Positions 1-64,000 of a stretch of DNA of 64,000 bases are shown piece by piece. The notes beneath the pieces are model-generated. The model had not been told where the DNA came from. It saw only the letters and a list, made by a program, of their open reading frames with translations, and ran no database searches. Where the stretch lies: assembly GCA_016215025.1 (NCBI GenBank), contig JACRMI010000139.1:20862-84861 (forward strand), given 5' to 3'. Made by a program: the position numbers and the translations under genes. Numbering within the stretch: the first letter of the stretch is position 1; the number at the start of each line of letters is the position of its first letter. The DNA is from Chloroflexota bacterium. Its GTDB lineage: Bacteria > Chloroflexota > Anaerolineae > UBA4142.

Positions 1-489
1 CAATCCACTGGAATTTTTATCGAAGCCGTGGGATTGGGTGGCGATCCGGAAAAGACCGGTGGACTGACCAGTATGTTCGCGATGAGAACTGCCATGCTCC
101 GTGCCAAGCGTCGAGGTGTCGCCGGATCGTTTTCCTATCTTGCGATGGTAATGCATGGCGTGATGGCGGGTTTGATGGTTTTCTTGCTTGGAATTCTTGA
201 ACAGTTCGCCGTCAAGTTGAACGAAGCTATGTCTTCTTTGGGCGAAGGTCCCGACGCCATGTCGGGCATGGGTTTGCAAAGCATGTTTTCCTTCAACGCG
301 CCGCAGATCCAGTTTCTTACGATGATTACGGTCGGCATGATTATTTTTCTAGCTATAGTCAATTCTTTTGCGATTGTGGCATGTGAAGGATCGCATCTCA
401 TCAAGATCACATTCTATCTTTCGATTCTCTTGGCGATTTCCGGTGTAATTATCTTGCTGGGACCCTCGATGGTCAAACTTGTCATGTAA
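1..489 (+). CDS. C-terminal part of a polytopic membrane protein, possibly TadC/FlaJ/T2SS-F-type pilus platform protein (5' end outside window)
   Basis: Frame 1 is open from base 1 to TAA 487-489. It has several hydrophobic spans and lies directly upstream of prepilin peptidase and PilN/PilO-like genes. The family call rests on context and weak resemblance. Confidence 0.4.
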   Translation, partial: QSTGIFIEAVGLGGDPEKTGGLTSMFAMRTAMLRAKRRGVAGSFSYLAMVMHGVMAGLMVFLLGILEQFAVKLNEAMSSLGEGPDAMSGMGLQSMFSFNAPQIQFLTMITVGMIIFLAIVNSFAIVACEGSHLIKITFYLSILLAISGVIILLGPSMVKLVM

Positions 490-1710
490 GTGGCTCATAT
501 GCAACGTGTCTCCAAGTTTGCTCTAGACGAAATATCCGGGTTTCGAACTCACATCGATTCTGTTGGATCACACAGTGCACAGGAGTTGTCGAACAAGTCG
601 TTGTTCGGCAATACGCCAGGCGAACGTCGAAAGAATATCATTTTCTTTTTTCTCACGACGTTTACAGCTTCGGCGATGATGCTGGCGCTGCTCATCCTCG
701 TCTGGTGGTACGTGCCGCGTTTCACGTCTAAATCGAGTTTGGACCTGGGCGAAGCCGAGTACCAAAGCGTCTATCTGACTTGGGTGGCGAACAAGTACGC
801 CGAAACCAAAAATCTGAGCCAAGCCGAAAAAGAACTCGCGAATTGGAAACGCGAAGACCTCGCTAGTTTTCTACCGCTTCTCTCGCAGCAAACGCCGGAT
901 CCCGAAACGCGGCGACGCATCATCGCGTTGCGGGACGCGCTGCGCCTGCCCGTACCGCAATCGGACTATACATCGGCGCAGTGGTCCGCCGATTATCAAA
1001 AGCTCTACATCATCTTTATCGCCAGTGAATATTGGCGCACGGGCGATATCGCAAAAACTCAAAAAGCACTCGCCTCGTGGAATCGCGATGATCTTGCGAA
1101 ACAGTTGCTCGAGTTGCAACGGTCGGCGAAAGATGCTGAGACGCGTCGTAATCTCGTCGTCTTGACGGAAGCACTCCGTCTGCCATTTTCCGAATCGTCG
1201 CTAATTCTGTTTATCGTCGAGCAACCGGGCATTGTGCTGGGTGTTCTTGTGGCGACGATACCTTTGTTCCTTGCTTCGGCGTCGATGACGATGCCGCGCA
1301 TCAAGCGAATCCGAAAACGCATTTTGAAGCGCATCGGCGTTAAAGTGGTCGAGGAAAAGGAAGCGGCGGAAGCTGGCAAGCCAGTCGAAGAAAGTCTCGA
1401 CGATATGCTTGCTCAAGTCCAAGCGACCGAAGCTGAAGCCGCAGACTCAACGGCTGCGCCCGGCGAACAACAAGCCGAGGAAAAGAAAGAAGAAAAGAGC
1501 GAGGAAGAATCCGAGGAACAGAGCAGTGGCTTGGGCGACCTGGCAAGTCTGTTCGAAGAAGAAGACACGTCGGTTGGCGCGCTCGAAGCGTTCTGTAAGG
1601 GTATGGCAGAGATCAACATCGACGAGTTGTTGACGACCGGATCGAATATCCTTTATCAATTGCGTCAAGGCAATCGATTAGGAGAGCGTCAATCGGAGAA
1701 ACGATCGTGA
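490..1710 (+). CDS. Hypothetical membrane protein with two internal ~75-aa repeats and an acidic Glu/Ser-rich C-terminal tail
   Basis: GTG 490 abuts the preceding stop (ATG 499 is an alternative start). Two predicted TM spans. Repeat pair: ANWKREDLASFLPLL..ETRRRIIALRDALRLP and ASWNRDDLAKQLLEL..ETRRNLVVLTEALRLP. Its stop overlaps the next start (GTGA). Confidence 0.55.
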   Translation: MAHMQRVSKFALDEISGFRTHIDSVGSHSAQELSNKSLFGNTPGERRKNIIFFFLTTFTASAMMLALLILVWWYVPRFTSKSSLDLGEAEYQSVYLTWVANKYAETKNLSQAEKELANWKREDLASFLPLLSQQTPDPETRRRIIALRDALRLPVPQSDYTSAQWSADYQKLYIIFIASEYWRTGDIAKTQKALASWNRDDLAKQLLELQRSAKDAETRRNLVVLTEALRLPFSESSLILFIVEQPGIVLGVLVATIPLFLASASMTMPRIKRIRKRILKRIGVKVVEEKEAAEAGKPVEESLDDMLAQVQATEAEAADSTAAPGEQQAEEKKEEKSEEESEEQSSGLGDLASLFEEEDTSVGALEAFCKGMAEINIDELLTTGSNILYQLRQGNRLGERQSEKRS

Positions 1711-2501
1711 CAGCGTTAGGTTTGGGCGTAGGATGGCTAGTGGGTTATTGGATTAGCGTGATCGTAGATTTTCTGCCGCGCTATTCGTCCAGCGGTTTAT
1801 CGCAGAGGCACATCAGGAACCCGTTTTCTGGTGAGCCAATCAAAAAACAAGGTCGCAATAATCGAGTAAACGGGTTTTTCCAACGATTCACAATGCCTGC
1901 GATCATTCAATTCGCACAAGCGCTTGCCGCGCGCAAATCATGGTCGGGCTTGCCATCAGTGCTCAAATTAAATCTCGCCGTCGAAGTGGTCACGGCGATC
2001 TTGTTTGCCATCATTTGGACGCAAGCTTTATCGACGACGTTGCTCGCGATGCAAAGTTTGCTCTGTGCTTTTTTGATTCTCGTCGCCATGATGGATTTGC
2101 GTTATCGGTTGGTCTTGAACATTTTGATTTTTCCAGCAATGGTGCTAGCATTGTTGATGCGTGCGCTAACACCGGGAACCAGTTGGCTCGCCGTGCTGCT
2201 TGGCGGTCTGTTCGGCTTTGCGATTTTCGCGCTCGTGGCGATGTTGCGTCCCGGTCAACTCGGCGGCGGCGATGTCAAGCTGGCGACATTGATCGGACTC
2301 GTCTTTGCTTTTCCAGACGCGTTATGGGCGCTCCTCATCGGAGTTTTGGCGGGCGGCGTGGCAAGTGTTTGGATGTTGGCAAGCGGACGTGGTAATGCGC
2401 AAACGCAGATTGCATATGCGCCCTTTCTGGTCTTTGGCGCACTGGTCGCGCTGTTTTTCAACCCCGTGCCATTGTTGATGTATCGGTTCCAAGGATTCTA
2501 A
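1707..2501 (+). CDS. Prepilin (type IV leader) peptidase, A24 family, without an obvious N-methyltransferase zinc-finger part
   Basis: Polytopic membrane protein carrying the GGGDVKLATLIG motif typical of A24 aspartic prepilin peptidases. GTG start overlaps the previous stop. Confidence 0.8.
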   Translation: MTALGLGVGWLVGYWISVIVDFLPRYSSSGLSQRHIRNPFSGEPIKKQGRNNRVNGFFQRFTMPAIIQFAQALAARKSWSGLPSVLKLNLAVEVVTAILFAIIWTQALSTTLLAMQSLLCAFLILVAMMDLRYRLVLNILIFPAMVLALLMRALTPGTSWLAVLLGGLFGFAIFALVAMLRPGQLGGGDVKLATLIGLVFAFPDALWALLIGVLAGGVASVWMLASGRGNAQTQIAYAPFLVFGALVALFFNPVPLLMYRFQGF

Positions 2502-2504
2502 TTC

Positions 2505-4244
2505 ATGGCGGTCAATTCGAGAATGCTGGGCGAAAAAAATAAACAGTTGCCGAACGAAGATGCCGTCGATAAATTGCTCGCGCCCCAAGCAGCGGAACCG
2601 GAAAAACTTTCGCAGACCACCAAGATCATGTTGATGGCTGCGGTCAGTATGCTTGTTTTCTTTTTGCCGTTGTTTTTGTTGACGACGGCGGTGAACGAAG
2701 ATGTCAAAGGCATGAATACCGATCTGGGATTCGTGCGCACGTCGTTGACCCAAGTCCCCACACCCATTCCCGCGATTCAAAAATACATGACGCCCATTGC
2801 GCAAACGCAAGGGCAGATCAATCAGTTCAATGTCGTGTATCCCACCCTGACGTCGCCGCGCGCCGATTGGTCGCTGGTCATGACGGCGATTGGCAAGTAC
2901 GATCCCACGCAAATCAGTTTAGTGGCGATATCGCGTACGGCAACCAGTGTCACGATTACCGGCAATGCGATCAACGACAATGTCATCACGGCGTACGCTC
3001 AGTCGCTCGAACAATCGAATGTCTTTTCACGTGTCGTCGTTCAGTCGTTCCATGCGGTTGCCGTTACGCCGACAGTGGCCATCACCAAGACGACCACAGC
3101 GATTACGCAGACCACGCCCATCGCGACGCCGGTGCCGACGAAAACACCATTTCCAAAACTTGTTTTTCCAACTTCTGTGCCGATCACTTCGTCAGCGCCA
3201 ATCCAGCCATCGGCCACGCCAGATTTTCGCGATGCGTACGAAGCTGATGAAAATCAGCCCAAGCCGATTGCCATGAGCCAGTCGCAATCGCATAATTTTT
3301 ATCCGGGCGGCGATGTGGATGCGGTCTATTTTCTTGCCAAGATGGGACGCTCTTATCACATCCACACCACCGGTCTTGCGCCCGGCGTCGATACGTACTT
3401 GACCGTTCGTTCCGGTGCGCTCTTGCTTACGAATGACGATGCGACCCCCGGCTCGCTCTATTCCGAGATTTATTATCAGCATTTGGGGGCGGATACTGCT
3501 GCGACCGTTTGGATTTCGAATCGAGCGAGCTTTGGTGCGGACAAGACCTACAGCATCATCGTGGAAGAATATACGCCGACGCCAACGCCTGTGCCCACTG
3601 GGACCGCCACGCCGACAGCAACGCGCACGCGCATTCCACCTTCTTCGCCAACACCGTCGGCGACGCCAACGCGCGACATGCGCGATCCGTATGAGCCAGA
3701 TGACACAGACGCCACCGCGAAAACGATTTTGATTGGCGAAACGCAATCGCATAATTTCTATCCGAGTGGCGACATGGATAAGGTAACTTTCCCAGTCAAG
3801 ATGAGCCGTTATTACCAAGTGCTCACCTCGAATTTGGCGCTGGGCGTCGATACCTTTGTCGCGGTAAACCCCGGTGACAATTCGACGTGGAGCAATGACG
3901 ACCACACGCCTGGCTCTGGAAATTTTGCATCGGCAGTTTGTTTCCAAGCGACGAAAGATGGAATGGCGATTGCCACCGTCTCCAACAAGTCCGGTCAGTA
4001 CAATTCGGACAAGACGTATCAGGTGCGCGTCAGCGAGGTCCCGAACTTGTACACGGCGCCATGTGCGCAGCCAACGCCAACGGTCACGCCGTCAAAGGTC
4101 TCGCGCAACAGTGGCAAGGTTCCTGGGCTGGCGGCGTACATCGGATGGCGTGATCGCTCCGGCGAAGATGCGAACGATCCAGCGGTCGCGGCGACGATGA
4201 TTCAATTCATCATCACCGCCGAAATAAAGGTGCCAGCCCCATGA
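2505..4244 (+). CDS. PilN-like pilus assembly protein fused to two PPC (pre-peptidase C-terminal-like) domains via Pro/Thr-rich linkers
   Basis: N-terminal TM. PilN-like segment ISLVAISRTATSVTITGNAINDNVITAYAQSLEQSNVFSRVVVQSF. Two repeats of the pattern QSHNFYPGGDVD..YF.AKMGRSYHIHT..LAPGVDT...NDD. PT-rich linkers between them. Confidence 0.65.
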   Translation: MAVNSRMLGEKNKQLPNEDAVDKLLAPQAAEPEKLSQTTKIMLMAAVSMLVFFLPLFLLTTAVNEDVKGMNTDLGFVRTSLTQVPTPIPAIQKYMTPIAQTQGQINQFNVVYPTLTSPRADWSLVMTAIGKYDPTQISLVAISRTATSVTITGNAINDNVITAYAQSLEQSNVFSRVVVQSFHAVAVTPTVAITKTTTAITQTTPIATPVPTKTPFPKLVFPTSVPITSSAPIQPSATPDFRDAYEADENQPKPIAMSQSQSHNFYPGGDVDAVYFLAKMGRSYHIHTTGLAPGVDTYLTVRSGALLLTNDDATPGSLYSEIYYQHLGADTAATVWISNRASFGADKTYSIIVEEYTPTPTPVPTGTATPTATRTRIPPSSPTPSATPTRDMRDPYEPDDTDATAKTILIGETQSHNFYPSGDMDKVTFPVKMSRYYQVLTSNLALGVDTFVAVNPGDNSTWSNDDHTPGSGNFASAVCFQATKDGMAIATVSNKSGQYNSDKTYQVRVSEVPNLYTAPCAQPTPTVTPSKVSRNSGKVPGLAAYIGWRDRSGEDANDPAVAATMIQFIITAEIKVPAP

Positions 4245-5125
4245 TGGAGCGATTGAGTTTTCTGGAGAATATTTCGCGCAACGCGGTATACACGGTGCTG
4301 GCGATCATTGCGATGATCGGCGCGGCAGCGGGCTATGTTTACTTTTTTACGTCGACGATTGAACCTAGCTTGCGCAATCGCGATAAAGTGATGACCCAGC
4401 TTGCCGATGCGCGCAAGTCGCTCGCCGATACACGCCGCGTTGCCGACCTTAGCCCAATCGATTTTCAACGACAATTATCGACCACGCAATCGACTTTGGC
4501 GACGTACCGCAGCGCGTTTTTGACGGAACAACAAGCGAGCCAAATACCCGCCGGGTTGTATCAAGAAGCGAATGCGGCTCAAGTGCAGATCACGGATTTG
4601 CAAACTCAAATCGTCACGACGCAAACGGTGTCCAGTCCCTATATCGTTTCGACGATTCGGCTGCAAGCGCAAGGTGATTCATATCGATTGGTCGATTTTG
4701 CGGCGCACATGAAAGAATTGGCGCTCAAAGGCATCGTGGTCAACAATGTGAACATGGTGCAAGACAAGAACACATCACGTCTCACGATGGATTTGACGCT
4801 TTATACATCGCCCGTCGTTCCCGGCGATTTACGAACGGCAGCACGCGTAACCCCAACTCCAACTTTGGAACCAACCGCAATTCCAACAGTAGCTCCGCCG
4901 CCTCCTCCCATAGTCGAGCCAACGCGACCACTCTTGCCAACCTCAACGCCAGCGCCGAGCGCAACACCCACTGTCCAACGGACGCTCCATGTGGTGCGCC
5001 CCGGCGACACGTTGTATTCACTTGCGCGGTTGTATGGCACGAGCGTAGATGCCATCATGAAAGCGAATGGATTGCCAACGCAGAATATTTTTGCTGGACA
5101 AACGTTGGTCATCCCCAGTCGCTAG
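4241..5125 (+). CDS. PilO-like pilus assembly protein with C-terminal LysM peptidoglycan-binding domain
   Basis: ATGATG overlaps the preceding stop. N-terminal TM plus coiled-coil region, then a Pro/Thr linker, then the LysM signature HVVRPGDTLYSLARLYGTSVDAIMKANGLPTQNIFAGQTLVIP. Confidence 0.65.
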   Translation: MMERLSFLENISRNAVYTVLAIIAMIGAAAGYVYFFTSTIEPSLRNRDKVMTQLADARKSLADTRRVADLSPIDFQRQLSTTQSTLATYRSAFLTEQQASQIPAGLYQEANAAQVQITDLQTQIVTTQTVSSPYIVSTIRLQAQGDSYRLVDFAAHMKELALKGIVVNNVNMVQDKNTSRLTMDLTLYTSPVVPGDLRTAARVTPTPTLEPTAIPTVAPPPPPIVEPTRPLLPTSTPAPSATPTVQRTLHVVRPGDTLYSLARLYGTSVDAIMKANGLPTQNIFAGQTLVIPSR

Positions 5126-5143
5126 AATTTTTCCAAAACAAAA

Positions 5144-5168
5144 TCCGCGCCAGAACTTTTGGCGCGGA
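5144..5168. terminator. Bidirectional hairpin terminator between convergent genes
   Basis: tccgcgcca / tggcgcgga forms a 9-bp stem with a 7-nt loop. It is flanked by an A-run on the left, which is a T-run for the minus-strand methyltransferase gene. Confidence 0.6.
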
Positions 5169-5229
5169 GTTCAGTTTAAAGTTGGTTCGTTTTTGCCGAA
5201 TAGCCGTCGCTTTCCAACCGATGACATTG

Positions 5230-6051
5230 CTACTTGACCGCAATACCTTTGAAAAACGTGTAACTGAATGTGCCTTCTTCCCCAGCCGTGGCATACAAAT
5301 CGGCGATGCCGCGTTCCCACGTTTTAAGATCGACCAACCCCATTTGGATCGCTTGCTCTTTAACGCCAGCAACCATCGCCGTGAACGTATTCTTGGTAAA
5401 TCCCTCCACCCACTCCGGACGACTTGAATCGGCGTACACTTGGCGAGGAGTAACGGTGATGTTTTTGTATCCCGCTCGCAAAAGCAATGGATGGACTTGT
5501 CTGCCAATTAGAGCGTTGCCACCCTTGCTTGCTTGAATCTCCACCAGACAATCGATCAGGCGTTGCGCGAAGGGACTATCGGGATGAAAATAGGCGGAGG
5601 CATGATCGCCTTCGATCACAGTGATGGTCCCTCCAGGTTTCAAAACTTGCCGCAATCGCATTAGAGCTTCGACGGGCTGACGCAGATGTTCGAGCACAAA
5701 GCAAACGAAAATGTGATCGAAGCGATTTGTTTCAAAGGGCAAGTTGAAAATATCTGCCACTTGAAAATCGACGTTCGATATACTATGCTGCGACGCACGA
5801 GTTCGCGCGACTTGAAGCGATAGCGGAGAAATATCGATTGAGGTGAAATGGGTTTGGGGGCTGTGCTGAGCGAGGATGATCGTCTGCGCGCCAACACCAC
5901 ATCCAGCTTCCAAAACTTGGCTGCCCCGTGGATAGATGGTGTCATGATGCAGCAAATCGTTGAGCGTATGCGCTTGATCGAGCAAGCGTTCCTTTTCTCT
6001 TCCCGAATACCCATGAACATAGTCTTGCGTGGTCATGCTGCTTGGCTCCAA
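5230..6051 (-). CDS. Class I SAM-dependent methyltransferase
   Basis: Motif I VLEAGCGVGAQT, followed by FDHIFVCFVLEHL and LKPGG motifs typical of Methyltransf_11/25-type enzymes. Confidence 0.8.
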   Translation of the reverse strand: MEPSSMTTQDYVHGYSGREKERLLDQAHTLNDLLHHDTIYPRGSQVLEAGCGVGAQTIILAQHSPQTHFTSIDISPLSLQVARTRASQHSISNVDFQVADIFNLPFETNRFDHIFVCFVLEHLRQPVEALMRLRQVLKPGGTITVIEGDHASAYFHPDSPFAQRLIDCLVEIQASKGGNALIGRQVHPLLLRAGYKNITVTPRQVYADSSRPEWVEGFTKNTFTAMVAGVKEQAIQMGLVDLKTWERGIADLYATAGEEGTFSYTFFKGIAVK

Positions 6052-6063
6052 TTTAAGAGTGGA

Positions 6064-7719
6064 TTATTGAATTTGCGCCAGACGAATTGCGCTTGCGACG
6101 AGATTCGCTGCATGTTCGAGGGTTTCTTGATCGAAGCGGGTGTACGCTATTCCGTTTCGTCGCTCGGCAAGGCAAATTTTTCCCACACATACACCTTGCT
6201 CTGCGAGCGTGACCGTCAAATGACTTGAACCTTCCCATTCGCCGCACGTATGCAACGGATCAGTCTCAGTGTTCGTTCCCCAAAACAGTGCGCCACCCTT
6301 GGCATCGAAAGATTGCACCGCGCGTTCCATCAGACTGCGAACTTGGGCTTGAATCTGTGATTGATCGATGGAAGGTGTTGGCGGCGCAAAGGACGTACGA
6401 GGATGGAATCGCACATCGACCAGGCGCTGCAGGTACGCACGAATCGGCGTGAATGCGGCGGCCGCAATGAGCGCGGAAATGATGACGGCGGCATCGGAGG
6501 TTTCGCCGGTCAACGCGAGAAATAATCGCTGGAGGATATTCGTCAGCGCGGCGAACACTCCGGCGAGAATCGCTGTAAGCGGGAAATAGACCAGCGTGCG
6601 GTTGATCACAAAATCGATGTCGAACAAGCGCGAGCGGCGGATGGCAATGGCGAGACTGATCGGAATGACGGCGAACACCGGCGGAAAAATCCACGACGAC
6701 GATTCTTCCAAGCGTTCCAAGGTCGTCAGGTCGAACACGGCGGCATTTTGAATATCGGCGAGAATCTCCAGAAAAAAGAAAAGCAAGCCGATGGTGAAAC
6801 TGCACGCCAACGCCCACACGACGAGTTTCGTGCGCTGTTTTTCTTCGGCGGTCGATACGAATCGATAGCGGTACACTTGCGACGTGACGCCGATGGCGGG
6901 AATGAGCAAGCCATAGAGCAAAACGAAAAATGCGGTCTCGGCTTGGATGATCGAACCAAAGTTCGAGATGGGCGATTGCACGCCAAAGAAAATATGAAAG
7001 ATCGACATGAGCAAGCCGCCGCCGTTGACACTGAACCAATACAGCAAAATCGCCTGCAGTGGATTCACGATGCTGGCGCGCGGTACGGGCGCCAGAAACA
7101 GCGATGTGCCGAAAATGTATTTCAAGACGGGGAAGGCAATCTCTTCGATCATCAGCAAATAAATGACGATCATAAGTCCGAGTGACTTGTGCGGCACGAG
7201 TTTGCCATTGGGAAAAAGCAAGAGCGCGTGAACGTACGTTGCGCCGGAGACCGCGTGCAAGATAAAGTGATAAACAAAGATTGGACGCAGTGGAACGATG
7301 GTGGAACTTGCGATGGCGACAACACTATGCGCTTGGAAATTGAACGCCATCGCCGTGCCGACCATGCCAATGCCCAACAAGCGTGCAACCCAATCCCAGG
7401 GGCGTCGCAGAACGATAAAAATGCCGACGCTCAAATTGATGAGACTGAGCACGTAATCGATGACAATTTGCGCGGGGCTGGCGGAGAGTCGCGATCCTTG
7501 AGCGATGCCACGTGCAAAGAGTCCAAAGACATCTATCGTCTGTCCCCAGGTTTGCAATGCGTCGAGGACACGCGGCAAGTAAGTTGCCAGCGCCGAACCA
7601 AGACCGAGCAACAACAGAAACACCGACCCAGCCGCATAGAGTGCGAAGAAGGCAAGAAAAGCTCTATTGGATTTGGGGGCGCGCTGGCTATCATTCATCC
7701 TGTGTTTATTATACGCCAA
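6064..7719 (-). CDS. Polytopic integral membrane protein with a short cytoplasmic C-terminal GAF-like region; function unknown
   Basis: About 10 hydrophobic spans over roughly 400 aa. The soluble C-terminal ~110 aa has no recognisable output domain. Confidence 0.55.
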   Translation of the reverse strand: MAYNKHRMNDSQRAPKSNRAFLAFFALYAAGSVFLLLLGLGSALATYLPRVLDALQTWGQTIDVFGLFARGIAQGSRLSASPAQIVIDYVLSLINLSVGIFIVLRRPWDWVARLLGIGMVGTAMAFNFQAHSVVAIASSTIVPLRPIFVYHFILHAVSGATYVHALLLFPNGKLVPHKSLGLMIVIYLLMIEEIAFPVLKYIFGTSLFLAPVPRASIVNPLQAILLYWFSVNGGGLLMSIFHIFFGVQSPISNFGSIIQAETAFFVLLYGLLIPAIGVTSQVYRYRFVSTAEEKQRTKLVVWALACSFTIGLLFFFLEILADIQNAAVFDLTTLERLEESSSWIFPPVFAVIPISLAIAIRRSRLFDIDFVINRTLVYFPLTAILAGVFAALTNILQRLFLALTGETSDAAVIISALIAAAAFTPIRAYLQRLVDVRFHPRTSFAPPTPSIDQSQIQAQVRSLMERAVQSFDAKGGALFWGTNTETDPLHTCGEWEGSSHLTVTLAEQGVCVGKICLAERRNGIAYTRFDQETLEHAANLVASAIRLAQIQ

Positions 7720-7811
7720 AATGAGTTAGCCGGTTTCCGGCGAAATGTCATTGCGAACGGTCAGGTCACTACGGGGAGCGATGGGAACAAGTGTCGTAAT
7801 TGACAAGCAAT

Positions 7812-8007
7812 AGAGCGACGAAGCCGCTTCGCGTCAACCGTAGAATGAGATTGCTTCGTCGCTCGGTATTATATTGTCAACGATACGCGTTTTTGTCGCT
7901 CCTCGCAATCAGTACTTGACGAACTGTCATTTCGACGGAGCGGAGCGACCGAGAAATCTCGTCATTCCAACCGAAAAACGGGATTTCGAGCGGAGCGAGA
8001 AATGACA
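7812..8007. repeat. Intergenic hairpin-repeat cluster (family A, GTCATT..GAGCG.AGCGA..GAAATC type)
   Basis: 12-bp inverted repeat gagcgacgaagc (7812) / gcttcgtcgctc (7853). Units tgtcatttcgacggagcggagcgaccgagaaatc and gatttcgagcggagcgagaaatgaca (7925-8007) are bounded by tgtcatttc / gaaatgaca. Confidence 0.7.
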
Positions 8008-8057
8008 AAAGAGTGTTTCGTGAAGTACTGGCAATATAGTTGGTTGCGATTACCCCA

Positions 8058-8087
8058 TTGACTGACAGGGCGACGTTCGCTTATACT
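8058..8087 (+). promoter_or_regulatory. Near-consensus sigma-70 promoter for the 8254 exoprotein gene
   Basis: TTGACT (8058-8063), an 18-nt spacer, then TATACT (8082-8087). It lies about 165 nt upstream of ATG 8254. Confidence 0.5.
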
Positions 8088-8171
8088 CTGGACTGCTTCA
8101 AACAGGTTCTACTTGGTCCTCGTGATGAGTGCGGGGCAATCAAATCGTAGCTCGGTTCGTTAGAGAATCAT

Positions 8172-8217
8172 CGTCGCCACTGACGCTCCCCGCGTTTGTG
8201 GTGACGTTTTTATTTTT
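8172..8217 (+). terminator. Terminator-like hairpin plus U-run inside the 5' leader (possible attenuator)
   Basis: cgtcgccac / gtggtgacg stem (one G-U pair) with a 17-nt loop, followed by tttttattttt. It sits 36 nt before the start codon. Confidence 0.4.
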
Positions 8218-8253
8218 CGCTGCGTACTCGACGCAGTTTGCATAGGTGACTCC

Positions 8254-11200
8254 ATGAAAGACCGAACGGTCCGCTTGTTCTTGGCGAGTTCTATTCTTGC
8301 TGGCTTCATTGCCCTCCTCCTTCTTATCATCGATTCAAACCCTACGCACGCCACCACGCTCTTACCCGAGCCAGCCAATCCGATATCGCTTCGTAATGCA
8401 CCCACCGTCAACGAGTTTCGCGTCTGCAACAGTTCGGGCATTTACTCACAGACGATTCAAGCGGCTATTGATGCGGCCCAGCCCGGCGATATTATCAAAG
8501 TCGCGGGCGGAAATTACATCGAGGCGAAACCAGCGGTGAGCGGCAATCTCTACATCTCGAAAACGGTTCACCTCTACGGCGGCTATACGTGCAGCGATTG
8601 GATGACGCAGAATCCCGCATTGAACATTTCCAAGGTTTTGCCAACGACACCGGATATTTCGGTGGTGGACATCGAAGGACCTGCCGCTCCGACCCTCGAT
8701 GGGTTTACGATCACCGGCGGCGGTGGTGGAAATCACGGCGGCGGAATTCGGATTAGGGGCAGCAACGCGCTCGTCAACAATAACATCATCACCGGCAATA
8801 TCGCGTATTTGTACGGTGGCGGCATCTGGGTTCAAGGCGGCGCGCCGGTGATTCAAAATAATCGAATCCAGAATAATGTTATACCGGCCAGCTCCGGCGA
8901 ATATGGCGGCGGCGTTGAATTAGAAGGTACGCAGGCAACGCTCACCGGCAATATTATCGCCAACAATCTCATCACCGATTCGGCTGGTTTTGGCGGTGGC
9001 GTCGCTATCCTTGGCGGTGGACCCGTCACGCTGACCAATAATCTCATTCAAAGCAATTCTGCGGCGACGATCACAAGCACCACTCCGGCCTTCGATGTTG
9101 GTTACGGCGGCGGCGTGTACGTTTCTGGCGCGGTCGTGAATATGACGAACAATACCGTGATGAGCAACACGGCAAATGGCGTGGTGGCGTTTAGTTTTGG
9201 CGGCGCATTTGGCTACGGCGGCGGAATTTTCATCGACAGTTCTCCAGCGTTCACTCTTACGGCGAACAACATTCTGAGCAACACGGCGAGTTACAAGTAC
9301 AATCTTTATCCTTCCGGCGGTGGATTGCAAATCCAATCCAGCAATGGGAAGTTGACTGGCAATGTTATTTCAGGTAATCGCGCCAACGGCAATACGCTCT
9401 TTGGCAATGGCGGCGGCTTGGCGATACTCACATCGACACTGACGATCCAAGGCGGGCAGATTTCGAATAACAAAACGTCGATCAATTGCGAAGGGTACGG
9501 TGGCGGTCTGCACGCGCGGAACAGTTCGATCACCATCGATTCGACCCGCCTGGATAATAATTGCGCGGGCAACACTCCCTTTTATGGCTTGGGCGGCGGA
9601 CTCGATTTTTTCAACAGTCCGTATACGCTGACGAATGTAATCGTTAGTAACAACTATGCTTGGTCCAATGATACGTCGGTGGGCGGACTCTCGGCGCGCG
9701 GTACCAGTCCTGGCTTGTTGCTCAACAACACATTCGCGAACAATAACGGGCAGGGCATTCGCACAGGCGCGGCGTTGACCGCGACCAATAATATTCTGCA
9801 AGGCAAAGGTGTTGCCGGGACGACGGGCATCAGTCTCACGGCGTCAATCCCCGTCAGCGTGACGTACAACAATTTTTACAACTATCCGAACAATGTCAAA
9901 GGTTTTGCGCTCGATGTGAGCAACATCATCATCAATCCGAATCTCGATTCGACTTTTCATCTCAACGCCGGCTCACCTGCGATCGATGCTGGCACGCATA
10001 CGAATGCGCCTGATACCGATTTTGACGGCGAGCCGCGCGCGATGATCGGCCCAAGCGGCTTGTTCAAAATCGATATGGGAGCCGATGAACGCACCGGCAT
10101 CGCGCAAACGATTCGTCGGTTGGCGACTCAGCCCGCCGATTTGACGCTGATCGGTCCGGGCAATCCGCAAGAAAATCCTGGCTCGACCGGATCGAACGAT
10201 TGGATTGGCAATGCCGTGTGGGGAGGCGATGTCAACAGCGACGGGCGCGCTGATTTGATCGCCGGTGCGCCCAATCTCTCGGAAGATTTCGATAACGGAC
10301 CCAACGACACCGGCCGAGTTTTCTCCATCTTCAACAATGCCACCCGCCGACTCGGCGTGATCGATTTGTACACCTCGACGGCGAGTTTAGAGATTCGCTC
10401 GAATATTCATCAGCAGCACATCGCGCAAGCGTTTGCGACCGCCGATGTGAACGGCGACAGCACACGCGATCTCATCATCGGCGCGTCCGGCGCGGCGAAC
10501 TTTGGCGTCACCGGTACCGTTTTTATTTTTCAAGGCGGTGCGAGTTTGTCTGGCACGAAAACGCTTTCGCCGACGATGCAAGCAACATGGCGCGTCCGCT
10601 CCGGCGAAAACACGTCCACTTTTGGCGGCAAGAATTCTTTGGTTGCAGGAAAACTCAACAACGATAACATCGACGATGTGGTGGTGGCGGAAGCATTTGC
10701 GACGGGACCCTCGAATCGAACGGAGGCAGGCGCGGTGTTTGTGCTTTTCGGCAGCAATAGCTTGCCCCCTTTGTGGGATTTGAAAACCACGCCCGCTAGT
10801 TTGACGATTTACGGTCCCGCGAATAATTCCCAGTTGAGTGGCGTCGCGGTGGGCGATGTGAACGGCGACGGCAAATTAGATTTGATTGCGCGCTCGCCGA
10901 CGACTGCGTACGTTTTTTACGGACCGCTGTCGGCTGGCACGCGCGACCTGGCGACTACGCCTGCCGATGCCACGATCACCGGCTTGAATGGCGATTGGCT
11001 TGCAGCAGGCGATGTGGATGGGGATGGCAAAGCCGACATCATCCTGGGACGAACGAGCGAAGTCGATGTCGTGCGCGGAGGAACATTGGTGGCAACGCAA
11101 ACGATTGGCGCGGCAGCGTGGGCGCGTATCACCGGCATCGCGCCGACGACGCTGTACGCATTCGATTGGAACGGCGATGGCAAGAGCGATATTTTTATCG

Positions 11201-11505
11201 GTGACATTTTCGCCAATCGAGCGTATGCAATTTATGGTGGCGCAATTGCTGGCACTCAAAATATTCTTGATCGTGCAAGCTGGCTCATCTTCGGCGAACT
11301 GAATGGCGATCAGTTCGGGTATTCCTTTGGCGGCGCAGATTTCGATTCCGATGGCGGACTCGATTTGATTATCGGCTCGCGTTCGCACGTCGTTTCAAAT
11401 CATTCGTTGCATTTCGAGGATGCGGGCGCGGCGTATGTTTTTTACGGCACAGGGACGGAGGCGATATTGAATCAAAGATTGTATTTGCCATTGATCGTCA
11501 AATAG
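8254..11505 (+). CDS. Large secreted protein: N-terminal right-handed parallel beta-helix (PbH1-type) repeats plus C-terminal FG-GAP/VCBS (integrin-alpha-like) repeats
   Basis: Signal peptide ending ..NPTHA. Many repeats of the form N..I.GN.A..GGGI. Multiple FG-GAP motifs: DVNSDGRADLIAG, DVNGDGKLDLI, DVDGDGKADIILG, DFDSDGGLDLIIG. Ends in LYLPLIVK. Confidence 0.8.
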   Translation: MKDRTVRLFLASSILAGFIALLLLIIDSNPTHATTLLPEPANPISLRNAPTVNEFRVCNSSGIYSQTIQAAIDAAQPGDIIKVAGGNYIEAKPAVSGNLYISKTVHLYGGYTCSDWMTQNPALNISKVLPTTPDISVVDIEGPAAPTLDGFTITGGGGGNHGGGIRIRGSNALVNNNIITGNIAYLYGGGIWVQGGAPVIQNNRIQNNVIPASSGEYGGGVELEGTQATLTGNIIANNLITDSAGFGGGVAILGGGPVTLTNNLIQSNSAATITSTTPAFDVGYGGGVYVSGAVVNMTNNTVMSNTANGVVAFSFGGAFGYGGGIFIDSSPAFTLTANNILSNTASYKYNLYPSGGGLQIQSSNGKLTGNVISGNRANGNTLFGNGGGLAILTSTLTIQGGQISNNKTSINCEGYGGGLHARNSSITIDSTRLDNNCAGNTPFYGLGGGLDFFNSPYTLTNVIVSNNYAWSNDTSVGGLSARGTSPGLLLNNTFANNNGQGIRTGAALTATNNILQGKGVAGTTGISLTASIPVSVTYNNFYNYPNNVKGFALDVSNIIINPNLDSTFHLNAGSPAIDAGTHTNAPDTDFDGEPRAMIGPSGLFKIDMGADERTGIAQTIRRLATQPADLTLIGPGNPQENPGSTGSNDWIGNAVWGGDVNSDGRADLIAGAPNLSEDFDNGPNDTGRVFSIFNNATRRLGVIDLYTSTASLEIRSNIHQQHIAQAFATADVNGDSTRDLIIGASGAANFGVTGTVFIFQGGASLSGTKTLSPTMQATWRVRSGENTSTFGGKNSLVAGKLNNDNIDDVVVAEAFATGPSNRTEAGAVFVLFGSNSLPPLWDLKTTPASLTIYGPANNSQLSGVAVGDVNGDGKLDLIARSPTTAYVFYGPLSAGTRDLATTPADATITGLNGDWLAAGDVDGDGKADIILGRTSEVDVVRGGTLVATQTIGAAAWARITGIAPTTLYAFDWNGDGKSDIFIGDIFANRAYAIYGGAIAGTQNILDRASWLIFGELNGDQFGYSFGGADFDSDGGLDLIIGSRSHVVSNHSLHFEDAGAAYVFYGTGTEAILNQRLYLPLIVK

Positions 11506-11519
11506 ATCGTGGGAAAAGT

Positions 11520-11592
11520 ACAACAACGAATTTAGGAAACAACGAATTCCGGACGTGGATCGTCATTCGTTTATTCCCAAATTCGTTGTTGT
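11520..11592. repeat. Nested palindrome between the two exoprotein genes
   Basis: acaacaacgaattt (11520-11533) and aaattcgttgttgt (11579-11592) form a perfect 14-bp inverted repeat. It encloses an inner aacgaat / attcgtt pair. No U-run follows. Confidence 0.6.
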
Positions 11593-11607
11593 GGCGCTCA
11601 CTGGGAG

Positions 11608-13098
11608 GTGAATGTGAATCGCACGATTATCAAAGCTCTACCAATTCTGGTTTTGGTATTGATTATTCTTTCGATGCCAAAATCTGGAAACGCCAACCCA
11701 GCCGCCGCGACCTTCATAGTCGATAGCAATGCGGACGCCGGCGATTGGAATCCCGGCGATGGCATTTGCGAAACGGCGAACGGCAATCACGTTTGCACAT
11801 TGCGCGCTGCGGTGCAAGAAGCTAACGCTGCGCCCGGCTCGACGATCATTTTTGGTCTAGCTGGCAGCATCACCTATCTTCTCACCAGCCAAGTCGCGCT
11901 CAACGCGAACATGACCATCGTCGGCAATGGCGCAGCCAATACGATCATCGACGGCAACGGCAGCGTGACGAACAATCGCGTGTTTACGATTTCGTCAGCG
12001 CCAACGGTCGTCAGTATTTCTGGTGTGACGATTCGGAATGGCAAGTCCGATTTGGGCGGCGGCATTCATAACGTCGGTCATCTGTTGCTCAATAATGTCA
12101 TTGTGATGAACAACGCCGCCACGATTGGCAATCCTCGTTCGGGTGGAGGCATTTGGAATTCGGGCGCATTGACGATCACGCAGAGTCTCATCAACGGCAA
12201 TACGGCGACGATTCCATTTACAGGCGGTGGCGGAGGCATCTACAATACGAACGGAACTGTCTTACTCGATCATACGAGCTTGAATGGAAACACCACGGAT
12301 TTTTTGGGCGGCGCAATTCAAGTCGATGGAGGTATTGTGTCGCTCGTGAATAGCGCCATCGATAGCAATACTGCATCGATGGGTGGCGGCATTTTCAATG
12401 GCGGGATTTCTTCGAGCGGCATATTGAATATTACGAGCAGCGGCATCTTTAGTAACACCGCAACGAGTGGTTCGACTGGCGGTGGAGGCATCTACAATCT
12501 GTGGGGAACGGCGACGCTCGTGAATAGCACATTGTACCTCAACGTCGCAAATAATAACGGAGGCGGAATCTACAACGACAGCAGTGGAACAACCGGCCTT
12601 TACAATGTCACCATCGCCGGAAACTATTCGGATTGGGACAGTAACAATACCGGCACGGGCGGAGGCATTAGTCGCCAGGGCGGCACCGTCAATGTTAGGA
12701 ATTCAATTGTGGCAGGCAACTATGATTACAGTAATGCTTGCCTCACGTGCAGTACGGCGGATGATTGCAAGGGTACGATAAACTCTGAAGATTTCAATCT
12801 GGTTCAAACAACGAGTGGATGCTCGCTTGTTGGCTCGACCGGAAATAATATTACAGGAGTTGTTCCACAATTGAGCTATCCACCAGCATACAATGGTGGT
12901 TCAACATTGAATCTGGCTTTGCAATCGACCAGCCAAGCCATCGATGCCGGCAACACCGGTGGCTGTCGCGATATTCTCGGCGCGCTCATCTCTGTCGATC
13001 AACGCGGCTCACGCCGGCCATTCCCCAACGGTGGGCGTTGCGATATTGGCGCGTTCGAGTTTGGCAATTGGATATTTTTGCCGCTCATAATGCGATGA
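11608..13098 (+). CDS. Secreted parallel beta-helix protein resembling choice-of-anchor Q / polymorphic-membrane-protein repeat proteins
   Basis: GGGAGG SD; start is GTG 11608 or more likely GTG 11614. Signal peptide present. Repeated GGGI.N motifs. C-terminal DQRGSRRPFPNGGRCDIGAFEF motif. Ends in IFLPLIMR. Confidence 0.75.
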   Translation: MNVNRTIIKALPILVLVLIILSMPKSGNANPAAATFIVDSNADAGDWNPGDGICETANGNHVCTLRAAVQEANAAPGSTIIFGLAGSITYLLTSQVALNANMTIVGNGAANTIIDGNGSVTNNRVFTISSAPTVVSISGVTIRNGKSDLGGGIHNVGHLLLNNVIVMNNAATIGNPRSGGGIWNSGALTITQSLINGNTATIPFTGGGGGIYNTNGTVLLDHTSLNGNTTDFLGGAIQVDGGIVSLVNSAIDSNTASMGGGIFNGGISSSGILNITSSGIFSNTATSGSTGGGGIYNLWGTATLVNSTLYLNVANNNGGGIYNDSSGTTGLYNVTIAGNYSDWDSNNTGTGGGISRQGGTVNVRNSIVAGNYDYSNACLTCSTADDCKGTINSEDFNLVQTTSGCSLVGSTGNNITGVVPQLSYPPAYNGGSTLNLALQSTSQAIDAGNTGGCRDILGALISVDQRGSRRPFPNGGRCDIGAFEFGNWIFLPLIMR

Positions 13099-13176
13099 CG
13101 TGAAAGCGAATACGCGCAGAGAATGAGCAACACAGGGTCAATAAAGAATCCACATTTTTCTTTCCCTGGAAACAAA

Positions 13177-13213
13177 GAAGCACGGAAAATTAATTTTCCA
13201 TGCTTCTTTTCAT
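13177..13213. terminator. Bidirectional rho-independent terminator (convergent exoprotein gene and clpC)
   Basis: gaagcacggaaaa / ttttccatgcttc stem with one mismatch, followed by ttttcat and preceded by aaacaaa. Confidence 0.6.
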
Positions 13214-13229
13214 CCGTGAGGTAAGATTC

Positions 13230-15746
13230 TTACAGCGGAGCCAATTCTGGCTCGGGGGTTTTGATGCCGCCATCATCGCCGTCGCCCGGTCGATATTCTT
13301 TGACGGTGAGTTTGAATTCACCATCAACCAGGTCACCGATGAGCGTGCTGCCCGGTTTGAATTCGCCGGACAAGACACCTTCCGAAAGCGGGTCTTCAAG
13401 CGTGCGCTGAATCACGCGCTTCAATGGACGCGCGCCCAGTTGTTGATCGAATCCTTCGTCCGCGAGTTTTGCCTTGGCGGTTTCGGTCATTTCGAGCTTG
13501 AGTTCGTGTTCTTTCAAGCGCGGCTGCAAGTAACCGATTTGAATATCGACTATTTGCTTGATGTCGTCTTTGGTTAGTGCGCGGAACACAACGATATTAT
13601 CGAGACGATTCAAGAATTCGGGACGGAACAGGCGCTTGAGTTCATTCATCAACTTTTCGCGCATGTTCTTGTACGCATCTTCTTGCGTTTTGACTTCGCT
13701 GCGTTTGCCACTAAATCCCAGGACGGCGTCGCGCTGAATCAAGTCTGCGCCGATGTTCGAGGTCATGATGATGATCGTGTTACGAAAATCGACTTTGTGA
13801 CCCTTGGCGTCGGCGAGGTGTCCGTCTTCCAAAATCTGCAGCAACATGTTGAACGCTTCGGGATGCGCCTTTTCAATTTCGTCGAATAGCACGACCGAGT
13901 ACGGATGGCGGCGAATGTGCTCGGTCAGTTGACCGCCTTCGTCAAAGCCGATATAGCCGGGCGGTGCGCCAACCAAGCGCGACACGTTGTGGCGTTCCAT
14001 GAATTCAGACATGTCGAGTTGGAACAGCGCTTTTTCATCACCGAACATGAATTCGGCGAGGGCTTTGGCGAGTTCACTCTTGCCGACGCCGGTCGGTCCC
14101 AGGAACACAAACGAACCAATCGGACGCTTGGGGTCTTTCAACCCAGCACGGGCGCGGCGCACCGCTTTGGCGACGTTCGAGATCGCTTCTTCCTGACCGA
14201 TGATGCGCCTGTGGAGTTCCTCTTCCATCTTGAGCAAGCGCTGACTTTCTTCGCCGGCGATGCGTGTGACGGGGACGCCGGTCCACATCGCCACGACTTC
14301 GGCGATGTCCTCGCTCGTCACTTTGGGCGGCGTTGTGCCCGTCGCTTCGAGCCAGTTCAGTTTCATCATATTCAATTTTTCGCGCAGGTCAGTTTCTTTG
14401 CCCAGCAATTCGGCGGCCAGATCGAACTGTTCTTGTTCGACCGCCGTTTGTTTTTCCTTGACCAGTTCCTTGATCTGCGAATCGGTCTGCTGATATTCCG
14501 GTGGCTTGGGCGCTTTGTACATTCGCACGCGGCTGGACGCTTCGTCGATCAGATCGATGGCCTTGTCCGGCAGGAATCGTTCGGTGACGTAGCGCGTGGC
14601 GAGATGCGCGGCGGAGACAAGCGCTTCGTCTGTAATTTTCAATTGATGGTGTTGTTCGTAACGGGGGCGAATACCTTTGAGGATTTCGACCGTTTCTTCG
14701 ATGCTGGGTTCTTCAACGCGCACCGGTTGGAAGCGGCGTTCCAACGCAGCATCGCTTTCGATATGTTTGCGGTACTCTTCTAGCGTCGTTGCGCCGACGA
14801 CTTGGAGTTCGCCGCGCGACAACGCAGGTTTCAAAATATTCGCGGCGTCCACGGCGCTGCCGGCAGAACCTGCGCCGACGACCATGTGCAGTTCGTCGAT
14901 GAAGAGAATGGTTTTGCTGCCTTTGAGTTCGTCGATGACGCGCTTCATGCGCTCTTCAAACTGTCCACGATAGATCGTGCCGGCGACGAGCGAGCCAACG
15001 TCGAGTTGGACGACGCGTTTGTTGAGCAGGGGACCGGGAACGTTTCCTTGAATAATGGCTTGGGCGAGTCCTTCGACAATCGCAGTCTTGCCGACCCCCG
15101 GTTCGCCGACGAGCGCGGGGTTATTCTTGGTACGGCGTGAGAGAATCTGAATGACGCGCTCAATTTCTTTTTGGCGACCCACGACCGGATCGAGTTTGTT
15201 TTCTTCGGCGAGAGCCGTCAGGTCGGTTGCCAATTGATCGATGAGCGGCGTCTTGGATTCGCCCGCCTTTTTCTTTTCGGTCGTGACTTTTTCGGGCTGG
15301 GATTCCATCACCGCTTTGGCGAGTTGATTGCGGATTTTATCGGGGCTGACGTTCATGCTTTTCAAAACATTGACGGCGATGCCATCCCCCTCGCGCACGA
15401 GACCCAAGAGCAAATGCTCGGTGCCGATGTAATGGTGTCCCAGGCGACGCGCTTCATCGACGGCCAGTTCGATCACGCGCTTGGTGCGCGGCGTCAGACT
15501 CAGCCGACCGCCCGGTGCGGATTGTCCGCGTCCGACAATATCTTCAACAATCTGACGCACGCGAATTTGCTCAATCCCCAGATCGCGCAGAACCTTGGCT
15601 GCCATGCCTTCTTCTTCACGAATCAGTCCCAGCAGCAAATGTTCTGTGCCGATATAATTGTGATTTAGACGCACCGCTTCTTCTTGAGCATAGGTCAGAA
15701 CGCGTCGCGCGCGTTTTGTAAATTTGTCCAATTTATCGGACATCAT
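13230..15746 (-). CDS. clpC: ATP-dependent Clp protease ATP-binding subunit ClpC (class I AAA+ with Clp_N repeats and UVR-like middle domain)
   Basis: N-terminal Clp repeat TEHLLLGL occurs twice. Walker A motifs GEPGVGKT and GPTGVGKS. Overall length and domain order match ClpC. Confidence 0.95.
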
Positions 15747-15990
15747 AGTTCACCTCTCGGTACAAGTCACGCTTGTTGTCGGAGCAGATTAGGCAACGCT
15801 CTAACAATATTACGTGCTAAACCTGACGATAGTTCGGTCTTGGAATCGGTCAGGCAAGAATGTTGATTGTTAATTAAAGTTTCACAGTCATATATGGTAC
15901 TGGCAGGCAGTGCCAGATTCGAAGAGAGAAAAATCTCACATGGGGATGCAGATGTTTCGCTCGTCGAAAATAACCCATCTGCCAACAAAT

Positions 15991-16113
15991 TGTCATTTCT
16001 GAACGCAGTGAACGCTTCGCGTCTCTTTCCATGGAATGAGACCCTTTGCGGATGGATTCGCTACGCTCACCACATGGTTTACACTGAGCGAAGCTAACGT
16101 GCTCAGGGTGACA
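15991..16113. repeat. Composite family-A hairpin repeat (inverted copy of the element at 17956-18126)
   Basis: tttacactgagcgaagctaacgtgctcagggtgaca matches the reverse complement of 17956-17991 at 33 of 36 positions. The ttccatggaatgagaccctttgcgga unit also matches in inverted orientation. Confidence 0.75.
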
Positions 16114-16135
16114 TGAGTAAGGTGAGTTATTAAAA

Positions 16136-16161
16136 GGCGTCCCATCAAAAGCAGGGACGCC
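16136..16161 (-). terminator. rho-independent terminator of rpsA
   Basis: ggcgtccc / gggacgcc 8-bp stem, followed on the minus strand by tttta. It starts 15 nt past the rpsA stop. Confidence 0.6.
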
Positions 16162-16175
16162 ACAGTTCTGCGATG

Positions 16176-17420
16176 TTAGCCGTTCGATTCTTCTTCTTCG
16201 TTGGTAGGATCGGGCCAATCTTCGGGCGTTTCCACTCCGCTGACGTCTCCTGCGTACTCTTCGGATGCTCGTTTGAGCGAGAGGCCGAGTCGCCGTCGTG
16301 CGGCATCGACTCGAATCACGCGCAGTTGGAGCATATCGCCTTCCTTCACGACTTCTTTGGGATGATTGATCCGTCGGTCGGCAAGTTCGGAAATGTGGAT
16401 CAAGCCTTCGATGTTGTCGTCAAGGCGCGCGAATGCGCCAAAGGACGCCAGCTTGGTGATCGTTCCGTTGACGAGATCGCCCACTTTGTAATTATCTTCG
16501 ACGGTTTGCCAGGGTTCCTTGGTGAGCCGTTTCAGACTCAACGCGATTCGTTCGCGTTCGCGTTCGACGTTCAAAACTTGGACTTGGACTTGGTCGCCAA
16601 CTTTGACCACGTCTTTCGGATGACCGATTTTTGTCCAAGACATTTCGGACAAGTGAATCATGCCATCCACGCCGCCTAAATCGATAAACACGCCAAAGTC
16701 GGCCACGCTGGTGACGGTGCCAGTCAGGACATCGCCTTCTTTCAGATTTTCCAGCAAATGCTCTTTTTGCGCTTTGCGCGTTTCGCGCATGGCAGCCCGT
16801 TCGGACAAGATGAGCCGATTGCGCTCACGATCCAATTCAATCACTTTGAGCTTGAGTTTCTTTCCGACGAGCGTGCTCAAATCCAACTCGCCGGCTCCTT
16901 CGCCCCCAGTTGCTTCTTTTCGTCGTCCGACACTTTCCAATTGAGTTGCCGGAACGAAACCGCGAACCTTGCCAACGCGCACAATCAAACCGCCCTTGTT
17001 AAACCCGGCGACTTGGGCGTCAAAAATCTCGCCGGTTTTCAAGAGTTCTTCCGCATCGCGCCAATCGTGTTCCAATTGCGCGCGCACGAGCGACAAGACC
17101 ACGTTGCCGTCGCGATTTTCTGGTCGAACGACGAACGCCAAGATTTGGTCGCCCACGTGCAGTTTTTTGACTGCATCGGCGCTCATCTTTTCCAATTCTT
17201 TTTGTTCGACCACGCCTTCTGATTTTGCGCCAATGTCAATCAAAATTTCGCGTGGGTCTGCCCGCACAATTGTGCCTGAGACGATCTCACCGTACTTGAG
17301 CTTTTTAAAGCCCAACTCCAGATCGGTCAATTCGCTCATTGGGCTGACCTTGTTGCCATTCGTAGCTTTTGCCTTGAGAGTTGCCTCCTGGGGACTTGGA
17401 CGTCCACCGCTTGGAACCAT
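16176..17420 (-). CDS. rpsA: 30S ribosomal protein S1 (four S1 RNA-binding domains)
   Basis: Four repeats of the S1 pattern (G..V.G.V..V..FG.FV.L..G..GL.H.SE). The ORF is open to GTG 17438, but ATG 17420 has a GGGGGA SD 6 nt upstream. Confidence 0.9.
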   Translation of the reverse strand: MVPSGGRPSPQEATLKAKATNGNKVSPMSELTDLELGFKKLKYGEIVSGTIVRADPREILIDIGAKSEGVVEQKELEKMSADAVKKLHVGDQILAFVVRPENRDGNVVLSLVRAQLEHDWRDAEELLKTGEIFDAQVAGFNKGGLIVRVGKVRGFVPATQLESVGRRKEATGGEGAGELDLSTLVGKKLKLKVIELDRERNRLILSERAAMRETRKAQKEHLLENLKEGDVLTGTVTSVADFGVFIDLGGVDGMIHLSEMSWTKIGHPKDVVKVGDQVQVQVLNVERERERIALSLKRLTKEPWQTVEDNYKVGDLVNGTITKLASFGAFARLDDNIEGLIHISELADRRINHPKEVVKEGDMLQLRVIRVDAARRRLGLSLKRASEEYAGDVSGVETPEDWPDPTNEEEESNG

Positions 17421-17646
17421 TGATTTTCCCCCGCGCACCGATTTTCAACCGCGGAATTAAATTTTATCCGCGTGTATGATTTCCTTCGTTACCCATTATA
17501 GTCATTTTCTTGACAAATGGCAACCCCTCTTACGCAAAAGATTTGCGAATCCTTTGGAGTTGAATTCTGTGACATTCGGTCATTGCTCTTAAAAAGCGAT
17601 TATGGTAATTTCATATGATCAGCCAAAGTGTGGTCCGCTTGTAAAA

Positions 17647-17676
17647 CCAGACCCCAGAGTTAACTCTGGGGTCTGG
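17647..17676 (-). terminator. rho-independent terminator after the MoaD/ThiS-like gene
   Basis: ccagaccccagag / ctctggggtctgg is a perfect 13-bp stem with a ttaa loop, followed on the minus strand by ttttac. Confidence 0.7.
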
Positions 17677-17679
17677 ACG

Positions 17680-17940
17680 TTACGTTCCGCCGCTGATGGC
17701 TGTAATAATGTGAATTTCATCGTTCGCACCGACAGAATCGGCTAGACTATTAGCGACACTTGAATTAACAAATATCTTGATGTGTTCGCGAATTTCGTCT
17801 TGCTCGTTGATGACGCGAAAGCGCAAGCCGGGATATTGTCGATCCAAATCCGCAAACACATCCGCCAACGTTGTGCCGTTCGCTTCAACCTCTTTCGATT
17901 TGGTGTACGACAGCAGCGGCGATGGAATCCGAACTTTCAT
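17680..17940 (-). CDS. MoaD/ThiS-family ubiquitin-like sulfur-carrier protein ending in -GGT
   Basis: 86 aa. Beta-grasp-like pattern MKVRIP..L......EVE..G.TLADV...L. C-terminus is ..IITAISGGT, one residue past the Gly-Gly. Confidence 0.7.
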   Translation of the reverse strand: MKVRIPSPLLSYTKSKEVEANGTTLADVFADLDRQYPGLRFRVINEQDEIREHIKIFVNSSVANSLADSVGANDEIHIITAISGGT

Positions 17941-17955
17941 AGCTCACCTTATGCA

Positions 17956-18126
17956 TGTCTCCCTGAGCACGTTCGCGTCGCTCAGTGTAAACTCCGCGAA
18001 GGGTCTCGTTCCATGAAACAAGATTCTTCGCTGCGCTCAGAATGACGGTCCGGTCGTCACCCTGAGCGGAGCGAAAGGTCTCGTTCCATGAAGCGAGATT
18101 CTTCGCTGCGCTCAGAATGACGGTCC
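17956..18126. repeat. Composite family-A hairpin repeat with an internal tandem duplication
   Basis: The unit ggtctcgttccatgaa.c.agattcttcgctgcgctcagaatgacggtcc occurs twice (about 17998-18051 and 18071-18126). The 5' part is an inverted copy of 16078-16113. Confidence 0.8.
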
Positions 18127-18130
18127 AATT

Positions 18131-19294
18131 TCATAGCTCTGCCACGCGCACGGAATAAATCTCCGGCAGCGAAGTCAGCAGCCGCGCCCACGATTCGCCT
18201 TCATTCCGACTCGCCCACACTTCGCCGCCGGTCGTGCCGAGATAAACGCCGACGGGATCATGTAGGTCAGGGTTCATCGCTTGACGTTTGAGCGAGAACC
18301 AGCCGTCGCGTTTTGGAAAACCTTTGTTTTGTTTCTTCCACGTTTTGCCACCGTTGTGCGAGACGAATGTTGCGGGTTTGCCATTCGGACTCACGCGTCC
18401 CAACGGAAATGTGCCATCGAGAGGGAAGAGCCACACCGTATCCGGATCGCGTGGATGAGTGACAATCGGGTACGAGTGATCGCTGTACGGCTTGGGCAGT
18501 GTTTTGCCGATGTTGACCCAGCATCCCTCGTTTCGATCCATGCGGTACACACCGAAATGATTTTGCATATAGAATCGATCAGGATTGAGTGGATTCATGA
18601 CGATTCGATGCGGATCATGTCCTACTTCGGCGTCCGGCACCGGCAAAAACTCCGACACGAGGCCTTTGTTGAGCGGATGCCAATCGTTTCCCTTATCGAA
18701 CGATTCAAACACGCCGCCGCCGGAGAGACAGAGATACATATGATTTACGTCGCGCGGGTCGATGCTGATCGAATGCAAAGTGGGTCCATCGGGCGGACCT
18801 TCGTCCGGCGGATTCCACCAGGTTTTAAATTGTGGATGTTGATTGAATCCATTCACCGGTTCCCAGGTTGCCCCATCGTCTTCAGAACGAAACAATCCTT
18901 GCGGCGATGTGCCGATGTACCAAACACCTGGCTCGCTTGCGTGCGCCGGTGAAATCCAAAAGTTATGATGGACCGAAATGCCTTGCTCACCTTCGGGCGC
19001 TTTGGGAAACGCAGGGGGCCGGGATGCTTCTTTCCACGTTTTGCCCAAATCAGTTGAACGAAACACGGTAGGACCCAGATGTCCGGTGTGGGCTGCCATC
19101 AAGATCGTGCGGCTGTTGCTCCGCGAGTCCATCACCATATCGTTGACGACTGCGCCGATGTGCATCCCATCGGACAGCTTCCACTTGCGCCGCGTTTTAT
19201 CGCCACGCAAAATGAACGCGCCTTTGCGGGTGCCGATGAGGAGCATCACAGCGCCGGTTGCGGGTTTAGGAACAGTCATATTTGGTTTTGCCAT
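18131..19294 (-). CDS. BNR/Asp-box repeat beta-propeller protein (sialidase-like fold; substrate unknown)
   Basis: Asp-box-like motifs STDLGKTW, SEDDGATW, FDKGNDW, SHNGGKTW, SRNEGESW. AGGAGGG SD lies before ATG 19294. The ORF is open to 19318. Confidence 0.75.
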   Translation of the reverse strand: MAKPNMTVPKPATGAVMLLIGTRKGAFILRGDKTRRKWKLSDGMHIGAVVNDMVMDSRSNSRTILMAAHTGHLGPTVFRSTDLGKTWKEASRPPAFPKAPEGEQGISVHHNFWISPAHASEPGVWYIGTSPQGLFRSEDDGATWEPVNGFNQHPQFKTWWNPPDEGPPDGPTLHSISIDPRDVNHMYLCLSGGGVFESFDKGNDWHPLNKGLVSEFLPVPDAEVGHDPHRIVMNPLNPDRFYMQNHFGVYRMDRNEGCWVNIGKTLPKPYSDHSYPIVTHPRDPDTVWLFPLDGTFPLGRVSPNGKPATFVSHNGGKTWKKQNKGFPKRDGWFSLKRQAMNPDLHDPVGVYLGTTGGEVWASRNEGESWARLLTSLPEIYSVRVAEL

Positions 19295-19386
19295 TGTACC
19301 CTCCTTGAGCGAAATCACACAGCCCGATTCTAATCGAACGGTTGTTCGTCGTCAAGGGGGGATCACGAAAGTTATTTTTTCCTTTT

Positions 19387-21126
19387 TCATGCCGTTGCAG
19401 GATAGACCGTTTTGCCTCCCACAATTGTTTGCGTGATGGTAACTGCGCCGATGTGGTCAGCGGCTGAGTACGGGTCTTCGTTCCACACCGCGAGGTCTGC
19501 CAGTTTTCCAATTTCAATCGAGCCCTTGGTTTTTTCTTCGTGCGCGGCGTACGCCCCGCCGATCGTATGCGCGCGCAATGCCTCTTGGATCGTCAAGCAT
19601 TGGTCTTGTCCTAGGACTTTGTTCGTGAAGGTGATGCGCATCGTCGCGCCTGCGAGTGTCATCTGCGGCGAGATCAATGGCCCGGTCGGTGCATCGGAAC
19701 CGAGCGCGAGATGCACGCCGTTGTCGAGCCATTCGCGCGTGACGCACAGCCGTTTGCCGCGTTCTTCGCCGAACTGTTTGAGCCACCCATCGCCGCCGGT
19801 GTAGATGAAGGCGGGCTGCGTGCTGACGACGATTCCCAGGTCTTTCATGCGCCGAGTGGCATCGCGCGTGGTGACGACGGCGTGCTCGATGCGATGGCGT
19901 GGATCGGGGCGCGGGTTTGCTTTCATCGCTTCTTCGTAGGCATCGATCACCAAATCCGTCGCCGCATCGCCGATGCAGTGGACGCCGACTTGCAGTCCCG
20001 TGTCGTGCATGGCGCGCACAGCACGCTTGAACATCGCCGGATCCCAGGTGGCCATATTCCAACTGATGCCATTGTGCGGTTGATGACAATATGCCGTCGG
20101 CGTTTGACCGTCGATCAGGAACTTGAAACCGGACAAGCGCATCATCGCGTCTTCGTAGCGTTCGACCTGGGTCAGCGCGGTGTTCACGTCGGCGGGCCAT
20201 TCCAGCGTGTAATAGATGCCGCCGCGAATTTTCATCTTGCCTTGGCGTGCTACGTCGAAATACGCTTTGACGTTTTCGGTGCCGCGCACGTTATTGTCTT
20301 CAAAGCTGGTAATGCCATACGCGGCGAAGGTGTCTTGCGGCGACAAGACGTACGTGCGCGGGTCATCTTCTTTATCAAGTTTGATATTGCGGCGCAAGAG
20401 GTCCATCGCGCGATGATTGTAAAAGACGCCGGTAAGTTCGCCACTTTTGTCGTGTTCGATAATGCCGCCTTGCGGATTCGGCGTGCTGGCGGTGATGTTG
20501 GCGACCTTTAGCGCGGCGCTGTTTGCTACGCCAAAGTGCCCGCCCTGTTGGATGATCCACACAGGATGTTCCGGCGCAACCTTGTCCAAGTCTTGACGGC
20601 GCGGCACAACGCCTGCGCCAACGTGGAAATAGTAACCTTGAATCCAATAACCCTTGGGCGTTTTGGCGACCAGACCCGCCAGTTTCTTTTGCAGCGTGTC
20701 GATGGAGTTGACCTCCGGCAGAATGAACGGAATGTACTCGACGCTCATCATGCCCACGACTTGCATGTGGTTGTGTGGATCGATCAACCCAGGCGTAACG
20801 GATTTGCCCTTCAGATCGACGAGCTTAGTTGCGCTTCCGGCGCGCAGTTGAATCTCGTCGCTTTTGCCGATGGCTTGAATGCGGCCGTTCTTGATCGCAA
20901 CTGCCTGTGCGATGGTGTCCTTGTTGTCGATCGTGATGATTCTGCCGTTGGTGAGAATCATGTCCGACGCATCCGTTGCGTTGGCTGGGACGAGAGTGGG
21001 TGAGACGCTGATCGATGGCGTTTGTGCTACTGGCATCGGTTCTCGACCTCCGCAACTTGCCAGCACCGCGCTGCCGAGACTTATCGCCGCGAGCCGAATG
21101 AAGTCGCGGCGCGTGAGGGATTGCAT
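19387..21126 (-). CDS. Secreted or lipoprotein amidohydrolase (Amidohydro_3 / YtcJ-like metal-dependent hydrolase)
   Basis: Start [27 protein letters not shown] (Tat-like RR motif plus lipobox) with a GGAGGAA SD. Also has the PGLIDPHNH metal-binding motif and a C-terminal [16 protein letters not shown] motif. Confidence 0.8.
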
Positions 21127-21140
21127 AGTTTTCCTCCAAG

Positions 21141-21165
21141 TAGGGCAAGTTTCTAACTTGCCAAG
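21141..21165 (-). repeat. 5'-UTR hairpin motif TAGGGCAAGTTTCTAACTTGCCAAG (second copy at 63260-63284)
   Basis: ggcaagtt / aacttgcc stem. 21 of 24 positions are identical to the copy upstream of tag, and two of the three differences are compensatory in the stem. Confidence 0.6.
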
Positions 21166-21193
21166 CAAGTCAGAGACTTGCTCTACAATTGTG

Positions 21194-22780
21194 TTATTGA
21201 CAGGCTAATGTTTGCGCGGTGACTTGATTGCTCCACGCGGAATTGCCTGCCGCGTTCACCGCTCGCACGCGAAAATTGTATGCACGATTGCAACTTAATC
21301 CAGTCGCTTCATACTGGCTTGCGTTCGCTCCGGCAGTTGCATCCGGTGCGCCTTCGACGCTGATCTCAAAACCGGTCTCGTTGTTGGCGTTGTCGTTCCA
21401 CGCGATGCGCGCGCTCGTCTTGGTTGTCGAGGTGACGCGCAGATTCGATGGGGCAGCGGGCGTAGCCGGTACGCCTTGCGCGCCATCGCACGCAAGCGTT
21501 TGCGCGGTGACTTGATTGCTCCACGCAGAATTGCCCGCGGCATTCACGGCGCGCACGCGAAAGTTGTACGCGCGATTGCAGGTCAGTCCGGTGATTTCAG
21601 ATTGCGTCGCGTTTGCGCTCGCCGTGGAATCAGCTCCGCCTTCCATGTCGATTTCGAATCGCGTTTCATTGTTCGAGCGATCATCCCAGGCCAGCCGCGC
21701 GCTTGTCTTGGTCGTCGAGGTGACGCGCAGATTCGTCGGGGCAGTGGGTGCGGTGGCTCCCGCCTCGCAGGCGAGTGTTTGCGCGGTGACCTGATTGCTC
21801 CACGCCGAATTGCCGGTCGCATTGAACGCCCGCACGCGAAAATTGTAGGATCGATGGCACGTCAAACCGGTCGCCTCGAATTGCGACGCATTTGCGCCGA
21901 GGCGAGAACTTGCGCCGCCTTCGATCTGAATTTCGAAACCGTCTTCGTTGTTGGCGCGATCATCCCAGGCGATACGCGCCGTGGTTTGCGTGGTCGATGT
22001 GACGCGCAGATTCGCCGGAGCTACGGGCGCTTGGCCGCTGGGACTGCTGTTTCCAACGGCGACGGTTGCAGTTGACGTCCGTACACTGCCATCGATCAAA
22101 ATCACGGTGAGCGTATACGTCGTGTTTTGGCTTGGACATTGTTGTTGGTCCGCATGTCCGGCGACGCCGGCCCCTTCAAAATAAACTTCGCGCACATTGT
22201 CCACATCCCAGCGCAGCGTACTGCATTGTCCGGGTTGAACGCTCGTCGGATTCGCCGTAAAGCTGATCGTGGCTGAGCCATTGACCGGATTCGGATTGGG
22301 TTGCGGCAGCGGAGCCGGTGCAGGCGGATCGTCGGGATTTGTCGGATCGCTCAACGCTTGCACGGCGACCACCTTGATCGCTGCCGGTTCGCTTTTCAAA
22401 CTTGTCGTGCTGTTGGCTTGCACCACGATAGTATGAACGCCTTTCGTCGGCAAGGTAATCGGAATCGCGGCGGAAAAAGTGGTCAACGGCGGCGCGGCGA
22501 CAACGGGCGTTTGCATTTGGCCGTCCACTGCTGCATCGATGCTGTAAATGCCCCGCGGATCAACTGCAACTGCGTGGACCAGAAATGCTTGACCGATGCG
22601 CACGCGCGAGCCGGTGGCGGGCAAAGTAATTTTGATCGTTGGGGCAACGGCGCTCACAGGTTGTGGCACAATCGGCGATACGTTTTCACGTTCTTGCATC
22701 ACGCGACAACCGATCAGGACGATCACGCCGAGCAAGCCCAATACGATGACGCTCAAACAACCGATGAGAAAATTTCGCAT
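21194..22780 (-). CDS. Secreted or membrane-anchored protein with Ig-like N-terminal domains and three tandem fibronectin type III domains
   Basis: Probable start MRNFLIGCLSVIVLGLLGVIVLIGC (the ORF is open to 22903). Three ~94-aa repeats, each with ..NLRVTSTT.T.ARIAWDD...NE.GFEI.... and ending CNRAYNFRVRAVNAAGNSAWSNQVTAQTLAC. Confidence 0.75.
   Translation of the reverse strand: MRNFLIGCLSVIVLGLLGVIVLIGCRVMQERENVSPIVPQPVSAVAPTIKITLPATGSRVRIGQAFLVHAVAVDPRGIYSIDAAVDGQMQTPVVAAPPLTTFSAAIPITLPTKGVHTIVVQANSTTSLKSEPAAIKVVAVQALSDPTNPDDPPAPAPLPQPNPNPVNGSATISFTANPTSVQPGQCSTLRWDVDNVREVYFEGAGVAGHADQQQCPSQNTTYTLTVILIDGSVRTSTATVAVGNSSPSGQAPVAPANLRVTSTTQTTARIAWDDRANNEDGFEIQIEGGASSRLGANASQFEATGLTCHRSYNFRVRAFNATGNSAWSNQVTAQTLACEAGATAPTAPTNLRVTSTTKTSARLAWDDRSNNETRFEIDMEGGADSTASANATQSEITGLTCNRAYNFRVRAVNAAGNSAWSNQVTAQTLACDGAQGVPATPAAPSNLRVTSTTKTSARIAWNDNANNETGFEISVEGAPDATAGANASQYEATGLSCNRAYNFRVRAVNAAGNSAWSNQVTAQTLACQ
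21197..22036. repeat. Three tandem ~285-bp coding repeats (the FN3 modules)
   Basis: Shadow ORFs at 21228 and 21516 begin with the same peptide MLHAELPAAFTARTRKLYARLQ, showing a 288-bp period. The last ~95 nt of units 2 and 3 are near-identical. Confidence 0.8.
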
Positions 22781-23038
22781 GGTGAACCTCCTTGAGACTA
22801 GCGCAAAAACAAACTGGCGCGACAGAGAAACAAGAGTGCACACAGCAGCAGCAAGAACAAGAATGCGCTTCCGCCGCCCCAGTACCAATGCCGGCGTGTC
22901 CACACCATTCGTCGTCTTGGTCGTAACATGGGAATCACCTCTTTCGACTTGATTGTTGATGATCGTAGTTTACGCCAACGCGCACCGGATTTCCCAAACC
23001 CAGCCAAACAATCAACCAACAATTAGCCAACAATTAAT

Positions 23039-23162
23039 CGGATAGTCGAATAGTCAGGTCGTCAAATCTCAAATCGTCTTGTGGCAAAATGAAATCGCGT
23101 GATCGAAAACAATCGACCACGCGACTAAAAGACTATTCGACTATTCGACTATCCGACTATCT
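23039..23162. repeat. Inverted repeat plus four tandem octamers (GACTATYC) enclosing the operon terminator
   Basis: cggatagtcgaatagtc (23039-23055) is the exact reverse complement of 23139-23155. The octamers gactattc gactattc gactatcc gactatct span 23131-23162 and overlap the regulator's stop codon. Confidence 0.75.
23095..23124 (-). terminator. rho-independent terminator of the kinase / FHA-regulator operon
   Basis: On the minus strand, tcgcgtggtcga / tcgatcacgcga forms a 12-bp stem (one G-U pair) with a 6-nt loop, followed by tttcatttt. Confidence 0.65.
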
Positions 23163-23751
23163 TGTATCCCCGCCCATGCACCGTCAAGATCAACCGGGGG
23201 TTCGACGGGTCTGTTTCGATTTTTTCGCGGACGCGCTTGACCAAACTTTCGATCTGGTAATCGTACACCTCTGCCTGATACTCAGGCCAGACCGCTTGCG
23301 CAATGTCTTGTTTGCTGCACGGGCGTCCTTTATTTTGATAGAGGAGGTCAAACAGCGCTTGCTCTTTGGGCGATAGCGAAATTGGTTGACGATTGATCCA
23401 AATCTCGCCGGTCGCCGCGTCGACGACGAGCAAGGGGAGATGTACATTGCGCAGCGTGGAAGCTGGGTCGTGAAAAATAAATACGGCGCTCGCAATAGCG
23501 ATCTCGTCACCATCGCGCAGCGTGTGCGGAGTAGTGACGCGGCGACCATTGACGCTAGTGCCATTCGCGCTTCCTAAGTCGGTCAGCGTACATGTATCGC
23601 CATCCCACTGGATTTCGCAATGATGGCGCGAGGCATGATGATCGGGAATAAAAACATTGCACTGGGCAGACCGCCCCATCGTGGTGATCGGTTCGACCAA
23701 CGGAAATTTTCGTCCAGCTTGATCGATCAAATATGGCGCGTCGTCGCTCAT
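23149..23751 (-). CDS. FHA domain fused to an OmpR/PhoB-type winged-helix DNA-binding domain (no receiver domain)
   Basis: N-terminal FHA: TMGRSAQCNVFIPDHHASRHHCEIQW..TLTDLGSANGTSVNGRRV. C-terminal trans_reg_C: LSPKEQALFDLLYQNKGRPCSKQDIAQAVW...YQIESLVKRVREKIE....P.LILTVHGRGYKI. Confidence 0.8.
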   Translation of the reverse strand: MSDDAPYLIDQAGRKFPLVEPITTMGRSAQCNVFIPDHHASRHHCEIQWDGDTCTLTDLGSANGTSVNGRRVTTPHTLRDGDEIAIASAVFIFHDPASTLRNVHLPLLVVDAATGEIWINRQPISLSPKEQALFDLLYQNKGRPCSKQDIAQAVWPEYQAEVYDYQIESLVKRVREKIETDPSNPRLILTVHGRGYKIVG

Positions 23752-25406
23752 TGGGCCGCCTGGTACGCGATGGTTAATATGGGACGCGAAGCGGAATCAG
23801 GATGATCGGTCATGTAAACGCGAAAATGCGCGGAGGGGTGACTGTCCTCGGACAACATCAGGAGCAGTCCGCCACCCAGCCGCGAACGTTCGTGCCAGGC
23901 GACGACAGCAGGCGTCACGTTAAGGGTCACCCAGCCCGATTCCGGCAATGGCGCAATATCGAGCGGTGTGCGATCATAGTCTCGTCCGGCGATCAGGCCC
24001 GGCGCGCTCCATGGCGTATTGTAGGTGGCAATCGACGCTCGCCACAGCGTCGCCATTTGATGCAGGACGATCTTGCCGGAAAATGGATCGTTGCCCCAGC
24101 GCACCACGCGCACGCCGAGTGTCGCCGAGATGATGGCTGCCTCGGTCGGCACGCGCGTGATATTGGCGGCGAGCAAAATTCGGTCGGGCTTGTCCGCGCC
24201 TTGCAGTTGAGCAAATTCCGCCGTGTGCCAAGATTCGTCGGGCGTATCCGGATCGAGCCAGGTATCGACGATCATGTTGGGACCTTGGACGGTCAAGGTC
24301 GAGCGCGCCGAATCGGTGTGAGTTTGTTGAGCGAGCTTCGCTAAAAATAATTCGGTGCGCCAGGGTGCGCTGACCATGAACAAGATCACGCACAACGCCA
24401 TCGTAAACAGAACCAGCACGAGATTCAACCAAGCCGGACGGTGGTTGAATAGTTCGAAACTGCGATGGCGCACGGGAGCCGGTGAAAAATCGATAGGCGG
24501 TGCTGGCACGGTCGGTGGTTCGATTGCAGCGCGCACGGCGCTGGCAAATTCAGCGGCGGTTTGATAACGATCAGAAGGATTCTTGGCGAGTGCCTTGAGA
24601 ATGACGCGTTCGATTGCTTCGGGTAAATCGGGACGCAGCGTGCGCGGCGGCGGCAAGGGAGCCGTCATGTGCTTGAGGATAATCGCGTACGGCGTGTCGG
24701 CGTCGAAAGGCAGATGACCGGTAGAGAGTTGATACATGACCACGCCGAGCGCGTAAATATCTGAACGTTCATCGCCGGAATCGCCTTTGCCTTGTTCGGG
24801 CGACATGTACGCGGGTGTGCCAACCGAGCCGCTGCTGTTGGTGATGATGGTGGCATCGATAATGCGGGCGATGCCAAAATCGGAGAGGACGGGGCGACCA
24901 TCGGTGGTCAGGATGACGTTCGAGGGTTTGACATCGCGATGGATGACGCCGCGATGGTGCGCGTACGCCAGCGCATCGGCGAGCGCAGCCACAAGGCGTA
25001 CGGTTTCGGCAAATTCGATGTGGGCATGGAGGGCATTCAGTTCGCGCAGCCGCGCTTTGAGACTCGTCCCGCTGAGGTATTCCATGACGAGGAATGCCAA
25101 GCCGCCGTTGGCGTCAAAGTCATAGACGCGGACGATGTGAGGATGCTCTAGCGCCGCAATCGCTTTGGCTTCGTGACGAAAGCGCGCGGCGAACTCTTCA
25201 TCTCCGGTCAAGTGAGGATGCAAAACTTTGATGGCGACATACCGTTCGAGATCGGGTTGGTAAGCTTTATAGACTTGGGCCATGCCGCCCTGTCCCAGCT
25301 TTTCGATCAAACGGTATTTGCCAAGTGTGATGCCGGTTAAGTCAGAGAGATTGGACCACGATGTATTTCGTAGCGATGACGAATCATCCTTCCGCTCTTC
25401 CGCCAT
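23748..25406 (-). CDS. Hanks-type Ser/Thr protein kinase with one TM and a ~200-aa extracytoplasmic domain
   Basis: Kinase motifs GQGGMAQVYKA, VAIK, HRDVKPSNVIL, DFGIA, GTPAYMSPEQ. One TM (WLNLVLVLFTMALCVILFMV). The ectodomain weakly resembles DNRLRE-type domains. Its stop overlaps the FHA gene start by 4 nt. Confidence 0.9.
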   Translation of the reverse strand: MAEERKDDSSSLRNTSWSNLSDLTGITLGKYRLIEKLGQGGMAQVYKAYQPDLERYVAIKVLHPHLTGDEEFAARFRHEAKAIAALEHPHIVRVYDFDANGGLAFLVMEYLSGTSLKARLRELNALHAHIEFAETVRLVAALADALAYAHHRGVIHRDVKPSNVILTTDGRPVLSDFGIARIIDATIITNSSGSVGTPAYMSPEQGKGDSGDERSDIYALGVVMYQLSTGHLPFDADTPYAIILKHMTAPLPPPRTLRPDLPEAIERVILKALAKNPSDRYQTAAEFASAVRAAIEPPTVPAPPIDFSPAPVRHRSFELFNHRPAWLNLVLVLFTMALCVILFMVSAPWRTELFLAKLAQQTHTDSARSTLTVQGPNMIVDTWLDPDTPDESWHTAEFAQLQGADKPDRILLAANITRVPTEAAIISATLGVRVVRWGNDPFSGKIVLHQMATLWRASIATYNTPWSAPGLIAGRDYDRTPLDIAPLPESGWVTLNVTPAVVAWHERSRLGGGLLLMLSEDSHPSAHFRVYMTDHPDSASRPILTIAYQAAQ

Positions 25407-25503
25407 GGCTCACCTCCGCACTGAGGCACTCGGATAAGTAGACCTGAATGCAGTATACCCCAGGGCGGGAATTTTCGCAAAGGTACTAGCGGTTTGGGCT
25501 AGA

Positions 25504-26178
25504 TCAATCGACCATCGGCAAAGCAGCGATTCGCCAGGTTTCCACCGCAGAAAAATCGATTGTATCTAAATGAGTGGAGTGATTTTGCCCGACAAGCAAC
25601 TCGGACGGCGAATAGTACGCGCCCAGAGCACACGCGCGGCAAAGCAACCGGCCCTCGCGATGAACCTCGCGTTCGTTGATAATGTCTTCGCCACATTCCT
25701 CGCACACCACGCGCAATCCATGCCGACTGATGATGGCTGCCAGCGAAATGTTTAGCTTAACCTCTTGGGCTAAGAGCAGTTCCGTGTTGGGCATCACTTG
25801 GTAGGCATTAAGTTGTGCATGCCATTTGTCAGATGCGTTCGGCGCGTAATCGCGGGCGCGCGTACGCGATTCGCGCGTAGGTGTGATGCGAAGCGCGCAT
25901 TCGGTCAGCGTATCGACGAAGGTCGCTGCACTCTTGCCGTAATCCATCACGCGCATCGTGCGATGTCCCACGGCGCATCCGGTGGCGACCGTAATCCCAT
26001 CGATCAAACAGCCATCGGTTTCCACAAAAGCAAAGAGGCGTTTATCGGCTTGGGGCAAAGCGAGATCCAGGAGTTCGCCCGCATACATCCCCATTCGTAC
26101 GCCGAGGACTTGGCGTGGACATACATGGTCGTGATGAAATTGGGTCGATTGTTCGAGTAAATTCTTTAACTCTGGCAT
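25504..26178 (-). CDS. FmdE-family protein with C-terminal zinc ribbon
   Basis: Start MPELKNLL has a GAGGA SD (the ORF is open to 26259). FHHDHVCPRQVLGVRMG motif typical of the FmdE family. C-terminal CEECG....(13)..CRAC. Confidence 0.75.
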   Translation of the reverse strand: MPELKNLLEQSTQFHHDHVCPRQVLGVRMGMYAGELLDLALPQADKRLFAFVETDGCLIDGITVATGCAVGHRTMRVMDYGKSAATFVDTLTECALRITPTRESRTRARDYAPNASDKWHAQLNAYQVMPNTELLLAQEVKLNISLAAIISRHGLRVVCEECGEDIINEREVHREGRLLCRACALGAYYSPSELLVGQNHSTHLDTIDFSAVETWRIAALPMVD

Positions 26179-26190
26179 GATCTTTTCCTC

Positions 26191-26228
26191 AAAATAAAAA
26201 ATGCCTGTCATGAAAAAGAGACAGGCAT
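26191..26228 (-). promoter_or_regulatory. Hairpin plus U-run immediately 5' of the FmdE-like SD (attenuator/terminator-like)
   Basis: On the minus strand, augccuguc / gacaggcau forms a 9-bp stem followed by uuuuuauuuu, then GAGGAAAAGAUCAUG. The layout is very similar to 32231-32270. Confidence 0.5.
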
Positions 26229-26231
26229 CAA

Positions 26232-26283
26232 CCAAACCTGACAGGTTTTCTCGGCTCATTCGGAACCGCCAAACCTGTCAGGT
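26232..26283. repeat. Two copies of a 15-nt palindromic box CCAAACCTG(A/T)CAGGT
   Basis: Copies at 26232-26246 and 26269-26283, 37 bp apart. The first extends to the perfect palindrome aaacctgacaggttt. A half-copy aaacctgaca occurs at 32383-32392 upstream of the Fe-S subunit gene. Confidence 0.65.
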
Positions 26284-26286
26284 CTC

Positions 26287-26425
26287 CATGTCTCCTTTCC
26301 AAAAACTGCGGAGGCGCGCGTGTTTCCTTGCGCGCCCACAACTCGGGTTAGCGAGTTCCTCGGATCGAGGTTCGGCGCGTACCGCATAGAGTCATCCTCG
26401 GTAGCGGTACGCGCTCGGAGAGAAA
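26287..26425 (-). ncRNA. Candidate molybdenum-cofactor (Moco) riboswitch
   Basis: The minus-strand RNA starts right after the miniprotein stop. It reads UCUCCGAGCGCGUACCGC..GCGGUACGCGCC, hairpins CCUCGAUCCGAGG and AACUCGCUAACCCGAGUU, then GGCGCGCaaggaaacacGCGCGCCUCCGCAGUUUUUGGAAAGGAGACAUGG. As I recall it, this 3' part closely parallels the E. coli moaA Moco element (..GGCGAAGgaagaaaugaCUUCGCCUCCCGUAUCUGGAAAGGUGUACAUGG). 5' UCUCC can pair with the SD GGAGA. Not verified with a covariance model. Confidence 0.45.
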
Positions 26426-26680
26426 TTATTTGGGTTTGAAAAGTGACTGCATCAAGTCGCGATTTTTTGTTTCGACATCACGACACGCCGGGCAACGCTC
26501 GTCGTCATCATTTGCTTGAAACGGTAGACGACACTTGGCGCATTCGTGATCTGCCTCAGCTTGCTTTAGCGCTTGGAGATTTCGAGTTCGTTGTTCGTTA
26601 GCGGCGACGCGTTTAGCTATCGTCTTCAACGGACTGGCGAGCTGCGCGAAGAAATCGCGACGAGAAAGTGATTGGCTCAT
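26426..26680 (-). CDS. 84-aa protein with an N-terminal twin-arginine-like motif (SRRDFF) but no hydrophobic h-region, plus a CxxC..CxxC zinc ribbon
   Basis: MSQSLSRRDFFAQLASPLKTIAKRVAANEQ... followed by CAKCRLPFQANDDDERCPAC. Located between the Mo-subunit gene and the riboswitch-like element. Confidence 0.5.
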   Translation of the reverse strand: MSQSLSRRDFFAQLASPLKTIAKRVAANEQRTRNLQALKQAEADHECAKCRLPFQANDDDERCPACRDVETKNRDLMQSLFKPK

Positions 26681-26690
26681 ATTTGTTCCA

Positions 26691-26729
26691 AGACCTTCCA
26701 GGTTTTCGCAGAGCGAACCTGGAAGGTCT
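26691..26729. repeat. Intercistronic 14-bp perfect hairpin
   Basis: agaccttccaggtt / aacctggaaggtct with loop ttcgcagagcg, between the Mo-subunit stop (26738) and the miniprotein start (26680). No U-run. Confidence 0.7.
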
Positions 26730-26737
26730 CTGCTTCA

Positions 26738-29700
26738 TTACGCTTTCACCACTTTGACTCGCGTATCATAAAACACCGCGCTGCCACCAACCGAATCCAC
26801 GAGCGTCGTGTTCTTCAAGTACGGATCGACGCGCATCGCCGCGTTCGCGTGTATACCGCGCGTGCGTCGCACATCGCCCTTGACGACCTGACCATCAATC
26901 GTCACATCCACGCCGCCGTACGCAAAGTGCCCAAAGCCGAGCGCGAACGATACGACGCCAGGCCGAATGCCTTGAATCACTTTGAGCTTGCCGACGATGG
27001 GAACTTTGGTGCCGTTCTTCAAATCCCATTCGCCGTTCGGATTCGTCGCCGAGACCACACGCACGCGGTCGCCGTTCTTGAGGCCGCGTTTCGCCGCGTC
27101 CTGCGCGTTCATCAAGACCGCATTCTCCGGCAAGAGCGCGAGCAGCCAATAGTTGGTTGCCGTGCGCGATTTCGTTTGGAAGATTTCGCGATACGTGATC
27201 ATTTGCAAGTCGAATCCTTGCGCTTCGTCATCGATCGGTTTTTGCGTCACGTCCACTGGACCCGGGATGTAGGACGGGTATGCGATCAACGCTTTGCCCG
27301 TCATCGAATGCTTGACCTTCGCCGTTTTTTCCTGATACAAGTTGATCAGCTTGCCGTACTTGTTTGCGACCTTGTCGCCGTCGTAAATCTTGGCGTAATC
27401 CTGGAAGCGCCCGCCGCGATTCAGAACAAAGATCACTTTTTTCCAAACCGAATCGCCGACGATCTTTTTCCACTCGTCCGCGTCGAACACGGTCTTGGGC
27501 AAGTGCTTGCGCGCATCGAGGAAAATTTTCACTTCGGCGTCGTCCGCATCCGGCACGCCGTCCGAACCGTCGCTCTTTTCACCGAACGCGAGATTCGCGA
27601 CCATGCGCAAGTACAGATCGTTTTGGTGCACGAGCGGCTTGCCTTCGCCAAAACCGTTTGGACCGAAATTCGGCAGATTCAATTTTTCTGCGATGCCGAG
27701 CAGCATCGCTTCGAGCGAGATCGGCATTTCGCGTCCATACACCTTGACGGTTTCGACGAGCGGCGCGATGGTGGGCTGGCGCACGGGATGCACCTTGACC
27801 GTCATCGATGGATGCGACCCGGCAAATTCCCAACGTTCCATGTTGGTGAGATCGGGGAAGATGTAGTCGGCATACATCGACGTTTCGCCGACGACGATGT
27901 CGTTCGCGATGATGAGCGGAATCTTGTTCGGGTCGGACAGGATTTCGATATTGGCATGTCCCGCCGGCAATGAGTACACCGGCGAACCCATGTAGATGAA
28001 CCACGCTTTCACGCCGTACGGATACGCGTCGCCCATCGAAGGAATTTGTTCTTGATAAATGTCCGACGCGAGCGGATACCAATTGCGCTTGGCCGGATAG
28101 CCCGCAAAGAGTGTCGTGTCTTCGTACTTGATATCGTGGCGGATGATGCTGATGCCGAATGGATTGTGTTTGTTCGGCGTGAGTTTCGACAAGTTGAACG
28201 GACCATCGGCTTTGCTGCCGACCGTGTCGTACGTCGAGACTTTGACAAACCCGCCCTTCCAATCATAGTTGCCGAGCAACAGGTTCAACGTGTTCCACGA
28301 GATGACGTTGTAGAAACCATTCGTGTGTTGCGATACCCCGCGATGAATGTCCGCGCACGCTTTTTTGCCGTGCGATACAAACTCGCGCGCCACTTCTTCC
28401 AGGTCGCGCGCGTTCACGCCTGCGATCTCCGCCCATTTTTCGAACGGGTTCGTGTTCGCCGATCCGGTCAGGATCACGAAGGATGATTTGACCTTGAAAT
28501 CCTTGACCGTCGTATCCACGCTCAAATCGCCAACGACTGCATTCTTGTCGTCGTTCGGATCGAATGCGACCGGCTTGCCGTCCACCAGGACAACGAGTGG
28601 ATCAAACAGGAATTCCTTGCCCTCGCTCGTTTTCCAAACGTCGATTTCTTTGCCGTCCTTGTCCTTGCCTTTTTCTTTTGTCGTGACACCTGCTTCGGTC
28701 GCGCGCAAGAAGACGGTCGGTTGATCTTTTTCGATTTTCACGAGCCATGAGGCGTTGCACCACGACGCTTCTTTCGCCGCGATGGCGGCGGCTTTGTTCG
28801 CGGCGCGCAAGAATTTTTCATCGTACTTTTTGTTATCGACGACCCACCGAATCAGGCCGAGCGCGATTGCGCCTTCGGTGCCGGGTTTGTTCGGCATCCA
28901 CTTCCACGCTTTCGACGCAAGCTTCGACAAGCGCGGATCGATCACGACATATTTGAGTCGTCCACTCGCGAGACCATTCGTGATGCGCGGCACGCGATTC
29001 GACGGACCATAGTTGCCTTCAAACGGCGATGCGCCGACGAAGATGACGAACTCGGAATTTTCGAGGTCGGCTTGCCAGTAGAATTTTTCGCCGCCGGTGA
29101 AACTACCCGCCGCGAATTGTTCGCTCATCGCCTTGCCGGAAAAGTACAGCGAACCTTGGCAGACGGTGGTGTGACCGTGCGCGTTGGTCGAGCCGAACGC
29201 GTCTTTGGTAAAGCGGTTGATGAAATCACTGCGCCCGCCCTTCAAGCGTCCCCAGGTGAACACCATCTGATTGTTCTTGGGTCCGAGATCGGGATGATCG
29301 GGGTCGATCAACTTGTCGAGGTCGGCGGCGAATTTTACTTTGAAATCGGCGACGAGCGCCTTTTTCTTCTCCGCGTCTTTTTCAGCATAAATTTTTGCGA
29401 CGGCATCGCTCATCGCTTTGGCGACTTTGGGATCGCGCAGCGCGTAAATGTCTTTCAAGCCGGTGACCACGCGATTTTCTTCGCCCGCAACGTTCGCGAA
29501 CAATTTGCCGCCGTCGGAAACCTCGCTGATCGCTTGCTCGAATGGAATAGCTTGCCATTTATTTTCGCCACGCTTGCCTGAGCGTTTCAAGACTTTGACG
29601 AGGCGGTACGGATCGTACGTCGTCTGAATGCCTGCGTGCGCCTTGGGACAAATTGCGCCGTCAATCGTCGCAGCTTCCGTCACCGGCGTTTTGTATGGGA

Positions 29701-30013
29701 GGTGCGGATTCAGCGTGAACGGATTGAACGGATTGCCATCGATTTTCGAGATGACGCCGTTCACGAGTTTGACTTTGATGCCGCAGTTGGTGTTGCACTG
29801 TTGGCACACGCTGTAGATAATGTTTTCCGGTTTTGCGAGTGCATAACCTTGCTCTGCCGCTGCGCTCACGACGTTTCCTTCCAGCACATCCCAGGCGAGA
29901 TTAAGTGACGATGCAAACGTCGCCGAGCCGCCAAGGAATGCGCCAATCTTTAGAAAATCGCGACGCGTGATATTGGTGATGGGTTCATCGAGAATTTTAT
30001 TTTGGTCATTCAT
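26738..30013 (-). CDS. Molybdopterin (Mo/W-bisPGD) oxidoreductase catalytic subunit, Tat-exported, Cys-ligated Psr/Phs/Ttr/Arr-type; substrate unknown
   Basis: Tat signal [21 protein letters not shown]-terminal FS0 motif [12 protein letters not shown]...CPKAHAG. Probable Mo ligand in [10 protein letters not shown]. About 1090 aa. Start taken at the second ATG of ATGACCATGAAT (AGGAG sits 8 nt upstream); the ORF is open to 30082. Confidence 0.9.
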
Positions 30014-30103
30014 GGTCATTTCTCCTGTCGTGATGTGTCGTGTGACGTTGGGCGGGTGACGCGAGTTAGCATGTGCCGTCACTCGTCACTTGTCACGCGT
30101 CAC

Positions 30104-31348
30104 TCATTCTGCCTGCGTTCCCGCGCCGCTTGACTCGCGCACAATCGGCAGGACTTGATAACCGATGAGGAACGCGAGCAAGCCCGCTGAAATCGCCCAG
30201 ACTTGGACGAGCCATTCGGTCAGTGTTGGCAAATAATCAAAGCTCAAGCCCGGACCCGTAAACGCTTCTGCCAAGCCGTTGATCTCCGGTACGGCAAGAC
30301 CTGGGATGACGATGTTGAGGCGTACGGTGAAAAACGTGACGGCGATCAACAAACCAGCCACCGCAACCCAGAACGCCGATTTGGGTTGGAAAATCATGAG
30401 CAAAAGGGGAACGACGACGCCCAGTCCGATGTGTACGCCCCAGAATACCCAGGCATAGGGTCCGAACAAAACGAGTTTCATGCTTGCCACATCGGCCGGG
30501 ATTGCAGAATACAATCCGATAGAATACTCTGCCCATTCGAGCATCACATCGAACAACAACAGTCCAAGCGCAATCTTGCCCAGGAAGAGCACTGTGTCTC
30601 TGTGTTCCGCGCTGCCCTGATTCGGTCCAAAGACATAAGTGACAAAGGTGAGCAGCGCACCGCCACTGCACAACGCGCCGACGAGGAACATGATCGGCGT
30701 CAAGCCGGTGTTCCAGTAGGGCCGCGCGCCGACAACGCCGAACAGTGCGCCGACGCCGCCGTGAAACGCAATCGCGAGCGGCACACCCAATGTGCCCAGC
30801 ACGCGCAGAACACTTTTATCGCGTGCGAGTTTAGCTGGGGAAACATCTTTTTGTCCAAAAGTGAGTATCCCTGCCACTTTACCGGCGAAATCTTTGCGTG
30901 TGCTCCACGCAACAAAATCCGCCCGCAACGCGAACCACAGCTCGGCAAGCAGCAAAACAAAGTATGCCGTGTAGAGCCAGATCATCCAGCCCATCATCGA
31001 GCCAAAATTCGTCGCGAACATCAAGCGCCACGCGCGTTCGGGACGACCCAGGTCGAGAAAGACACTGAACATTGCCACCGCGAGTGAAATGACGGCGGTG
31101 AACAACGCAAGCTTGCCAATCTTTTCCAGCTTCTTGATGCCGAATGCGTATACGAGCGCGGAAATAAGGAACGCGCCCGCGGAAATGCCGACGAGATAAA
31201 TGTACGCCCCGATCCACAAACCCCATGGGATGTAACTGCCGTAACTTACATTCATGTGTCCCGTCGCAAAGCGGTCGTACAAGCCGTACGCTCCGGCGAC
31301 GAATCCAATGATCGCGACAAGCCAGAGTAATCGTTTCAAGTTTTTCAT
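30104..31348 (-). CDS. NrfD/PsrC-family quinol-interacting membrane anchor subunit
   Basis: 414 aa with about 10 TM spans, located between the 4x[4Fe-4S] subunit and the Mo subunit. The N-terminal YIPWGLWIGAYIYLVGISAGAF segment is typical of NrfD-like proteins. Confidence 0.85.
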   Translation of the reverse strand: MKNLKRLLWLVAIIGFVAGAYGLYDRFATGHMNVSYGSYIPWGLWIGAYIYLVGISAGAFLISALVYAFGIKKLEKIGKLALFTAVISLAVAMFSVFLDLGRPERAWRLMFATNFGSMMGWMIWLYTAYFVLLLAELWFALRADFVAWSTRKDFAGKVAGILTFGQKDVSPAKLARDKSVLRVLGTLGVPLAIAFHGGVGALFGVVGARPYWNTGLTPIMFLVGALCSGGALLTFVTYVFGPNQGSAEHRDTVLFLGKIALGLLLFDVMLEWAEYSIGLYSAIPADVASMKLVLFGPYAWVFWGVHIGLGVVVPLLLMIFQPKSAFWVAVAGLLIAVTFFTVRLNIVIPGLAVPEINGLAEAFTGPGLSFDYLPTLTEWLVQVWAISAGLLAFLIGYQVLPIVRESSGAGTQAE

Positions 31349-31423
31349 AGTTGATTCTCCAATCAGTGGTCAGTGGTCGGTGGTCAGTGGACATTCTATC
31401 CACTACCCACTGTCCACTATCCA

Positions 31424-32215
31424 CTAGACGAGGTAGTATACCTTCGGCTCGGTGCCCATTTCTTCTTTGAGGCGTGTTACATTCGTCGAGCCGAGCAGAT
31501 TGGACACAAGCGCGTCAGGATCATTTGCATCGCCAAAGTACGTCGCGCGACCGATGCACGTGGTCGTGCACGCGGGCAACATGCCTGCATCCAAGCGATG
31601 ATTGCAGAATTGGCATTTGCGCGCGTTGCCAATCGGCGATTCGTCAGCTTTGCGTTCCCAGGCGACGCCGTATTCGTAGGATGGTAATTTTTCGTACGAT
31701 TCTACTTTGGGGCGACCCGTGACGGACGGCGGTGTGCCGGGCGTGCCTTCGAGGTACGAGCGTCCCGCGTCGAACGTGCGCGCGGAGTACGGGCACGCGG
31801 TCAAGCAATAGCGGCAACCGATGCAGTCGTTGTAGTTGATCGCGACGATGCCATCCGGTCGCTTGTAGGTTGCGTTGACGGGGCAGACGTTGACGCACGG
31901 TGGATTATCGCACTGCATACATGGACGTGGCACAAAGCGGCGCGTCACATTCGGGTACGAGCCGATTTCTTCTTCCATCACCGGGCGATACACCACACCG
32001 GGCGGTAGTTTGTTTTCGACAACGCACGCGATCGTGCAAGACGAGCAACCGACGCATTTGCGTAGATCGAGCACCATCACCCAGCGGCGATCTTTGGCAT
32101 CCTTTTTGAGCGCGCGACGCAAGTCCTCTTGCATTCTGAGGAGCGGGTCTTCGGGTGTTCCGACCGGCGCTGCGCCGACGATGAACTGAGCGAGTTCTTG
32201 GGTCGTGACAGGCAT
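31424..32215 (-). CDS. Four-cluster [4Fe-4S] ferredoxin-type electron-transfer subunit (DmsB/PsrB/TtrB-like)
   Basis: Cys groups [37 protein letters not shown] and [20 protein letters not shown]. Start ATG 32215 has a GGAGGTAAG SD (the ORF is open to 32401). Confidence 0.9.
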
Positions 32216-32230
32216 CTTACCTCCTTGAAA

Positions 32231-32270
32231 ATAAAAAAAGCCAGAGACAACTTTACCGTAGGTCTCTGGC
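32231..32270 (-). promoter_or_regulatory. Hairpin plus U-run immediately 5' of the Fe-S subunit SD (attenuator-like leader)
   Basis: On the minus strand, gccagagac / gucucuggc forms a 9-bp stem with a 13-nt loop, followed by uuuuuuuauuuu, then CAAGGAGGUAAGAUG. Confidence 0.5.
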
Positions 32271-32392
32271 TTGATTCTAACTTCAGGGTAGCCGATTTTC
32301 CAGCAGGGAAACCCTGTTCCAATTGGTACAATGCAAGGGAAATTCCTACAATTTCCCCAAATCTGAAGGGGAAAACCTGACAAGAAAAAATC

Positions 32393-32425
32393 GCGGACCA
32401 AGTCCGCGATTTTTTCTCAATCGGA
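32393..32425. terminator. Bidirectional rho-independent terminator
   Basis: atcgcggac / gtccgcgat 9-bp stem with a 3-nt loop, flanked by aaaaaa and tttttt. Confidence 0.75.
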
Positions 32426-32496
32426 GAAAGCTGTTTTCTTGTCTGAGAGCCGCAAAACGTATCGAGAATGTCCAGAAAACGGGTTTCTGATCGAGT

Positions 32497-32661
32497 TTAT
32501 GGTTTGTGTAAGACGGTCTTTGGTGTCTCTACGGGTTTGACTTGGGGAACCTCGACATCTAGCTCACCGGCCAAACCTTTGACCGCGAGTGCAAAGCCGA
32601 TAAAGATCAACGTGCCAAGTAACGTGTCTCCGACCAAAACCCAAATTGCAAAGTTTTCCAT
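32497..32661 (-). CDS. 54-aa single-TM miniprotein (below the ORF-track cutoff)
   Basis: Hand translation gives MENFAIWVLVGDTLLGTLIFIGFALAVKGLAGELDVEVPQVKPVETPKTVLHKP. A strong SD is present (GGAGGTTAAAATG). It is followed by the 32393-32425 terminator. Confidence 0.4.
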   Translation of the reverse strand: MENFAIWVLVGDTLLGTLIFIGFALAVKGLAGELDVEVPQVKPVETPKTVLHKP

Positions 32662-32800
32662 TTTAACCTCCGTGTCTTGCGTTTATGAATTGTCGCTTGA
32701 CCGGAACTATACAACCAATGCCTGGCTGATACAATCACTTTTCCCGTGATTTAGCATACTGCAAGTTAGGTATTTGGCATACTGTGTTCAAGGTATGGCT

Positions 32801-33448
32801 TTAGTTGGCTGAATCGATCAACCCGTGTTTCATGGCATATCTAATCAGTTCGGTGCGATTGTGTAAATTGAGTTTTTGCATGATGTTGGCGCGATGCGTC
32901 GCCACGGTGAATGGGCTGAGCACCAACTTGTCCGCGATTTGCTGATTGGTCAACCCTTCCGCAATGAGCGCAAGAATTTCGCGCTGACGCGGCGTCAGTT
33001 CTTCGATTTGTTGTTTCTCCGGCGCGCTGGCGCGATTGAGGTAGTTGCTCACCAGATGCTTGGCTGCCGAGGGCTGCAAATAAACTTGGCCACCTTTGAC
33101 AGCTTGGAGCGCAAGTACAAGTTCGCTCACGTCCGCGCCTTTTAAAATATAGCCCGATGCGCCGACCGCGAGCGCGCGAAACAAATAATCCGCATCGTCA
33201 TGGACCGTGAGCAACAACACATTCACCTCTGGCAGAACGCGTTTGATTTGCGCGGTTGCTTCCAAGCCGTCGAGATCAGGCATTCCAATATCCATCAGAA
33301 CGATGTCCGGTTTGAGCGCACACGTCTGCGCAACTGCTTCTGTGCCATTCGCAGCTTCGCCTACCACTTGCAAATCGGTTTGTGTTTCAAGCAGCGCGCG
33401 AATGCCACGTCGAACGAGCGTGTGGTCATCGGCAAGCACAATTTTCAT
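32801..33448 (-). CDS. NarL/LuxR-family response regulator (triplet 1)
   Basis: Receiver domain with DIVLMDIGMPDLDG. C-terminal LuxR HTH: LTPRQREILALIAEGLTNQQIADKLVLSPFTVATHRANIMQKL. Confidence 0.9.
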   Translation of the reverse strand: MKIVLADDHTLVRRGIRALLETQTDLQVVGEAANGTEAVAQTCALKPDIVLMDIGMPDLDGLEATAQIKRVLPEVNVLLLTVHDDADYLFRALAVGASGYILKGADVSELVLALQAVKGGQVYLQPSAAKHLVSNYLNRASAPEKQQIEELTPRQREILALIAEGLTNQQIADKLVLSPFTVATHRANIMQKLNLHNRTELIRYAMKHGLIDSAN

Positions 33449-33476
33449 GTTGGGCTATATCTCCAAATTGTAAGCG

Positions 33477-35339
33477 TTACGTCGGAATCTCTACCTGGAC
33501 GCGCGTCCCACTTGCTGCGCGACTGTCGATCTCCAATCGTCCACCCACCAATTCCGCGCGCTCGCGCATGCCAAGCAACCCCATCGTGCCGGCGCGTGAT
33601 GCGCTGATGGTATCGAATCCTATACCGTCATCTTCGACGAGGGCAGCAATGCGACACGTTTCAAAACGCAATACGATGGTCACGTGGTTGGCGTGCGCGT
33701 GTTGCACGATATTGTTCACGGCTTCTTGCACGATGCGAAAGAGCGCGGTCTCGCTCTGCGATGCGAGTCGTCGCCGCGCGCCATGAACTTGGAAATCGAG
33801 CGCGAGTTTCGCCGTCGCACACGCGCGCTCCGCGAAACTTCGCAAGGCGGGCGCGAGACCGGCATCGTCGAGCACGCTGGGACGCAAGTCAAACATCAAT
33901 TGGCGGGTTTGATCGAGAATTTGCGATGCCAGAATGCGGGTCTCGGTCAGGCGGGCGTGCGTCGGTGCATCGTTCGCAAGCGTTTGCTCGTGCGTCTGCA
34001 AGCCGACGATCAACGCCGTCAGACTCTGCGCGAATTCGTCGTGCAGTTCGCGCGCGATCCGTTTGCGTTCCTCTTCCTGCGCTTGGATCACATGGTCGAG
34101 CAGTTGGCGATGGAATTGCTCGCGCCGCTGAGCTTGAGCTAGTTCGAGATTCTCAATGGCTAAACCGATCTGTTGTCCCATCGCCGTGAGGAGACGCAGA
34201 AGGTCGGCTCCAAAATAATCTGCATCTGCGCACGCTAGATGCAAAGCGCCCCACCCACGCGCGCGTGATACGAGCGGAACTAACGCATGGTAGGCGCGCG
34301 GCGCGAGCGTAGCGCAGATTTGACCGTCGTGCGCGACACAGGCTGCGCTGCGCATATCGCACGCGCAATCACACGAGGCAAGTTGCGCAGCGAGTTCAGG
34401 GGATACTTGACGTGTTGCGAGCACACTCAAGTTTTCGCCGTCGCGCAATACAATCCAGCCCATCGTAAGATTCGTGACCCGAAGCGTTTCGTCGAGCGCG
34501 CTGGTCAAGAGCGCGTCCACATCGGCGCTGTGGCTGATCGCTGTAGCGAGCGTGTTTAGCGCTGCAAGCTCTTCGTTGCGTTCGCGCAATTGCGCGTTCG
34601 ACGTTTGCAGTTCACCCTGGGAACGCGCGAGCGCGTGCGTCATCGCGTTGAATGAATTGCCAAGCTGCGCGATCTCTTCTTGTCCGGCAATCGGCGCGAC
34701 GGGTGTGAAATCGCCGCGGGCAACCGCACCAGTCGCCGCAACCAGCTTTTCGAGCGGACGCGCCAGCACTCGCGCGAGCAAATATGCAGTGATGAAAACG
34801 GGAAGCAAACTCAATAGGGTCACGAGCATGAGGTTCCACGTATGGCGATCAATATCTGCGTTCATCGCGCGTTCGGACATGCCGACCCGCACCACACCAA
34901 TCTTGCCTTCGAGTAATGGCGCGGCGACATCGAGCACAAAACCTTCCTCGGTGCTGATGCGCTGCAAGTGATTTTTCCCAGCGACGGCGACACGATTGGC
35001 CGCGACGATTCCTTTGGGGACGCTGCGTCCGAAACTATGCGCGAGAACGCGGTCGTTCGCGTCGAGGACGAGAATGTAACGCAGGTCGGGATTGTTGAGC
35101 AGCGCATCGCTGATCAATTCGTTTAGGCGAAACAGGTCGTCGGTCAACACCACGTCGGTCGCATATGCGGCGAATGCAGACGCAGTCGCCACACTCCGCT
35201 GGTCGAATTGTTCGCGCGCGAAGGATTCGACTTCGGCGCGATTCAAGTACGTGCGAATCAAGCCCAACCCAAGCGTGAGCAACAACATCGCGCTGACAAG
35301 TTGAAAGGAGAGACTGGAGAAGCGAAGCCAACGCATCAT
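33477..35339 (-). CDS. NarX-type sensor histidine kinase: periplasmic domain, HAMP, Cys-rich GAF, HisKA_3, HATPase (triplet 1)
   Basis: Two TM spans flank a ~150-aa periplasmic domain. HAMP motif (PLEKLVAATGAVARGDF). GAF with SCDCACDMRSAACVAHDGQIC. H-box RIARELHDEFAQSL. G-boxes DDGIGF and GLLGMRERA. Overlaps the upstream binding-protein gene by 4 nt. Confidence 0.85.
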   Translation of the reverse strand: MMRWLRFSSLSFQLVSAMLLLTLGLGLIRTYLNRAEVESFAREQFDQRSVATASAFAAYATDVVLTDDLFRLNELISDALLNNPDLRYILVLDANDRVLAHSFGRSVPKGIVAANRVAVAGKNHLQRISTEEGFVLDVAAPLLEGKIGVVRVGMSERAMNADIDRHTWNLMLVTLLSLLPVFITAYLLARVLARPLEKLVAATGAVARGDFTPVAPIAGQEEIAQLGNSFNAMTHALARSQGELQTSNAQLRERNEELAALNTLATAISHSADVDALLTSALDETLRVTNLTMGWIVLRDGENLSVLATRQVSPELAAQLASCDCACDMRSAACVAHDGQICATLAPRAYHALVPLVSRARGWGALHLACADADYFGADLLRLLTAMGQQIGLAIENLELAQAQRREQFHRQLLDHVIQAQEEERKRIARELHDEFAQSLTALIVGLQTHEQTLANDAPTHARLTETRILASQILDQTRQLMFDLRPSVLDDAGLAPALRSFAERACATAKLALDFQVHGARRRLASQSETALFRIVQEAVNNIVQHAHANHVTIVLRFETCRIAALVEDDGIGFDTISASRAGTMGLLGMRERAELVGGRLEIDSRAASGTRVQVEIPT

Positions 35340-36250
35340 TTTTTCGATTGTCCGGCGCGAGTTCGCATCGCGCGGACTGAATCGTACAGCGCATCCTCCG
35401 GCGCAGCAAAGCGATCGAACCCTATCTTGGCGAGGATCGCGCGACCGGTATTGTCCGTGTGCATCGACAACAGCGCCGCACGCAACTGAGTTTTCAAGTC
35501 GGGGTCGAGATTCGGACTGACGACGAGCGGTGAACTGCCGTACGGTCCATAACGCGCAAGGATGCGCGTGCGCGCCGGCAGCGGCGAACCGGATGCGACG
35601 AGAAAGTCGAAAACCTGGTTATCTACCGTTGCGCCGTCCACCAAATTCTCCGCCACCGCTTTGATGGAATTGTCATGGCTGTACGTGAAAATGGTGCGAC
35701 TGAAAAACAGATCGGGCGTAGTCTTGAGCTGCAAAAGTTGATCCACCGCGACAAGTCGTCCGGTGTTTGAAAGCGGATCAGAGAACGCAAACGTCTTGCC
35801 GCGCAAATCGGCGAGCGATTTCGCGGGGCTATCGGAGGGGACGATCAAGTAAGCATAGTACACGATCTCGCCTTTTACTTCCGGTACGACGAGGGCTTGC
35901 ATTCCAAATTGCTCTTGCCCTTCGAGGTACGCGTTTGTGCAAACCACCGCCAGCGCCACGGTGCCTTCGCGCACCAGATTATTGATCTCGTCGTAGGTTT
36001 TGCCTTGCACAATCTGCGCCGGGCGATTTAATTGTTGCCCCAGATACGTGGCAAGGTCTTGATAGAGGGTGAGACTCGTGCGCGGCGAATAGACGGGCGC
36101 GATGGCGATTCGGAGAATGTCCGCGTTCACGGAGGCAACTGCTGGAGTCGGCGCGGACGTGTCCAAATCGCCGAGCCGCACGCGTGGCACGTTCGCTTCT
36201 GATGCACACGCTGTTAAAAAGATAAACCAGATCGCGAGGACATTCTTCAT
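35336..36250 (-). CDS. PhnD-family periplasmic oxyanion-binding lipoprotein (triplet 1)
   Basis: Lipobox FLTAC. Also LRIAIAPVYSP...Y..L..YL...L.RP...V...TY.E...L, the FTYSHDNSIKAV motif, and clear paralogy to 38849-39781. Start is ATG 36250, just after the RR2 stop (the ORF is open to 36277). Confidence 0.8.
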   Translation of the reverse strand: MKNVLAIWFIFLTACASEANVPRVRLGDLDTSAPTPAVASVNADILRIAIAPVYSPRTSLTLYQDLATYLGQQLNRPAQIVQGKTYDEINNLVREGTVALAVVCTNAYLEGQEQFGMQALVVPEVKGEIVYYAYLIVPSDSPAKSLADLRGKTFAFSDPLSNTGRLVAVDQLLQLKTTPDLFFSRTIFTYSHDNSIKAVAENLVDGATVDNQVFDFLVASGSPLPARTRILARYGPYGSSPLVVSPNLDPDLKTQLRAALLSMHTDNTGRAILAKIGFDRFAAPEDALYDSVRAMRTRAGQSKK

Positions 36251-36258
36251 TAATGTAT

Positions 36259-36918
36259 TTACTCTTCCATCATCCAACCGGCTTGAATTGCGTACCGTAC
36301 GAGCGCGGCGCGGCTTTTGAGACCCAGTTTTTCCATGCCGCGCGCGCGGTAGCTTTCGACGGTTTTGACGCTGAGGGCAAGCTGCTCGGCGATTTCTTGA
36401 TTCGTGTGACCCAGGGCGACCAGTTTCAAAACCGCGCCTTCACGTTCGCTCAGATCAATCGGCGCAGCATTCGATTCATTCGCCGGCAACATTCTATCCA
36501 GCAACACTTTGGTGTGCGAAGGATGGATGTACACATTGCCGCGCATCACCGCGCGAATCGCCGAAATCAGTTCGGCGTCGGCTGCGCTTTTGGGACAATA
36601 ACCCGCCGCGCCGGATTCCAATGCGCGTTTGAGGTATCCTTCCTCTTCGTGCATCGTCAGCACCAACACGCGCACATTCGGTTGAGCGCGGCGAACGTGT
36701 TGCAGCACTTGGAGACCATCGCTCTTGGGCATCGAAATGTCGAGGAGAAGCAAGTCGGGCGATTGCTCGCGGACAGCTTTGATGGCTTCGGCTCCATTCG
36801 TCGCTTCACCGACGACGATTAGATCGTCTTGCGCGTTCAGGAGCATTTTCAAACCGGAGCGCAAGACGGAGTGATCGTCGGCAATAATGATTCGCGTTTT
36901 ATTCATTGATTGGCTCAC
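36259..36918 (-). CDS. NarL/LuxR-family response regulator (triplet 2)
   Basis: Receiver domain with DLLLLDISMPKSDG. C-terminal LuxR HTH: LSEREGAVLKLVALGHTNQEIAEQLALSVKTVESYRARGMEKL. Confidence 0.9.
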   Translation of the reverse strand: MSQSMNKTRIIIADDHSVLRSGLKMLLNAQDDLIVVGEATNGAEAIKAVREQSPDLLLLDISMPKSDGLQVLQHVRRAQPNVRVLVLTMHEEEGYLKRALESGAAGYCPKSAADAELISAIRAVMRGNVYIHPSHTKVLLDRMLPANESNAAPIDLSEREGAVLKLVALGHTNQEIAEQLALSVKTVESYRARGMEKLGLKSRAALVRYAIQAGWMMEE

Positions 36919-38852
36919 TGAATCGGAATTTCCACAAACACGCTGCTGCCTTTACCCAACGTGGACTCGATCTTTAATTGTCCGCCGACGAGTTCGGCGC
37001 GCTCGCGCATCCCATGCAATCCCAGTTTCGTTTCATCTTGCGCCGATTCAAGAATCGCGCGCACGTCAAAGCCGCGTCCATCGTCTTCCACAATCGCGAC
37101 GACTGCCGCGCGTTTGCGTTCGACGACGATGCTGACGTTCTTGGCGTGCGCATGTTTGGCAACGTTGGTCAAGGCTTCTTGGATGATGCGATAGAGCGCT
37201 AGTTCGATTTCTGAAGTCAAACGAGTATCGTATTGGAAACCGGTCATTTGCAAATCCACGCCTAATCCATAGTTGGCGCGATAATTCAACGCATAGCGTT
37301 CAAGCGCGGCGGCGAGACCCAAATCGTCGAGTGCTGCCGGTCGCAATTCGCGCGCCAAGCGTTTAACTGATTCGAGCGTTTGCGCCGCAATTTCGCGGAG
37401 CGCATCCAGCCGCGTGCGTGTCGTCAGTTCGCTCGTATCGCCGGCAGCGCGCAAGCCGACCATCAACGATGTGATCGCCTGCCCGGTATCGTCGTGCAAT
37501 TCGCGTGCGATGCGTTTGCGTTCCTCCTCTTGTGCGCCGATCACTTTTTCGAGTAATTGTCCACGCACGCGTTCTTTCTCGCGTAGATCATCCCAGAGGC
37601 GCGCGTTCTCGACGGCGATGCCCAGTTCTTGTCCAACCGCTTCGAGCAGTTTCACTTCGTCCGGACTAAACGCATTCGCATCGCCGCTTGCCACACCCAG
37701 GACACCCAGCACGCGTTCGTGCGATACAATCGGCACGGTCACGTGCGAGGTGATGGTGCGCGCTTCACGCAAGGGACAGCGTTCGGGCAGAGGCGAAACG
37801 ACGACCGACTGTTTGTTCGTAATGGCGACGGTGCAAGGACAACCGTGCAAAGCCGTTTCCGCTTCGCGCAATCCGAGTTCGTGGGGCAAGCCGATCCACG
37901 TGGTCAATTCGATTTGTCCGCTTGCATGGTCGCGCAAAAAGGTCCAGCTCGCGGGCAGATCGAGCGAATCGAGCAATGCGCGTAAAGATCGGTCGAGTGT
38001 TTCGCCGAGTGGCGCGGGCGCATTCACCGCATTCGCCACTGCGTTCAGCGCGGCGAGTTCGCGATTGCGCCGCAAAATCGCGCGCTGGCTCGCATCCAGT
38101 TCGGTGGTCATGCGATTAAACGCCGTCGACAACTTGCCGATTTCGTCGTCGCCCCATTGCGGCGCTTGGCGTGTGAGGTCGCCGCGCGCAACCGCTTGCG
38201 TCACGTCAACCAGCGTCAAGATCGGACGCGTCAGAATGAGTGTGAGCAAATACGCTGCGCCCACGCCCAGAAGCGAAACCATCATCGTCGTCAAAAGCAT
38301 TTGCGAGGTCAGGTCGTTCACGGCGCGATGAACGCTGGCTTCGGTCAAACCGATGCGGGCAATCCCGGCGCGGCCCTCAAAGATCGGCACGGCAATATCG
38401 TGAATCACACCTTCGTCGCTTTGCAACAAGACGCTGTGAGCGCGCTCATCCGACGTCACGGAATTTTTCTCCGCCAGGCCGCGCGGGAATCCTCCATCGA
38501 AGGAATGAACCAAGACGCGATTGTTGGCGTCGAGGATAAAGGCGTAGCGCAGATCGGCGTTATTTTGAATTGTATCTTGGAGAAGCTCATGCAGAGCATA
38601 CGTGTTGTTGATGAGAATAAAATCGGTAGAATGCGCGGCGACATCGCGCGCGATCGAAACGCTGCGCTCTTGGAGTTGAGCGAGCAAGGCGTTGGTCATA
38701 TTGACGCGTACTTGCCACGTCGCGCCCAAGCCAAGCAAAAGCACCAAGGCGAGAACGATGCCCATGATCTTGGCACGAATGCTGGGACGGAGTAACCACG
38801 CGCGCAGATCGTGCCTCAGTTGTTGACTTTTCGAATCCTCGGGTTGAATCAT
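36915..38852 (-). CDS. NarX-type sensor histidine kinase, paralog of 33477-35339 (triplet 2)
   Basis: Same architecture as the triplet-1 kinase. HAMP motif (PILTLVDVTQAVARGDL). GAF with GCPC...(18)..C. H-box RIARELHDDTGQAI. 4-nt overlaps with both neighbours. Confidence 0.85.
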   Translation of the reverse strand: MIQPEDSKSQQLRHDLRAWLLRPSIRAKIMGIVLALVLLLGLGATWQVRVNMTNALLAQLQERSVSIARDVAAHSTDFILINNTYALHELLQDTIQNNADLRYAFILDANNRVLVHSFDGGFPRGLAEKNSVTSDERAHSVLLQSDEGVIHDIAVPIFEGRAGIARIGLTEASVHRAVNDLTSQMLLTTMMVSLLGVGAAYLLTLILTRPILTLVDVTQAVARGDLTRQAPQWGDDEIGKLSTAFNRMTTELDASQRAILRRNRELAALNAVANAVNAPAPLGETLDRSLRALLDSLDLPASWTFLRDHASGQIELTTWIGLPHELGLREAETALHGCPCTVAITNKQSVVVSPLPERCPLREARTITSHVTVPIVSHERVLGVLGVASGDANAFSPDEVKLLEAVGQELGIAVENARLWDDLREKERVRGQLLEKVIGAQEEERKRIARELHDDTGQAITSLMVGLRAAGDTSELTTRTRLDALREIAAQTLESVKRLARELRPAALDDLGLAAALERYALNYRANYGLGVDLQMTGFQYDTRLTSEIELALYRIIQEALTNVAKHAHAKNVSIVVERKRAAVVAIVEDDGRGFDVRAILESAQDETKLGLHGMRERAELVGGQLKIESTLGKGSSVFVEIPIQ

Positions 38853-39781
38853 TGGGCGACATTCACCTGCAATTCGAGCGCGCGCGCTGAATCGTAGATG
38901 CGATCAGAGACGAGAACGAATCGTTCAATCTGCAAGTTTCGCAAAATCGCCGTGCCTTCCGAATCGCTGTTCGCTTGCAACAAAAGTTCGCGCAGCGTTT
39001 CTTTTAATTGTGGACTGAGATTCGGATTAACCACAACGGGTGGAATGCCGAACGCCGGCGACCGATGAATGATGCGGGTGCGTTGTGCGATGGTCGAGTC
39101 GCGCGCCACAAAATAATCGTACACTAAACTGTCCACGCTCGCGCCATCGGCAACTTTGTTGGTCACCGCCTTGATTGCGTTGTCGTGACTGTAGGTGAAA
39201 AAGAGGCGTGCAAAAAATGCTTCCGGTGAACCGTCGAGGGAACGCACCAGTGAGGTGGGATACACGCGTCCCGTGAGTGACATGGGATCGGTGAAGGCAA
39301 ACACTTTGCTTTTCAAGTCGGACATTGAGCGGGCAGAACTATCGGTTGGAACGATCAGCAAAGAATAATACACGGTTTCCCCGTTGACCTGCGGCGCGAC
39401 GAGCAATTCCATACCGAAATCACGCTGACCGATGACATACGCGCTCGTGCAAACAAATGCCAAGTCGACGTCGCCGCTTTTGACAAGGTCATTCACTTCG
39501 GCGTAGGTCTGGCGCTGCACGAGCTGTACCGGGCGATTGAGCTTGTGACTGATGTAGGCGAGCAAGTCGCTGTAACTTTCGACGTTGCCTTTGGGCGAAA
39601 TAACGGCGGCGACGGCGACGCGCAGTGGCTTGGTGTCGTTGGGCGAGTAGGAACTGGTTGACGCCGGATCAATCTCGGAAAATCGAAAATCGGTCTTGGC
39701 TGCCGGATTGCTACACGCCGTCAGAATTAAAACAAGAAAAGCAGCGCACCAGGGTGTTCGGAAAAATAATAAATGCTTCAT
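38849..39781 (-). CDS. PhnD-family periplasmic oxyanion-binding lipoprotein (triplet 2)
   Basis: Lipobox ILTAC. LRVAVAAVISP, FTYSHDNAIKAV. Start MKHLLFF at 39781 has an AAGGAA SD (the ORF is open to 39832). Confidence 0.8.
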   Translation of the reverse strand: MKHLLFFRTPWCAAFLVLILTACSNPAAKTDFRFSEIDPASTSSYSPNDTKPLRVAVAAVISPKGNVESYSDLLAYISHKLNRPVQLVQRQTYAEVNDLVKSGDVDLAFVCTSAYVIGQRDFGMELLVAPQVNGETVYYSLLIVPTDSSARSMSDLKSKVFAFTDPMSLTGRVYPTSLVRSLDGSPEAFFARLFFTYSHDNAIKAVTNKVADGASVDSLVYDYFVARDSTIAQRTRIIHRSPAFGIPPVVVNPNLSPQLKETLRELLLQANSDSEGTAILRNLQIERFVLVSDRIYDSARALELQVNVAQ

Positions 39782-39927
39782 CGATTTAAATTCCTTGGTT
39801 TCTGGTCCTGATTGTCGCATGAATTGGCGCATCAGTCAAAATTGCGTGCTCGCTGTTTGCATTCTGGCATTTGGGGGTCAGAGTCGCGTCTCATTTCAGT
39901 CAAAAGTTCGTTAGCCATTTTTACAAT

Positions 39928-39956
39928 TTGACAAGCGGCGAGTTGGGCAATATAAT
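39928..39956 (+). promoter_or_regulatory. Consensus sigma-70 promoter of the ars operon
   Basis: TTGACA (39928-39933), an exactly 17-nt spacer, then TATAAT (39951-39956). It lies 43 nt before the arsR ATG. Confidence 0.7.
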
Positions 39957-39964
39957 TCAATATA

Positions 39965-39983
39965 GGTTGAATCATTTTCAACC
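39965..39983 (+). promoter_or_regulatory. Candidate ArsR operator (7-5-7 inverted repeat)
   Basis: ggttgaa tcatt ttcaacc lies directly downstream of the -10 box. An overlapping attcaa..ttgaat dyad is at 39956-39973. Confidence 0.5.
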
Positions 39984-39998
39984 CTCAAGGAACAAATC

Positions 39999-40361
39999 AT
40001 GGCTAAAATCGTAACCACTGATCTTGCCAATATTCTAAAGATTCTAAGCGATCCCTCGCGCTTGGCAATTTTCGATCTCTTGATGCAAGGTGTCCAATGC
40101 AACTGTGAATTGGGCGATCAACTCAAGCTGCCAATGAACCTGATCTCTCATCATCTCAAGGTATTGCGCGATGCGGGCTTGGTGGAGGCAGAGCGCGATG
40201 AAACCGACGCGCGCTGGATCTATTACTCGGTGAATCAAAAAGCGATTGAGCAATTGCGCCAACAACTCGATGCGTTTCTGGAGACCAAACGCATCCAACC
40301 GCGTCAACCTGCCTGTGGACCTCGGGTGACTAGCGAAAAAGCGATTGTCACCCGTCCGTAG
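39999..40361 (+). CDS. arsR: ArsR/SmtB-family metalloregulator
   Basis: wHTH: ILKILSDPSRLAIFDLLMQGVQCNCELGDQLKLPMNLISHHLKVLRDAGLV. The CNC motif sits at the position of the As(III)-binding CVC motif. Confidence 0.9.
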   Translation: MAKIVTTDLANILKILSDPSRLAIFDLLMQGVQCNCELGDQLKLPMNLISHHLKVLRDAGLVEAERDETDARWIYYSVNQKAIEQLRQQLDAFLETKRIQPRQPACGPRVTSEKAIVTRP

Positions 40362-40395
40362 TTTTTTTTGCTCGATTACTTCAATGGCTGTTGAA

Positions 40396-41142
40396 ATGAA
40401 ACGCACGAGTCTTTTTCTTTGCACTAGTAATTCTGCACGTAGTCAAATGGCTGAGGCACTGGTGAATCATTTACGCGGCGAGCGATGGCAGGCAGTTTCA
40501 GCGGGCACGCATCCAACGGGCTATGTTCATCCACTCGCCATCGAGGCGTTGAAAGAAGTCGGCATTGATGCGTCGGGCGCGCATTCCAAGTCAGCCGACG
40601 AATTTCGCAATGTGGCTTTCAATGTGGTGGTCACCGTTTGCGATAGTGCGGCAGAAGAATGTCCATTGTGGCTGGGACAAGGTAAGCGAACACATATTGG
40701 ATTTCCTGATCCCGCGCGTGGGACGCTGGAGGATTTTCGATCCGTTCGGGATGGCATGAAGCAGCAGGTGATTGAGTTTTTGGATTCGTTTGAACGGACG
40801 GACACAGACAAAAAATGTTTGAGCTCGCTAATGTCCATCTTTTACTCTCTGTTTTCGCAGAGAGCGAAAGGAGGTAAATCTATGGACATTCAAATTCTGG
40901 GGCCAAGTTGCGCGAATTGCCTCAAACTCGAAGTGCTCGTGATGGAGACACTGACCGAACACGACATTCGTGACGCGCACATCGAAAAAATCACCACGAT
41001 GCGGGAGATGGAACGCCTGATGGCGGGCGAGCCGCCCGGTCTCGTTATCAACGGGCAACTGGTTTGGTCCGGTGGAAAAGAGTTACCGACGCCGGCACAA
41101 ATTGCGGAATGGATTCGCGAGGCGACGGCAACGCCTGCGTGA
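40396..41142 (+). CDS. arsC: Arsenate reductase (LMW-PTP / thioredoxin-coupled type) fused in frame to a small thioredoxin-fold (MTH895/TM0996-like) domain
   Basis: P-loop LCTSNSARSQMAE. Redox Cys pair in VTVCDSAAEECP. C-terminal MDIQILGPSCANCLKLE... is paralogous to 44724-44975. An internal AAGGAGG sits 7 nt before in-frame ATG 40882. Confidence 0.8.
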   Translation: MKRTSLFLCTSNSARSQMAEALVNHLRGERWQAVSAGTHPTGYVHPLAIEALKEVGIDASGAHSKSADEFRNVAFNVVVTVCDSAAEECPLWLGQGKRTHIGFPDPARGTLEDFRSVRDGMKQQVIEFLDSFERTDTDKKCLSSLMSIFYSLFSQRAKGGKSMDIQILGPSCANCLKLEVLVMETLTEHDIRDAHIEKITTMREMERLMAGEPPGLVINGQLVWSGGKELPTPAQIAEWIREATATPA

Positions 41143-41224
41143 GAACGGAACAGTATTCCCGTGATGAAAGCGGGATGAAATGTCGCTTGATGTGACAGGT
41201 CATCCCGCTTTCCTTTTTGAGAGA

Positions 41225-41674
41225 ATGAAAATGATGAATGATTTGCAAGTCACTATTGATAAATTCGTTTTTGGGGTTGCGCGCGGTTATCGCTACAACG
41301 ATGCCGATGTGTGGGCAAAGCACGAAGGCAATCGAGTTCGTGTCGGCTTGACCGATTATCTTCAACAAAAATCGGGCGATGTCGCGTTCGTTAATTCGAA
41401 AGCAGTCGGCACACTGCTCGCCGTGAACGACGAACTTGCTGCGCTCGAAACAATCAAAGTGGACTTGGTCATCCCTGCGCCGCTCGCAGGTAAAATCGTC
41501 GCCGTGAATGAAGCGCTCACGGCGCATCCTGAACTCGTCAACAGTGACCCCTATGGCGCGGGCTGGCTCGTGGAAATCGAGCCGACGAATATCAACGATT
41601 ACGACGCGCTTCTTGATGCCGAAACATATTTGCCGCAGATGCGGACACGCGCAGAATTGGAACGTGAGAAATGA
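41225..41674 (+). CDS. GcvH-family lipoyl-carrier protein (lipoyl-Lys retained)
   Basis: VRVGLTDYLQQKSGDVAFV...LAALETIKVDLVIPAPLAGKIVAVNEAL..HPELVNSDPYGAGWLVEIE aligns with the GcvH core (ESVKA..PVSG.V..VN..L...PEL.N..PY..GW). Start uncertain (41180-41234). Confidence 0.75.
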   Translation: MKMMNDLQVTIDKFVFGVARGYRYNDADVWAKHEGNRVRVGLTDYLQQKSGDVAFVNSKAVGTLLAVNDELAALETIKVDLVIPAPLAGKIVAVNEALTAHPELVNSDPYGAGWLVEIEPTNINDYDALLDAETYLPQMRTRAELEREK

Positions 41675-42069
41675 ACAAGCATGTGATGATTGTGCCGTGC
41701 AGCGGTATCGGCAAAGCGTACGGGAGTGTCGGACGCGACGCGCTGTATCAGGTCATCGAAGAAATGCGCCCCAACGTGACCGCCACGGTTTGCCTTTCGC
41801 TATTGACGCTCGGCGATGCGGATGCGCAAGCGCAAGTGCGCGAGAGTCCGACCATTACCATTGATGGTTGTCCCAAAGCGTGCGCGAAGGTGAATGTCGA
41901 AGCGGCGGGTGGCAAGCCCGTCGCCGAATATCGCGTATTCGATGTCTATCGTGCGCATAAGGAATTGAAAGTACGCTCAGTGAGCAACCTGGGCAAGGCG
42001 GGTCACGAAATGGCACGCATCCTCGCGGAAGAAATCGCGACAAAGGTGGACGAGATCAGTCAACAGTGA
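41671..42069 (+). CDS. DGC-domain (putative zinc-binding) protein
   Basis: VMIVPCSGIGKAYG..., ...CLSLL..., TITIDGCPKACA: the Cys pattern and DGC motif of the DGC family. 4-nt overlap with the GcvH-like gene. Confidence 0.7.
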   Translation: MNKHVMIVPCSGIGKAYGSVGRDALYQVIEEMRPNVTATVCLSLLTLGDADAQAQVRESPTITIDGCPKACAKVNVEAAGGKPVAEYRVFDVYRAHKELKVRSVSNLGKAGHEMARILAEEIATKVDEISQQ

Positions 42070-42119
42070 ACTGTTTACTGTTGACTGTTCACTGCCCACA
42101 GATCACCGGGAGATAAACA

Positions 42120-42821
42120 ATGCCAATCTTGCCGAAGAAAAAAGTCGGACTCATCAGTTGCAGCGGCGAAGAGTTGCCCGCAGGCACGCTCTCACGCATG
42201 GCGACGCTACGCGTATTGGAACAACTACGCCCAAACGATACCGTGACGTTGTGTCTACCGCTCTTTCTCGCGGGCGATGACAAAGAGCGTGCGTTTGCCA
42301 AATTCTATTCAACCATTGCGATTGATGGCTGCGATAAACAGTGCGCCGCGCGCGCAACGGAAAAATATAGCGCGAAACCGACTACAAGCATCATCATCCC
42401 TGAATTTTTGGCGGAGCAAGATTTAGCTGCCCCGAAAACGCGGCGACAGATGGACGCCGCCGGTGAGAGCGCGGCAGATGCGCTCGCGGCAGAGATCGCA
42501 CGCAACGTTGATGAAATCCTTGGCGTGAAACCTGCCGCTGTTGTTGACACCCCCATCACGGAAAGCGAAGGCGTCACCGCGACGTGCAGTTGCGGATCGG
42601 GTATTCCGGTGATGCGCCTGGACATTGCGGGCAAGGGTGTGGAAGTAGTGGCCCTGCCGTTGATTTTTGAAGAGTCGCACAAGGATGGCAAATCGCCTGA
42701 GCAGGTGTTCGACGCGGTCAAGGTTTACAACGTGATTCCGATTGAACTGGAATCTGCCTATCGCGAAGCCATCTTACGTGCTTATGCCGAGTTTGTTCCT
42801 TCGGAGAAACACGTGGAATAA
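42120..42821 (+). CDS. DGC-domain protein with an extra C-terminal CxCG domain
   Basis: VGLISCSGEELPAG, CLPLF, TIAIDGCDKQCA. The C-terminal ~78 aa starting CSCGSGIPVMRLDIAGKGVEVVALPLIFEE... is homologous to the 47334-47645 product. Confidence 0.7.
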   Translation: MPILPKKKVGLISCSGEELPAGTLSRMATLRVLEQLRPNDTVTLCLPLFLAGDDKERAFAKFYSTIAIDGCDKQCAARATEKYSAKPTTSIIIPEFLAEQDLAAPKTRRQMDAAGESAADALAAEIARNVDEILGVKPAAVVDTPITESEGVTATCSCGSGIPVMRLDIAGKGVEVVALPLIFEESHKDGKSPEQVFDAVKVYNVIPIELESAYREAILRAYAEFVPSEKHVE

Positions 42822-42822
42822 A

Positions 42823-43353
42823 ATGCTGCTACAGAGTTATCATCTTAATGTTTTTGCGCCGCCGTGCGAGCCGGGCGCGGAACGGTGGAGCGTCAAAGCC
42901 GCGCTCGATGACGACATTGGTGACGTGTTGCCGTATCTTAATGCAATGCTCAAAGGCGCAATCTACAACCACGCGGCTCACGCGTTAACCTTTCGGATGG
43001 GTGGGCACGCGATGGCAATTCGCCCGCGCGAAATCGCAATTAGCAATCTGCGCGATCAGAATGCGGCGGCGACCGAGGTGCAACATGTCGTAGACATTAT
43101 CAATCGCACCTGGGATCGGCGCACGGAAATTACGCCCAGCATCGAAATGCGCCAACGCCTCAAACCGATGAATGTGTTCAAACTCTTACCTGCAACGAAT
43201 TGCAAGGCATGCGGACAACCGACGTGCTTTACGTTCGCGCTCAAAGTAACGGCGGGTGAAGTTGACATCGAACAATGCGCGTCGCTCTTTACGGAGGCGT
43301 TTCGCGACAAGCGCGAAAAAATGATGTTGCTTTTGGAAAGTAGTGCAAATTAA
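42823..43353 (+). CDS. Fe-S-binding protein with C-terminal RnfB/AcsC-type Cys motif; paralog of 50601-51158
   Basis: LLPATNCKACGQPTCFTFALKV...C matches the putative Fe-S domain (CxxCGxxxCxxFA) seen at RnfB/CFeSP N-termini. ATG 42823 is 1 nt after the previous stop. Confidence 0.65.
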   Translation: MLLQSYHLNVFAPPCEPGAERWSVKAALDDDIGDVLPYLNAMLKGAIYNHAAHALTFRMGGHAMAIRPREIAISNLRDQNAAATEVQHVVDIINRTWDRRTEITPSIEMRQRLKPMNVFKLLPATNCKACGQPTCFTFALKVTAGEVDIEQCASLFTEAFRDKREKMMLLLESSAN

Positions 43354-43356
43354 ATT

Positions 43357-43791
43357 ATGCCGACGACATTCAATTATCACACGACAGTTGCTTGGAAGAA
43401 CGAACACTGGGGGCATCTCGTCTGCGGCAACGGCGCGGCAATGGATTTTTCTGCGCCGCCCGACGCGCACGGACACGCGGGCGTGCTGACACCCGAGGAC
43501 GCGTTCGTCGCCGCTGTAAATACGTGCGTGATGATGATGTTCCTATGGGCGTGCGAGCGGTTCAAGATTCCGCTCGTTTCATATGAATGTTACGCCGAAG
43601 GAACAAAGATTATTGAACTCGACCGCACCGAGTTGTTCACGAAAATCGTCCTTCGTCCCAAAATCCGCGTGAAAGAGTGCGACGAGACACGCGTACGCCG
43701 CGCGCTGGAATCGGCGCAAAAATATTCGCTCGTGGCGAATTCGATCAAATCTGAAATTATACTTGAATCGACGATTGAGGTTGTGCAGTGA
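43357..43791 (+). CDS. OsmC/Ohr-family peroxiredoxin-like protein
   Basis: 144 aa. Has the ..LTPEDAFVAAVNTCVMMMFLWACERF.. motif and the typical OsmC length and Cys placement. Confidence 0.8.
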   Translation: MPTTFNYHTTVAWKNEHWGHLVCGNGAAMDFSAPPDAHGHAGVLTPEDAFVAAVNTCVMMMFLWACERFKIPLVSYECYAEGTKIIELDRTELFTKIVLRPKIRVKECDETRVRRALESAQKYSLVANSIKSEIILESTIEVVQ

Positions 43792-44698
43792 GTTCATCAC
43801 AAGCGCTTTGGGCGCAGGTCAACGAACAAGGACATTTGGTTTTGCCGCCTGAAATGGTCGGTCAGTACGGGTTGAAACCAGGGGCGCGTCTGCGTCTTGA
43901 AAGCGAGACGAACAGCGTTCGCCTGCATCGCCCCGCGCCCAACTTGGCGAAGGTCTACATCTGGGCACTTGCTCCCCAAGGTCATTGAAAATATCAACGC
44001 CTTCCGCGCTTCGCGCCGAACGTGGTCGTATCGCCCCAAGCCCGAAATCGGCATCGCGTTTGTGGCGATGCACCGCAACATCAATGACTTGTCCAAAGTA
44101 ATCGCACTGGGGCGTTCCGTCGGCGCGACGCGTTTTTCCGTCAGCAACGGATTGCCCTATACGGAAGGAATGCGCAAGGAAACGTTGTACGAACGCACCT
44201 TGAAGGACGTTACCTATATGTCGTCGGTGTGGCTGGCCACGCTGAGCTTGCCTAAAAATGGATCTAAACAATTCGACGCGCGAGGCGTTCTTCGCGGCCT
44301 TGTCGAGTGGATGCAGCGTCACTTTTGCAGGAAACAAATTGAGCGGCGCGAACGTTGTGTGTGGTTTTATCGAAGGCGGCGCGATGGCGATTGGCTGGGA
44401 CGGCGGTGTGAGTCCTTGTCCGCCACTGCTGCACAACCACGTCGGTTATCTGCGTCAGCGTAAACGCGCTTTGCACCGACACATCATCGGCAAGGTGAGC
44501 GACCGCGCGTTGATCGATCTCTGGAATGATGCCGACTATGTCGCCTACCGCGAACGGGTGTAAGGATTTGTTTTTGCACCCTGCACCTTTTGTGGTGGTT
44601 GTGAGATGGTGGATGCGAATGAAGAGGATTGCCTCAGTAACAGTTTTCCAGCGTGCGGCGCGTGTCTGTGGGCGCAAGGCGTGATTCAATGTCCGTAA
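43788..44698 (+). pseudogene. Decayed AbrB/SpoVT-domain radical-SAM/SPASM gene (internal deletion, frameshift, in-frame stop)
   Basis: Frame 0 gives the AbrB-like N-terminus (..HLVLPPEMVGQYGLKPGARLRLE..) and stops where the CxxxCxxC core should begin. Frame +1 resumes at ..VIENINAF..IGIAFVAMHRNINDL.. Frame +2 carries the SPASM part (..IGWDGGVSPCP..), an in-frame TAA at 44561-44563, then ..FAPCTFCGGCEM....CGACLWAQGVIQCP. Confidence 0.6.
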
Positions 44699-44723
44699 AT
44701 ATCAATATCTGAAGGAGGTTTGT

Positions 44724-44975
44724 ATGCTTTCCGTTAAAGTGCTTGGTCCGGGATGTGCCAACTGCCAAAAGGTCGAGCAAATCGCTAAAAAGGTGGTTGC
44801 CACATTAAGCGTAGACGCGACTTTTCAAAAAGTCACCACGACGCAAGACATTATGAAGTATCCGATTCTGGCGACCCCGGGACTCGTCATCAACGAAAAA
44901 TTGGTGTGCGCGGGACGGATTCCGACCGAAACCGAAGTGACAACGTGGATTACAAGCGCGCTGGCGACCGCCTAG
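44724..44975 (+). CDS. Small thioredoxin-fold protein (MTH895/TM0996 redox-active disulfide type)
   Basis: 83 aa. VKVLGPGCANCQKVE CxxC motif. GGAGG SD. Located directly upstream of acr3. Confidence 0.8.
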   Translation: MLSVKVLGPGCANCQKVEQIAKKVVATLSVDATFQKVTTTQDIMKYPILATPGLVINEKLVCAGRIPTETEVTTWITSALATA

Positions 44976-45011
44976 CGCAAAAAGAAAATTCTAACCGGAG
45001 GAGTAGAGAAA

Positions 45012-46109
45012 ATGGCTCAAGCAAAGGTGGTGTCGCAACCACAAGTGGGTGTCTTTCAACAACTCTCAATGCTCGATCGTTTTTTGCCATTGTGGATTTT
45101 CGCGGCTATGGCACTGGGCATCATATTGGGTGCCGTCGCACCAGGTATCAAAGATGTCTTCAACGCGCTGTCCATCGGCACGGTCTCGTTCCCGATTGCC
45201 GTTGGATTGTTGTGGATGATGTATCCCGTGTTGGCGAAGGTCAAGTACGAAGAACTCGGCAAGGTCGCACAGGCGTGGGAACAATTCAGTGTGTCGCTCG
45301 TTTTAAACTGGGTTGTCGGTCCCGTCATCATGTTCATTCTCGCCTGGGTTCTGCTGCCTGATCTACCGCATTTTCGCACGGGCCTCATCATCGTCGGACT
45401 CGCGCGCTGTATTGCGATGGTACTCATTTGGAATATGCTCGCGGGGGGCGACAGTGAATACTGCGCCGTGCTCGTCGCCCTGAATAGCATTTTCCAAATC
45501 GTCATGTTCTCGCCACTCGCGTACTTTTTCCTTGTGATCGTGCCAGGCTGGTTCGGGTTACAAGGCACAGTAGTCAACATCGAGATGTCGGACATTGCCA
45601 AAAGTGTGTTGATTTTCCTGGGCATTCCACTGGCGGCGGGCATCATCACGCGGTTCTACTTTTTGCGAACGCGTGGCAAAGAATGGTACGAAACGAAATT
45701 GATGCCACGCCTTGGACCCACGGCGATGATCGGCTTGCTGTTCACGATTGTCGTGATGTTCTCGATGCAAGGCGACAAAATTCTGGCTGCGCCACTCGAT
45801 GTTCTGCGGGTCGCGATTCCATTGCTGATCTACTTTGTCGTCATGTTCTTTGCGTCGTTTGCGCTTTCGCTCTGGCGCAACTTCCCATACGAACTTGCGG
45901 CAACGCAATCATTCACTGCGGCAAGCAACAATTTCGAACTCGCGATCGCGGTGGCAGTCGGCACGTTCACCATCGCGTCGCAAGAAGCGCTCGCGGCGGT
46001 CATCGGTCCGCTGATCGAAGTTCCGGTATTGATTGGCTTGGTATACGTCGCATTATGGATCAAGCAGGCATGGTTCAAACCCGCCGAGGCGAAAGCAATT
46101 GCGGAATAA
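45012..46109 (+). CDS. acr3: ACR3-family arsenite efflux permease
   Basis: LSMLDRFLPLWIFAAMALGI..., the conserved GLARCIAMV segment with the ACR3 Cys, and 10 TM spans. Confidence 0.95.
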   Translation: MAQAKVVSQPQVGVFQQLSMLDRFLPLWIFAAMALGIILGAVAPGIKDVFNALSIGTVSFPIAVGLLWMMYPVLAKVKYEELGKVAQAWEQFSVSLVLNWVVGPVIMFILAWVLLPDLPHFRTGLIIVGLARCIAMVLIWNMLAGGDSEYCAVLVALNSIFQIVMFSPLAYFFLVIVPGWFGLQGTVVNIEMSDIAKSVLIFLGIPLAAGIITRFYFLRTRGKEWYETKLMPRLGPTAMIGLLFTIVVMFSMQGDKILAAPLDVLRVAIPLLIYFVVMFFASFALSLWRNFPYELAATQSFTAASNNFELAIAVAVGTFTIASQEALAAVIGPLIEVPVLIGLVYVALWIKQAWFKPAEAKAIAE

Positions 46110-46130
46110 AATTTTGGGGAGGAGAGGTGA

Positions 46131-47054
46131 ATGCCGCTCCTCCATTGGAGCAACATATTTACGCGCGTGCTCTTTCCAACCGATTTTTCCACCTACGCCA
46201 ATGCGGTCTTTGATTGCTTGCCCGAATTAAAGTCTGCGGGGCTAGAGCAAGTGATCTTGCTTTCTGTGATTCGCGAGAGCGATGTCCCGCTGGCAGACAC
46301 GCCGGTAAATGAAGAATCGTTCGCGCGCATCAGGTGGAGCGTGGAAGAGCAACTGCACATGGCGTAACACGCCTTGGAAGGGCAAGGCATCTCCACGCGT
46401 GCCCGCGTTGAGTATGGGAATCCGGCGCGCGAAATTGTGCCCCAGGACGAACGGGTTGATCTGATTGTGATAGGCGCGCAAGGACAGAGTCTCTTTCAGG
46501 ATGTGCTCCTGGGCAATACCGCATTTGATGTTCTGCGCCTGTCGCCGATTCCAGTGCTCATCGAAAATTGCGATGTGGTGCATGAGCTAGGGCATACAAA
46601 ATGCCGACGGATCTGCCAGCAAACCTTTACGCGCGTCCTGCATCCCACGGACTTTTCCGATTGCGCGAAAGCCGCCTTTCATATTGTCAAACGGCTCAAG
46701 CCCGCCGGTACCGAGCAGGTCATCTTGTTGCATGTTCAAGATGACCACGCGATGCAACATCGTTCTGCCGAACAAATCGCCGAATTTGATGGCGATGACT
46801 ATCAGCGTCTTGAGCAAATGCAACGTGCGCTGACACTGGATGGCCTATCTGCTGCCAAAACCATCGTGCGACATGGCGTCCCATTCCGAGAGACCTTACG
46901 CGTTGCGGACGAAGAAAAGGCAACCGTTATCGTGTTAGGCCTGTACGGTCGCAGTGCCGTGGCAGAGATGGTCTTTGGAAGTACATTCGAGAAAATCGTG
47001 CGTACCAGTCGTCGCCCAGTTTTGGTGGTGCGAATGGAACCTCAGTCAACGTAG
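46131..47054 (+). pseudogene. Tandem universal stress protein (2 Usp domains) interrupted by one in-frame TAA
   Basis: ORFs 46131-46367 and 46374-47054 share one frame. TAA 46365-46367 splits the first Usp domain (...EEQLHMA*HALEGQGISTRARVEYGNPAREI...). The second domain is intact. Confidence 0.55.
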
Positions 47055-47067
47055 GATACAACGCCGC

Positions 47068-47093
47068 GCCGCAGTATGAGGTGCGGCTTTTTT
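47068..47093 (+). terminator. rho-independent terminator closing the arsR-to-usp operon
   Basis: gccgca / tgcggc stem with an 8-nt loop, followed by tttttt. Confidence 0.65.
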
Positions 47094-47125
47094 AGCACAG
47101 CTTGGCTCTACGAAAGGAGGGCATT

Positions 47126-47341
47126 ATGCTATACGTACTCCTTTCGATCTTATTATTCATTCTATCGTTCGTCACAGGGATGCTTGGACTGGGTGTGGCT
47201 TTCATCGCGAAACCTGGGTTGGGCCTGTTCGGCTTATAGCTCAAGCATGTGATTATGCCACGGAGTCTTTGGCTTAACGGCGTGACTGCCATCAGGGGTG
47301 CAGTGCATTTGTCCGTGCCAAAAGGAGGTCACAGTGAGTGA
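47126..47341 (+). pseudogene. Remnant of a TauE/SafE-type permease N-terminus with an in-frame TAG
   Basis: AAAGGAGG SD precedes MLYVLLSILLFILSFVTGMLGLGVAFIAKPGLGLFGL*LKHVIMPRSLWLNGVTAIRGAVH.. (TAG at 47237-47239). It is truncated after about 70 codons by the next gene. Confidence 0.35.
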
Positions 47342-47645
47342 ACGCGGACCTAATCTATGGCGTCAGCCGCAGTGCTGTGGAGGACAACGCGAGGAAATTG
47401 TACAAGTAGACTTGTTTGGCGACGGACACATCGTTGGCTTGGTCGCGCTGGATCAGATTTTCGAGCAATTGTACGCGATGGATCGCGCGCCGGAAGAATC
47501 GCTGAAAGATGAACTCGTGAAGATGGTGGCCGCGAAAAATTACATCGCACCGAAAGCTGAACACCAGTACGCCGCAGGCTTATTGCGCGAGTACGCCAAA
47601 TTCTGCACACAGAAGAAAACACAAAACTCTGGAGGGCACGGATGA
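47334..47645 (+). CDS. Small Cys-containing protein homologous to the C-terminal domain of the 42120 DGC protein
   Basis: GTG 47334 lies 5 nt after AAAGGAGG. The sequence ..QCCGGQREEIVQVDLFGDGHIVGLVALDQIFEQL....APEE...ELV....NYI.......Y..GLLREYAKF parallels CSCGSGIPVMRLDIAGKGVEVVALPLIFEE....SPEQ.... ATGA overlaps the next gene. Confidence 0.55.
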   Translation: MSERGPNLWRQPQCCGGQREEIVQVDLFGDGHIVGLVALDQIFEQLYAMDRAPEESLKDELVKMVAAKNYIAPKAEHQYAAGLLREYAKFCTQKKTQNSGGHG

Positions 47646-48148
47646 ATCTCAAGCCAAAAATTGGAATCCTGTTTGCGCTAGTGATATTGCTCGGTATTAG
47701 TTTAGCCGGTTGCGGTACTGGTAACCCACCAACCCAAACCACGACCGTGAATGCCTTAGCCACTGGCACCACCCGCTCGGTGAATGATTTTAGCGAGTTG
47801 CCCAAAGCAACGGCCAGTCATGTGGAGGTCATTTACTTTCATCGGTCGGTGCGGTGCGAGGCGTGCCTGAATGCCGAAAATTATACCCGGGAAACTCTGA
47901 CCAGATACTTTGCCGATCAAGTGAAAAGCGGATTGATCACACTGCAAGTGTTGGATATGGAAAAACCGGAGAATGCCGCGCTCGTGAAAAAATTCGATGC
48001 CTCGGGTTCGGCACTCTATTTGAGCGCAGTGATTCAGGGCAACGAGTATCTGTGTCCAAATCCCGACATCTGGTTCTACACGAGCAACAAGTACTTGTTC
48101 GTGGACACCCTAAGAAAAAAACTGGCTTCTCTGGTGGAGGGTTCGTAA
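47642..48148 (+). CDS. Thioredoxin-fold lipoprotein resembling ArsF-family (nitrophenyl-arsenical nitroreductase subunit) proteins
   Basis: Lipobox SLAGC. VEVIYFHRSVRCEACLNAENY motif. Translationally coupled (TAATG) to the ArsG-like permease. Family name recalled from memory, not searched. Confidence 0.55.
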   Translation: MNLKPKIGILFALVILLGISLAGCGTGNPPTQTTTVNALATGTTRSVNDFSELPKATASHVEVIYFHRSVRCEACLNAENYTRETLTRYFADQVKSGLITLQVLDMEKPENAALVKKFDASGSALYLSAVIQGNEYLCPNPDIWFYTSNKYLFVDTLRKKLASLVEGS

Positions 48149-48867
48149 TGGACCTGGGTCCCTGGGTGCAGATGGTTCTGACCACTGACAACGCACCCTT
48201 GGTTGGTGCCCTCCTCGTCGGATTGCTTGCCTCCCTTGGTCCGTGCCCCCTGACAACGAATATAGCCGCCCTGGGCTATATCACGCGCGAACTGGCAAGT
48301 CCGCAGCGAGTGTTTCTCACCAGCGGGTTATATGCTCTAGGACGCATCTGTGCGTACGGTGTCCTGGGAGTTGCTCTATTCGCAGCAGGATTACAGATCA
48401 GCCGCGTGTCCCATAGTTTGCAGACCTTTGCGGAAATCGCGCTAGGACCGTTACTGATTCTCGTTGGGTTAGTGCTCTGCGATGTGCTTCGCCCGACGGT
48501 GAGTATTGGCGGCGCGTGGATAGAGAACTGGTCAAAACGAGTCGCGGATTGGAGCAGCGTTGGAGCATTCTTGCTCGGCATTTTGTTCGCGCTCGCTTTT
48601 TGTCCCTACAGCGCCGCACTCTATTTCGGCGTGTTAATGCCGTTGGCGTTCAAATCGCCGGAGGGAATTATTTTTCCCTTTTTATTCGGTCTTGGGACGA
48701 GTGTGCCTGTGCTGGTCATCGGCATACCCTTTGCGCTTGGCGTGAAACGCCTAGCCAGCGCACTAGATCTGCTTGCGCGTGTCGAGCGGGGGATGCGCAA
48801 AGTGGCCGCGCTCGCGTTCATCGGCGTTGGTCTATTTATGGTCTGGAACTGGGTCGCGACGATCTAA
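48148..48867 (+). CDS. DsbD/CcdA-fold membrane protein resembling ArsG-family aromatic-arsenical efflux permeases
   Basis: Start MDLGPW at the TAATG overlap (the ORF is open to 47854). SLGPCPLTTN and FCPYSA motifs. About 6 TM spans. Confidence 0.65.
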   Translation: MDLGPWVQMVLTTDNAPLVGALLVGLLASLGPCPLTTNIAALGYITRELASPQRVFLTSGLYALGRICAYGVLGVALFAAGLQISRVSHSLQTFAEIALGPLLILVGLVLCDVLRPTVSIGGAWIENWSKRVADWSSVGAFLLGILFALAFCPYSAALYFGVLMPLAFKSPEGIIFPFLFGLGTSVPVLVIGIPFALGVKRLASALDLLARVERGMRKVAALAFIGVGLFMVWNWVATI

Positions 48868-48922
48868 TGATCGTGGACAACCCGTACAATACCAGGACTT
48901 TCACTCAAGTGTCCGTTTTCGT

Positions 48923-48991
48923 GTCACCCTGAGCGTTAGCGAAGGGTCTCTACCCCTGAAACCAGAGATTCTTTGCTTCGCTCAGAATGAC
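48923..48991. repeat. Family-A hairpin repeat
   Basis: gtcaccctgagcgttagcgaagggtctc ... gagattctttgcttcgctcagaatgac. The two arms are imperfect inverted copies and match the 18040-18126 units. Confidence 0.75.
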
Positions 48992-49035
48992 AAGCGAAAG
49001 TCCTGAATACAAAATCATGACCCACAAGGAGTGTC

Positions 49036-49569
49036 TTGATGAAGGTTTCACGTTGGTTTATTGTATCGATGGTGTTGTGGATGTACGTTGGTTGTGCAAC
49101 CACGCCTCTGCCGACTCCTAGTCCTGTGCCAACCCTTGTTCCCTCGCCAACTGCAATTGTGCCAAGTCCTACGGGGGTGATGTCCACCATTGTCATGAAT
49201 CGTCTTGCCCCGGCGGATGTGCCCGCTTGTCCTGGTGCCCAAGGCATAGAGAAACAAATCGAATTTTCTTGGACCGGAATTGAAGACGTGTATCGAAACG
49301 CGCCGGAATCCAACTGGACTTTTTATCGTTGTGACGCGCCTCTGGGGACCGTGGCAGCATTTTATCGCCGCTGGATGCCTGAGCAATACGGTTGGGTACA
49401 AACGTCTTGGGAGGAACATGCGAATGCGACACTGGGAGTCTACTTCTACAGTACGGGTACTTCAAGCGTGCCAAATCGGTGGCTGTATCTGTGGTTTTTG
49501 CCGGATGCATCCACGAAGCAATACTCCTATCTCGTAGCGGCTTGGTGGGAAGCACCGAAAAGCTGCTGA
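49036..49569 (+). CDS. Hypothetical lipoprotein
   Basis: Signal peptide plus lipobox (..LWMYVGC), followed by a Pro/Thr-rich linker. No recognisable domain. Confidence 0.55.
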   Translation: MMKVSRWFIVSMVLWMYVGCATTPLPTPSPVPTLVPSPTAIVPSPTGVMSTIVMNRLAPADVPACPGAQGIEKQIEFSWTGIEDVYRNAPESNWTFYRCDAPLGTVAAFYRRWMPEQYGWVQTSWEEHANATLGVYFYSTGTSSVPNRWLYLWFLPDASTKQYSYLVAAWWEAPKSC

Positions 49570-49578
49570 CAATAGTGC

Positions 49579-49959
49579 TTGGCGCATCGTCGATGCGCTT
49601 TGATTCATGTTCCTGTTTTCATATCTGATATTTTTCATGACAAAGCCAAAACATGCGAGTATGGTGCAATACATACAACTGAAATCATTGAAACGGCTTT
49701 TGAAAAAGCACGCGAAATACTGACGAGTGAATCTAGTCCCATTGGCTTGATGGCTTCGCCTGAAGGTTATCCGCATGTGTGGGCACGTGACAGTGTGATC
49801 ACGTCGCCCGGCGCAGCATTCCTACCCGAACACAGTAATTGTCTGCGGCTCAGTTTAGAAACATTGGGAGGACAGCAATCTGAACTCGGCGCGATTCCAA
49901 ACAATGTGAGCGTAGCAACAGGGCGACTTGATCACACGAACGTGGATGGGCTGCGCTGA
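49579..49959 (+). pseudogene. N-terminal fragment of a glycogen-debranching / GH100-invertase-like (alpha/alpha)6 glycosidase
   Basis: ..GLMASPEGYPHVWARDSVITSPGAAFL....LGGQQSELGAIPNNV.. fits the N-terminal third of this family. The ORF stops after 126 aa. No continuation is found in any frame over the next 430 nt. Confidence 0.4.
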
Positions 49960-50389
49960 GTGCGAAAGAAGGTGCACGATGACACATATCTCTTGTTGCC
50001 AACTCGATGAGTTTCTTTCATGAGTAACCAAACCATGCCATCGGTCACGATAGATGTCAACCGATGATGCTGTACGCTCAGTGGGGTGTGACACGCGGGC
50101 AAACTCATTGCAGCCGAAACAGAACTCAGCGGAACCGCAGACTAATGGCGCACGACTATGGCGCATTGTCCCGGAGGCAATGGAATAGCCAATCGAGGTG
50201 CGGTCGTGCAGGCACAAGGATCCGCACTTTAAGAGAATTTTCAGATGAAGAATGGCGGCTTGGGCGAGTTGCCGTTTTAGCCACGCGCATCCGCGATTCT
50301 TGCTACATTCACGATACAATCAGCGTGTGGATCAACGAACTGCCGGCAACGCCCGAAAAGGTATTCCAGGTGCTATAAGGAAAAACAAA

Positions 50390-50536
50390 ATGAAAAAAGC
50401 CTTGGTGATTCCATTGACCGATAAAGAATTGCAGGAGGTTTATCGCATTCTGATTGATCGTGACAAAGACGCGGCGTGGGATTTTCTCAACGAGTATGCG
50501 CGGGCACCTTTACACAATGTAATGACGGGCGGCTGA
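50390..50536 (+). CDS. 48-aa hypothetical protein
   Basis: ATG 50390 has a weak AAGGA SD. Sequence: MKKALVIPLTDKELQEVYRILIDRDKDAAWDFLNEYARAPLHNVMTGG. Directly upstream of the Fe-S paralog. Confidence 0.3.
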   Translation: MKKALVIPLTDKELQEVYRILIDRDKDAAWDFLNEYARAPLHNVMTGG

Positions 50537-50600
50537 ACCGTAATGCTCAAAGTGCCTGGGGCAGGTACTGTTCCACCGGCGCAACGTGGGGTACAGTGAA

Positions 50601-51158
50601 ATGTTAGTCGAATATATCACACTCGATCACACGCGTCCGTGTCTCGCGGAACCTGGCAAAATGGTCATCGTGGGTAAACCATCCTGCACCATTGACGCAG
50701 TCTTCCCCCTATTGAACGCGATGTTGCCCAATGTCATCAGCTACAATCCGCGTGCAGGTGCGCTCGTCCTTCGCCGTAAACCCGGGTTCATAACCTTGCT
50801 GACCAATGAAACCATCATCACGCAAGTGAAAGATGCCGATGAAGGACTGGCTCTCCTCGACGCATTACGCGATTTGTTAAATCAAACCTGGGAACAACGC
50901 GAAACAATTGAGCCGCGCAATGAAGAACGCCGCACCCCACGCCCACTCGACGTGTGGGAATTATTGCCGCGCACGAACTGTCGTCAATGTGGCGAGGCGA
51001 CCTGTATGGCATTCGGATTTGCCTTACTCGAAGCGCGGCGTCGGATGGAGGAGTGTGCGCCATTGTGGGAAGCCAATGCATTGGAACAGCGCGAGACCTT
51101 GCGTGGACTGCTGGGCAACTTTGAACCAGTGAGTTCCGTGTGGCGCAAGAGTGAATAA
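50601..51158 (+). CDS. Fe-S-binding protein, paralog of 42823-43353
   Basis: MLVEYITLDHTRPCLAEPGK.. and ..LLPRTNCRQCGEATCMAFGFALL....C parallel MLLQSYHLNVFAPPCEPGAE.. and ..LLPATNCKACGQPTCFTFALKV....C. Confidence 0.6.
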   Translation: MLVEYITLDHTRPCLAEPGKMVIVGKPSCTIDAVFPLLNAMLPNVISYNPRAGALVLRRKPGFITLLTNETIITQVKDADEGLALLDALRDLLNQTWEQRETIEPRNEERRTPRPLDVWELLPRTNCRQCGEATCMAFGFALLEARRRMEECAPLWEANALEQRETLRGLLGNFEPVSSVWRKSE

Positions 51159-51194
51159 TGGCGTGAGTATCAAGTCGCGCGAATAAAATTAGCA

Positions 51195-51225
51195 ACCCTC
51201 GCAGAGCTTATACCCTTGCGAGGGT
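51195..51225. terminator. Hairpin between convergent genes
   Basis: accctcgca / tgcgagggt 9-bp stem with a 13-nt loop. Weak flanking T-runs. Confidence 0.4.
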
Positions 51226-51270
51226 CGTTGATTTCAGCGTGTCTGTTTCATCGTCAGCAATTCTAAATGC

Positions 51271-51966
51271 TCAATCCGTCTTGAGTCGATAGCCGACGCC
51301 TAATTCTGTGGTCAGATAACGCGGGCGGGCTGGATCGATTTCGAGTTTGTGGCGGAGTTGGGTCATATAGACACGCAAATATTGACTCTCATCCGCATAC
51401 GCGGGTCCCCACACTACTTTCAGCAATTGACGATGCGTAACCACTTTGCCCGCGTACCGCACAAGTGTCGTCAAAAGTTTATATTCAATCGGTGTCAGAT
51501 GGATTTCGTTGCCGCCGATTGAAACCTGGCGTTTGCTCAAATCCACTTGCAAATTCCCCACGACAAATAGTGGTTCTTCTTTCTCCGGGACGCGCGCTGC
51601 ATGGCGAAGAATAACTCGAATGCGCGCGAGCAATTCGCTGACGCTGAACGGTTTGGTCAAGTAATCGTCTGCACCGGCGTCGAGCGCGGTGACTTTGTCG
51701 CTTTCTTGCCCACGTGCCGACAGAATGATGATCGGCAATAATGTCCATTCGCGCAGTTGATGAATGACCTCTAAACCATCCAAGTCCGGCAATCCCAAGT
51801 CGAGAATAATCAGATCAAGTTGTCGCGTTGAAGCAAGCGCTAATCCTTCCTTCGCGGTTCCGGCTTCGAGAAATTGATAGCCATGATTCACCAACGCCGT
51901 ACGCAAAAAGCGACGAATAGGTAGTTCATCTTCGATGACAAGAATGCTGGGTAAATTTTCTGCCAT
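51271..51966 (-). CDS. kdpE: OmpR-family response regulator KdpE
   Basis: Receiver domain (LIILDLGLPDLDG) plus winged helix (LTPIEYKLLTTLVRYAGKVVTHRQLL..VWG......YLRVYMTQLRHKLE). Sits at the end of the kdp locus. ATG 51966 is taken as start; a TTG at 51981 is also open. Confidence 0.9.
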   Translation of the reverse strand: MAENLPSILVIEDELPIRRFLRTALVNHGYQFLEAGTAKEGLALASTRQLDLIILDLGLPDLDGLEVIHQLREWTLLPIIILSARGQESDKVTALDAGADDYLTKPFSVSELLARIRVILRHAARVPEKEEPLFVVGNLQVDLSKRQVSIGGNEIHLTPIEYKLLTTLVRYAGKVVTHRQLLKVVWGPAYADESQYLRVYMTQLRHKLEIDPARPRYLTTELGVGYRLKTD

Positions 51967-52023
51967 GTTGCCAACAACCAAGTTTCGCGAAACGAGGAAA
52001 ACCTGGTTTCTTGCTCCTTCAGG

Positions 52024-53601
52024 TTATGCGACATCCACTTCCGGTTCTACAATGGGCGGCTTGCCTTCCAGAGGCAGAGTAAATTGAAATACTGCTCCTC
52101 CGCCCTGGCGATTCTGCGCCCAGATTTTTCCACCATGTGCCTGAACAATGCCGCGACAAATCGTCAATCCTAATCCGACTCCGCCACCATCGGTGCGAGC
52201 GCGATAAAATTTGTCGAAGACGCGGTCCTCCTCACCGGGCGGTACGCCGGGACCCTGGTCAGCGACCTGAACGAGGACATGACCATCGGCGATGCGCGCC
52301 GCAATTTCGATCGGACTCGCGGCGGGAGTATACTTGATCGCATTCTCCAGCAGATTGACCAGAACTTGATCGATCAAAATACTGTCGAGCGGAACGAGCG
52401 GCAAATCGGCGGGAATATCCGTGGTGACGGGATGATCGTGCAATCGATCCTCTAAACGCGTGAGGACAACGCCGACAATTTCTTCGAGGACGGACCATTC
52501 TTTGCGAACCTGAACCGCGCCCGCTTCGAGGCGGGTCATATTCAACAGATTGCCAATGAGACGATTCAATCGCTCGGCTTCTTCCGCAATGGTTTGCGCG
52601 AGGTCGCGCGTTTCGCCTTGTGTCTCTTCGATCAAATTTCCAGCCGTGCCGGTAATTGCCGCGAGCGGTGTTTTCAAATCATGCGAGATCGAACTGAGCA
52701 ACGCGTTACGCGTTCGTTCTGCTTCAATTTGCACTTTGGCTTTTTGCGATTCTTCGACGAGGTTCGCGCGCTCAATGGCTAGCGCGGTTTGATTGGCAAA
52801 CGTTTCCAGCAGGTGCATTTGTTCTGGCGAGCCAAGATTCGAGGTCTGCAAGGGTTCGATCCCTAAAACCCCTACCATTCCATGTGCGCCTGTCATTGGT
52901 AAATAAAGTGCTTTGCTGCCTGGCAATGTCTTGGTGCCCAAGCCAGTCATTTGATTATGCTTGAATGCCCAACTTGCTACCGCTCGTTCATTGTCAGCTA
53001 GCGGAAAAGATGAATCATGGGGTATTAATCGTCCAAATGAATTGGTTAATAGAATCGCTACGCGACTTGCCATTGCTTCGCCGATATGCGCCGTGGCAAT
53101 TTGCACGAGTCGCTCAGGGCTTGACGTGCTGGCAAACTCGCGGCTCATGGCATAGAGCGCCGCTGTTCGGCGTTCACGCTGACTTGCGGCATCGGCTTGA
53201 TATCGAATGCGAACGGTCAGCGAACTGATCGTAACCGCGACGATGAACATGACCATGAATACAAAGATGTATTGCACATCGGAAACCGCAAACGTGAGGT
53301 ACGGCGGCACGAAAAAGAAATCAAAGGCGAGCACGCTCAGAAAAGATGCTAGGATCGATGAACCGATATCATATCGCGTGGCAATGAATGTCACGGCGAG
53401 CAAGTAAACCATAACCAGGTTGATCGGCGAAGTAAAAGAGAAGAAGAATGCATCCAACAGCGTACAGGCTGCAATGATTCCAACCGCTCCCACATAACCG
53501 TGCCAATGGATCGTACGCTCCGTGGCAAAAATACGATGCAGGTGCGATTTCACTTTGGGAGATTCTGTTTCTTGGGTTGAGAGCGAATGAGTGGTAGTCA
53601 T
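52024..53601 (-). CDS. KdpD-type histidine kinase lacking the N-terminal KdpD/Usp sensor part (4-TM DUF4118-like + GAF + DHp/CA); canonical H-box
   Basis: TM block followed by ..[14 protein letters not shown].. as in KdpD. H-box [17 protein letters not shown]-box [10 protein letters not shown]-boxes DQGPGV and GVGLGLTIC. Confidence 0.85.
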
Positions 53602-53679
53602 ACTGAAAAAGTAACCAATGAACAGTCAACGGGCTGTTCACTGGCTTTATTCTAGCACAATTGCGTGCAGACTGCCATG

Positions 53680-54369
53680 TTATGACAGAGGTAGTGTGAC
53701 TGTGATGAGCGTTCCGCCGCCATTGCGATTATTTGCATGAATGCTGCCGCCGTGCGCTTGGATAATGCCTTTGCAAATAGCTAAACCTAGCCCCGTTCCA
53801 AGGTCGCCGCTGGGGCGCGGTACGCGATAGAATTTGTCGAAGACGCGCGTGAGATCGTGGCGTGGGATACCAATGCCTCGGTCTGCAATGGAGATTTCGA
53901 GCTGTGAACCAAGGCTGCGGACTCGTACGTCGATGGGCGTATTTGGCGCAGAATACTTGAGCGCGTTGTCCAATAAGTGGACTAGGACTTGGACCATCAG
54001 GACAAAATCCAGCGGCACGAGTGCAAGCGTCGGTGGGATGGTGACGTTCACACGTCGGTCATTCACCTGGTCGCTTAGCCGCTCCAATGCCGAACCGATC
54101 ACGTCGGCAACATCGCAGGGCGTCAACTCAACCCGAAGCGTGTGAGCCTCCACGCGCGCCATGTCTAGCATGTTGCCGATAAATCGATTGAGACGCATGG
54201 CTTCTTCTGCGGCATTATCGATCAGAGCGCGCCGGGTCGGATCGGTCTGTTTTTCTTGTTGCAAATACGATAGCGCGCCTTGAATTGATACTAGGGGGGT
54301 GCGCAATTCGTTGGAGATGGAATCGAGGAACGCGTCTGCGACTTGAGCCGGCGTGGCAATCAATTGCAT
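53680..54369 (-). CDS. Stand-alone DHp/CA histidine-kinase-like protein with Asn in place of the phospho-accepting His
   Basis: 229 aa, no TM or sensor domain. H-box position reads FLDSISNELRTPLVSI (AAC codon at 54310-54312). N-box LLDNALKYS. G-boxes DRGIGI and GTGLGLAIC are intact. Confidence 0.8.
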   Translation of the reverse strand: MQLIATPAQVADAFLDSISNELRTPLVSIQGALSYLQQEKQTDPTRRALIDNAAEEAMRLNRFIGNMLDMARVEAHTLRVELTPCDVADVIGSALERLSDQVNDRRVNVTIPPTLALVPLDFVLMVQVLVHLLDNALKYSAPNTPIDVRVRSLGSQLEISIADRGIGIPRHDLTRVFDKFYRVPRPSGDLGTGLGLAICKGIIQAHGGSIHANNRNGGGTLITVTLPLS

Positions 54370-54391
54370 GGGTTGTTCCTTTCCGATTTTG

Positions 54392-54429
54392 TTGTAGAGA
54401 CGTTCGCGAAGCGTGCACCGTCTCTACAA
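54392..54429. repeat. Intercistronic 11-bp hairpin
   Basis: ttgtagagacg / cgtctctacaa with a loop containing ttcgcgaagcg, between the kdpC stop and the 229-aa kinase-like gene. Confidence 0.65.
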
Positions 54430-54439
54430 AGCCCACGAT

Positions 54440-55012
54440 CTATTTCGTGGCATCAAGCGCAAGATTCAATTCAAGCACATTGACGCGCGGTTCGCCCAAG
54501 ATACCGAACTGGCGATCCTGGGTGTATTGCGTGACTAGTATTCTGATTTTGGTGACATCCATTCCGCGTGCGTTCGCGACCCGGTTGACTTGATATGCGG
54601 CTGCGGCTGGACTGATGTTCGGATCAAGTCCACTGCCGGACGAGGTGACCAAATCGACGGGAATTCCTGCGGTGTTGGTGGGGTCCGCCGCGCGCAACGC
54701 ATCGATGCGCGCCTGTACCTCGTCGATCAAGGCCTGATTCGTGGGACCCAGGTTCGAGCCACTTGACGCTCTCGCGTTGTAAGGAAAAGGCGCGGTCGCG
54801 GAGAGTCGTCCCCAGAAATATTTCGGATCGTCGAAAGGTTGCCCAATCAAAGTCGAACCAACTGCCTTGCCATCTTTCATAATCAGACTGCCGTTCGCTT
54901 GCGCTGGGAATGCGACCTGGGCAACCGCCGTCACGGCGAGCGGATAGAATAAACCGGTGATGACCGTCAACAATAAGTATGACACAATCGCCGGTCGAAG
55001 TTGTGCTAACAT
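54440..55012 (-). CDS. kdpC: Potassium-transporting ATPase subunit KdpC
   Basis: Motifs ..[25 protein letters not shown].., ..SGSNLGPTN.., ..[15 protein letters not shown]. are characteristic of KdpC. Confidence 0.9.
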
Positions 55013-55386
55013 TAGTTGTACCTTCCTTTATTTGGAACGATGTCCGCTCTGCGCGAGCCGGCAGCAGGATGTGAGTGTGGGATCGCTGGCATATGCGTCG
55101 GTTCCGAAATTGATTCTTCAGGCAATTCGAGTTTCAAAGTTTCAGCATCGCTTGGCTCTTCTATAAAAACCCATCGTTCTCTAGAGTGGTCTGCTTCTTC
55201 CAACGCCACAGCGTTTATGCGGACCCATCCCACCATCAAGCCAAAAGTCGCAATCACGATGCCGGAATCGACAATCTCGTGGACCTCAAGCGCGTACTTG
55301 AATTGGCTCTCGATTAAGAGCGCAACAATCATCAACGGCACGAATGAGAAGGGAATCCACCAATTCGGTTTTGTTTTGTGTTCCAC
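55012..55386 (-). CDS. 124-aa two-TM hypothetical protein inserted between kdpB and kdpC
   Basis: [26 protein letters not shown]...[15 protein letters not shown].., followed by an acidic/His-rich tail. Its stop overlaps the kdpC start. It begins 9 nt after the kdpB stop. Confidence 0.5.
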
Positions 55387-55395
55387 ATGAACCTC

Positions 55396-57468
55396 CTAGA
55401 CCAAATTCAGCGCCGCTAGTATCAAGTCGATAGCTTTGATGCCGATAAACGGAACGATCAATCCGCCCAAGCCGTACACGAGCAAGTTTCGTTGCAACAA
55501 CGCCGACGCGCCAATCGGACGATATTTAACTCCACGCAGCGCAAGCGGAATCAGCGCAATGATGATGAGCGCGTTGAAGATCACCGCCGACAAAATCGCG
55601 CTGGCTGGCGTGGTCAATTGCATAATGTTTAGCCTACCCAACTGGGGATACGTGGTGGCAAACGCCGCAGGAATGATCGCAAAGTATTTCGAAACATCGT
55701 TGGCGATGCTGAACGTCGTCAGCGCGCCGCGCGTCATCAACAGTTGCTTGCCAATCTCGACAATCTCCAACAACTTGGTTGGATTGGAATCGAGGTCAAC
55801 CAAATTCCCAGCTTCTTTCGCCGCTTGCGTTCCGGTGTTCATCGCGACAGCCACGTCGGCTTGGGCGAGCGCGGGCGCATCATTCGTGCCATCGCCCGTC
55901 ATCGCGACCAAGCGTCCGCCAGCTTGATAATCGCGAATGAGTTTTAGTTTTGTCTCTGGTGTGGCCTGTGCCAGAAAATCATCGACCCCAGCTTCGGCGG
56001 CGATAGCGGTTGCCGTCAGTGGATTATCGCCCGTAATCATCACCGTCTTGATGCCCATGCGGCGCAGTTCAGCAAAGCGTTCCTTGATGCCACCCTTGAC
56101 AATATCTTTCAGTTGAATCGTGCCTAGCACACGTTCGCAATCTGCCACGACGAGCGGCGTCCCTCCCTGCTTGGCAATCGTCTCGACGCTTTGGCGCACT
56201 GAGGGTGGAAGATGTCCGTGCTGTTGTTGCACGTACTGTTCAATCGCATCCGCTGCGCCTTTGCGAATCTGACGACCGTCGAAATTGACGCCGCTCATGC
56301 GCGTCTGGGCGCTGAATGGGATGAAGGTCGCGCCGAGTTCATGGATCTTGCGTTCGCGCAGTCCGTATTTTTCTTTTGCCAAAACGACGATGCTGCGACC
56401 TTCCGGTGTTTCATCGGCGAGCGAGGCAAGTTGCGCCGCATCAGCAAGTTCGTTCGGATCAACTCCTTCGGCGGACATGAATGCCGTTGCTTGTCGATTG
56501 CCTAGCGTAATCGTGCCGGTCTTGTCGAGCAGCAGGACATCCACATCGCCCGCCGCTTCCACCGCGCGACCGGACATTGCGATAACGTTCGCTTGAATCA
56601 TGCGGTCCATGCCGGCGATGCCGATGGCGGAAAGCAAGCCGCCAATCGTCGTTGGAATCAAACAAACGAGTAAAGCCACCAAGGCGGTTACAGTGATCGG
56701 CGTGCCTTGACCGGCAGAATTCACGCTGTAAATCGAAAAGGGCAACAGCGCTGCGCAGACGAGTAAGAAGATGATCGTCAACGCCGCCAGCAAAATATCC
56801 AATGCAATCTCGTTCGGCGTCTTTTGTCGCTTGGCTCCTTCCACCATCGAGATCATTCGATCAAGGAATGTTTCGCCGGGATTGGCTGTAATGCGAACGA
56901 CAAGCCAATCTGACAGAACGCGCGTCCCACCGGTCACGGCACTCCGGTCGCCGCCGCTCTCACGAATGACGGGCGCGCTTTCGCCGGTGACCGCGCTTTC
57001 ATCGACAGAGGCCACACCTTCAATGGCTTCACCATCGCCCGGAATGAAATCGCCTGCTTCGACCAGCACGACATCGCCTTTGCGTAATTCACTCGCCGAT
57101 ACAATATTGCGCGGTGCGTCGTGTTTGGCGCGCACGAGCTTTTTTGCCGATATATCCCGGCGCGCTTTGCGGAGCGCTTCGGCTTGCGCTTTGCCGCGCC
57201 CCTCTGCCATCGCTTCGGCGAAATTGGCAAAGAGAACGGTGAACCACAGCCATGCCGAAATCGCCAAGATGAAAGCGGCAGGCGCTTCGCCTTGGCCAAT
57301 CAACGCTTGAACGAAGAGAAACGAGGTAAAGACGCTTCCCACTTCAACGACGAACATTACGGGGTTGCGAATCTGGTGGCGCGGATCAAGTTTCCAAACG
57401 GAATCTAGAGCGGCGCGCCGTACAATCGCCGGATCATAAAGTGGTCGTGATTTAGTTTGAGTCATCAT
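55396..57468 (-). CDS. kdpB: Potassium-transporting P-type ATPase subunit KdpB
   Basis: DKTGTIT phosphorylation motif, [25 protein letters not shown], 690 aa. Confidence 0.95.
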
Positions 57469-57480
57469 GTTGATATTCCT

Positions 57481-59286
57481 TTAAGGCGCAATCAGGTGCA
57501 GATGCTCGACGATGGGTCCCAGCGAATCTGCCGGGAAGAAGACGAGCGCGCCGACAATTAGCACAACAGCTAGCAGCCAACCGACAAAGAGCGGTGTGTG
57601 CGTTGGAAGGGTGCCGGCACTCACTGGGATTTTTTTCTTGCGCGCAAGTGCGCCGGCAATCGCCAGGACGGGTATCTTGATCCAAAAGCGTCCGAAGAGC
57701 ATGGCGATCCCACCAGCAGTGTTATAGAACGGCGTGTTCGCACTCAAACCGGCGAATGCGCTCCCGTTGTTGTTTCCCTGCGATGTAAAGGCATACAAGA
57801 TTTCACTAAAGCCATGCGCGCCGGGATTCCAGATGCTTGCGAGACCGTCTTGGTTTACCACTGCAATGGCGGTTAGTAACAGGACGACGAGCGGCATAAT
57901 CAAGATGCCGATGGATGCCATCTTCATTTCGTATGCTTCGATCTTTTTCCCCAGGTATTCAGGGGTACGCCCCACCATCAGCCCGGCTACGAAAACGGCG
58001 ATGATTAAAAAGATCAACATACCGTACAAGCCAGAACCGACGCCGCCAAAGATCACCTCGCCCAGTTGCATCATGACCAGCGATACCAAGCCGCCAAGTG
58101 GCGTATACGAATCATGCATCGAGTTGACCGAGCCGTTGGAAGCGGCAGTCGTCACGGTTGCCCAGAGCGCGGAATTCGCAACTCCAAACCGGACTTCCTT
58201 TCCTTCCATGTTTCCGCCCGGACTGGTGTCGCTCGCGATTTGATTTACGCCCAGCACTGCGATGCGTGGATTTCCGGCCGCTTCCGAAGAATAAGCGACA
58301 AAAATACCGATGATGACGATAAAGAACATCGCCGCGAGAAGCGCCCAGCCCTGGCGTGTATCGCCGACCATCTTGCCGAAGGTGTAGCAGAGTGCACCCG
58401 CGATCAACAAGATGGACAGGGATTCGAGAAAGTTGGTCAAGGGGGTCGGATTTTCAAATGGGTGCGCCGAGTTCGTGTTGAAAAATCCGCCGCCGTTTGT
58501 GCCGAGTTGCTTGATGGCAATTTGCGATGCCGTTGGTCCAACGGCAATCACCTGTTCGGTCAGCGTAATGCTCTCGGTAACAATTTTTCCGTTCGCATCT
58601 TTGATCGGACTGCCGTTCGCATCCAGTTTTGGTTGGTCGTACTGAATTGGCTGGACAATTGACACCGTTTGGTATGGGCTTAGGGTTTGCACCATACCCT
58701 GCGAAACGAGAATCAGTGCGAGAACGAAGGACATTGGCAGCAAGATGTATAGCGTCGTGCGGGTGAGGTCTACCCAAAAATTGCCAATGGTCTGCGCGTT
58801 GCGACGCACCAAGCCGCGAATGAGCGCGACCAAGACGGCCATTCCAGCCGCCGCCGATACAAAATTGTGAAAGGTCAACCCCACCATCTGTGTCAGGTAA
58901 CTCATCGTCACTTCGCCGCTATAGCCCTGCCAGTTGGTGTTGGTCGTGAAGCTGATCGCGGTGTTGAATGACGAGTCTGAGCTAACCGCCCCCAAACCTT
59001 GCGGGTTGAGCGGTAGCATTCCTTGCAAGCGCTGCAAAGCATAGAGGGTCACTGCGCCAATCACACTGAACAATAAAACTGCGACCGTATAAATCTTCCA
59101 ATCCATCTCCTCTTCGGGTCGAATCCCAAATAAGCGATAGGAAAGCCGCTCCACCGGACCGAGCACACGATCCAGCGGAGTCGATTGACCTTCGTACACC
59201 CGCGCCATGTACGAGCCAAGGGGCTTGACTAGCAGCGCGAGGACGACGAGATATAAACCAATTTGAATGAATCCACTTGGTGTCAT
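57481..59286 (-). CDS. kdpA: Potassium-transporting ATPase subunit KdpA
   Basis: 601 aa polytopic protein with typical KdpA segments (TNTNWQ.Y.GE, LGTNGGGF.N.NSAHPFENP). Confidence 0.95.
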   Translation of the reverse strand: MTPSGFIQIGLYLVVLALLVKPLGSYMARVYEGQSTPLDRVLGPVERLSYRLFGIRPEEEMDWKIYTVAVLLFSVIGAVTLYALQRLQGMLPLNPQGLGAVSSDSSFNTAISFTTNTNWQGYSGEVTMSYLTQMVGLTFHNFVSAAAGMAVLVALIRGLVRRNAQTIGNFWVDLTRTTLYILLPMSFVLALILVSQGMVQTLSPYQTVSIVQPIQYDQPKLDANGSPIKDANGKIVTESITLTEQVIAVGPTASQIAIKQLGTNGGGFFNTNSAHPFENPTPLTNFLESLSILLIAGALCYTFGKMVGDTRQGWALLAAMFFIVIIGIFVAYSSEAAGNPRIAVLGVNQIASDTSPGGNMEGKEVRFGVANSALWATVTTAASNGSVNSMHDSYTPLGGLVSLVMMQLGEVIFGGVGSGLYGMLIFLIIAVFVAGLMVGRTPEYLGKKIEAYEMKMASIGILIMPLVVLLLTAIAVVNQDGLASIWNPGAHGFSEILYAFTSQGNNNGSAFAGLSANTPFYNTAGGIAMLFGRFWIKIPVLAIAGALARKKKIPVSAGTLPTHTPLFVGWLLAVVLIVGALVFFPADSLGPIVEHLHLIAP

Positions 59287-59375
59287 GAGAACAACTCCGG
59301 TTTCAACAATGCAATGACCAAGTAGATAAAGAGTGCCAGCGTCACAATGCCGCCGACGATGTGAATGAGGTTCAT
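59283..59375 (-). CDS. kdpF: KdpF (30-aa hydrophobic subunit), below the ORF-track cutoff
   Basis: Hand translation gives MNLIHIVGGIVTLALFIYLVIALLKPELFS. The stop overlaps the kdpA start (ATGA). The ..LLKPE.F ending is typical of KdpF. Confidence 0.75.
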   Translation of the reverse strand: MNLIHIVGGIVTLALFIYLVIALLKPELFS

Positions 59376-59404
59376 GGTTCTCTCCCGCAAATTTTCAATC
59401 ATGT

Positions 59405-59518
59405 TCAACTATTGTGACCAAAACTCTGTCCATTTGCGCTCAACCACTCACACAATTTTAGGAGCGCCCAAGACAGAGCAAAAAAGACGAGCGTCAAAAT
59501 AATAAAGACAATATCCAT
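59405..59518 (-). CDS. 37-aa hydrophobic miniprotein upstream of kdpF
   Basis: AAGGAG SD lies 6 nt before the ATG. Hand translation gives MDIVFIILTLVFFALSWALLKLCEWLSANGQSFGHNS. Confidence 0.35.
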   Translation of the reverse strand: MDIVFIILTLVFFALSWALLKLCEWLSANGQSFGHNS

Positions 59519-59689
59519 TTGTGACTCCTTGTCTCAAAACCGTCTCGTTATAACACAAGACCTAGTAAGAGCGCGGTCAAGATTGCATCGAGCCATATAA
59601 AGATTGTGCAAAGACTGCAAGCGCCGACTGGCTCTCTGTTAAGAAAGTATCAAGAAGAAAGCATGGCGCTATAAAGAAAAAATCAAGAA

Positions 59690-59716
59690 ATAAAAACAAC
59701 CGACCAAGTCGGTTGT
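59690..59716 (-). terminator. rho-independent terminator of kdpD
   Basis: On the minus strand, acaaccgac / gtcggttgt forms a 9-bp stem with a 3-nt loop. It starts at the stop codon and is followed by tttttat. Confidence 0.7.
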
Positions 59717-62445
59717 CAAACATTAATCTTGTCTTTTTTCTCTGCAACAGGTGGGGCACGTCTTGTTAGCGGCAAACGAATGATGAAACTGATTCCACCG
59801 CGCGTGCGATTTTCGGCGGTAATGGTTCCACCCTGCGCTTCCACCATTCCGCGTGTGATCGAAAGCCCCAAGCCCAAACCATCGCGACGCGCATCGGGAG
59901 CATGATAGTACTTGTCGAAAATTTTCGGTAACAGCTCCGGTGCAACGCCCGGCCCACGATCAGACACTGCGAGCACCAAATCGGTTCCCTCTACTTTGGC
60001 ACTCACGCGCACGCGCGTATTGGGCGGCGTGTGCGTCGCCGCGTTGTGAATCAAATTGAGTAATGCACGTTCCATCAAGGCAGAATCGATTTGCGCCTGC
60101 GGTAGATTCGGCGCAATCTCTTCGATCACCTCGTGCGGCGCGAGGTACGGCCCAAGCCGCTGAATGGCATGACGAACGAGATTGCCGACATTGCACCATT
60201 CCAATTGCGGCTTGAGCATTCCGGATTCAAGTCGCGTCAAATCCACGAGATTTTCCATCAAACGATTCAATCGCTCCGCCGCCGTGCGCGTTTGTTCAAC
60301 CAGGGCATTCCGCGTCTCTATCTGATTTGTCAATTGCGAATCATCCAAGCTCGCGGCGGCATGTGTGATGGTGCTAATCGGCGCGCGAATTTCCTGCGTG
60401 ACCGATTCCAACAAATTGCGATACAATTCCTCCGATTGGGAAACAACCACTGTTCGTTCGCGCGCTTGTTCCAACATCTCGCGTTCGATGGCAAGCGCAA
60501 CTTGACTGGCAAAAGTTTCCAGCAGCGATTCTTGATCGACCGACAATTGCTCGCGTGCGCGTACGCCCATAACGCCAACGACCGAATCAGGCGTGATGAG
60601 CGGAAGCCAACGCGCGTTTGCCATCGGCAACGTGTCCGTAAATCGTCCTGCCGGTTTGCGATTTAGGAATGCCCACATCGCAACGCTGCGTTCTTTCTCA
60701 TCGACCTTTAGGGTGCTGTCCGGATGCGCATCATACGCCAATTGGTTTCCTTCATCGCGCAGCAAAAAGGCGACCTCCGCATCAAATACTTTGCCAATCT
60801 CTTTGACGGCGCTCTTGAGTATACTATCCATTGACGCTGCGCTGGCGATGGCGTGCGCTAACGCATAAAGCGCCGCCGTACGTTTCTCCCGATAGCGCGC
60901 CGCTTGTTCCTGCGCGCGCAGACGTGAGCGCAAAAAGCCGGTTGCCAAAGCAATAATGAAATACAAGCCAAGCGTCAAGGTGTTTTCGATACCCGCAAGA
61001 TCGAGGGTAAAGATGCGTGGGACAAAGAGCAAGACCCAAAGCACTGCACTCAGCACGGCTGCTAAAAGCACAGGACCGCGTCCGACGACAAAGGCAAGCA
61101 ACGAAATTGTCAAGAGCAGAATCAGCCCGACCGTTTGCGGGCTAATCCATAGTCTTGCCCAGAGGTTGATGCCTGTGATGGCGGCAACAACAAGCGCCGC
61201 GCCGATATACTCGCGACGATCAGAGCGGATAAAGGGATGCACACGCGCGGTGTGAGCCAGCCGCATGTAAACATCGCCGGGTCTTGCTCCGCGCTTGACC
61301 TGGGACATGTCACCGGTAACGACGTAAATATCTAGATCACCACTAGTACGAATCAATCGATCTACTAATGCACCGCCGCGCAACAAATCCACAAACACGT
61401 TGCACTCTGGTTTACCGACGATGATTTGCGTTACATTGCGTTCACGCGCGACCCGCAGCAATCCATCGACAATATTTTCATCGGTCGTCGTAACAACCTC
61501 GCCGCCAAGTTCGCGCGCGAGCGATAGATTGTGATTAAGCTGTGCTTTGATATTTTCGGGAAGCACTTGCGATGTTTCGACATTGACGGCCAGCCAGGGT
61601 GCGCCGAGGTTGTACGCCATGCGGCGCGTCCAGCGCACGAGACGCTCCGCGAGTGGGCTGGGACTCACCGCCACCATCATGCGTTCGCCCGATTTCCAGG
61701 GCCCCGCGATGCGCTTGAGCGACATGTAATCTTGGAGTTGATGATCGACGCGTTCAGCCGTAAGCCGCAGCGCCATCTCACGCAGGGCAGTTAGATTGCC
61801 CACCCGGAAAAAATTTTTCGCTGCGACTTCGGCGCTTTCGGCGACATACACCTTGCCCTCGCCAAGTCGTTGCCGCAGTTCTTCGGGTGTCAAATCGATC
61901 AACTCAACTTCATCGGCGAGATCGACAATCGAATCGGGGACGGTTTCGCGTACGGTGATGCCGGTGATTTGGCGAACTGTATCGGCACGACTTTCGAGGT
62001 GCTGAACATTTAGCGTCGTGTAAACATTGATCCCAGCGTCGAGTAATTCGACGATATCTTGATAGCGTTTTGGATGGCGCACGCCGGGCGCATTCGTGTG
62101 CGCCAATTCATCGACCAAGACTAGTTGAGGATGCCGCTGGAGAATCGCATCCAGATTCATTTCTTGAAGCGTGTGCCCGCGATATTCGATTTGGAGGCGA
62201 GGGACAACATCCAAGTCACGCAAGAGTGCTTCGGTTTCGACGCGACCATGCGTTTCGACAACGCCAACGACGACTTGAATGCCATCTTTGAGTTGCTGCT
62301 GGGCGGCTTCCAACATTGCATAGGTCTTGCCGACGCCAGCCGCCATGCCCAAAAATATTTTTAGTTTGCCGCGTCCTTCGCGAGCTTGGGCATGCTGCAG
62401 ACTCGCTAAAAGTACGTCCGGATCAGGTCGCTCTGGGTAATTCAT
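59716..62445 (-). CDS. kdpD: Full-length KdpD-type sensor (KdpD N-terminal + Usp-like + 4 TM + GAF + DHp/CA) with Gln in place of the phospho-accepting His
   Basis: N-terminal GKLKIFLGMAAGVGKT P-loop of the KdpD domain. H-box position reads LLESVTQEIRAPISTI (CAG codon at 60394-60396). N-box LLNLIHNAATHTP. G-boxes DRGPGV and GLGLGLSI are intact. Confidence 0.9.
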   Translation of the reverse strand: MNYPERPDPDVLLASLQHAQAREGRGKLKIFLGMAAGVGKTYAMLEAAQQQLKDGIQVVVGVVETHGRVETEALLRDLDVVPRLQIEYRGHTLQEMNLDAILQRHPQLVLVDELAHTNAPGVRHPKRYQDIVELLDAGINVYTTLNVQHLESRADTVRQITGITVRETVPDSIVDLADEVELIDLTPEELRQRLGEGKVYVAESAEVAAKNFFRVGNLTALREMALRLTAERVDHQLQDYMSLKRIAGPWKSGERMMVAVSPSPLAERLVRWTRRMAYNLGAPWLAVNVETSQVLPENIKAQLNHNLSLARELGGEVVTTTDENIVDGLLRVARERNVTQIIVGKPECNVFVDLLRGGALVDRLIRTSGDLDIYVVTGDMSQVKRGARPGDVYMRLAHTARVHPFIRSDRREYIGAALVVAAITGINLWARLWISPQTVGLILLLTISLLAFVVGRGPVLLAAVLSAVLWVLLFVPRIFTLDLAGIENTLTLGLYFIIALATGFLRSRLRAQEQAARYREKRTAALYALAHAIASAASMDSILKSAVKEIGKVFDAEVAFLLRDEGNQLAYDAHPDSTLKVDEKERSVAMWAFLNRKPAGRFTDTLPMANARWLPLITPDSVVGVMGVRAREQLSVDQESLLETFASQVALAIEREMLEQARERTVVVSQSEELYRNLLESVTQEIRAPISTITHAAASLDDSQLTNQIETRNALVEQTRTAAERLNRLMENLVDLTRLESGMLKPQLEWCNVGNLVRHAIQRLGPYLAPHEVIEEIAPNLPQAQIDSALMERALLNLIHNAATHTPPNTRVRVSAKVEGTDLVLAVSDRGPGVAPELLPKIFDKYYHAPDARRDGLGLGLSITRGMVEAQGGTITAENRTRGGISFIIRLPLTRRAPPVAEKKDKINV

Positions 62446-62599
62446 ACTGAAATCGATTTTACCACTATAGTTTCCTTTGCGATGAAATCCTAACGCGATC
62501 TTTATGCGATGACGGCAAATCTTGACGGTGGGTTAACATCCACAATGGCATCATTTGCGCTTTATCTCGCGGAAATCACGAAATTGTTCCTGAGATGAA

Positions 62600-62632
62600 A
62601 AGACCTTCGCAAGCATTCCTTGCGAAGGTCTT
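62600..62632 (-). terminator. Strong hairpin after tag (14-bp stem)
   Basis: aagaccttcgcaag / cttgcgaaggtctt perfect stem with a 5-nt loop. Only a short U-tract on the minus strand. Confidence 0.55.
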
Positions 62633-62636
62633 GATA

Positions 62637-63239
62637 TTAGCGTGTCTTTTTCGCAGCAGCGATTGGCTGCCGAGGTTTGCGGCTAACCTGTTTGTACCGA
62701 AAACATTCGGTTGTATGATCGTTGACCATGCCTGCCGCTTGCATGAACGCGTAACAAATCGTCGAGCCAACGAACTTGAATCCACGCGCTTTCAAGTCTT
62801 TGCTCATCGCATCCGATTCTTTGCTCGTGGCTGGAATTTCTTTGAGCGATTTCCATTCATTGCCAATCGTTTTGCCGCCTGTAAATTGCCAGATGTATTT
62901 ATCGAACGAACCGAATTCCTTTTGCACGGCAAGGAAACATTGCGCGTTCGTGATCGCCGCTGCGATCTTGAGTCGATTGCGAATAATGCCCGCGTCGTTC
63001 AATAATCGTTTCGTGTCTTTCGCATCGAATTTCGCTATTTTCTTCGCATTGAAATTATCGAACGCCTTGCGAAAGTTCTTGCGTTTGTTCAGCACAATCG
63101 CCCAACTGACTCCCGCTTGAAAGCCATCGAGAATCAAAAACTCGAACAGCTTGCGGTCATCATGCACGGGCACACCCCACTCTTCGTCATGATAGCGGAT
63201 CATAAGCGGATTGTTGCCGCCCCATTCACAGCGTTGCAT
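62637..63239 (-). CDS. tag: DNA-3-methyladenine glycosylase I
   Basis: MQRCEWGGNNPLMIRYHDEEWGVPVHDDRKLFEFLILDGFQAGVSW..IL.KR..FR.AF..F matches the Tag signature. AAGGAG SD sits before ATG 63239 (the ORF is open to 63338). Confidence 0.85.
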   Translation of the reverse strand: MQRCEWGGNNPLMIRYHDEEWGVPVHDDRKLFEFLILDGFQAGVSWAIVLNKRKNFRKAFDNFNAKKIAKFDAKDTKRLLNDAGIIRNRLKIAAAITNAQCFLAVQKEFGSFDKYIWQFTGGKTIGNEWKSLKEIPATSKESDAMSKDLKARGFKFVGSTICYAFMQAAGMVNDHTTECFRYKQVSRKPRQPIAAAKKTR

Positions 63240-63259
63240 TGTTAGCTCCTTTGAATATG

Positions 63260-63284
63260 TAGGGCAAATTTCCAATTTGCCAAC
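63260..63284 (-). repeat. 5'-UTR hairpin motif TAGGGCAAATTTCCAATTTGCCAAC (second copy of 21141-21165)
   Basis: ggcaaatt / aatttgcc stem located just upstream of the tag SD. Confidence 0.6.
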
Positions 63285-63492
63285 TTCCAAGCTTGCGGTA
63301 CGACGATGGCATTGTAGCGATTTTTGTCTGTGGGTCAATGGGTGCGTTGACCTATTTCAATCTCCAAAACTGCTACTTGATTCTGACCTAATCCTGACTT
63401 GGAATTATTGACAGCGAAAGAATGTTAGCATATACTAACAACAAGAGTTTTTACTGCATTACTAATTTCTTCTTCTTGGAGGTCACACCCCT

Positions 63493-64000
63493 ATGCTCAA
63501 ACTCCCCCCGCAAGATTCTACCCATGCAGAATCGGTCCAAACCGAAACGCGCGAGATGATTTTGTTAACGCTCATTCGCGGCGAAGAAAATGGTCGATTC
63601 GTATCTTCTGCTGAACTGGCACGCGAGTTGAATGCCGATGTTTCGGTGGATGTGCGTTTGCTGATCGAACAATCATTCGTCTGCAACGATTCTACCGGTC
63701 TGCTTTGCTTGACGCAAACCGGACGCGACAAGGCGCGCGGATTGTTACGCCGGCATCGTCTGGCCGAACGCCTTTTCACCGATGTGCTTAATCTGGATTG
63801 GGCGCGCGCCCATGAAGAAGCGGACAAACTTGAACATTCGCTTTCGTCGACGGCTGAAGCGCAACTCGCGACTACACTTGGCTATCCGGACACGTGTCCA
63901 CATGGGAATCCGATTCCGAGTGGTCCAGATAGCGCAAGCGATTCGCGTTCCATGCCTCTCACGGAATGTCTACCCCTGACCGATGTCACTATCGTGCGGA
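63493..64000 (+). CDS. DtxR/MntR-family metal-dependent transcriptional regulator (3' end outside window; not in the ORF track)
   Basis: Hand translation from ATG 63493 (GGAGG sits 10 nt upstream) shows no stop to base 64000. The sequence ...LTQTGRDKARGLLRRHRLAERLFTDVLNLDWARAHEEADKLEHSLS...LGYPDTCPHGNPIP matches the DtxR-family helix and metal-site motifs. Confidence 0.8.
   Translation, partial: MLKLPPQDSTHAESVQTETREMILLTLIRGEENGRFVSSAELARELNADVSVDVRLLIEQSFVCNDSTGLLCLTQTGRDKARGLLRRHRLAERLFTDVLNLDWARAHEEADKLEHSLSSTAEAQLATTLGYPDTCPHGNPIPSGPDSASDSRSMPLTECLPLTDVTIVR

Follow-up and report, generated by a model that had tools for sequence, protein, structure and literature searches.

For the Moco RNA motif, Regulski et al. 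(2008, PMC2408646) described terminator platforms, platforms with the ribosome-binding site (RBS) in P1, and OFF-switch behaviour; in the same work, P3-containing RNAs went with molybdenum-cofactor (Moco) genes and P3-less RNAs with tungsten-cofactor (Tuco) genes, which is a correlation and not a proof. That paper contained no occurrence of 'Chloroflex' or 'formylmethanofuran', and an FmdE target was not mentioned in it. The FmdE family (PF02663), to which the regulated gene of the present locus belongs, was represented by structures 2glz, 2gvi, and 3d00 (PMC2954224). Its name goes back to methanogens, where it was found co-transcribed with formylmethanofuran dehydrogenase, a context that applied to only 13/208 members (PMC2954224); Axelrod et al. 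(2010, PMC2954224) also pointed to a chaperone role and to a fusion with the molybdopterin-binding domain PF00994. No paper was found in which FmdE is connected with either a Moco riboswitch or MoaA.

The locus described below was located on the minus strand of a 64-kb window (the whole stretch of DNA that was analysed). This locus and the E. coli moaA riboswitch shared family RF01055, P1–P5 architecture, P4 GAAA tetraloop, P2 receptor bulge, conserved cores CUCCGAGC, GCCUCC, and GGAAAGGAG (the conserved 3' core of the aptamer), the presence of P3 (Moco class), and a predicted OFF-switch behaviour with feedback on Moco-related genes, but they differed in the following: (i) E. coli hid the SD and start of moaA in or next to P1 (translational platform), while the window had a predicted terminator/antiterminator 60–100 nt downstream; (ii) P3 was composed of two hairpins in the window and of one in E. 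coli moaA; (iii) the window riboswitch was apparently placed inside an operon, while that of E. coli moaA was found in the 5' leader after the promoters; and (iv) the first regulated gene was of the FmdE family in the window and moaA in E. coli. Moco RNA motifs with intrinsic terminators, such as the triple arrangement of Syntrophomonas wolfei, shared with the window the layout of a stem-loop and U-run behind the aptamer, which gives transcriptional attenuation, but the S. wolfei examples had no P3 (presumed Tuco class) and were located in a 5' leader (PMC2408646).

The Moco RNA motif aptamer and its helices

The RF01055 (Moco RNA motif) match was found by cmscan at 26432-26276 (minus strand; 66.4 bits, E 8.8e-14, against a gathering score of 36 bits); it spanned model positions 1-135 of 135 and was the single match in the 64-kb window among all 4227 Rfam families. 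Within 26100-26800, no Rfam family besides RF01055 appeared even at E<=1. The element was thus a genuine and intact Moco RNA motif member and an ordinary one of a known class; the earlier note had proposed a Moco riboswitch at this place from the letters alone, and its proposal was borne out by this match together with the covariation in homologous loci (see below). The gene context was also that expected of the family, whose members lie next to genes for Moco synthesis, molybdate transport, or Moco-dependent enzymes: a TtrA-like molybdoenzyme operon was located directly upstream, and in relatives MoaA was located directly downstream of the regulated FmdE gene. The 3' end of the E. coli moaA riboswitch, as quoted in the earlier note, was exact: it matched 33/33 nt in 5425/5426 E. 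coli genomes, and these matches fell under features annotated 'riboswitch' and 'moaA'.

P1 was formed by UCUCC (26421-26417; invariant in 18–20 of 20 homologues) with GGAGA (26295-26291). The 11-bp P2 (26375-26414 in the RF01055 alignment) consisted of the strands GCGCGUACCGC (26414-26404) and GCGGUACGCGC (26385-26375), with a CUA/AUG tetraloop-receptor bulge plus a distal stem CGAG/CUCU; the CUA...AUG bulge columns agreed with the model consensus, and the receptor was near-canonical and not the exact 11-nt motif. P3 was composed of two hairpins, namely P3a (CCUCG-AUC-CGAGG; 26358-26370, with 26370-26366 pairing with 26362-26358) and P3b (AACUCG-CUAACC-CGAGUU; 26340-26357, with 26357-26352 pairing with 26345-26340). 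P4 (26312-26337 in the RF01055 alignment) had a GGCGCGC/GCGCGCC core, a GAAA cap (tetraloop at 26326-26323), and the arms GGGCGCGC.../...GCGCGCCU, while P5 (26299-26311) was composed of CC, a 9-nt loop, and GG in both the RF01055 and the homologue alignments. Four hairpins had been listed before the family was searched; all of them were real and corresponded to P2, P3a, P3b, and P4. They were followed on the minus strand by GCCUCCGCAGUUUUUGGAAAGGAGACAUGG, and the aptamer 3' strand UGGAAAGGAGACA (26289-26301) included the 3' strand of P1 and was also the 5' strand of a proposed antiterminator (see below). The 271-nt region as a whole had a folding z of -8.1 relative to shuffles.

The sequence comparison was then extended to homologous loci with two covariance models: (i) R1, with a seed of five sequences whose variable loops were hand-trimmed or N-padded, and (ii) R2, rebuilt from 20 real sequences; the figures given here come from the 20-sequence alignment A5. 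One R1 match (L006, 5384-5504) was rejected as a false positive, since it lay inside a coding region, had no Rfam support, and was not found by R2; it was counted in alignment A4 and left out of A5. In A5, 91.4% of the aptamer pair cells held standard pairs, a count biased towards the model because the alignments were fitted to an author-seeded one, and the covariation score was 0.56 vs. 0.165 for shuffles (0/500 reached 0.56) and 0.06–0.10 for slid partners. Compensatory changes, counted under the same bias, were found in 10/11 pairs of P2, 4/5 of P3a, 6/6 of P3b (97% of cells paired), and 6/9 of P4, so the covariation that the earlier note had looked to for support was indeed present in these four helices. 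P1 and P5 were conserved and paired in the alignment, GGAAAC of P4 was invariant in 20/20 sequences, and RNAalifold recovered P1 to P5 independently. The two-hairpin P3 was found in most clade members, while L034 and L047 had one hairpin (P3a absent), like the Rfam consensus. As for peripheral variation, an extra hairpin of 30–40 nt was observed in the P5 loop of L118, L067, L042, and L019, and P3-region inserts were observed in L083, L021, and L093; some inserts stretched the aptamers to 200–243 nt with the core junction sequences intact.

Gene order in the window and in related loci

The minus strand of the window displayed the gene order PhnD-like, histidine kinase, response regulator, FeS, NrfD, TtrA-like, palindrome, 84-aa gene, riboswitch, and FmdE. 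The operon upstream of the aptamer (26738-32401) was assigned from domain matches and was composed of a TtrB/DsrO-like FeS subunit (32401-31424), an NrfD membrane subunit (31348-30104), and a TtrA/PhsA-like molybdopterin oxidoreductase of 1093–1114 aa with a Tat signal (30082 or 30019 to 26738); the last one had a TtrA score of 473 bits, far under the 1750-bit cut-off. Further upstream on the same strand, 32801-36277 encoded a PhnD-like periplasmic binding protein, a NarX/UhpB-like histidine kinase, and a LuxR-type response regulator, which probably provide substrate-responsive transcriptional control of the molybdoenzyme operon. A search of sequencing runs found the locus in no RNA run, and the DNA runs were groundwater metagenomes.

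The 84-aa gene (26426-26680) ended with the stop TAA at 26428-26426, 4 nt ahead of P1. An 82-aa ORF at the equivalent position of L003 was 65% identical to it without gaps, and on this sequence conservation the 84-aa gene is a real, conserved small gene, so the intercistronic position ascribed to the RNA stood up. The 84-aa protein matched no Pfam family, and its sole NCBIfam match was a weak sub-threshold one to HypA. It may serve the Tat-exported molybdoenzyme as an accessory protein. Two side features of this protein were observed: it had an N-terminal SRRDFF twin-arginine-like motif with no hydrophobic stretch behind it and two CxxC pairs, and its C-terminal CxxC...CPxCR...LFK was also found at the end of a protein with a 4Fe-4S ferredoxin domain, encoded shortly before the L001 riboswitch.

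The regulated gene (25504-26190, including SD GAGGA at 26190-26186) started with ATG at 26178 and encoded a 224-aa protein, which contained PF02663 (1.2e-28) plus a C-terminal zinc finger (zf-dskA_traR) and gave a structure match to PDB 2gvi. Its 3' side was composed of about 100 nt plus a promoter-like TTGCGA-17-TATACT, followed by a Ser/Thr kinase gene. The sigma-70 scan of 25000-28000 gave nothing upstream of the aptamer; a promoter candidate TTGATG-19 nt-AATAAT, noticed by eye inside the 84-aa gene, was rejected, as its start would fall inside P1 and its spacing was not kept in L003. With neither a preceding intergenic space nor a promoter-like site, the aptamer would most simply be transcribed from the molybdoenzyme operon, and the riboswitch would gate the read-through from this operon into FmdE, although a transcription start inside the operon is conceivable.

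The protein search gave 4491 homologues of the FmdE protein, and 160 loci (80 genome plus 80 metagenome loci) were compared; all but one of the 80 genome loci were titled Chloroflexota (one Acidobacteria), and most were Anaerolineae. Among these 160 loci, 26 further ones from Chloroflexota genomes and metagenomes carried RF01055 above the gathering score (L001, L002, L003, L008, L019, L021, L026, L034, L038, L042, L047, L067, L081, L082, L083, L085, L090, L091, L093, L102, L118, L133, L135, L150, L151, and L155), and L086 carried a 5'-truncated copy additional to the 26. All 26 matches were located upstream of FmdE on the same strand, and they were within about 300 nt of the FmdE start in 21/26 loci (22 with the truncated L086).

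The upstream genes varied across these loci: (i) L003 had the order MopB, small gene, riboswitch, and FmdE, as in the window, and L133 had MopB, riboswitch, and FmdE; (ii) the riboswitch unit was found behind an unrelated radical-SAM gene with its own promoter-like sequence in L002 and L008, and behind a rhodanese-domain gene in L081; (iii) L047 (107-6663) had an FeS–NrfD–MopB (1101 aa)–FmdE operon as in the window, with its single Moco riboswitch placed 5' of all the operon genes and not directly ahead of FmdE; and (iv) the Moco riboswitch of L038 (1902-6627) headed an operon composed of NTPase_1, a fused double ABC ATPase, a 202-aa protein, an Oxidored_molyb-like protein (208 aa), a CbiQ-like transmembrane component, and, at its end, FmdE. 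The L038 operon is a candidate Moco-regulated ECF-type transporter. Three additional observations were made downstream of the riboswitch: a P-loop ORF directly after it in L118 and, between it and the FmdE start, two sets of short tandem repeats seen in the raw sequence, namely about three copies of GCCTGGTGCGCGC at 2763-3000 in L082 and CCCTATCCCCA-like runs at 2650-2990 in L102.

Two REP-like palindromes, and two only, were found in the 64-kb window, one between the MopB stop and the 84-aa gene (26733-26690) and the other in the aptamer–terminator linker (26285-26234). They displayed the pattern AGACC-N5-GGTT ... AACC-N5-GGTCT with covarying inner bases. Palindromes elsewhere were located at L001 5889-5922, L003 5480-5513 (the same element at the equivalent place, from the MopB stop to the small gene), and L008 5788-5821, and in the P3b loop of L082, where the arms of the insert (CCTGTCAGG/CCTGACAGG) were those of the window linker hairpin; the sites occupied around the riboswitch were thus after the MopB stop, in the aptamer–terminator linker, and inside the P3b loop. 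With the strict pattern, copies were found nowhere but next to the riboswitch, namely in L001, L003, and L008. The palindromic boxes gave no Rfam match even at E<=1 and were not assigned to a known RNA family; in appearance, each is a small palindrome of insertional type.

The predicted expression platform and alternative readings

An intrinsic terminator (26191-26229), supported by folding and covariation, was located downstream of the aptamer. It consisted of a 10-bp stem GAUGCCUGUC/GACAGGCAUU (26229-26220 with 26209-26200), a 10-nt loop, and the U-run UUUUUAUUUU directly after the stem; in 10 loci, compensatory changes were found in 6/11 pairs and 90% of the cells were paired. The hairpin was not listed by the simple terminator scan, which accepts loops <=8 nt. 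The earlier note had mentioned a terminator-like hairpin as an item separate from the riboswitch; this separation did not hold, the hairpin being most probably the expression platform itself.

The antiterminator 3' strand would be UGUCUCUUUUUCA (26211-26223), which overlapped the 5' arm and loop of the terminator and was complementary to the aptamer 3' strand UGGAAAGGAGACA; in the minimum-free-energy fold of the full 271-nt window RNA, 26301-26289 paired with 26223-26211 over 13 bp. The relatives had UCUCCUUUC(C) in place of UGUCUCUUUUUCA, which was the complement of the invariant aptamer strand GGAAAGGAGA, and the 10-nt core complementary to GGAAAGGAGA was kept in 10/10 loci with 8–10 of 10 core pairs. 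Because the aptamer strand does not vary, the antiterminator cannot show covariation, and shuffles equalled the observed values; of this comparison, only the in-register excess of complementarity (86% vs. 52–62%) speaks for the pairing. Each locus had a different, unrelated hairpin as the linker of the two antiterminator strands, ranging from 20 to about 170 nt; in the window the linker contained the long palindromic hairpin of 15 bp plus 6 bp at 26234-26285 (see above), which would bring the antiterminator strands together.

Equilibrium folding of the window and L002 gave the antiterminator with the P1 3' strand included and the terminator with this strand withheld. In L003 and L150, the terminator won at equilibrium even with the P1 3' strand free, so that any switching in these two loci could only be kinetic. 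Another sub-group (L150, L102, L135, L093, and L034) had a different terminator, GCCGUCUC..GAGACGGC, whose 5' arm was complementary to GGAGACG of the P1 3' strand.

On these data the element, which belongs to the Moco RNA motif and, having P3, to its Moco class, quite probably works as an OFF switch of transcription within an operon; we infer its ligand, its switch direction, and its co-transcription with the upstream genes. The terminator and antiterminator would be best read, from base pairing and conservation, as the classical transcriptional OFF riboswitch design. RNA polymerase would come from the FeS–NrfD–TtrA-like–84-aa genes and transcribe the aptamer. When Moco is scarce, UGGAAAGGAGACA (26301-26289) would pair with UGUCUCUUUUUCA (26223-26211) across the stable linker hairpin, and the antiterminator would thereby occupy half of the terminator stem and allow read-through into the FmdE–zinc-finger gene. 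With Moco bound, the aptamer 3' strand would be retained by P1 (UCUCC/GGAGA) and the junction; the terminator (26229-26200 plus U-run) would then form and transcription would end about 15 nt before the FmdE ribosome-binding site.

Two other mechanisms were weighed against this transcriptional OFF switch. The element comes after the last of four operon genes, so the hairpin plus U-run might be a constitutive operon terminator, with FmdE expressed from its own promoter and the aptamer being a relic or acting on the upstream mRNA; this is highly improbable, as only 12 nt with no promoter-like site separated the U-run from the FmdE SD, the aptamer was fully intact (66 bits), and the aptamer–terminator–FmdE unit also occurred behind unrelated genes (L002 and L008) with its own promoter-like sequence, which ties it to FmdE and not to the upstream operon. 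Control might instead be translational, with P1 sequestering GGAGA as the SD of a mini-ORF whose translation influences FmdE expression downstream. The mini-ORF AUG GAG ACC UGA (26289-26278) and the FmdE-like ATG at 26178 were both present as the earlier note had read them, and the pairing of UCUCC with GGAGA that the note had pointed out was real, being P1 itself; the layout also resembles that of E. coli moaA, and in the more distant relatives L133, L155, and L021, the FmdE ATG lay 8–10 nt after GGAG, an arrangement in which true SD sequestration of the FmdE start, i.e., an E. coli-type SD-in-P1 platform, does appear to occur in the clade. The SD idea would thus be right for these three loci but not for the window: the mini-ORF AUG was just 2 nt past GGAGAC, which is poor spacing, and it was missing from all eight closest relatives (GGAGAACGAG, GGAGAGCAAG, GGAGACUGUG, GGAGAAGCUG, GGAGAAAGCC, GGAGACCGUA, and GGAGAAGCGG), while the gap from the aptamer to the FmdE start was 109 nt with two strong hairpins plus the U-run, and FmdE had its own SD, GAGGA (26190-26186). 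The mini-ORF (26278-26289), found in the window only, was accordingly judged fortuitous, the leader-peptide mechanism and the sequestration of a mini-ORF SD were rejected, and translational control of the window locus has very little to recommend it.

The remaining alternative concerns the ligand of the OFF switch and not its mechanism. Ligand assignment has been indirect for every member of the family, the family is named 'Molybdenum/Tungsten riboswitch', and FmdE itself was named after Mo/W formylmethanofuran dehydrogenase operons (PMC2954224); the aptamer could on these grounds sense Tuco or the common precursor (MPT) instead of Moco. This is unlikely, although less so than the two mechanisms above: two covarying hairpins of P3 were present, and P3 goes with Moco genes (PMC2408646), which by the Regulski correlation indicates the Moco class rather than the Tuco class. 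In addition, the neighbouring enzyme was TtrA/PhsA-like.

A possible role of FmdE in molybdenum-cofactor supply

The regulated protein shared with the PF02663 structures the N-terminal alpha+beta FmdE core plus a C-terminal Cys4 zinc finger. Residues H15, C20, C57, and C68 were invariant and were all located in the N-terminal domain, the domain in which a zinc-binding site was placed by the structural work (PMC2954224). The genetic contexts differed: the family was named from methanogen operons, while in the window and its relatives the partners were a TtrA-like reductase, MoaA, or an ECF-type transporter under predicted Moco feedback.

The next gene after FmdE was MoaA (Radical_SAM plus Mob_synth_C domains) in L001 and L002, and the order riboswitch, fmdE, and then MoaA further downstream was found in L082, L093, and L102. 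A census of MoaA by a degenerate CNxxCxYC DNA pattern with Pfam checks, which undercounts MoaA, gave a pattern gene no more than about 1.5 kb downstream of FmdE on the same strand in at least 16/160 loci (L001, L002, L015, L022, L032, L037, L058, L068, L069, L070, L080, L082, L093, L100, L102, and L128) and one upstream of FmdE in two more (L095 and L103), giving at least 18/160 in total; 10/10 of the pattern genes checked against Pfam were MoaA. The MoaA–FmdE adjacency was found in loci with and without the riboswitch. There was no moaA in the 64-kb window.

A role for FmdE in cofactor handling, which the earlier note had raised, gained more support than could be seen from the window alone: the riboswitch was paired with FmdE in 26 other loci, and MoaA came after FmdE in many relatives. 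The Moco feedback and the MoaA adjacency are new circumstantial evidence for FmdE in cofactor supply or insertion, and FmdE–zf would help in Moco supply or insertion on two grounds: (i) the gene was under predicted Moco feedback via a dedicated riboswitch, and (ii) fmdE was repeatedly first in an fmdE–moaA unit, or last in molybdoenzyme or ECF-type transporter operons. Because enzymes that use Moco are under the control of such riboswitches as well, the presence of one does not by itself prove a biosynthetic role. That the FmdE–zinc-finger proteins (PF02663) are an unrecognised component of molybdenum-cofactor supply in Chloroflexota is therefore put forward tentatively, as a proposal about which we are nearly evenly divided; possible roles would be that of a MoaA partner or of a metal/cofactor chaperone for Tat-exported bis-MGD enzymes.

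The RNA itself was routine, in that any Rfam-based annotation would find it, and the useful part of the finding is the regulated gene. The locus would illustrate neatly how a riboswitch can gate an operon from within, an arrangement in which the structural genes of the molybdoenzyme would be transcribed regardless and the accessory gene only when the cofactor is short. The link between riboswitch and FmdE was found in 27 loci (the window plus 26) of uncultured Chloroflexota, whatever the upstream genes. To a family known from three crystal structures but with no function assigned, it offers a concrete hypothesis that can be tested, and it constitutes independent regulon-type evidence for PF02663 in Moco biosynthesis or insertion.

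Follow-up and report, generated by a model that had tools for sequence, protein, structure and literature searches.

Among the described systems closest to the locus reported here, ArrXSR of Chrysiogenes arsenatis (Badilla et al. 2018, PMC5908839; Poddar et al. 2021) couples a separate PhnD-fold protein, ArrX, to a membrane histidine kinase and a non-AAA+ regulator of the CitB/FixJ-NarL type, beside a Mo-bisPGD arsenic enzyme, ArrAB. Modules with CitB/FixJ-type ArrR are found in Chrysiogenetes and Firmicutes, a putative ArrR/FixJ site, tcaggtttttccctga, lies upstream of Chrysiogenes arrA, and ArrX bound arsenate and phosphate in ITC, whereas tetrathionate and thiosulfate were not bound (PMC5908839). 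Melioribacter roseus (phylum Ignavibacteriae) carries a single "ArrTSR" module that immediately precedes a ttr-like locus, with an ars locus adjoining, and its ttrA responds to arsenate (Gavrilov et al. 2017, PMC5492636). AioXSR and ArxXSR are likewise built from three components, and their binding protein is homologous, but AioR and ArxR are AAA+ sigma-54 activators and the partner enzymes are arsenite oxidases. TtrS carries a PhnD-like sensor domain fused to the kinase, and NarX has a four-helix sensor that needs no binding protein. The name ArrTSR reportedly goes back to Saltikov in 2011.

The locus lies in a 64-kb stretch of Chloroflexota DNA of Anaerolineae type (the window) and consists of six tightly packed genes, X2-S2-R2 followed by X1-S1-R1, all on the minus strand. 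All six are present in the ORF list where the preliminary description had placed them, with a Ttr-like reductase operon on one side and an ars island on the other, again as it had noted:

39999..46109, plus strand: ars island, divergent from the X-S-R genes (Pfam, NCBIfam)
38849..39781, minus strand: X2, ArrX-like lipoprotein sensor with a PhnD fold, called at 310 aa; the ORF reaches 39832
36915..38852, minus strand: S2, membrane histidine kinase (Pfam)
36259..36918, minus strand: R2, NarL/FixJ-family response regulator (Pfam)
35336..36250, minus strand: X1, another ArrX-like lipoprotein sensor, diverged from X2 and called at 304 aa; the ORF reaches 36277
33477..35339, minus strand: S1, histidine kinase, paralogue of S2 with identical architecture (Pfam)
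32801..33448, minus strand: R1, NarL/FixJ-family response regulator (Pfam)
32757..32772, minus strand: predicted R1 operator, a NarL-like 7-2-7 inverted repeat, TACCTAA-CT-TGCAGTA
32497..32661, minus strand: small gene for a 54-aa single-pass membrane protein (MENFAIWVLVGDTLLGT...), with a GGAGG ribosome-binding site
32385..32410, minus strand: terminator-like hairpin and T-run, downstream of the small gene and ahead of the B promoter
32300..32380, minus strand: predicted R2 operator, three same-strand boxes of the TCAGG-TTTTCCC type
32233..32270, minus strand: 5' leader hairpin and U-run, after the -10 and before the ribosome-binding site of B
31424..32215, minus strand: B, 4Fe-4S subunit, TtrB/DsrO-like (Pfam, NCBIfam)
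30104..31348, minus strand: C, NrfD/PsrC-type membrane quinol-interacting subunit (PF03916, E 2.5e-41)
26738..30019 (ORF to 30082), minus strand: A, Tat-exported Mo-bisPGD catalytic subunit, Ttr-like
25504..26259, minus strand: FmdE-domain protein with a zinc finger, closing the reductase operon (PF02663)

The preliminary description presented the split PhnD-like sensor with NarL-type partners as a new combination, having missed ArrXSR; since ArrXSR with its NarL/FixJ-type regulator and the Melioribacter ArrTSR-ttr-like-ars layout are both published, the design is in fact known, and what is new is that the module is present twice in diverged form and that each copy seems to have a target promoter to itself. 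The locus shares with ArrXSR the separate PhnD-fold protein, the membrane kinase, the non-AAA+ regulator and the neighboring Mo-bisPGD enzyme. It differs in its Chloroflexota host, in the lipoprotein nature of X, in a GAF domain with a Cys triad in the kinase, in its Ttr-like B-C-A partner (about 1100 aa, NrfD anchor) in place of ArrAB, and in having two diverged tandem modules with dissimilar predicted operators. By layout it likewise resembles Melioribacter, with a PhnD-like protein, kinase and regulator upstream of a Ttr-clade molybdoenzyme operon and ars genes alongside, although a second module, the small gene and an operator analysis are absent from that account.

We propose, with a probability of roughly 0.6, that both triplets are arsenic-oxyanion sensors of the ArrXSR/ArrTSR family, X2S2R2 acting on the reductase and X1S1R1 on the small gene. 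In this mechanism, modeled on the family, the lipid-anchored X would bind an arsenic oxyanion outside the membrane, most likely arsenate, and dock in its liganded form onto the sCache domain of its own kinase. HAMP and GAF would then relay the signal to the HisKA_3 core of the kinase, and S would phosphorylate its own NarL/FixJ-type R. Co-occurrence suggests that X2S2R2 is the ancestral, widespread module, whose R2, on three boxes just upstream of the -35, would activate rather than repress the B-C-A-FmdE operon. X1S1R1 would be a diverged module of a narrow subclade, its R1 predicted to act through the 7-2-7 repeat on the monocistronic 54-aa membrane-protein gene just upstream of the reductase promoter.

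The genes of each triplet had been said to overlap by 4 nt, which holds for X2/S2, S2/R2 and X1/S1; S1 and R1 are instead separated by a 28-nt gap (33449-33476), and R2 and X1 by 8 nt. The X1 and X2 starts given earlier agree with the public gene calls (304 and 310 aa). Because the paralogues are only 47% (X1/X2), 40% (S1/S2) and 44% (R1/R2) identical, they are, judged by sequence, old duplicates and not recent copies. The ars island encodes ArsR, an ArsC-thioredoxin fusion, GcvH, two DGC-domain proteins, an FeS protein, OsmC and ACR3, with a perfect TTGACA-17-TATAAT at 39928-39956 ahead of arsR; a PWM scan of the 64-kb window gave no box of the reductase-promoter type upstream of X2.

X1 and X2 are PhnD-family lipoproteins, as described before: both match PF12974 (Phosphonate-bd; E 5.5e-63 and 4e-59, respectively) and both have an L-T-A-C lipobox. 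Public annotation names them phosphonate or PtxB-like binding proteins. Their top PDB match is ArrX, with which Chrysiogenes arsenatis senses arsenate, at E 1.6e-57 and 39% identity for X2 (6x6b) and E 4e-51 and 36% for X1; AioX (about 31% identity) follows at E about 1e-35, PtxB at about 1e-19 and PhnD at about 1e-8, in a comparison that does not extend to ArxX, which has no PDB entry. Six of the seven AioX/ArrX pocket residues are identical in X1 and X2, including an invariant Cys missing in PhnD, and the seventh is changed from Ser to Thr (X2: Y110, C128, Y155, S185, T187, H216, D234; X1: Y95, C113, Y140, S170, T172, H201, D219). In a tree of X proteins, X1 groups with those of L014, L006 and L083 as a clade of its own. 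The closest solved relative, the pocket, the FixJ-type ArrR and the lack of ABC genes among the scanned ORFs together place X1 and X2 in the ArrX family. However, pocket residues do not set As(III) versus As(V) specificity, and the XSR phylogeny tracks the organism tree and not function (Badilla et al., PMC5908839), so closeness to ArrX is no proof of arsenate binding.

S1 and S2 share the domains sCache_3_2, HAMP, GAF, HisKA_3 and HATPase_c (Pfam), the sCache domain being framed by two hydrophobic segments (about 20-51 and 185-218 in S2). The only three cysteines of S2 (338, 340, 359) form a conserved GAF CxC...CP triad, and the S1 GAF domain has a cluster at C323, C325, C327 ... C342. Of the NarX-type kinase proposed earlier, HAMP, GAF and HisKA_3 are thus present, but a NarX four-helix sensor was rejected, as the sensor is a single Cache domain and the scores with the NarX model, 128 and 97 bits, stay below its cut-off of 578. 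The resemblance to TtrSR and NarXL extends to the HisKA_3 core, the LuxR-type regulator and the predicted NarL-like R1 operator, while every equivalog model score falls far under its cut-off.

Both regulators combine Response_reg and GerE (Pfam), that is, a receiver and a LuxR-type HTH, which bears out their assignment as NarL/LuxR-type. The R2 recognition helix, KTVESYRARGMEKL, is kept across almost all loci of the X2 type, including those where overall identity is down to 52-60%, and is conserved where TCAGG-TTTTCCC boxes occur. In the window these boxes lie at 32363-32380, 32331-32348 and 32300-32317, 31-32 bp apart, and rank 1, 4 and 9 in the PWM scan of the 64 kb. The proximal box, CAGGGTTTCCCTG, touches the -35 element of the promoter TGGAAA-17-TAGAAT, whose -10 is at 32274-32279. 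At least one box stands upstream of B in 47 of 53 loci, compared with 13.5% of random windows, and a pair spaced by 26-38 nt in 31 of 53 upstream regions, compared with 0.4%; spacing across loci peaks at 31-34 bp. The boxes resemble the putative Chrysiogenes ArrR site. The leader hairpin that follows the promoter retains its structure in 12 related loci despite differing sequences.

The R1 recognition helix, FTVATHRANIMQKL (given as FTVATHRANIM), differs from that of R2 at base-contacting positions. Its predicted operator, with an additional CAGTATG half-site at 32778-32784, lies upstream of a TTGTAT-17-TATAGT promoter (32734-32706), and a TACTGCG-NN-CNCAGTA equivalent precedes the small ORF in L014, L002, L006, L083, L088, L089 and L169. 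The small gene is conserved in these seven loci and in L168, where it is the layout that matches, and is split over two reading frames in L012, a locus that lacks both the 7-2-7 repeat and a nearby R1-type regulator. The small protein matched no Pfam family and forms only 17 clusters among 5.8 billion proteins, on contigs shared with X1-type proteins. R1-type module, repeat and small ORF occur together in the window, L014, L002, L006, L083, L088 and L089, and share one contig in L169; the helix was picked out by regex in the window, L014, L002 and L083, the regulators of L006, L088 and L089 being assigned as R1-type by overall identity (78-83%). Hairpins comparable to the terminator-like one occur in L088, L089, L169 and L012. 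The differing helix, the co-occurring repeat and small ORF and the terminator before the B promoter argue that R1 serves a separate target, a predicted pairing based on about eight loci of one narrow clade.

It is unlikely that both triplets instead act on the reductase promoter and respond to one and the same ligand, either redundantly or so as to widen the sensing range (arsenate at high and at low affinity, for instance), with the small gene a leader or accessory of the same unit. Such convergence would fit the pocket residues, which are the same in X1 and X2, the packing of the six genes, probably a single operon, just ahead of the small ORF and B, and L169, in which the small ORF keeps its place upstream of B with the XSR genes elsewhere. 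It is opposed by the recognition helices, by the existence of two separate motifs, each conserved, by the terminator hairpin that parts the small ORF from the B promoter, and by L083, which has an X1-type module and the small ORF with B-C-A missing within 10 kb. The earlier proposal that both triplets control the reductase is accordingly supported for the R2 type, with which the boxes before B track, and not for the R1 type, with its other helix and other operator; bioinformatically, the regulatory link itself is supported by conserved boxes within 32216-32500, the region proposed for footprinting.

We regard B-C-A as most likely a Ttr-like respiratory reductase that reduces arsenate. The B start is judged to be ATG 32215 (263 aa) from the ribosome-binding site and homologue lengths. 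A carries a W-G278-R279 motif and a Cys308 ligand (1114-aa ORF numbering); in profile alignment its WGR falls on R-G-R-Y (R165) of ArrA and its HTTVC on HSSVC, and the GR is invariant across 40 homologues. GR is reported in all arsenic enzymes and missing from true Ttr (PMC12949373). Ttr homologues are reported to serve as respiratory As(V) reductases in Anaeromyxobacter sp. PSR-1, according to papers citing Muramatsu 2020, and in Pyrobaculum aerophilum (PAE1265; Cozen 2009, Haja 2020). An As-rich paddy soil was rich in ttrA-like transcripts from Chloroflexota, one Chloroflexota amplicon (and not the window enzyme) showing 44% similarity to the PSR-1 enzyme (PMC11462812). An enterobacterial plasmid homologue (32% identity) retains GR and is divergent from arsRDABC. 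The arsenate assignment rests on the GR motif, these reductases, the soil transcripts, the ars neighbors and the plasmid homologue. Homologues of B, C or A occur at 52 of 80 GTDB species loci (38 of the 50 of at least 12 kb) and the FmdE gene after A at 39 of 80; X-S-R next to B-C-A-FmdE recurs across Chloroflexota species.

B-C-A could also be a true tetrathionate or thiosulfate/polysulfide reductase, with X sensing tetrathionate or thiosulfate as a split TtrS, and we hold this to be rather improbable. Among NCBIfam models, TtrA and TtrB fit A and B best, the gene order is that of ttrBCA, TtrS has its PhnD-like domain, and most related loci are without ars genes (only 9 of 80 have ACR3 or ArsC at no more than 10 kb from X). 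Yet TtrA reaches 473 bits against a cut-off of 1750 (ArrA, 111 bits), TtrR 75-78 bits against 290, A has the GR motif, the X proteins are nearest to an ArrX that ignores both sulfur oxyanions, and ars genes adjoin the window cluster and several related loci.

Quite improbable, too, is that one or both modules sense arsenite, in the manner of AioX/ArxX, or a different metalloid (Sb or Se, for example), with an enzyme that may be an oxidase or act on another oxyanion. The pocket residues are common to AioX, ArxX and ArrX without setting specificity, two diverged modules invite two ligands, and in L084 and L085 related XSR modules stand beside other Mo enzymes, of the Psr/Phs/Arr type, which indicates that the module is not bound to one enzyme. 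On the other side, X1 and X2 have far better scores with ArrX than with AioX, the regulators belong with ArrR to the NarL/FixJ type, and the NrfD-anchored Ttr-like family has so far been linked solely to As(V) reduction.

That X1 and X2 simply serve the uptake of phosphonate or phosphite and just happen to stand beside two-component genes, as the public annotation and a score above the general TIGR01098 cut-off would have it, is highly improbable: they reach 130-140 bits with the PhnD equivalog model (cut-off 261), the PtxB and PhnD structures trail ArrX by 30-50 orders of magnitude, the pocket Cys is invariant, no ABC permease or ATPase occurs among the window ORFs of at least 200 aa scanned with Pfam (all but six, which lie outside 23-49 kb), X and S overlap by 4 nt, and R stands beside X, in X-S-R synteny, at 70 of the 80 GTDB species loci. 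The sensing role proposed earlier, as opposed to transport, is thereby upheld.

Two sets of genes, each for a binding protein (X), a kinase (S) and a regulator (R), occupy 32801-39832 of the minus strand as six open reading frames in the order X2-S2-R2-X1-S1-R1, with 4-nt overlaps at the X2/S2, S2/R2 and X1/S1 junctions, a gap of 8 nt between R2 and X1 and one of 28 nt between S1 and R1. Because the junctions overlap or the gaps are short, these six sensor genes probably form one operon. The preliminary description was right about the triplets, their order and their domains, but the overlap that it gave for S1 and R1 is in fact the 28-nt gap, and its "NarX-type" label for the kinases has to be withdrawn for the reasons given below. 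With paralogue identities of 47% for X1/X2, 40% for S1/S2 and 44% for R1/R2, all three pairs are old. The public gene call for X2 begins at Met18 of the 327-aa X2 open reading frame, which explains why an exact-sequence look-up with the latter returned no match.

Both binding proteins match the Pfam family PF12974 (Phosphonate-bd; E 5e-63 for X1 and 4e-59 for X2) and carry the same L-T-A-C lipobox. The best PDB match of each is ArrX from Chrysiogenes arsenatis, a member of the published arsenic-sensing ArrXSR family (E 4e-51 and 36% identity for X1, 2e-57 and 39% for X2), with AioX (about 1e-35), PtxB (about 1e-19) and PhnD (about 1e-8) as weaker relatives. The oxyanion pocket of AioX consists of Y88, C106, Y131, S161, S163, H192 and D210, of which the cysteine does not occur in PhnD (PMC5908839). 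The corresponding residues are Y110, C128, Y155, S185, T187, H216 and D234 in X2 and Y95, C113, Y140, S170, T172, H201 and D219 in X1; each protein is thus identical to AioX at six of the seven positions, including the cysteine, with Ser replaced by Thr at the remaining one. By these sequence criteria, X1 and X2 fall among the class II, cluster D PhnD-fold proteins of the AioX/ArxX/ArrX subfamily, which has been defined as a sensing subfamily (Badilla et al. 2018, PMC5908839). As in ArrXSR, X is encoded with a kinase and a non-AAA+ regulator, and no ABC permease or ATPase genes were found among the window ORFs scanned against Pfam. A transport function of the PhnD or PtxB kind was rejected: the PhnD equivalog model TIGR03431 has a cut-off of 261 bits, of which the two proteins reach 130 and 140, and no transporter genes turned up nearby among the ORFs scanned. 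ArrX itself, a periplasmic protein, is reported to bind arsenate with a Kd of about 1 uM, and the sequence similarity to its solved structure settles the fold of X1 and X2. The similarity to ArrX does not, however, fix the ligand of X1 or X2, because, as Badilla et al. 2018 (PMC5908839) found, the pocket residues do not decide between As(III) and As(V), and the phylogeny of XSR mirrors that of the organisms.

According to Pfam, S1 and S2 are both composed of sCache_3_2, HAMP, GAF, HisKA_3 and HATPase_c domains, with the sCache domain flanked by two hydrophobic segments. The sensor domain is therefore a Cache domain and not the periplasmic four-helix nitrate sensor of NarX; since, in addition, the NarX model (128 and 97 bits, cut-off 578) and the NarL model (159 and 144 bits, cut-off 250) score far below their cut-offs, a NarXL identity was abandoned together with the label. 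R1 and R2 comprise only a receiver domain and a GerE/LuxR helix-turn-helix in Pfam, with neither AAA+ nor Sigma54_activat, and they are ArrR-type regulators of the kind found in Chrysiogenetes and Firmicutes, where ArrR is CitB/FixJ-like and devoid of an AAA+ domain (PMC5908839). An AioXSR or ArxXSR identity was discarded, R1 and R2 being without the sigma-54-dependent AAA+ domain (AtoC/NtrC type). The cytoplasmic GAF domains contain a CxC...(about 19 aa)...CP cysteine triad, at residues 337-360 of S2 (37773-37844) and 322-343 of S1 (34311-34376), whose cysteines are kept in 98%, 85% and 98% of 41 homologues and are the only three cysteines of S2. Relatives that are shorter, at about 485 aa, have no GAF domain. 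The triad may act as a site for As(III), for metal or for redox chemistry.

The adjoining operon, B-C-A-FmdE, encodes a 4Fe-4S subunit (B), an NrfD protein (C) and a Mo-bisPGD catalytic subunit (A). The latter, of about 1100 aa, is Tat-exported (TRRDFLK) and has its Mo-ligand cysteine in HTTVC308; its best NCBIfam model is TtrA (E 1.7e-141), with 473 bits against a cut-off of 1750, as compared with 111 bits for ArrA. B and C are the expected FeS and NrfD partners of a Ttr-clade subunit. A true TtrSR-TtrBCA system is not supported: beside the low TtrA score, TtrB reaches 187 of 416 bits and TtrR 75-78 of 290, and X is a separate gene, whereas in TtrSR the binding domain is fused to the kinase. 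In a profile alignment of 15 homologues, W-G278-R279 of A falls on R-G-R165-Y of Shewanella ArrA and HTTVC308 on the ArrA Mo-ligand cysteine; a short fragment of A gave no matches in the PDB. The Gly-Arg pair is invariant in all 40 complete A homologues (40/40). [quoted passage not shown] The enzyme next to the triplets is Ttr-like rather than ArrA, carries the GR motif and has an ars island as its neighbour.

The window stems from the MAG of an Anaerolineae-type member of Chloroflexota, and relatives of X2 are numerous (2870 at E ≤ 1e-10). Among GTDB species-representative genomes, 319 stretches encode one, and the best 80 of these 319, onto which we mapped the window proteins, are all from Chloroflexota. 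R adjoins X in 70 of the 80 loci, and B, C or A homologues are present in 52 of the 80 (38/50 where the locus measures 12 kb or more), usually in the order B-C-A-FmdE on one strand, directly after or before X-S-R. ACR3 or ArsC lies within 10 kb of X in only 9/80. The full sextet layout recurs in four of the related loci (L006, L014, L088 and L168), and a fifth, L089, has the X1-S1-R1 half before the contig end cuts off the remainder; L002 has the order X-S-R-S-R. In a neighbour-joining tree X2 lies inside the large main clade, and X1 groups with L006, L014 and L083 in a small clade whose sister is an Armatimonadota X. X1-type proteins (≥64% identity) make up about 19 clusters and share contigs with X2-type proteins; a metagenome scan with X1 found four further true X1-type loci, the others being 44-56% relatives in mixed contexts. 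L005 and L085 hold a different pair of modules, adjoining an 873-aa Psr/Phs/Arr-like enzyme. Classical Arr clusters were considered for L084 and L085, whose Mo subunits are not called Arr because they reach only 125-288 bits with the NCBIfam ArrA model (cut-off 1600) and are Psr/Phs/Arr-like only. Insertions are tolerated in the locus: L001 has a DUF4258/DUF2283 pair (12954-13442) separating S from R, while L168 (2854-4766 and 10357-11454) has its first kinase broken into two ORFs and an IS (DDE_Tnp_1) separating B from C.

The combination of a split sensor, NarL-type partners, a Ttr-clade enzyme and an ars island had been put forward as new. It is not, because ArrXSR, known from Firmicutes, Epsilonproteobacteria and Chrysiogenetes (PMC5908839), and the ArrTSR-ttr-ars locus of Melioribacter roseus had already been described; in the latter, described by Gavrilov et al. 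2017 (PMC5492636), the genes of "ArrTSR", a phosphonate-binding-like protein, kinase and regulator, immediately precede a ttr-like locus, arsRPCB lies alongside, and ttrA responds to arsenate. Respiratory As(V) reductases that are Ttr homologues have also been reported from Pyrobaculum and Anaeromyxobacter sp. PSR-1. We assign the window triplets, on sequence grounds, to this known family, of which they are real, well-conserved members in a new phylum. What is new is the tandem second module, with its own predicted operator and putative small-gene target.

Predicted operators and small gene between R1 and the reductase operon (window positions)
32363-32380, 32331-32348 and 32300-32317, minus strand: three TCAGG-TTTTCCC-type boxes, all on the same strand, upstream of B
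32772-32757, minus strand: NarL-like 7-2-7 inverted repeat TACCTAA-CT-TGCAGTA, co-occurring with R1-type regulators
32497-32661, minus strand: gene of a 54-aa single-pass membrane protein (MENFAIWVLVGDTLLGTLIFIGFALAVKGLAGE...), between R1 and the reductase operon, unannotated-looking

The true start of B is ATG 32215, and the proximal of the three boxes, CAGGGTTTCCCTG, abuts its TGGAAA-17-TAGAAT promoter. The three boxes rank 1, 4 and 9 among the nine best PWM matches of the whole window. Single-pattern palindrome searches within the window alone were not significant, and it is the comparison across loci that gives the boxes their significance: at least one box occurs upstream of B in 47 of 53 loci versus 13.5% of windows drawn at random from these loci, at least two in 38/53 versus 1.7%, and a pair 26-38 nt apart in 31/53 versus 0.4%, with a sharp spacing peak at 31-34 bp. 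More distant loci show the box as a clear inverted repeat, TGTCAGG-TTTT-CCCTGACA, which resembles the putative ArrR site proposed upstream of arrA, tcaggtttttccctga (PMC5908839), and the R2-type recognition helix KTVE[S/T]YRARGMEKL is kept in essentially all box-bearing loci. Ahead of X2, X1, arsR and FmdE the PWM scan detected no box of the R2 type; the suggested second footprint target, 26180-26290, is unsupported. A stable hairpin with a U-run (32233-32270, minus strand) begins a few bases past the reductase -10 and ends just before the ribosome-binding site; a leader hairpin of varying sequence and conserved structure is found at the equivalent position in L001, L004, L006, L008-L012, L014, L085, L088 and L089, and may either stabilise the 5' end as a stem-loop or attenuate transcription.

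The recognition helix of R1-type regulators, FTVATHRANIM, is unlike that of R2, and the 7-2-7 repeat, which reads TACTGCG-NN-CNCAGTA in other loci, is followed by a TTGTAT-17-TATAGT promoter and then by the small gene, with a terminator hairpin 3' of it. The 54-aa protein belongs to no Pfam family and forms only 17 clusters among 5.8 billion proteins, all in loci of this type and on contigs that also bear X1-type proteins. L083 has an X1-type module and the small gene next to arsRDAC and lacks a reductase within 10 kb; L169 has its sensors downstream of FmdE, whereas the small gene and the 7-2-7 site have kept their place upstream of B; and L012 has the small gene but neither an R1-type regulator nearby nor the 7-2-7 site. 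The assignment of R1 to this repeat is drawn from one narrow clade.

Based on family membership by sequence, synteny and the conservation of both DNA motifs, we propose a scheme in which arsenate would be the ligand of X and X would dock on the Cache domain of S; R2 would then bind the triple box and activate B-C-A-FmdE, and R1 would bind the 7-2-7 repeat and activate the small gene. The locus as a whole may, at a probability of roughly one in five, be a two-input, two-output arsenic respiration circuit with feedback through the GAF cysteine triad. In such a circuit, X2S2R2 may sense external arsenate and turn on the Ttr-like arsenate reductase, and X1S1R1 may sense another species, namely arsenite (the product), antimonate or phosphate (a competitor), and, via the 7-2-7 operator, may drive a 54-aa membrane protein that modulates either the reductase or the kinases; the CxC...C triad could bind As(III), by analogy with ArsR, and provide product feedback from the cell interior. 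If this two-input reading is true, Chloroflexota would amount to a large guild of regulated arsenate respirers that has gone unrecognised. Members of the phylum abound in aquifers, sediments and paddy soils, settings in which mobilised arsenic endangers water and rice. Transcripts of their ttrA-like genes have been seen before, abundantly in As-rich paddy soil (PMC11462812), without a cultured representative or regulatory evidence. We add a Ttr-like operon that a conserved predicted operator appears to wire to an ArrX-type sensor, a link which offers independent genomic support for regarding the encoded enzyme as an arsenic enzyme, and testable parts: binding proteins and regulators, two of each, as well as two defined DNA sites. 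How paralogous three-component pathways remain insulated could also be studied in the tandem, diverged modules as a natural system.

Neighbouring genes of the window
23149-25406, minus strand: Ser/Thr protein kinase (552 aa) and FHA/winged-helix (Trans_reg_C) protein, directly downstream of FmdE
40345-41142, plus strand: ArsC (LMWP type) fused to a C-terminal thioredoxin-like domain (MTH895/ArsE family), a 265-aa ORF
41180-43791, plus strand: GcvH-like, two DGC-domain, small FeS-domain and OsmC-like proteins, between the ArsC fusion and ACR3
51271-62445, minus strand: kdp region with KdpA, a KdpB-like ATPase, KdpD, two more histidine-kinase ORFs and an OmpR-type regulator

A perfect (12/12) sigma-70 consensus promoter, TTGACA-17-TATAAT, lies at 39928-39956 on the plus strand, within the 166 bp that separate the divergent arsR and X2 genes and that hold no R2-type box; it precedes arsR by 43 nt. 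The ArsC-thioredoxin fusion ORF overlaps the end of arsR and corresponds to two separate genes in L001; parts of the GcvH/DGC/FeS/OsmC set recur near X in L047, L054 and L083. The Ser/Thr kinase and FHA/Trans_reg_C ORFs overlap by 4 nt. The kdp region is ordinary context unrelated to the sensor triplets, and one of its extra histidine-kinase ORFs has DUF4118 and GAF domains, which KdpD also contains. Elsewhere, 72 plasmid records contain a B-C-A homologue with A 32% identical; these are enterobacterial and IncF-type, 33 of them from Escherichia. The single plasmid inspected, L167 (Citrobacter arsenatis LY-1 plasmid NZ_CP037863.1), lacks an XSR sensor and carries B-C-A at 8055-13450, divergent from arsRDABC and with GR kept. 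The plasmid B-C-A genes are annotated merely as DsrO, hypothetical protein and molybdopterin oxidoreductase.

Follow-up and report, generated by a model that had tools for sequence, protein, structure and literature searches.

A GcvH-like lipoyl carrier and two DGC-domain proteins recurrently linked to arsenic resistance genes: a putative thiol/disulfide relay

Organization of the operon

What does a lipoyl carrier of the glycine-cleavage type do inside an arsenic resistance operon? The question is raised by a 64,000-nucleotide stretch of DNA from a Chloroflexota bacterium (the window, to which all positions refer unless a locus is named), where a series of genes on the positive strand runs arsR, arsC-Trx, GcvH-like, DGC1, DGC2, Fe-S, OsmC-like, a dead radical-SAM gene, Trx-like, acr3 and usp. 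A preliminary description had named these genes, and Pfam and NCBIfam profile searches upheld all of its gene calls. The consensus promoter that it placed at the head of the series is a sigma-70 site, TTGACA-17 nt-TATAAT (39928..39956, positive strand), the sole 12/12 match in a 10-kb scan (38500-48500). The dyad reported ahead of arsR proved to be a perfect 7-bp inverted repeat, GGTTGAA-N5-TTCAACC (39965..39983), between the -10 box and arsR; we regard it as a candidate ArsR operator only, because the arsR genes of the other loci compared are not preceded by the same dyad. The series ends, as had been noted, at an intrinsic terminator (47068..47097, positive strand) made of a GC-rich hairpin (47068-47087) and a T-run. 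The close packing described earlier was also evident: the gaps from DGC2 to the Fe-S gene and from the latter to the OsmC-like gene are 1 and 3 nt, the OsmC-like gene overlaps the radical-SAM remnant by 4 nt, and the GcvH-like stop and the DGC1 start share 4 nt. This last overlap, present likewise in 34 loci (see below), suggests translational coupling.

The first gene, arsR (39999..40361, positive strand as are all the following; HTH_5, E = 1.6e-13), encodes an ArsR/SmtB repressor with C34-x-C36 and C106, and of 84 ArsR sequences from related loci, 65-70 retain the CxC cysteines of the As(III) site. It is followed by an arsC of the LMW-PTP type fused to a CxxC-bearing Thioredoxin_3 domain (40384..41142; LMWPc 2.8e-18, Thioredoxin_3 1.4e-15), whose start may be at 40345, 40384 or 40396. 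This ArsC resembles the pI258-type, thioredoxin-coupled enzymes in its three-cysteine cascade: it has a CX5R(S) P-loop and a Cys10/82/89-like triad with the Cys82/Cys89-like pair, and C9, R15, S16, C82 and C89 were invariant in the alignment (A5), while its score was below the equivalog cutoff (91.7 vs 174.3). The arsenite efflux permease gene acr3 (45012..46109) reached 428 bits with TIGR00832 (cutoff 282.8). The series qualifies as an ars operon, since a single predicted transcription unit encodes a CxC-bearing ArsR, an arsenite pump and an arsenate reductase. The usp gene described as its last member is present (46131..47054); it is a tandem-USP gene whose reading frame is broken by an in-frame TAA at 46365-46367.

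Three other genes lie between the DGC pair and acr3 in addition to the OsmC-like one (see below). The first (42823..43353; PF04060, 4.3e-12) encodes an Fe-S protein with an uncharacterised N-terminal domain and a C-terminal PF04060 [4Fe-4S] domain. The RnfB-type label given to it did not hold, since PF04060 is C-terminal and not N-terminal, RnfB models scored 24.1 against a cutoff of 68.7, and the best solved match was the large subunit of the corrinoid Fe-S protein, in its N-terminal [4Fe-4S] domain (9fzy_F, E = 2.8e-10 vs 0.47 for RnfB). Its place in the redox module also has to be reduced: the gene is there in the window, but it occurred in 7/80 loci, so that by gene content it is accessory and not core, the electron-input parts varying by lineage. 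The radical-SAM gene (43788..44698), of the AbrB-like/radical-SAM/SPASM maturase kind and found in 13-14 loci, is indeed dead; compared with its intact orthologue (L001:4558-5811), it has lost residues 59-174, including CX3CX2C, and carries one frameshift and two in-frame stops. The Trx-like gene (44724..44975) encodes a protein of the MTH895/ArsE family with CxxC.

The lipoyl carrier and its recurrence beside ars genes

The GcvH-like gene (41225..41674, alternative start 41180; GCV_H PF01597, E = 2.5e-30) encodes a protein with the GcvH fold and the lipoyl-lysine motif, in agreement with the preliminary description. The predicted lipoyl-Lys codon (41456-41458) is K93 of the 164-aa ORF starting at 41180; this residue, which is presumed to be lipoylated, aligned with the lipoyl Lys of the solved GcvH structures 1onl and 3a8i and was invariant across 68 orthologues. 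The protein fell under the NCBIfam cutoffs TIGR00527 (91.3 vs 115.85 bits) and NF002270, a subfamily model (115.4 vs 117 bits). The large ORFs scanned in the window included no GcvT, GcvP, Lpd or lipoate gene, which agrees with the earlier remark that other glycine-cleavage genes are not nearby; nor were gcvT and gcvP seen among the conserved neighbours of 80 further loci, so the genomic association expected of a glycine-cleavage H-protein is missing.

These 80 loci, all from metagenome-assembled genomes (MAGs), were surveyed with DGC2 (4,588 homologues) as the seed and comprised Chloroflexota (27), Acidobacteriota (20, plus 8 Aminicenantes), Planctomycetota (19) and six others. The gene set recurred beside ars genes in at least six bacterial phyla and in conserved order. 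DGC1 was present in 77-80 of the 80 loci (depending on the count), the GcvH-like gene in 75-76, the Trx-like gene of the ArsE family (TrxE) in 70-72, Acr3 in 55-56, the OsmC-like gene in 54, ArsG in 29, ArsC in 27 (22 separate genes and 5 fusions), ArsF in 22-25 and ArsM in 15. At least one arsenic-specific gene accompanied the set in 71/80 loci, the transporters Acr3, ArsG and ArsP being the commonest. The recurrent linkage that the preliminary description had left to a neighbourhood survey is thus clearly present.

It could be argued that a housekeeping gcvH and some unrelated small genes had come together in an ars operon by chance, as the score near the GcvH subfamily cutoff (115.4 vs 117 bits) might suggest. 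The survey refuted this: in at least six phyla, 80/80 loci had the gene set, its order was conserved, and there were gene fusions and 4-nt overlaps; gcvT and gcvP were not found among the large ORFs scanned in the window. The linkage with ars genes is not chance, a reading whose probability we take as negligible. The literature searched contained no prior description of the module, as had been supposed when no ars function was known for it, and none of the top-ranked papers on arsenate reductase ArsC and lipoyl carriers had the word lipoyl in it; the module appears to be unreported there and yet recurrent across phyla.

Domain fusions and adjacent genes tie the carrier to particular partners. 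An LMWPc(ArsC)-GCV_H fusion occurred in five independent Aminicenantes MAGs, with the H domain in the place of the window's Trx domain. DGC-GCV_H fusions were found in 20 loci, and in 14 of 27 long GcvH-like representatives from a library of 1.84 billion proteins. Lpd-GCV_H (P0420), GCV_H-DGC (P0440) and DGC2-OsmC (L025) fusions were also seen, and OsmC-Trx3 fusions in L003 and L033. Dihydrolipoyl dehydrogenase genes were present in 5/80 loci. In four of them (Chloroflexota L001 and L006, Planctomycetota L047 and L065) the gene, of equivalog level (TIGR01350, 539 and 485 bits vs cutoff 408.8), immediately precedes the GcvH-like one, and in the acidobacterial L048 it lies farther upstream; in L001 and L065 the Lpd, GcvH-like and OsmC-like genes are adjacent.

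A lipoate-protein ligase domain (PF21948, E = 4.4e-35) lay directly after DGC2 in 16-17 loci; this LplA-type ligase, like the Lpd genes, indirectly favours lipoylation of the lysine. In 22 loci the module was accompanied by a ferredoxin and by an Fe-S protein resembling the HdrA N-terminal domain (PDB 7bkb_A, E = 1.6e-4). A dedicated GcvH-like lipoate-binding protein with its own ligase and Hdr-related Fe-S partners recalls the sHdr-LbpA sulfur-oxidation systems, which possess their own lipoate assembly genes. By this likeness, the lipoate-binding protein, the Hdr-like Fe-S proteins and the Cys-rich carriers would process sulfane sulfur or thioarsenates, and the habitats in the record titles (peat, sediment and sulfidic cave samples) would be suitable. 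Unlike sHdr-LbpA, however, the module is ars-linked and has DGC proteins in place of an HdrB/CCG catalytic subunit or sulfur carriers. No HdrB/CCG, DsrE, TusA or rhodanese genes were seen among its conserved neighbours, and it is linked to arsR, acr3, arsC and arsM and not to sulfur-oxidation genes; the Hdr resemblance is limited to the HdrA-N-terminal-like domain and ferredoxin; and the DGC fold gave no DsrE-like match among the best 50 of the fold search. Sulfur or thio-arsenic handling is, in our judgement, very improbable.

A putative relay, its clients and the alternatives

With a probability of about 0.5, the module most likely supplies reducing power to arsenic-detoxifying enzymes, as an arsenite-inducible, ArsR-controlled thiol/disulfide relay with a dedicated lipoylated H-protein as its hub. 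The GcvH-like protein would be lipoylated on K93, in some lineages by the module-encoded ligase, and its dithiolane would be reduced by NADH via dihydrolipoyl dehydrogenase where an Lpd gene adjoins. Elsewhere the reductant would come from ferredoxin or Fe-S partners, such as the PF04060 protein in the window or the HdrA-N-terminal-like protein and ferredoxin in other lineages. The dihydrolipoyl arm would re-reduce Trx-type ArsC, in the window via the fused Trx domain, and could have as further clients the MTH895/ArsE-type Trx, the OsmC-like thiol enzyme and the DGC1/DGC2 pair, while As(III) would exit through Acr3. We infer both the direction of electron flow and the identity of the terminal substrates.

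Operons that encode their own reducing system have precedents among ars operons with reductant genes (arsT/arsX; arsRBOCT); ArsO and ArsT are frequent ars neighbours whose exact function is not known (PMC6205960). The proposed relay differs from the coupling of thioredoxin reductase and thioredoxin in that an H-protein carrying a lipoyl group would act as the reductant; in 5 loci the H domain is fused to ArsC. ArsC itself cannot be the universal client, since only about one locus in three has it nearby and the operon of a close relative (L081) lacks it. Other points weigh against the relay: the DGC pair, its most constant part, is left unexplained, the OsmC-like protein is without the canonical resolving Cys and nearly missing in the acidobacterial type (3/20), and the window operon encodes neither Lpd nor ligase and has broken radical-SAM and usp genes.

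The preliminary description had offered, besides an electron relay, an As(III) chaperone or sink. We favour the relay because of the ArsC-GcvH fusions, the adjacent true Lpd genes, the OsmC-Trx and DGC-OsmC fusions and the precedent of an L-protein/H-protein/OsmC system (see below). An As(III) carrier is a real alternative, though we think it less likely. According to it, the reduced lipoyl arm would bind As(III) as a cyclic dithioarsinite and pass it to the Cys3/Cys4 sites of DGC1 and DGC2 and the CxC C-terminal domain, and then to Acr3, ArsP or ArsM; the metabolic lipoyl enzymes of the cell would be shielded, and Lpd and the Fe-S parts would merely keep the arm reduced. The chemistry is well established, as vicinal dithiols bind As(III) tightly, and As(III), judging from the ArsR CxC, is the presumed inducer of the operon. 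Dihydrolipoyl groups are moreover a classic As(III) target, so that an arsenite-induced lipoyl relay should be poisoned unless protected, a sensitivity that agrees no less well with an As(III)-binding role.

The DGC proteins are central to this alternative. DGC1 (41671..42069; PF08859, 1.4e-13) has cysteines C10, C41, C67 and C71, and DGC2 (42120..42821; PF08859, 4.8e-16) adds to its DGC domain a C-terminal domain with an invariant C156-x-C158. Both belong to the DGC family, exceeding the Pfam cutoff of 27 bits (51.3 and 59.2) and keeping the four conserved cysteines, including the DGC motif; among DGC1 orthologues, C10, C67 and C71 were conserved at 100% and C41 at 79%. The DGC1 model (pLDDT 92.9) puts C10, C41 and C67/C71 after successive beta-strands or at the opening of a helix, a placement that would suit a shared metal or metalloid site, and the DGC-GcvH fusions would bring such a site within reach of the lipoyl arm. 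We found no significant relative of DGC among solved structures (Foldseek best E = 0.03), and profile comparison gave no similarity between DGC and ArsC. Our guess is that the lipoyl arm serves a Cys4 site in DGC that binds a metal, an Fe-S cluster or As(III). Further points in line with an As(III) carrier are the abundance of Acr3, ArsG and ArsP as neighbours and a published ars operon that combines DGC genes with arsP and arsE and has no GcvH (bioRxiv 10.1101/2022.10.17.512643).

In the ArsC-GcvH fusions, however, the H domain is in the position of a reductant, and a passive carrier needs no OsmC-like, Trx-like, ferredoxin or HdrA-like Fe-S proteins. As(III)-dihydrolipoyl chelates are also very stable, so handing As(III) to a transporter requires an unexplained step. 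A comparable chaperone is ArsD, which passes As(III) to ArsA. The DGC proteins are like it in being small cysteine-rich proteins encoded beside an arsenite pump, but have no sequence or fold relationship with it; their pump is Acr3 and not ArsA/ArsB, and a lipoyl cofactor is predicted to be involved.

Returning to the relay, its closest precedent is that of Trichomonas vaginalis hydrogenosomes, where L and H proteins are reported to support OsmC in peroxide detoxification (cited in PMC5384416). There, as proposed for the module, an H-protein acts outside glycine cleavage as a lipoyl redox carrier between Lpd and an OsmC-family thiol enzyme. The module differs in being under ArsR near acr3, arsC or arsM and in having, as obligatory parts, two DGC proteins, together with an ArsE-type Trx; the second Cys of its OsmC-like protein is a different one, Lpd is found in only 5/80 loci, and one lineage can dispense with OsmC. 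A similar design, from NADH through Lpd and a lipoyl domain to a CxxC adaptor and a thiol peroxidase, is the mycobacterial peroxidase chain Lpd-DlaT-AhpD-AhpC; in the module, by contrast, a free H-protein takes the place of the E2 subunit as carrier, other protein families provide the adaptor and the terminal enzyme, and the setting is arsenic resistance.

Both designs lend some weight to a purely antioxidant function, in which a chain from Lpd through the H-protein and the Trx-like protein to the OsmC-like protein would remove the peroxides of arsenic stress and have no arsenical substrate. The OsmC-like protein (43357..43791; PF02566, 1.3e-13) has the OsmC fold, as had been called, with invariant C57 and C78. 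C57 is in the peroxidatic position, and a conserved P-E-D motif ten residues before it is at the position of the catalytic Glu of Ohr; the OsmC-Trx3 fusions would be in line with such a chain. In Ohr/OsmC peroxidases the peroxidatic and resolving Cys, both catalytic, are ~60 residues apart (PMC5384416). Here the resolving position was Ser in 45/46 orthologues and the second invariant Cys, C78, is 21 residues from C57, so that a canonical Ohr/OsmC peroxidase was rejected; the nearest solved proteins, Ta0195 and VCA0330, are uncharacterised. The OsmC-like gene was, besides, absent in 26/80 loci and in nearly all of the acidobacterial ones, while GcvH, DGC1 and DGC2 persist, and the ArsC-GcvH fusions connect the H domain directly with arsenate reduction. 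Many of the hosts (Anaerolineae, Aminicenantes) are believed to be anaerobes with minor peroxide stress, a further objection. Peroxide removal as the only function seems improbable.

Another reading is bolder and quite doubtful: what the lipoyl arm truly serves would be the DGC proteins, as catalysts that form a new family of arsenic enzymes dependent on dithiols, and a novel ferredoxin-to-lipoyl reductase formed by DGC domains, the HdrA-like Fe-S domain and ferredoxin would charge the H-protein in anaerobes. Candidate activities are those of reductases or transferases acting on arsenicals for which no bacterial reductase is known, for instance methylated, aromatic or thiolated pentavalent ones. 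If this were true, arsenate reduction would have a further reductant coupling besides thioredoxin, glutaredoxin and mycoredoxin, and a lipoylated H-protein would have its first known role in metalloid resistance.

Related genes downstream of the operon

A second ars-related unit follows the terminator on the same strand. It is headed by orf115 (47298..47645), whose product has a Cys-rich N-terminus and a domain homologous to DGC2 residues 156-230 (BLASTP E = 3e-8), and continues with an ArsF-family protein carrying a lipoprotein signal and CxxC (47642..48148; NF040494, 81.7 bits vs cutoff 60) and an ArsG-family, CcdA/DsbD-like membrane protein (48148..48867; NF040495, 232.6 bits vs cutoff 200). 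A paralogue of the Fe-S protein, 34% identical to it, is encoded at 50586..51158 (positive strand).

Organization of the ars operon

The ars unit is tightly packed on the forward strand between positions 39928 and 47097, from promoter to terminator. It begins with a perfect TTGACA-17-TATAAT promoter (39928-39956, the sole 12/12 match in a 10-kb scan) near a perfect 7-bp dyad (39965-39983), and is closed by a hairpin and T-run at 47068. Neighbouring genes are separated by 1-50 nt, except at two junctions with a 4-nt overlap. The gene order is arsR, an arsC(LMW-PTP)-Thioredoxin_3 fusion, a GcvH-like gene and the genes of two PF08859 proteins, DGC1 (41671-42069) and DGC2 (42120-42821), the latter with an extra C-terminal domain; then follow a PF04060 Fe-S protein, an OsmC-like protein, a radical-SAM/SPASM remnant, an MTH895/ArsE-type thioredoxin, acr3 and a tandem-USP gene. 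These signals and domain matches confirm the promoter, dyad, gene order and terminator of the preliminary description. The dyad was also looked for upstream of arsR in other loci, and was not found there.

The radical-SAM gene had been called dead, correctly: relative to the intact orthologue in the comparison locus L001, residues 59-174 are missing, the CX3CX2C motif among them, and the gene carries one frameshift and two in-frame stops. The tandem-USP gene (46131-47054) is split by an in-frame TAA (46365-46367, forward strand) into pieces of 78 and 226 aa. These two lesions suggest that decay is under way in the distal half of the operon. L081, a close relative of the window, has lost the radical-SAM gene, and arsC is absent from its operon. 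An intact enzyme with an AbrB/MazE-like N-terminal domain was found at L001:4558-5811 and in 13 other loci; it lies within the module in 8/8 Aminicenantes loci. It is related to the "tungsten cofactor oxidoreductase maturase" family, at a score (279.9 bits) below the cutoff of 380.

Recurrence of the module next to ars genes

DGC2 has 4,588 homologues at E ≤ 1e-3, the closest being 67-85% identical. Scanning its alignment against about 185,000 species genomes yielded 182 confirmed loci. The comparison used the best 80, all from metagenome-assembled genomes (MAGs) with no cultured host among them; a plasmid collection searched with DGC2 gave no match. The 80 loci were from Chloroflexota (27), Acidobacteriota (20), Planctomycetota (19) and Aminicenantes (8), with single loci from Myxococcales, Binatia, Actinomycetes, Eubacteriales, a "Deltaproteobacteria" MAG and an unclassified bacterium. 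Since the loci were picked via DGC2, only the co-occurrence of the other genes is informative. Within these best 80 of 182, DGC1 was present in 77-80 loci, the GcvH-like gene in 75-76, the ArsE-type thioredoxin in 70-72 and the OsmC-like gene in 54; by these counts the module core consists of GcvH-like protein, DGC1, DGC2 and thioredoxin, usually plus OsmC. The window-type Fe-S protein (7/80 loci) is an accessory part whose homologues, going by the names among the matches listed, are mostly from Chloroflexota.

As for arsenic genes in the same best 80 of 182 loci, ArsR was found in 65 (ORF best-hit count), Acr3 in 55-56, ArsG in 29, ArsF in 22-25 and ArsM in 15, the one ArsM representative tested scoring above the curated arsenite-methyltransferase cutoff. 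The tblastn counts of ArsC and of orf115, a Cys-rich ORF of the window, were inflated by cross-hits of the fused thioredoxin domain and the DGC2 C-terminal domain; therefore, domain-architecture counts were used instead, and gave a separate ArsC gene in 22 of the 80 loci and an ArsC-GcvH fusion in another 5. At least one arsenic-specific gene was present in 71 of the 80, so the linkage with arsR and acr3, which the preliminary description had left to a survey, recurs across several phyla. By a rough estimate, as opposed to a computed control, a random gene would have an ars locus within 10 kb in well under 1% of cases. The 80-locus survey excludes a chance neighbourhood, which we consider extremely improbable.

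Three loci deserve separate mention. L005, a MAG labelled Acidobacteriota, encodes module proteins 71-89% identical to those of the window (Acr3 89%, OsmC 85%), which may reflect recent horizontal transfer or mis-binning; in other respects the window resembles Anaerolineae. Acidobacterial modules, e.g. L034:11533-18102, are followed by genes for TolC-like and HlyD-like proteins, a duplicated ABC ATPase and two ABC-2 permeases, which make up a tripartite efflux system not known to be linked to arsenic. L081 encodes, downstream of acr3 and arsP, a cation-diffusion-facilitator transporter (L081:12341-13492) whose weak Thioredoxin_3 match is possibly a fused Trx-like domain.

A putative lipoyl carrier and its candidate partners

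The best-supported reading, to which we give a probability of about 0.5, is that the module is an ArsR-controlled dithiol relay with a lipoylated H-protein as its hub. Reducing equivalents would enter via dihydrolipoyl dehydrogenase (Lpd) or Fe-S partners to the lipoyl arm, which would pass them to ArsC, the Trx-like proteins, the OsmC-like enzyme and the DGC pair, and Acr3 would export As(III); the direction of electron flow, the substrates and the DGC role are what we infer here. A published account (PMC5384416) presents lipoyl proteins as the physiological reductants of Ohr/OsmC, and OsmC of Trichomonas hydrogenosomes as supported by L and H proteins outside glycine cleavage. The proposed relay is similar in design to this Trichomonas system, which is a direct precedent for an H-protein as lipoyl carrier outside glycine cleavage. 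The mycobacterial Lpd-DlaT-AhpD-AhpC chain follows the same logic.

Residue K93 of the GcvH-like protein aligned with the lipoyl lysine of solved H-proteins and was invariant across 68 orthologues; the protein scored slightly under the curated GcvH cutoffs and has a conserved N-terminal extension. Of the large ORFs that were scanned across the 64-kb window, none was a gcvT, gcvP, lpd or lipoate gene, which bears out the earlier remark that no other glycine-cleavage gene is nearby. A lipoate-protein ligase catalytic domain (PF21948, E = 4.4e-35) is encoded directly after DGC2 in 16-17 acidobacterial-type loci. Genes for Lpd lie immediately upstream of the GcvH-like gene in two Chloroflexota (L001, L006) and two Planctomycetota loci (L047, L065), and further upstream in L048 (Acidobacteriota); the two dehydrogenases tested reached 539 and 485 bits with TIGR01350, both passing the equivalog cutoff of 408.8. 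The nearest representatives in a 1.84-billion-protein library include an Lpd-GcvH fusion (P0420). We infer that the GcvH-like protein is lipoylated.

Fusion architectures within the 80 loci were confirmed by Pfam. Five different Aminicenantes MAGs encode LMWPc(ArsC)-GCV_H fusions; arsC and the GcvH gene are separate in three related loci, with a 4-nt overlap in at least one of the three. The window has its own ArsC-Trx3 fusion, so that the H domain sits, relative to ArsC, where the window has its thioredoxin domain. DGC-GCV_H fusions were found in 20 of the 80 loci, from four lineages, and the GcvH stop overlaps the DGC1 start by 4 nt in 34 loci. Furthermore, the best 150 library matches to the window GcvH-like protein include 27 long proteins, and 14 of these bear a DGC domain, one of them in the reverse order GcvH-DGC. 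OsmC-Trx3 (two loci), DGC2-OsmC (one, L025) and DGC1-DGC2 (one) are rarer; since the L025 and L033 fusions may be read-through or assembly errors, single cases were given little weight.

With respect to the candidate clients, ArsC sequences retain the cysteines of thioredoxin-coupled reductases, one in the P-loop and a Cys82/Cys89-like pair. The OsmC-like protein retains both C57, at the peroxidatic position, and a P-E-D motif located ten residues before it. Ser takes the canonical resolving position in 45 of 46 orthologues, and another Cys, C78, is invariant; this places the protein in a poorly characterised third group of the family rather than in Ohr or OsmC proper, whose catalytic cysteines are about 60 residues apart (PMC5384416). 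That the module acts only as a peroxidase is unlikely: most acidobacterial loci lack OsmC, and the ArsC-GcvH fusions also speak against it.

The high-confidence DGC1 model (pLDDT 92.9) is a four-stranded flavodoxin-like sandwich in which C10, C41 and C67 each follow successive strands and C71 lies at the start of the next helix. A DsrE-like or ArsC-like fold was rejected for DGC1, only generic flavodoxin-like matches being obtained (best E = 0.03, TM-score ≤0.5); in the fold search LMW-PTPs matched weakly and no DsrE was in the top 50. A comparison of DGC with ArsC by hhalign gave a probability of 0.2%, i.e., no profile similarity, and a DGC profile HMM search against PDB sequences found no solved structure significantly similar. 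Model quality was moderate for DGC2 (pLDDT 68), and its fold matches were uninformative; the DGC2 C-terminal domain has an invariant CxC and recurs in orf115 (E = 3e-8). The DGC cysteines resemble a metal or metalloid site. This resemblance, the avid binding of arsenite, the inducer, to dihydrolipoyl groups, and transporters as the commonest neighbours keep alive, as a tentative minority reading, the other idea of the preliminary description, namely that the module carries As(III).

Under the dithiol relay reading, the parts for electron input appear to differ between lineages. Lpd is an encoded candidate in some loci. In the window and its close relatives, the C-terminal domain of the Fe-S protein resembles the [4Fe-4S] domain of the corrinoid Fe-S protein (PDB 9fzy_F, E = 2.8e-10); the former label "RnfB-type" does not hold, the RnfB match having an E value of 0.47. 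A second PF04060 protein in the window (50586-51158) is a paralogue 34% identical to the operon copy, and L081 has this same paralogue beside TauE and two FmdE-domain genes. A 125-aa Cys-rich protein (C5; L034:8051-8428 etc.) and a small ferredoxin, its gene always behind that of C5, were found in 22 loci, mostly acidobacterial and largely the same as those with DGC-GcvH fusions. C5 had no Pfam or NCBIfam match; its profile matched the N-terminal Fe-S domain of HdrA (7bkb_A, E = 1.6e-4), and it was rejected as a DGC relative (hhalign probability 0.07%). An sHdr-like sulfur or thioarsenic role is nevertheless very improbable, as no HdrB, DsrE or TusA genes were seen among the conserved neighbours in the 80 loci.

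Significance and neighbouring regions

Searches of full texts open without subscription found neither a GcvH/DGC/OsmC ars module nor a lipoyl-coupled ArsC described, in agreement with the preliminary description, whose author knew of no ars function for this gene set. A 2018 review of ars genes (PMC6205960), searched by term, gave no relevant match for lipo-, arsX or thioredoxin reductase; it describes ArsO and ArsT as often found beside ars genes, with functions yet to be deciphered. In the ars operon of Pseudodesulfovibrio mercurii, according to a preprint (bioRxiv 10.1101/2022.10.17.512643), arsP and arsE are followed by a DGC gene of unknown function. We regard the unit studied here as an ars operon in which known families make up a so far undescribed accessory redox system.

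The known reductant sources of bacterial arsenate reduction are thioredoxin, glutathione/glutaredoxin and mycothiol/mycoredoxin, and a lipoyl-protein-coupled route, if true, would be a further one. It would also provide the first functional context for the DGC domain (PF08859), ArsE-type thioredoxins and one OsmC subfamily, and a bacterial H-protein acting outside glycine cleavage. The hosts belong to abundant, rarely cultured phyla of soil, peat and sediment (Chloroflexota, Acidobacteriota, Planctomycetota and Aminicenantes), lineages that probably influence arsenic mobility. Since lipoyl groups are a textbook target of arsenite, an arsenite-induced lipoyl protein is paradoxical, and the paradox admits either a poison-resistant relay or a deliberate arsenic carrier.

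Behind the terminator, a 37-codon ORF (47126-47239) with many G-x-x-G membrane motifs looks like an N-terminal fragment of a TauE/SafE-type permease. A second unit follows (47298-48867): orf115 (47298-47645), with its DGC2-C-terminal-like domain, heads an ArsF-family lipoprotein with a CxxC motif and an ArsG-family CcdA/DsbD-like membrane protein. Its sequence suggests a thiol-disulfide relay across the membrane to an extracytoplasmic Trx-like protein, which is at odds with "nitroreductase subunit" and "efflux permease", the names of the two families. On the other side, divergently transcribed genes for a respiratory-type enzyme abut the ars operon: a ttrBCA-ordered molybdopterin oxidoreductase set with sensor/regulator copies (26738-39832, reverse strand), comprising a 4Fe-4S subunit (31424-32401), an NrfD-like membrane subunit (30104-31348) and a TtrA-like catalytic subunit of 1114 aa (26738-30082), all on the reverse strand, the last scoring 473 bits with the TtrA model, far under the cutoff of 1750. 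The arsR side of this set holds two tandem copies of a PhnD-like binding protein, a HAMP/GAF histidine kinase and a LuxR-type response regulator. The arsenic-related region ends at an ordinary kdpA-kdpB potassium pump with a KdpD sensor kinase (55396-62445, reverse strand).
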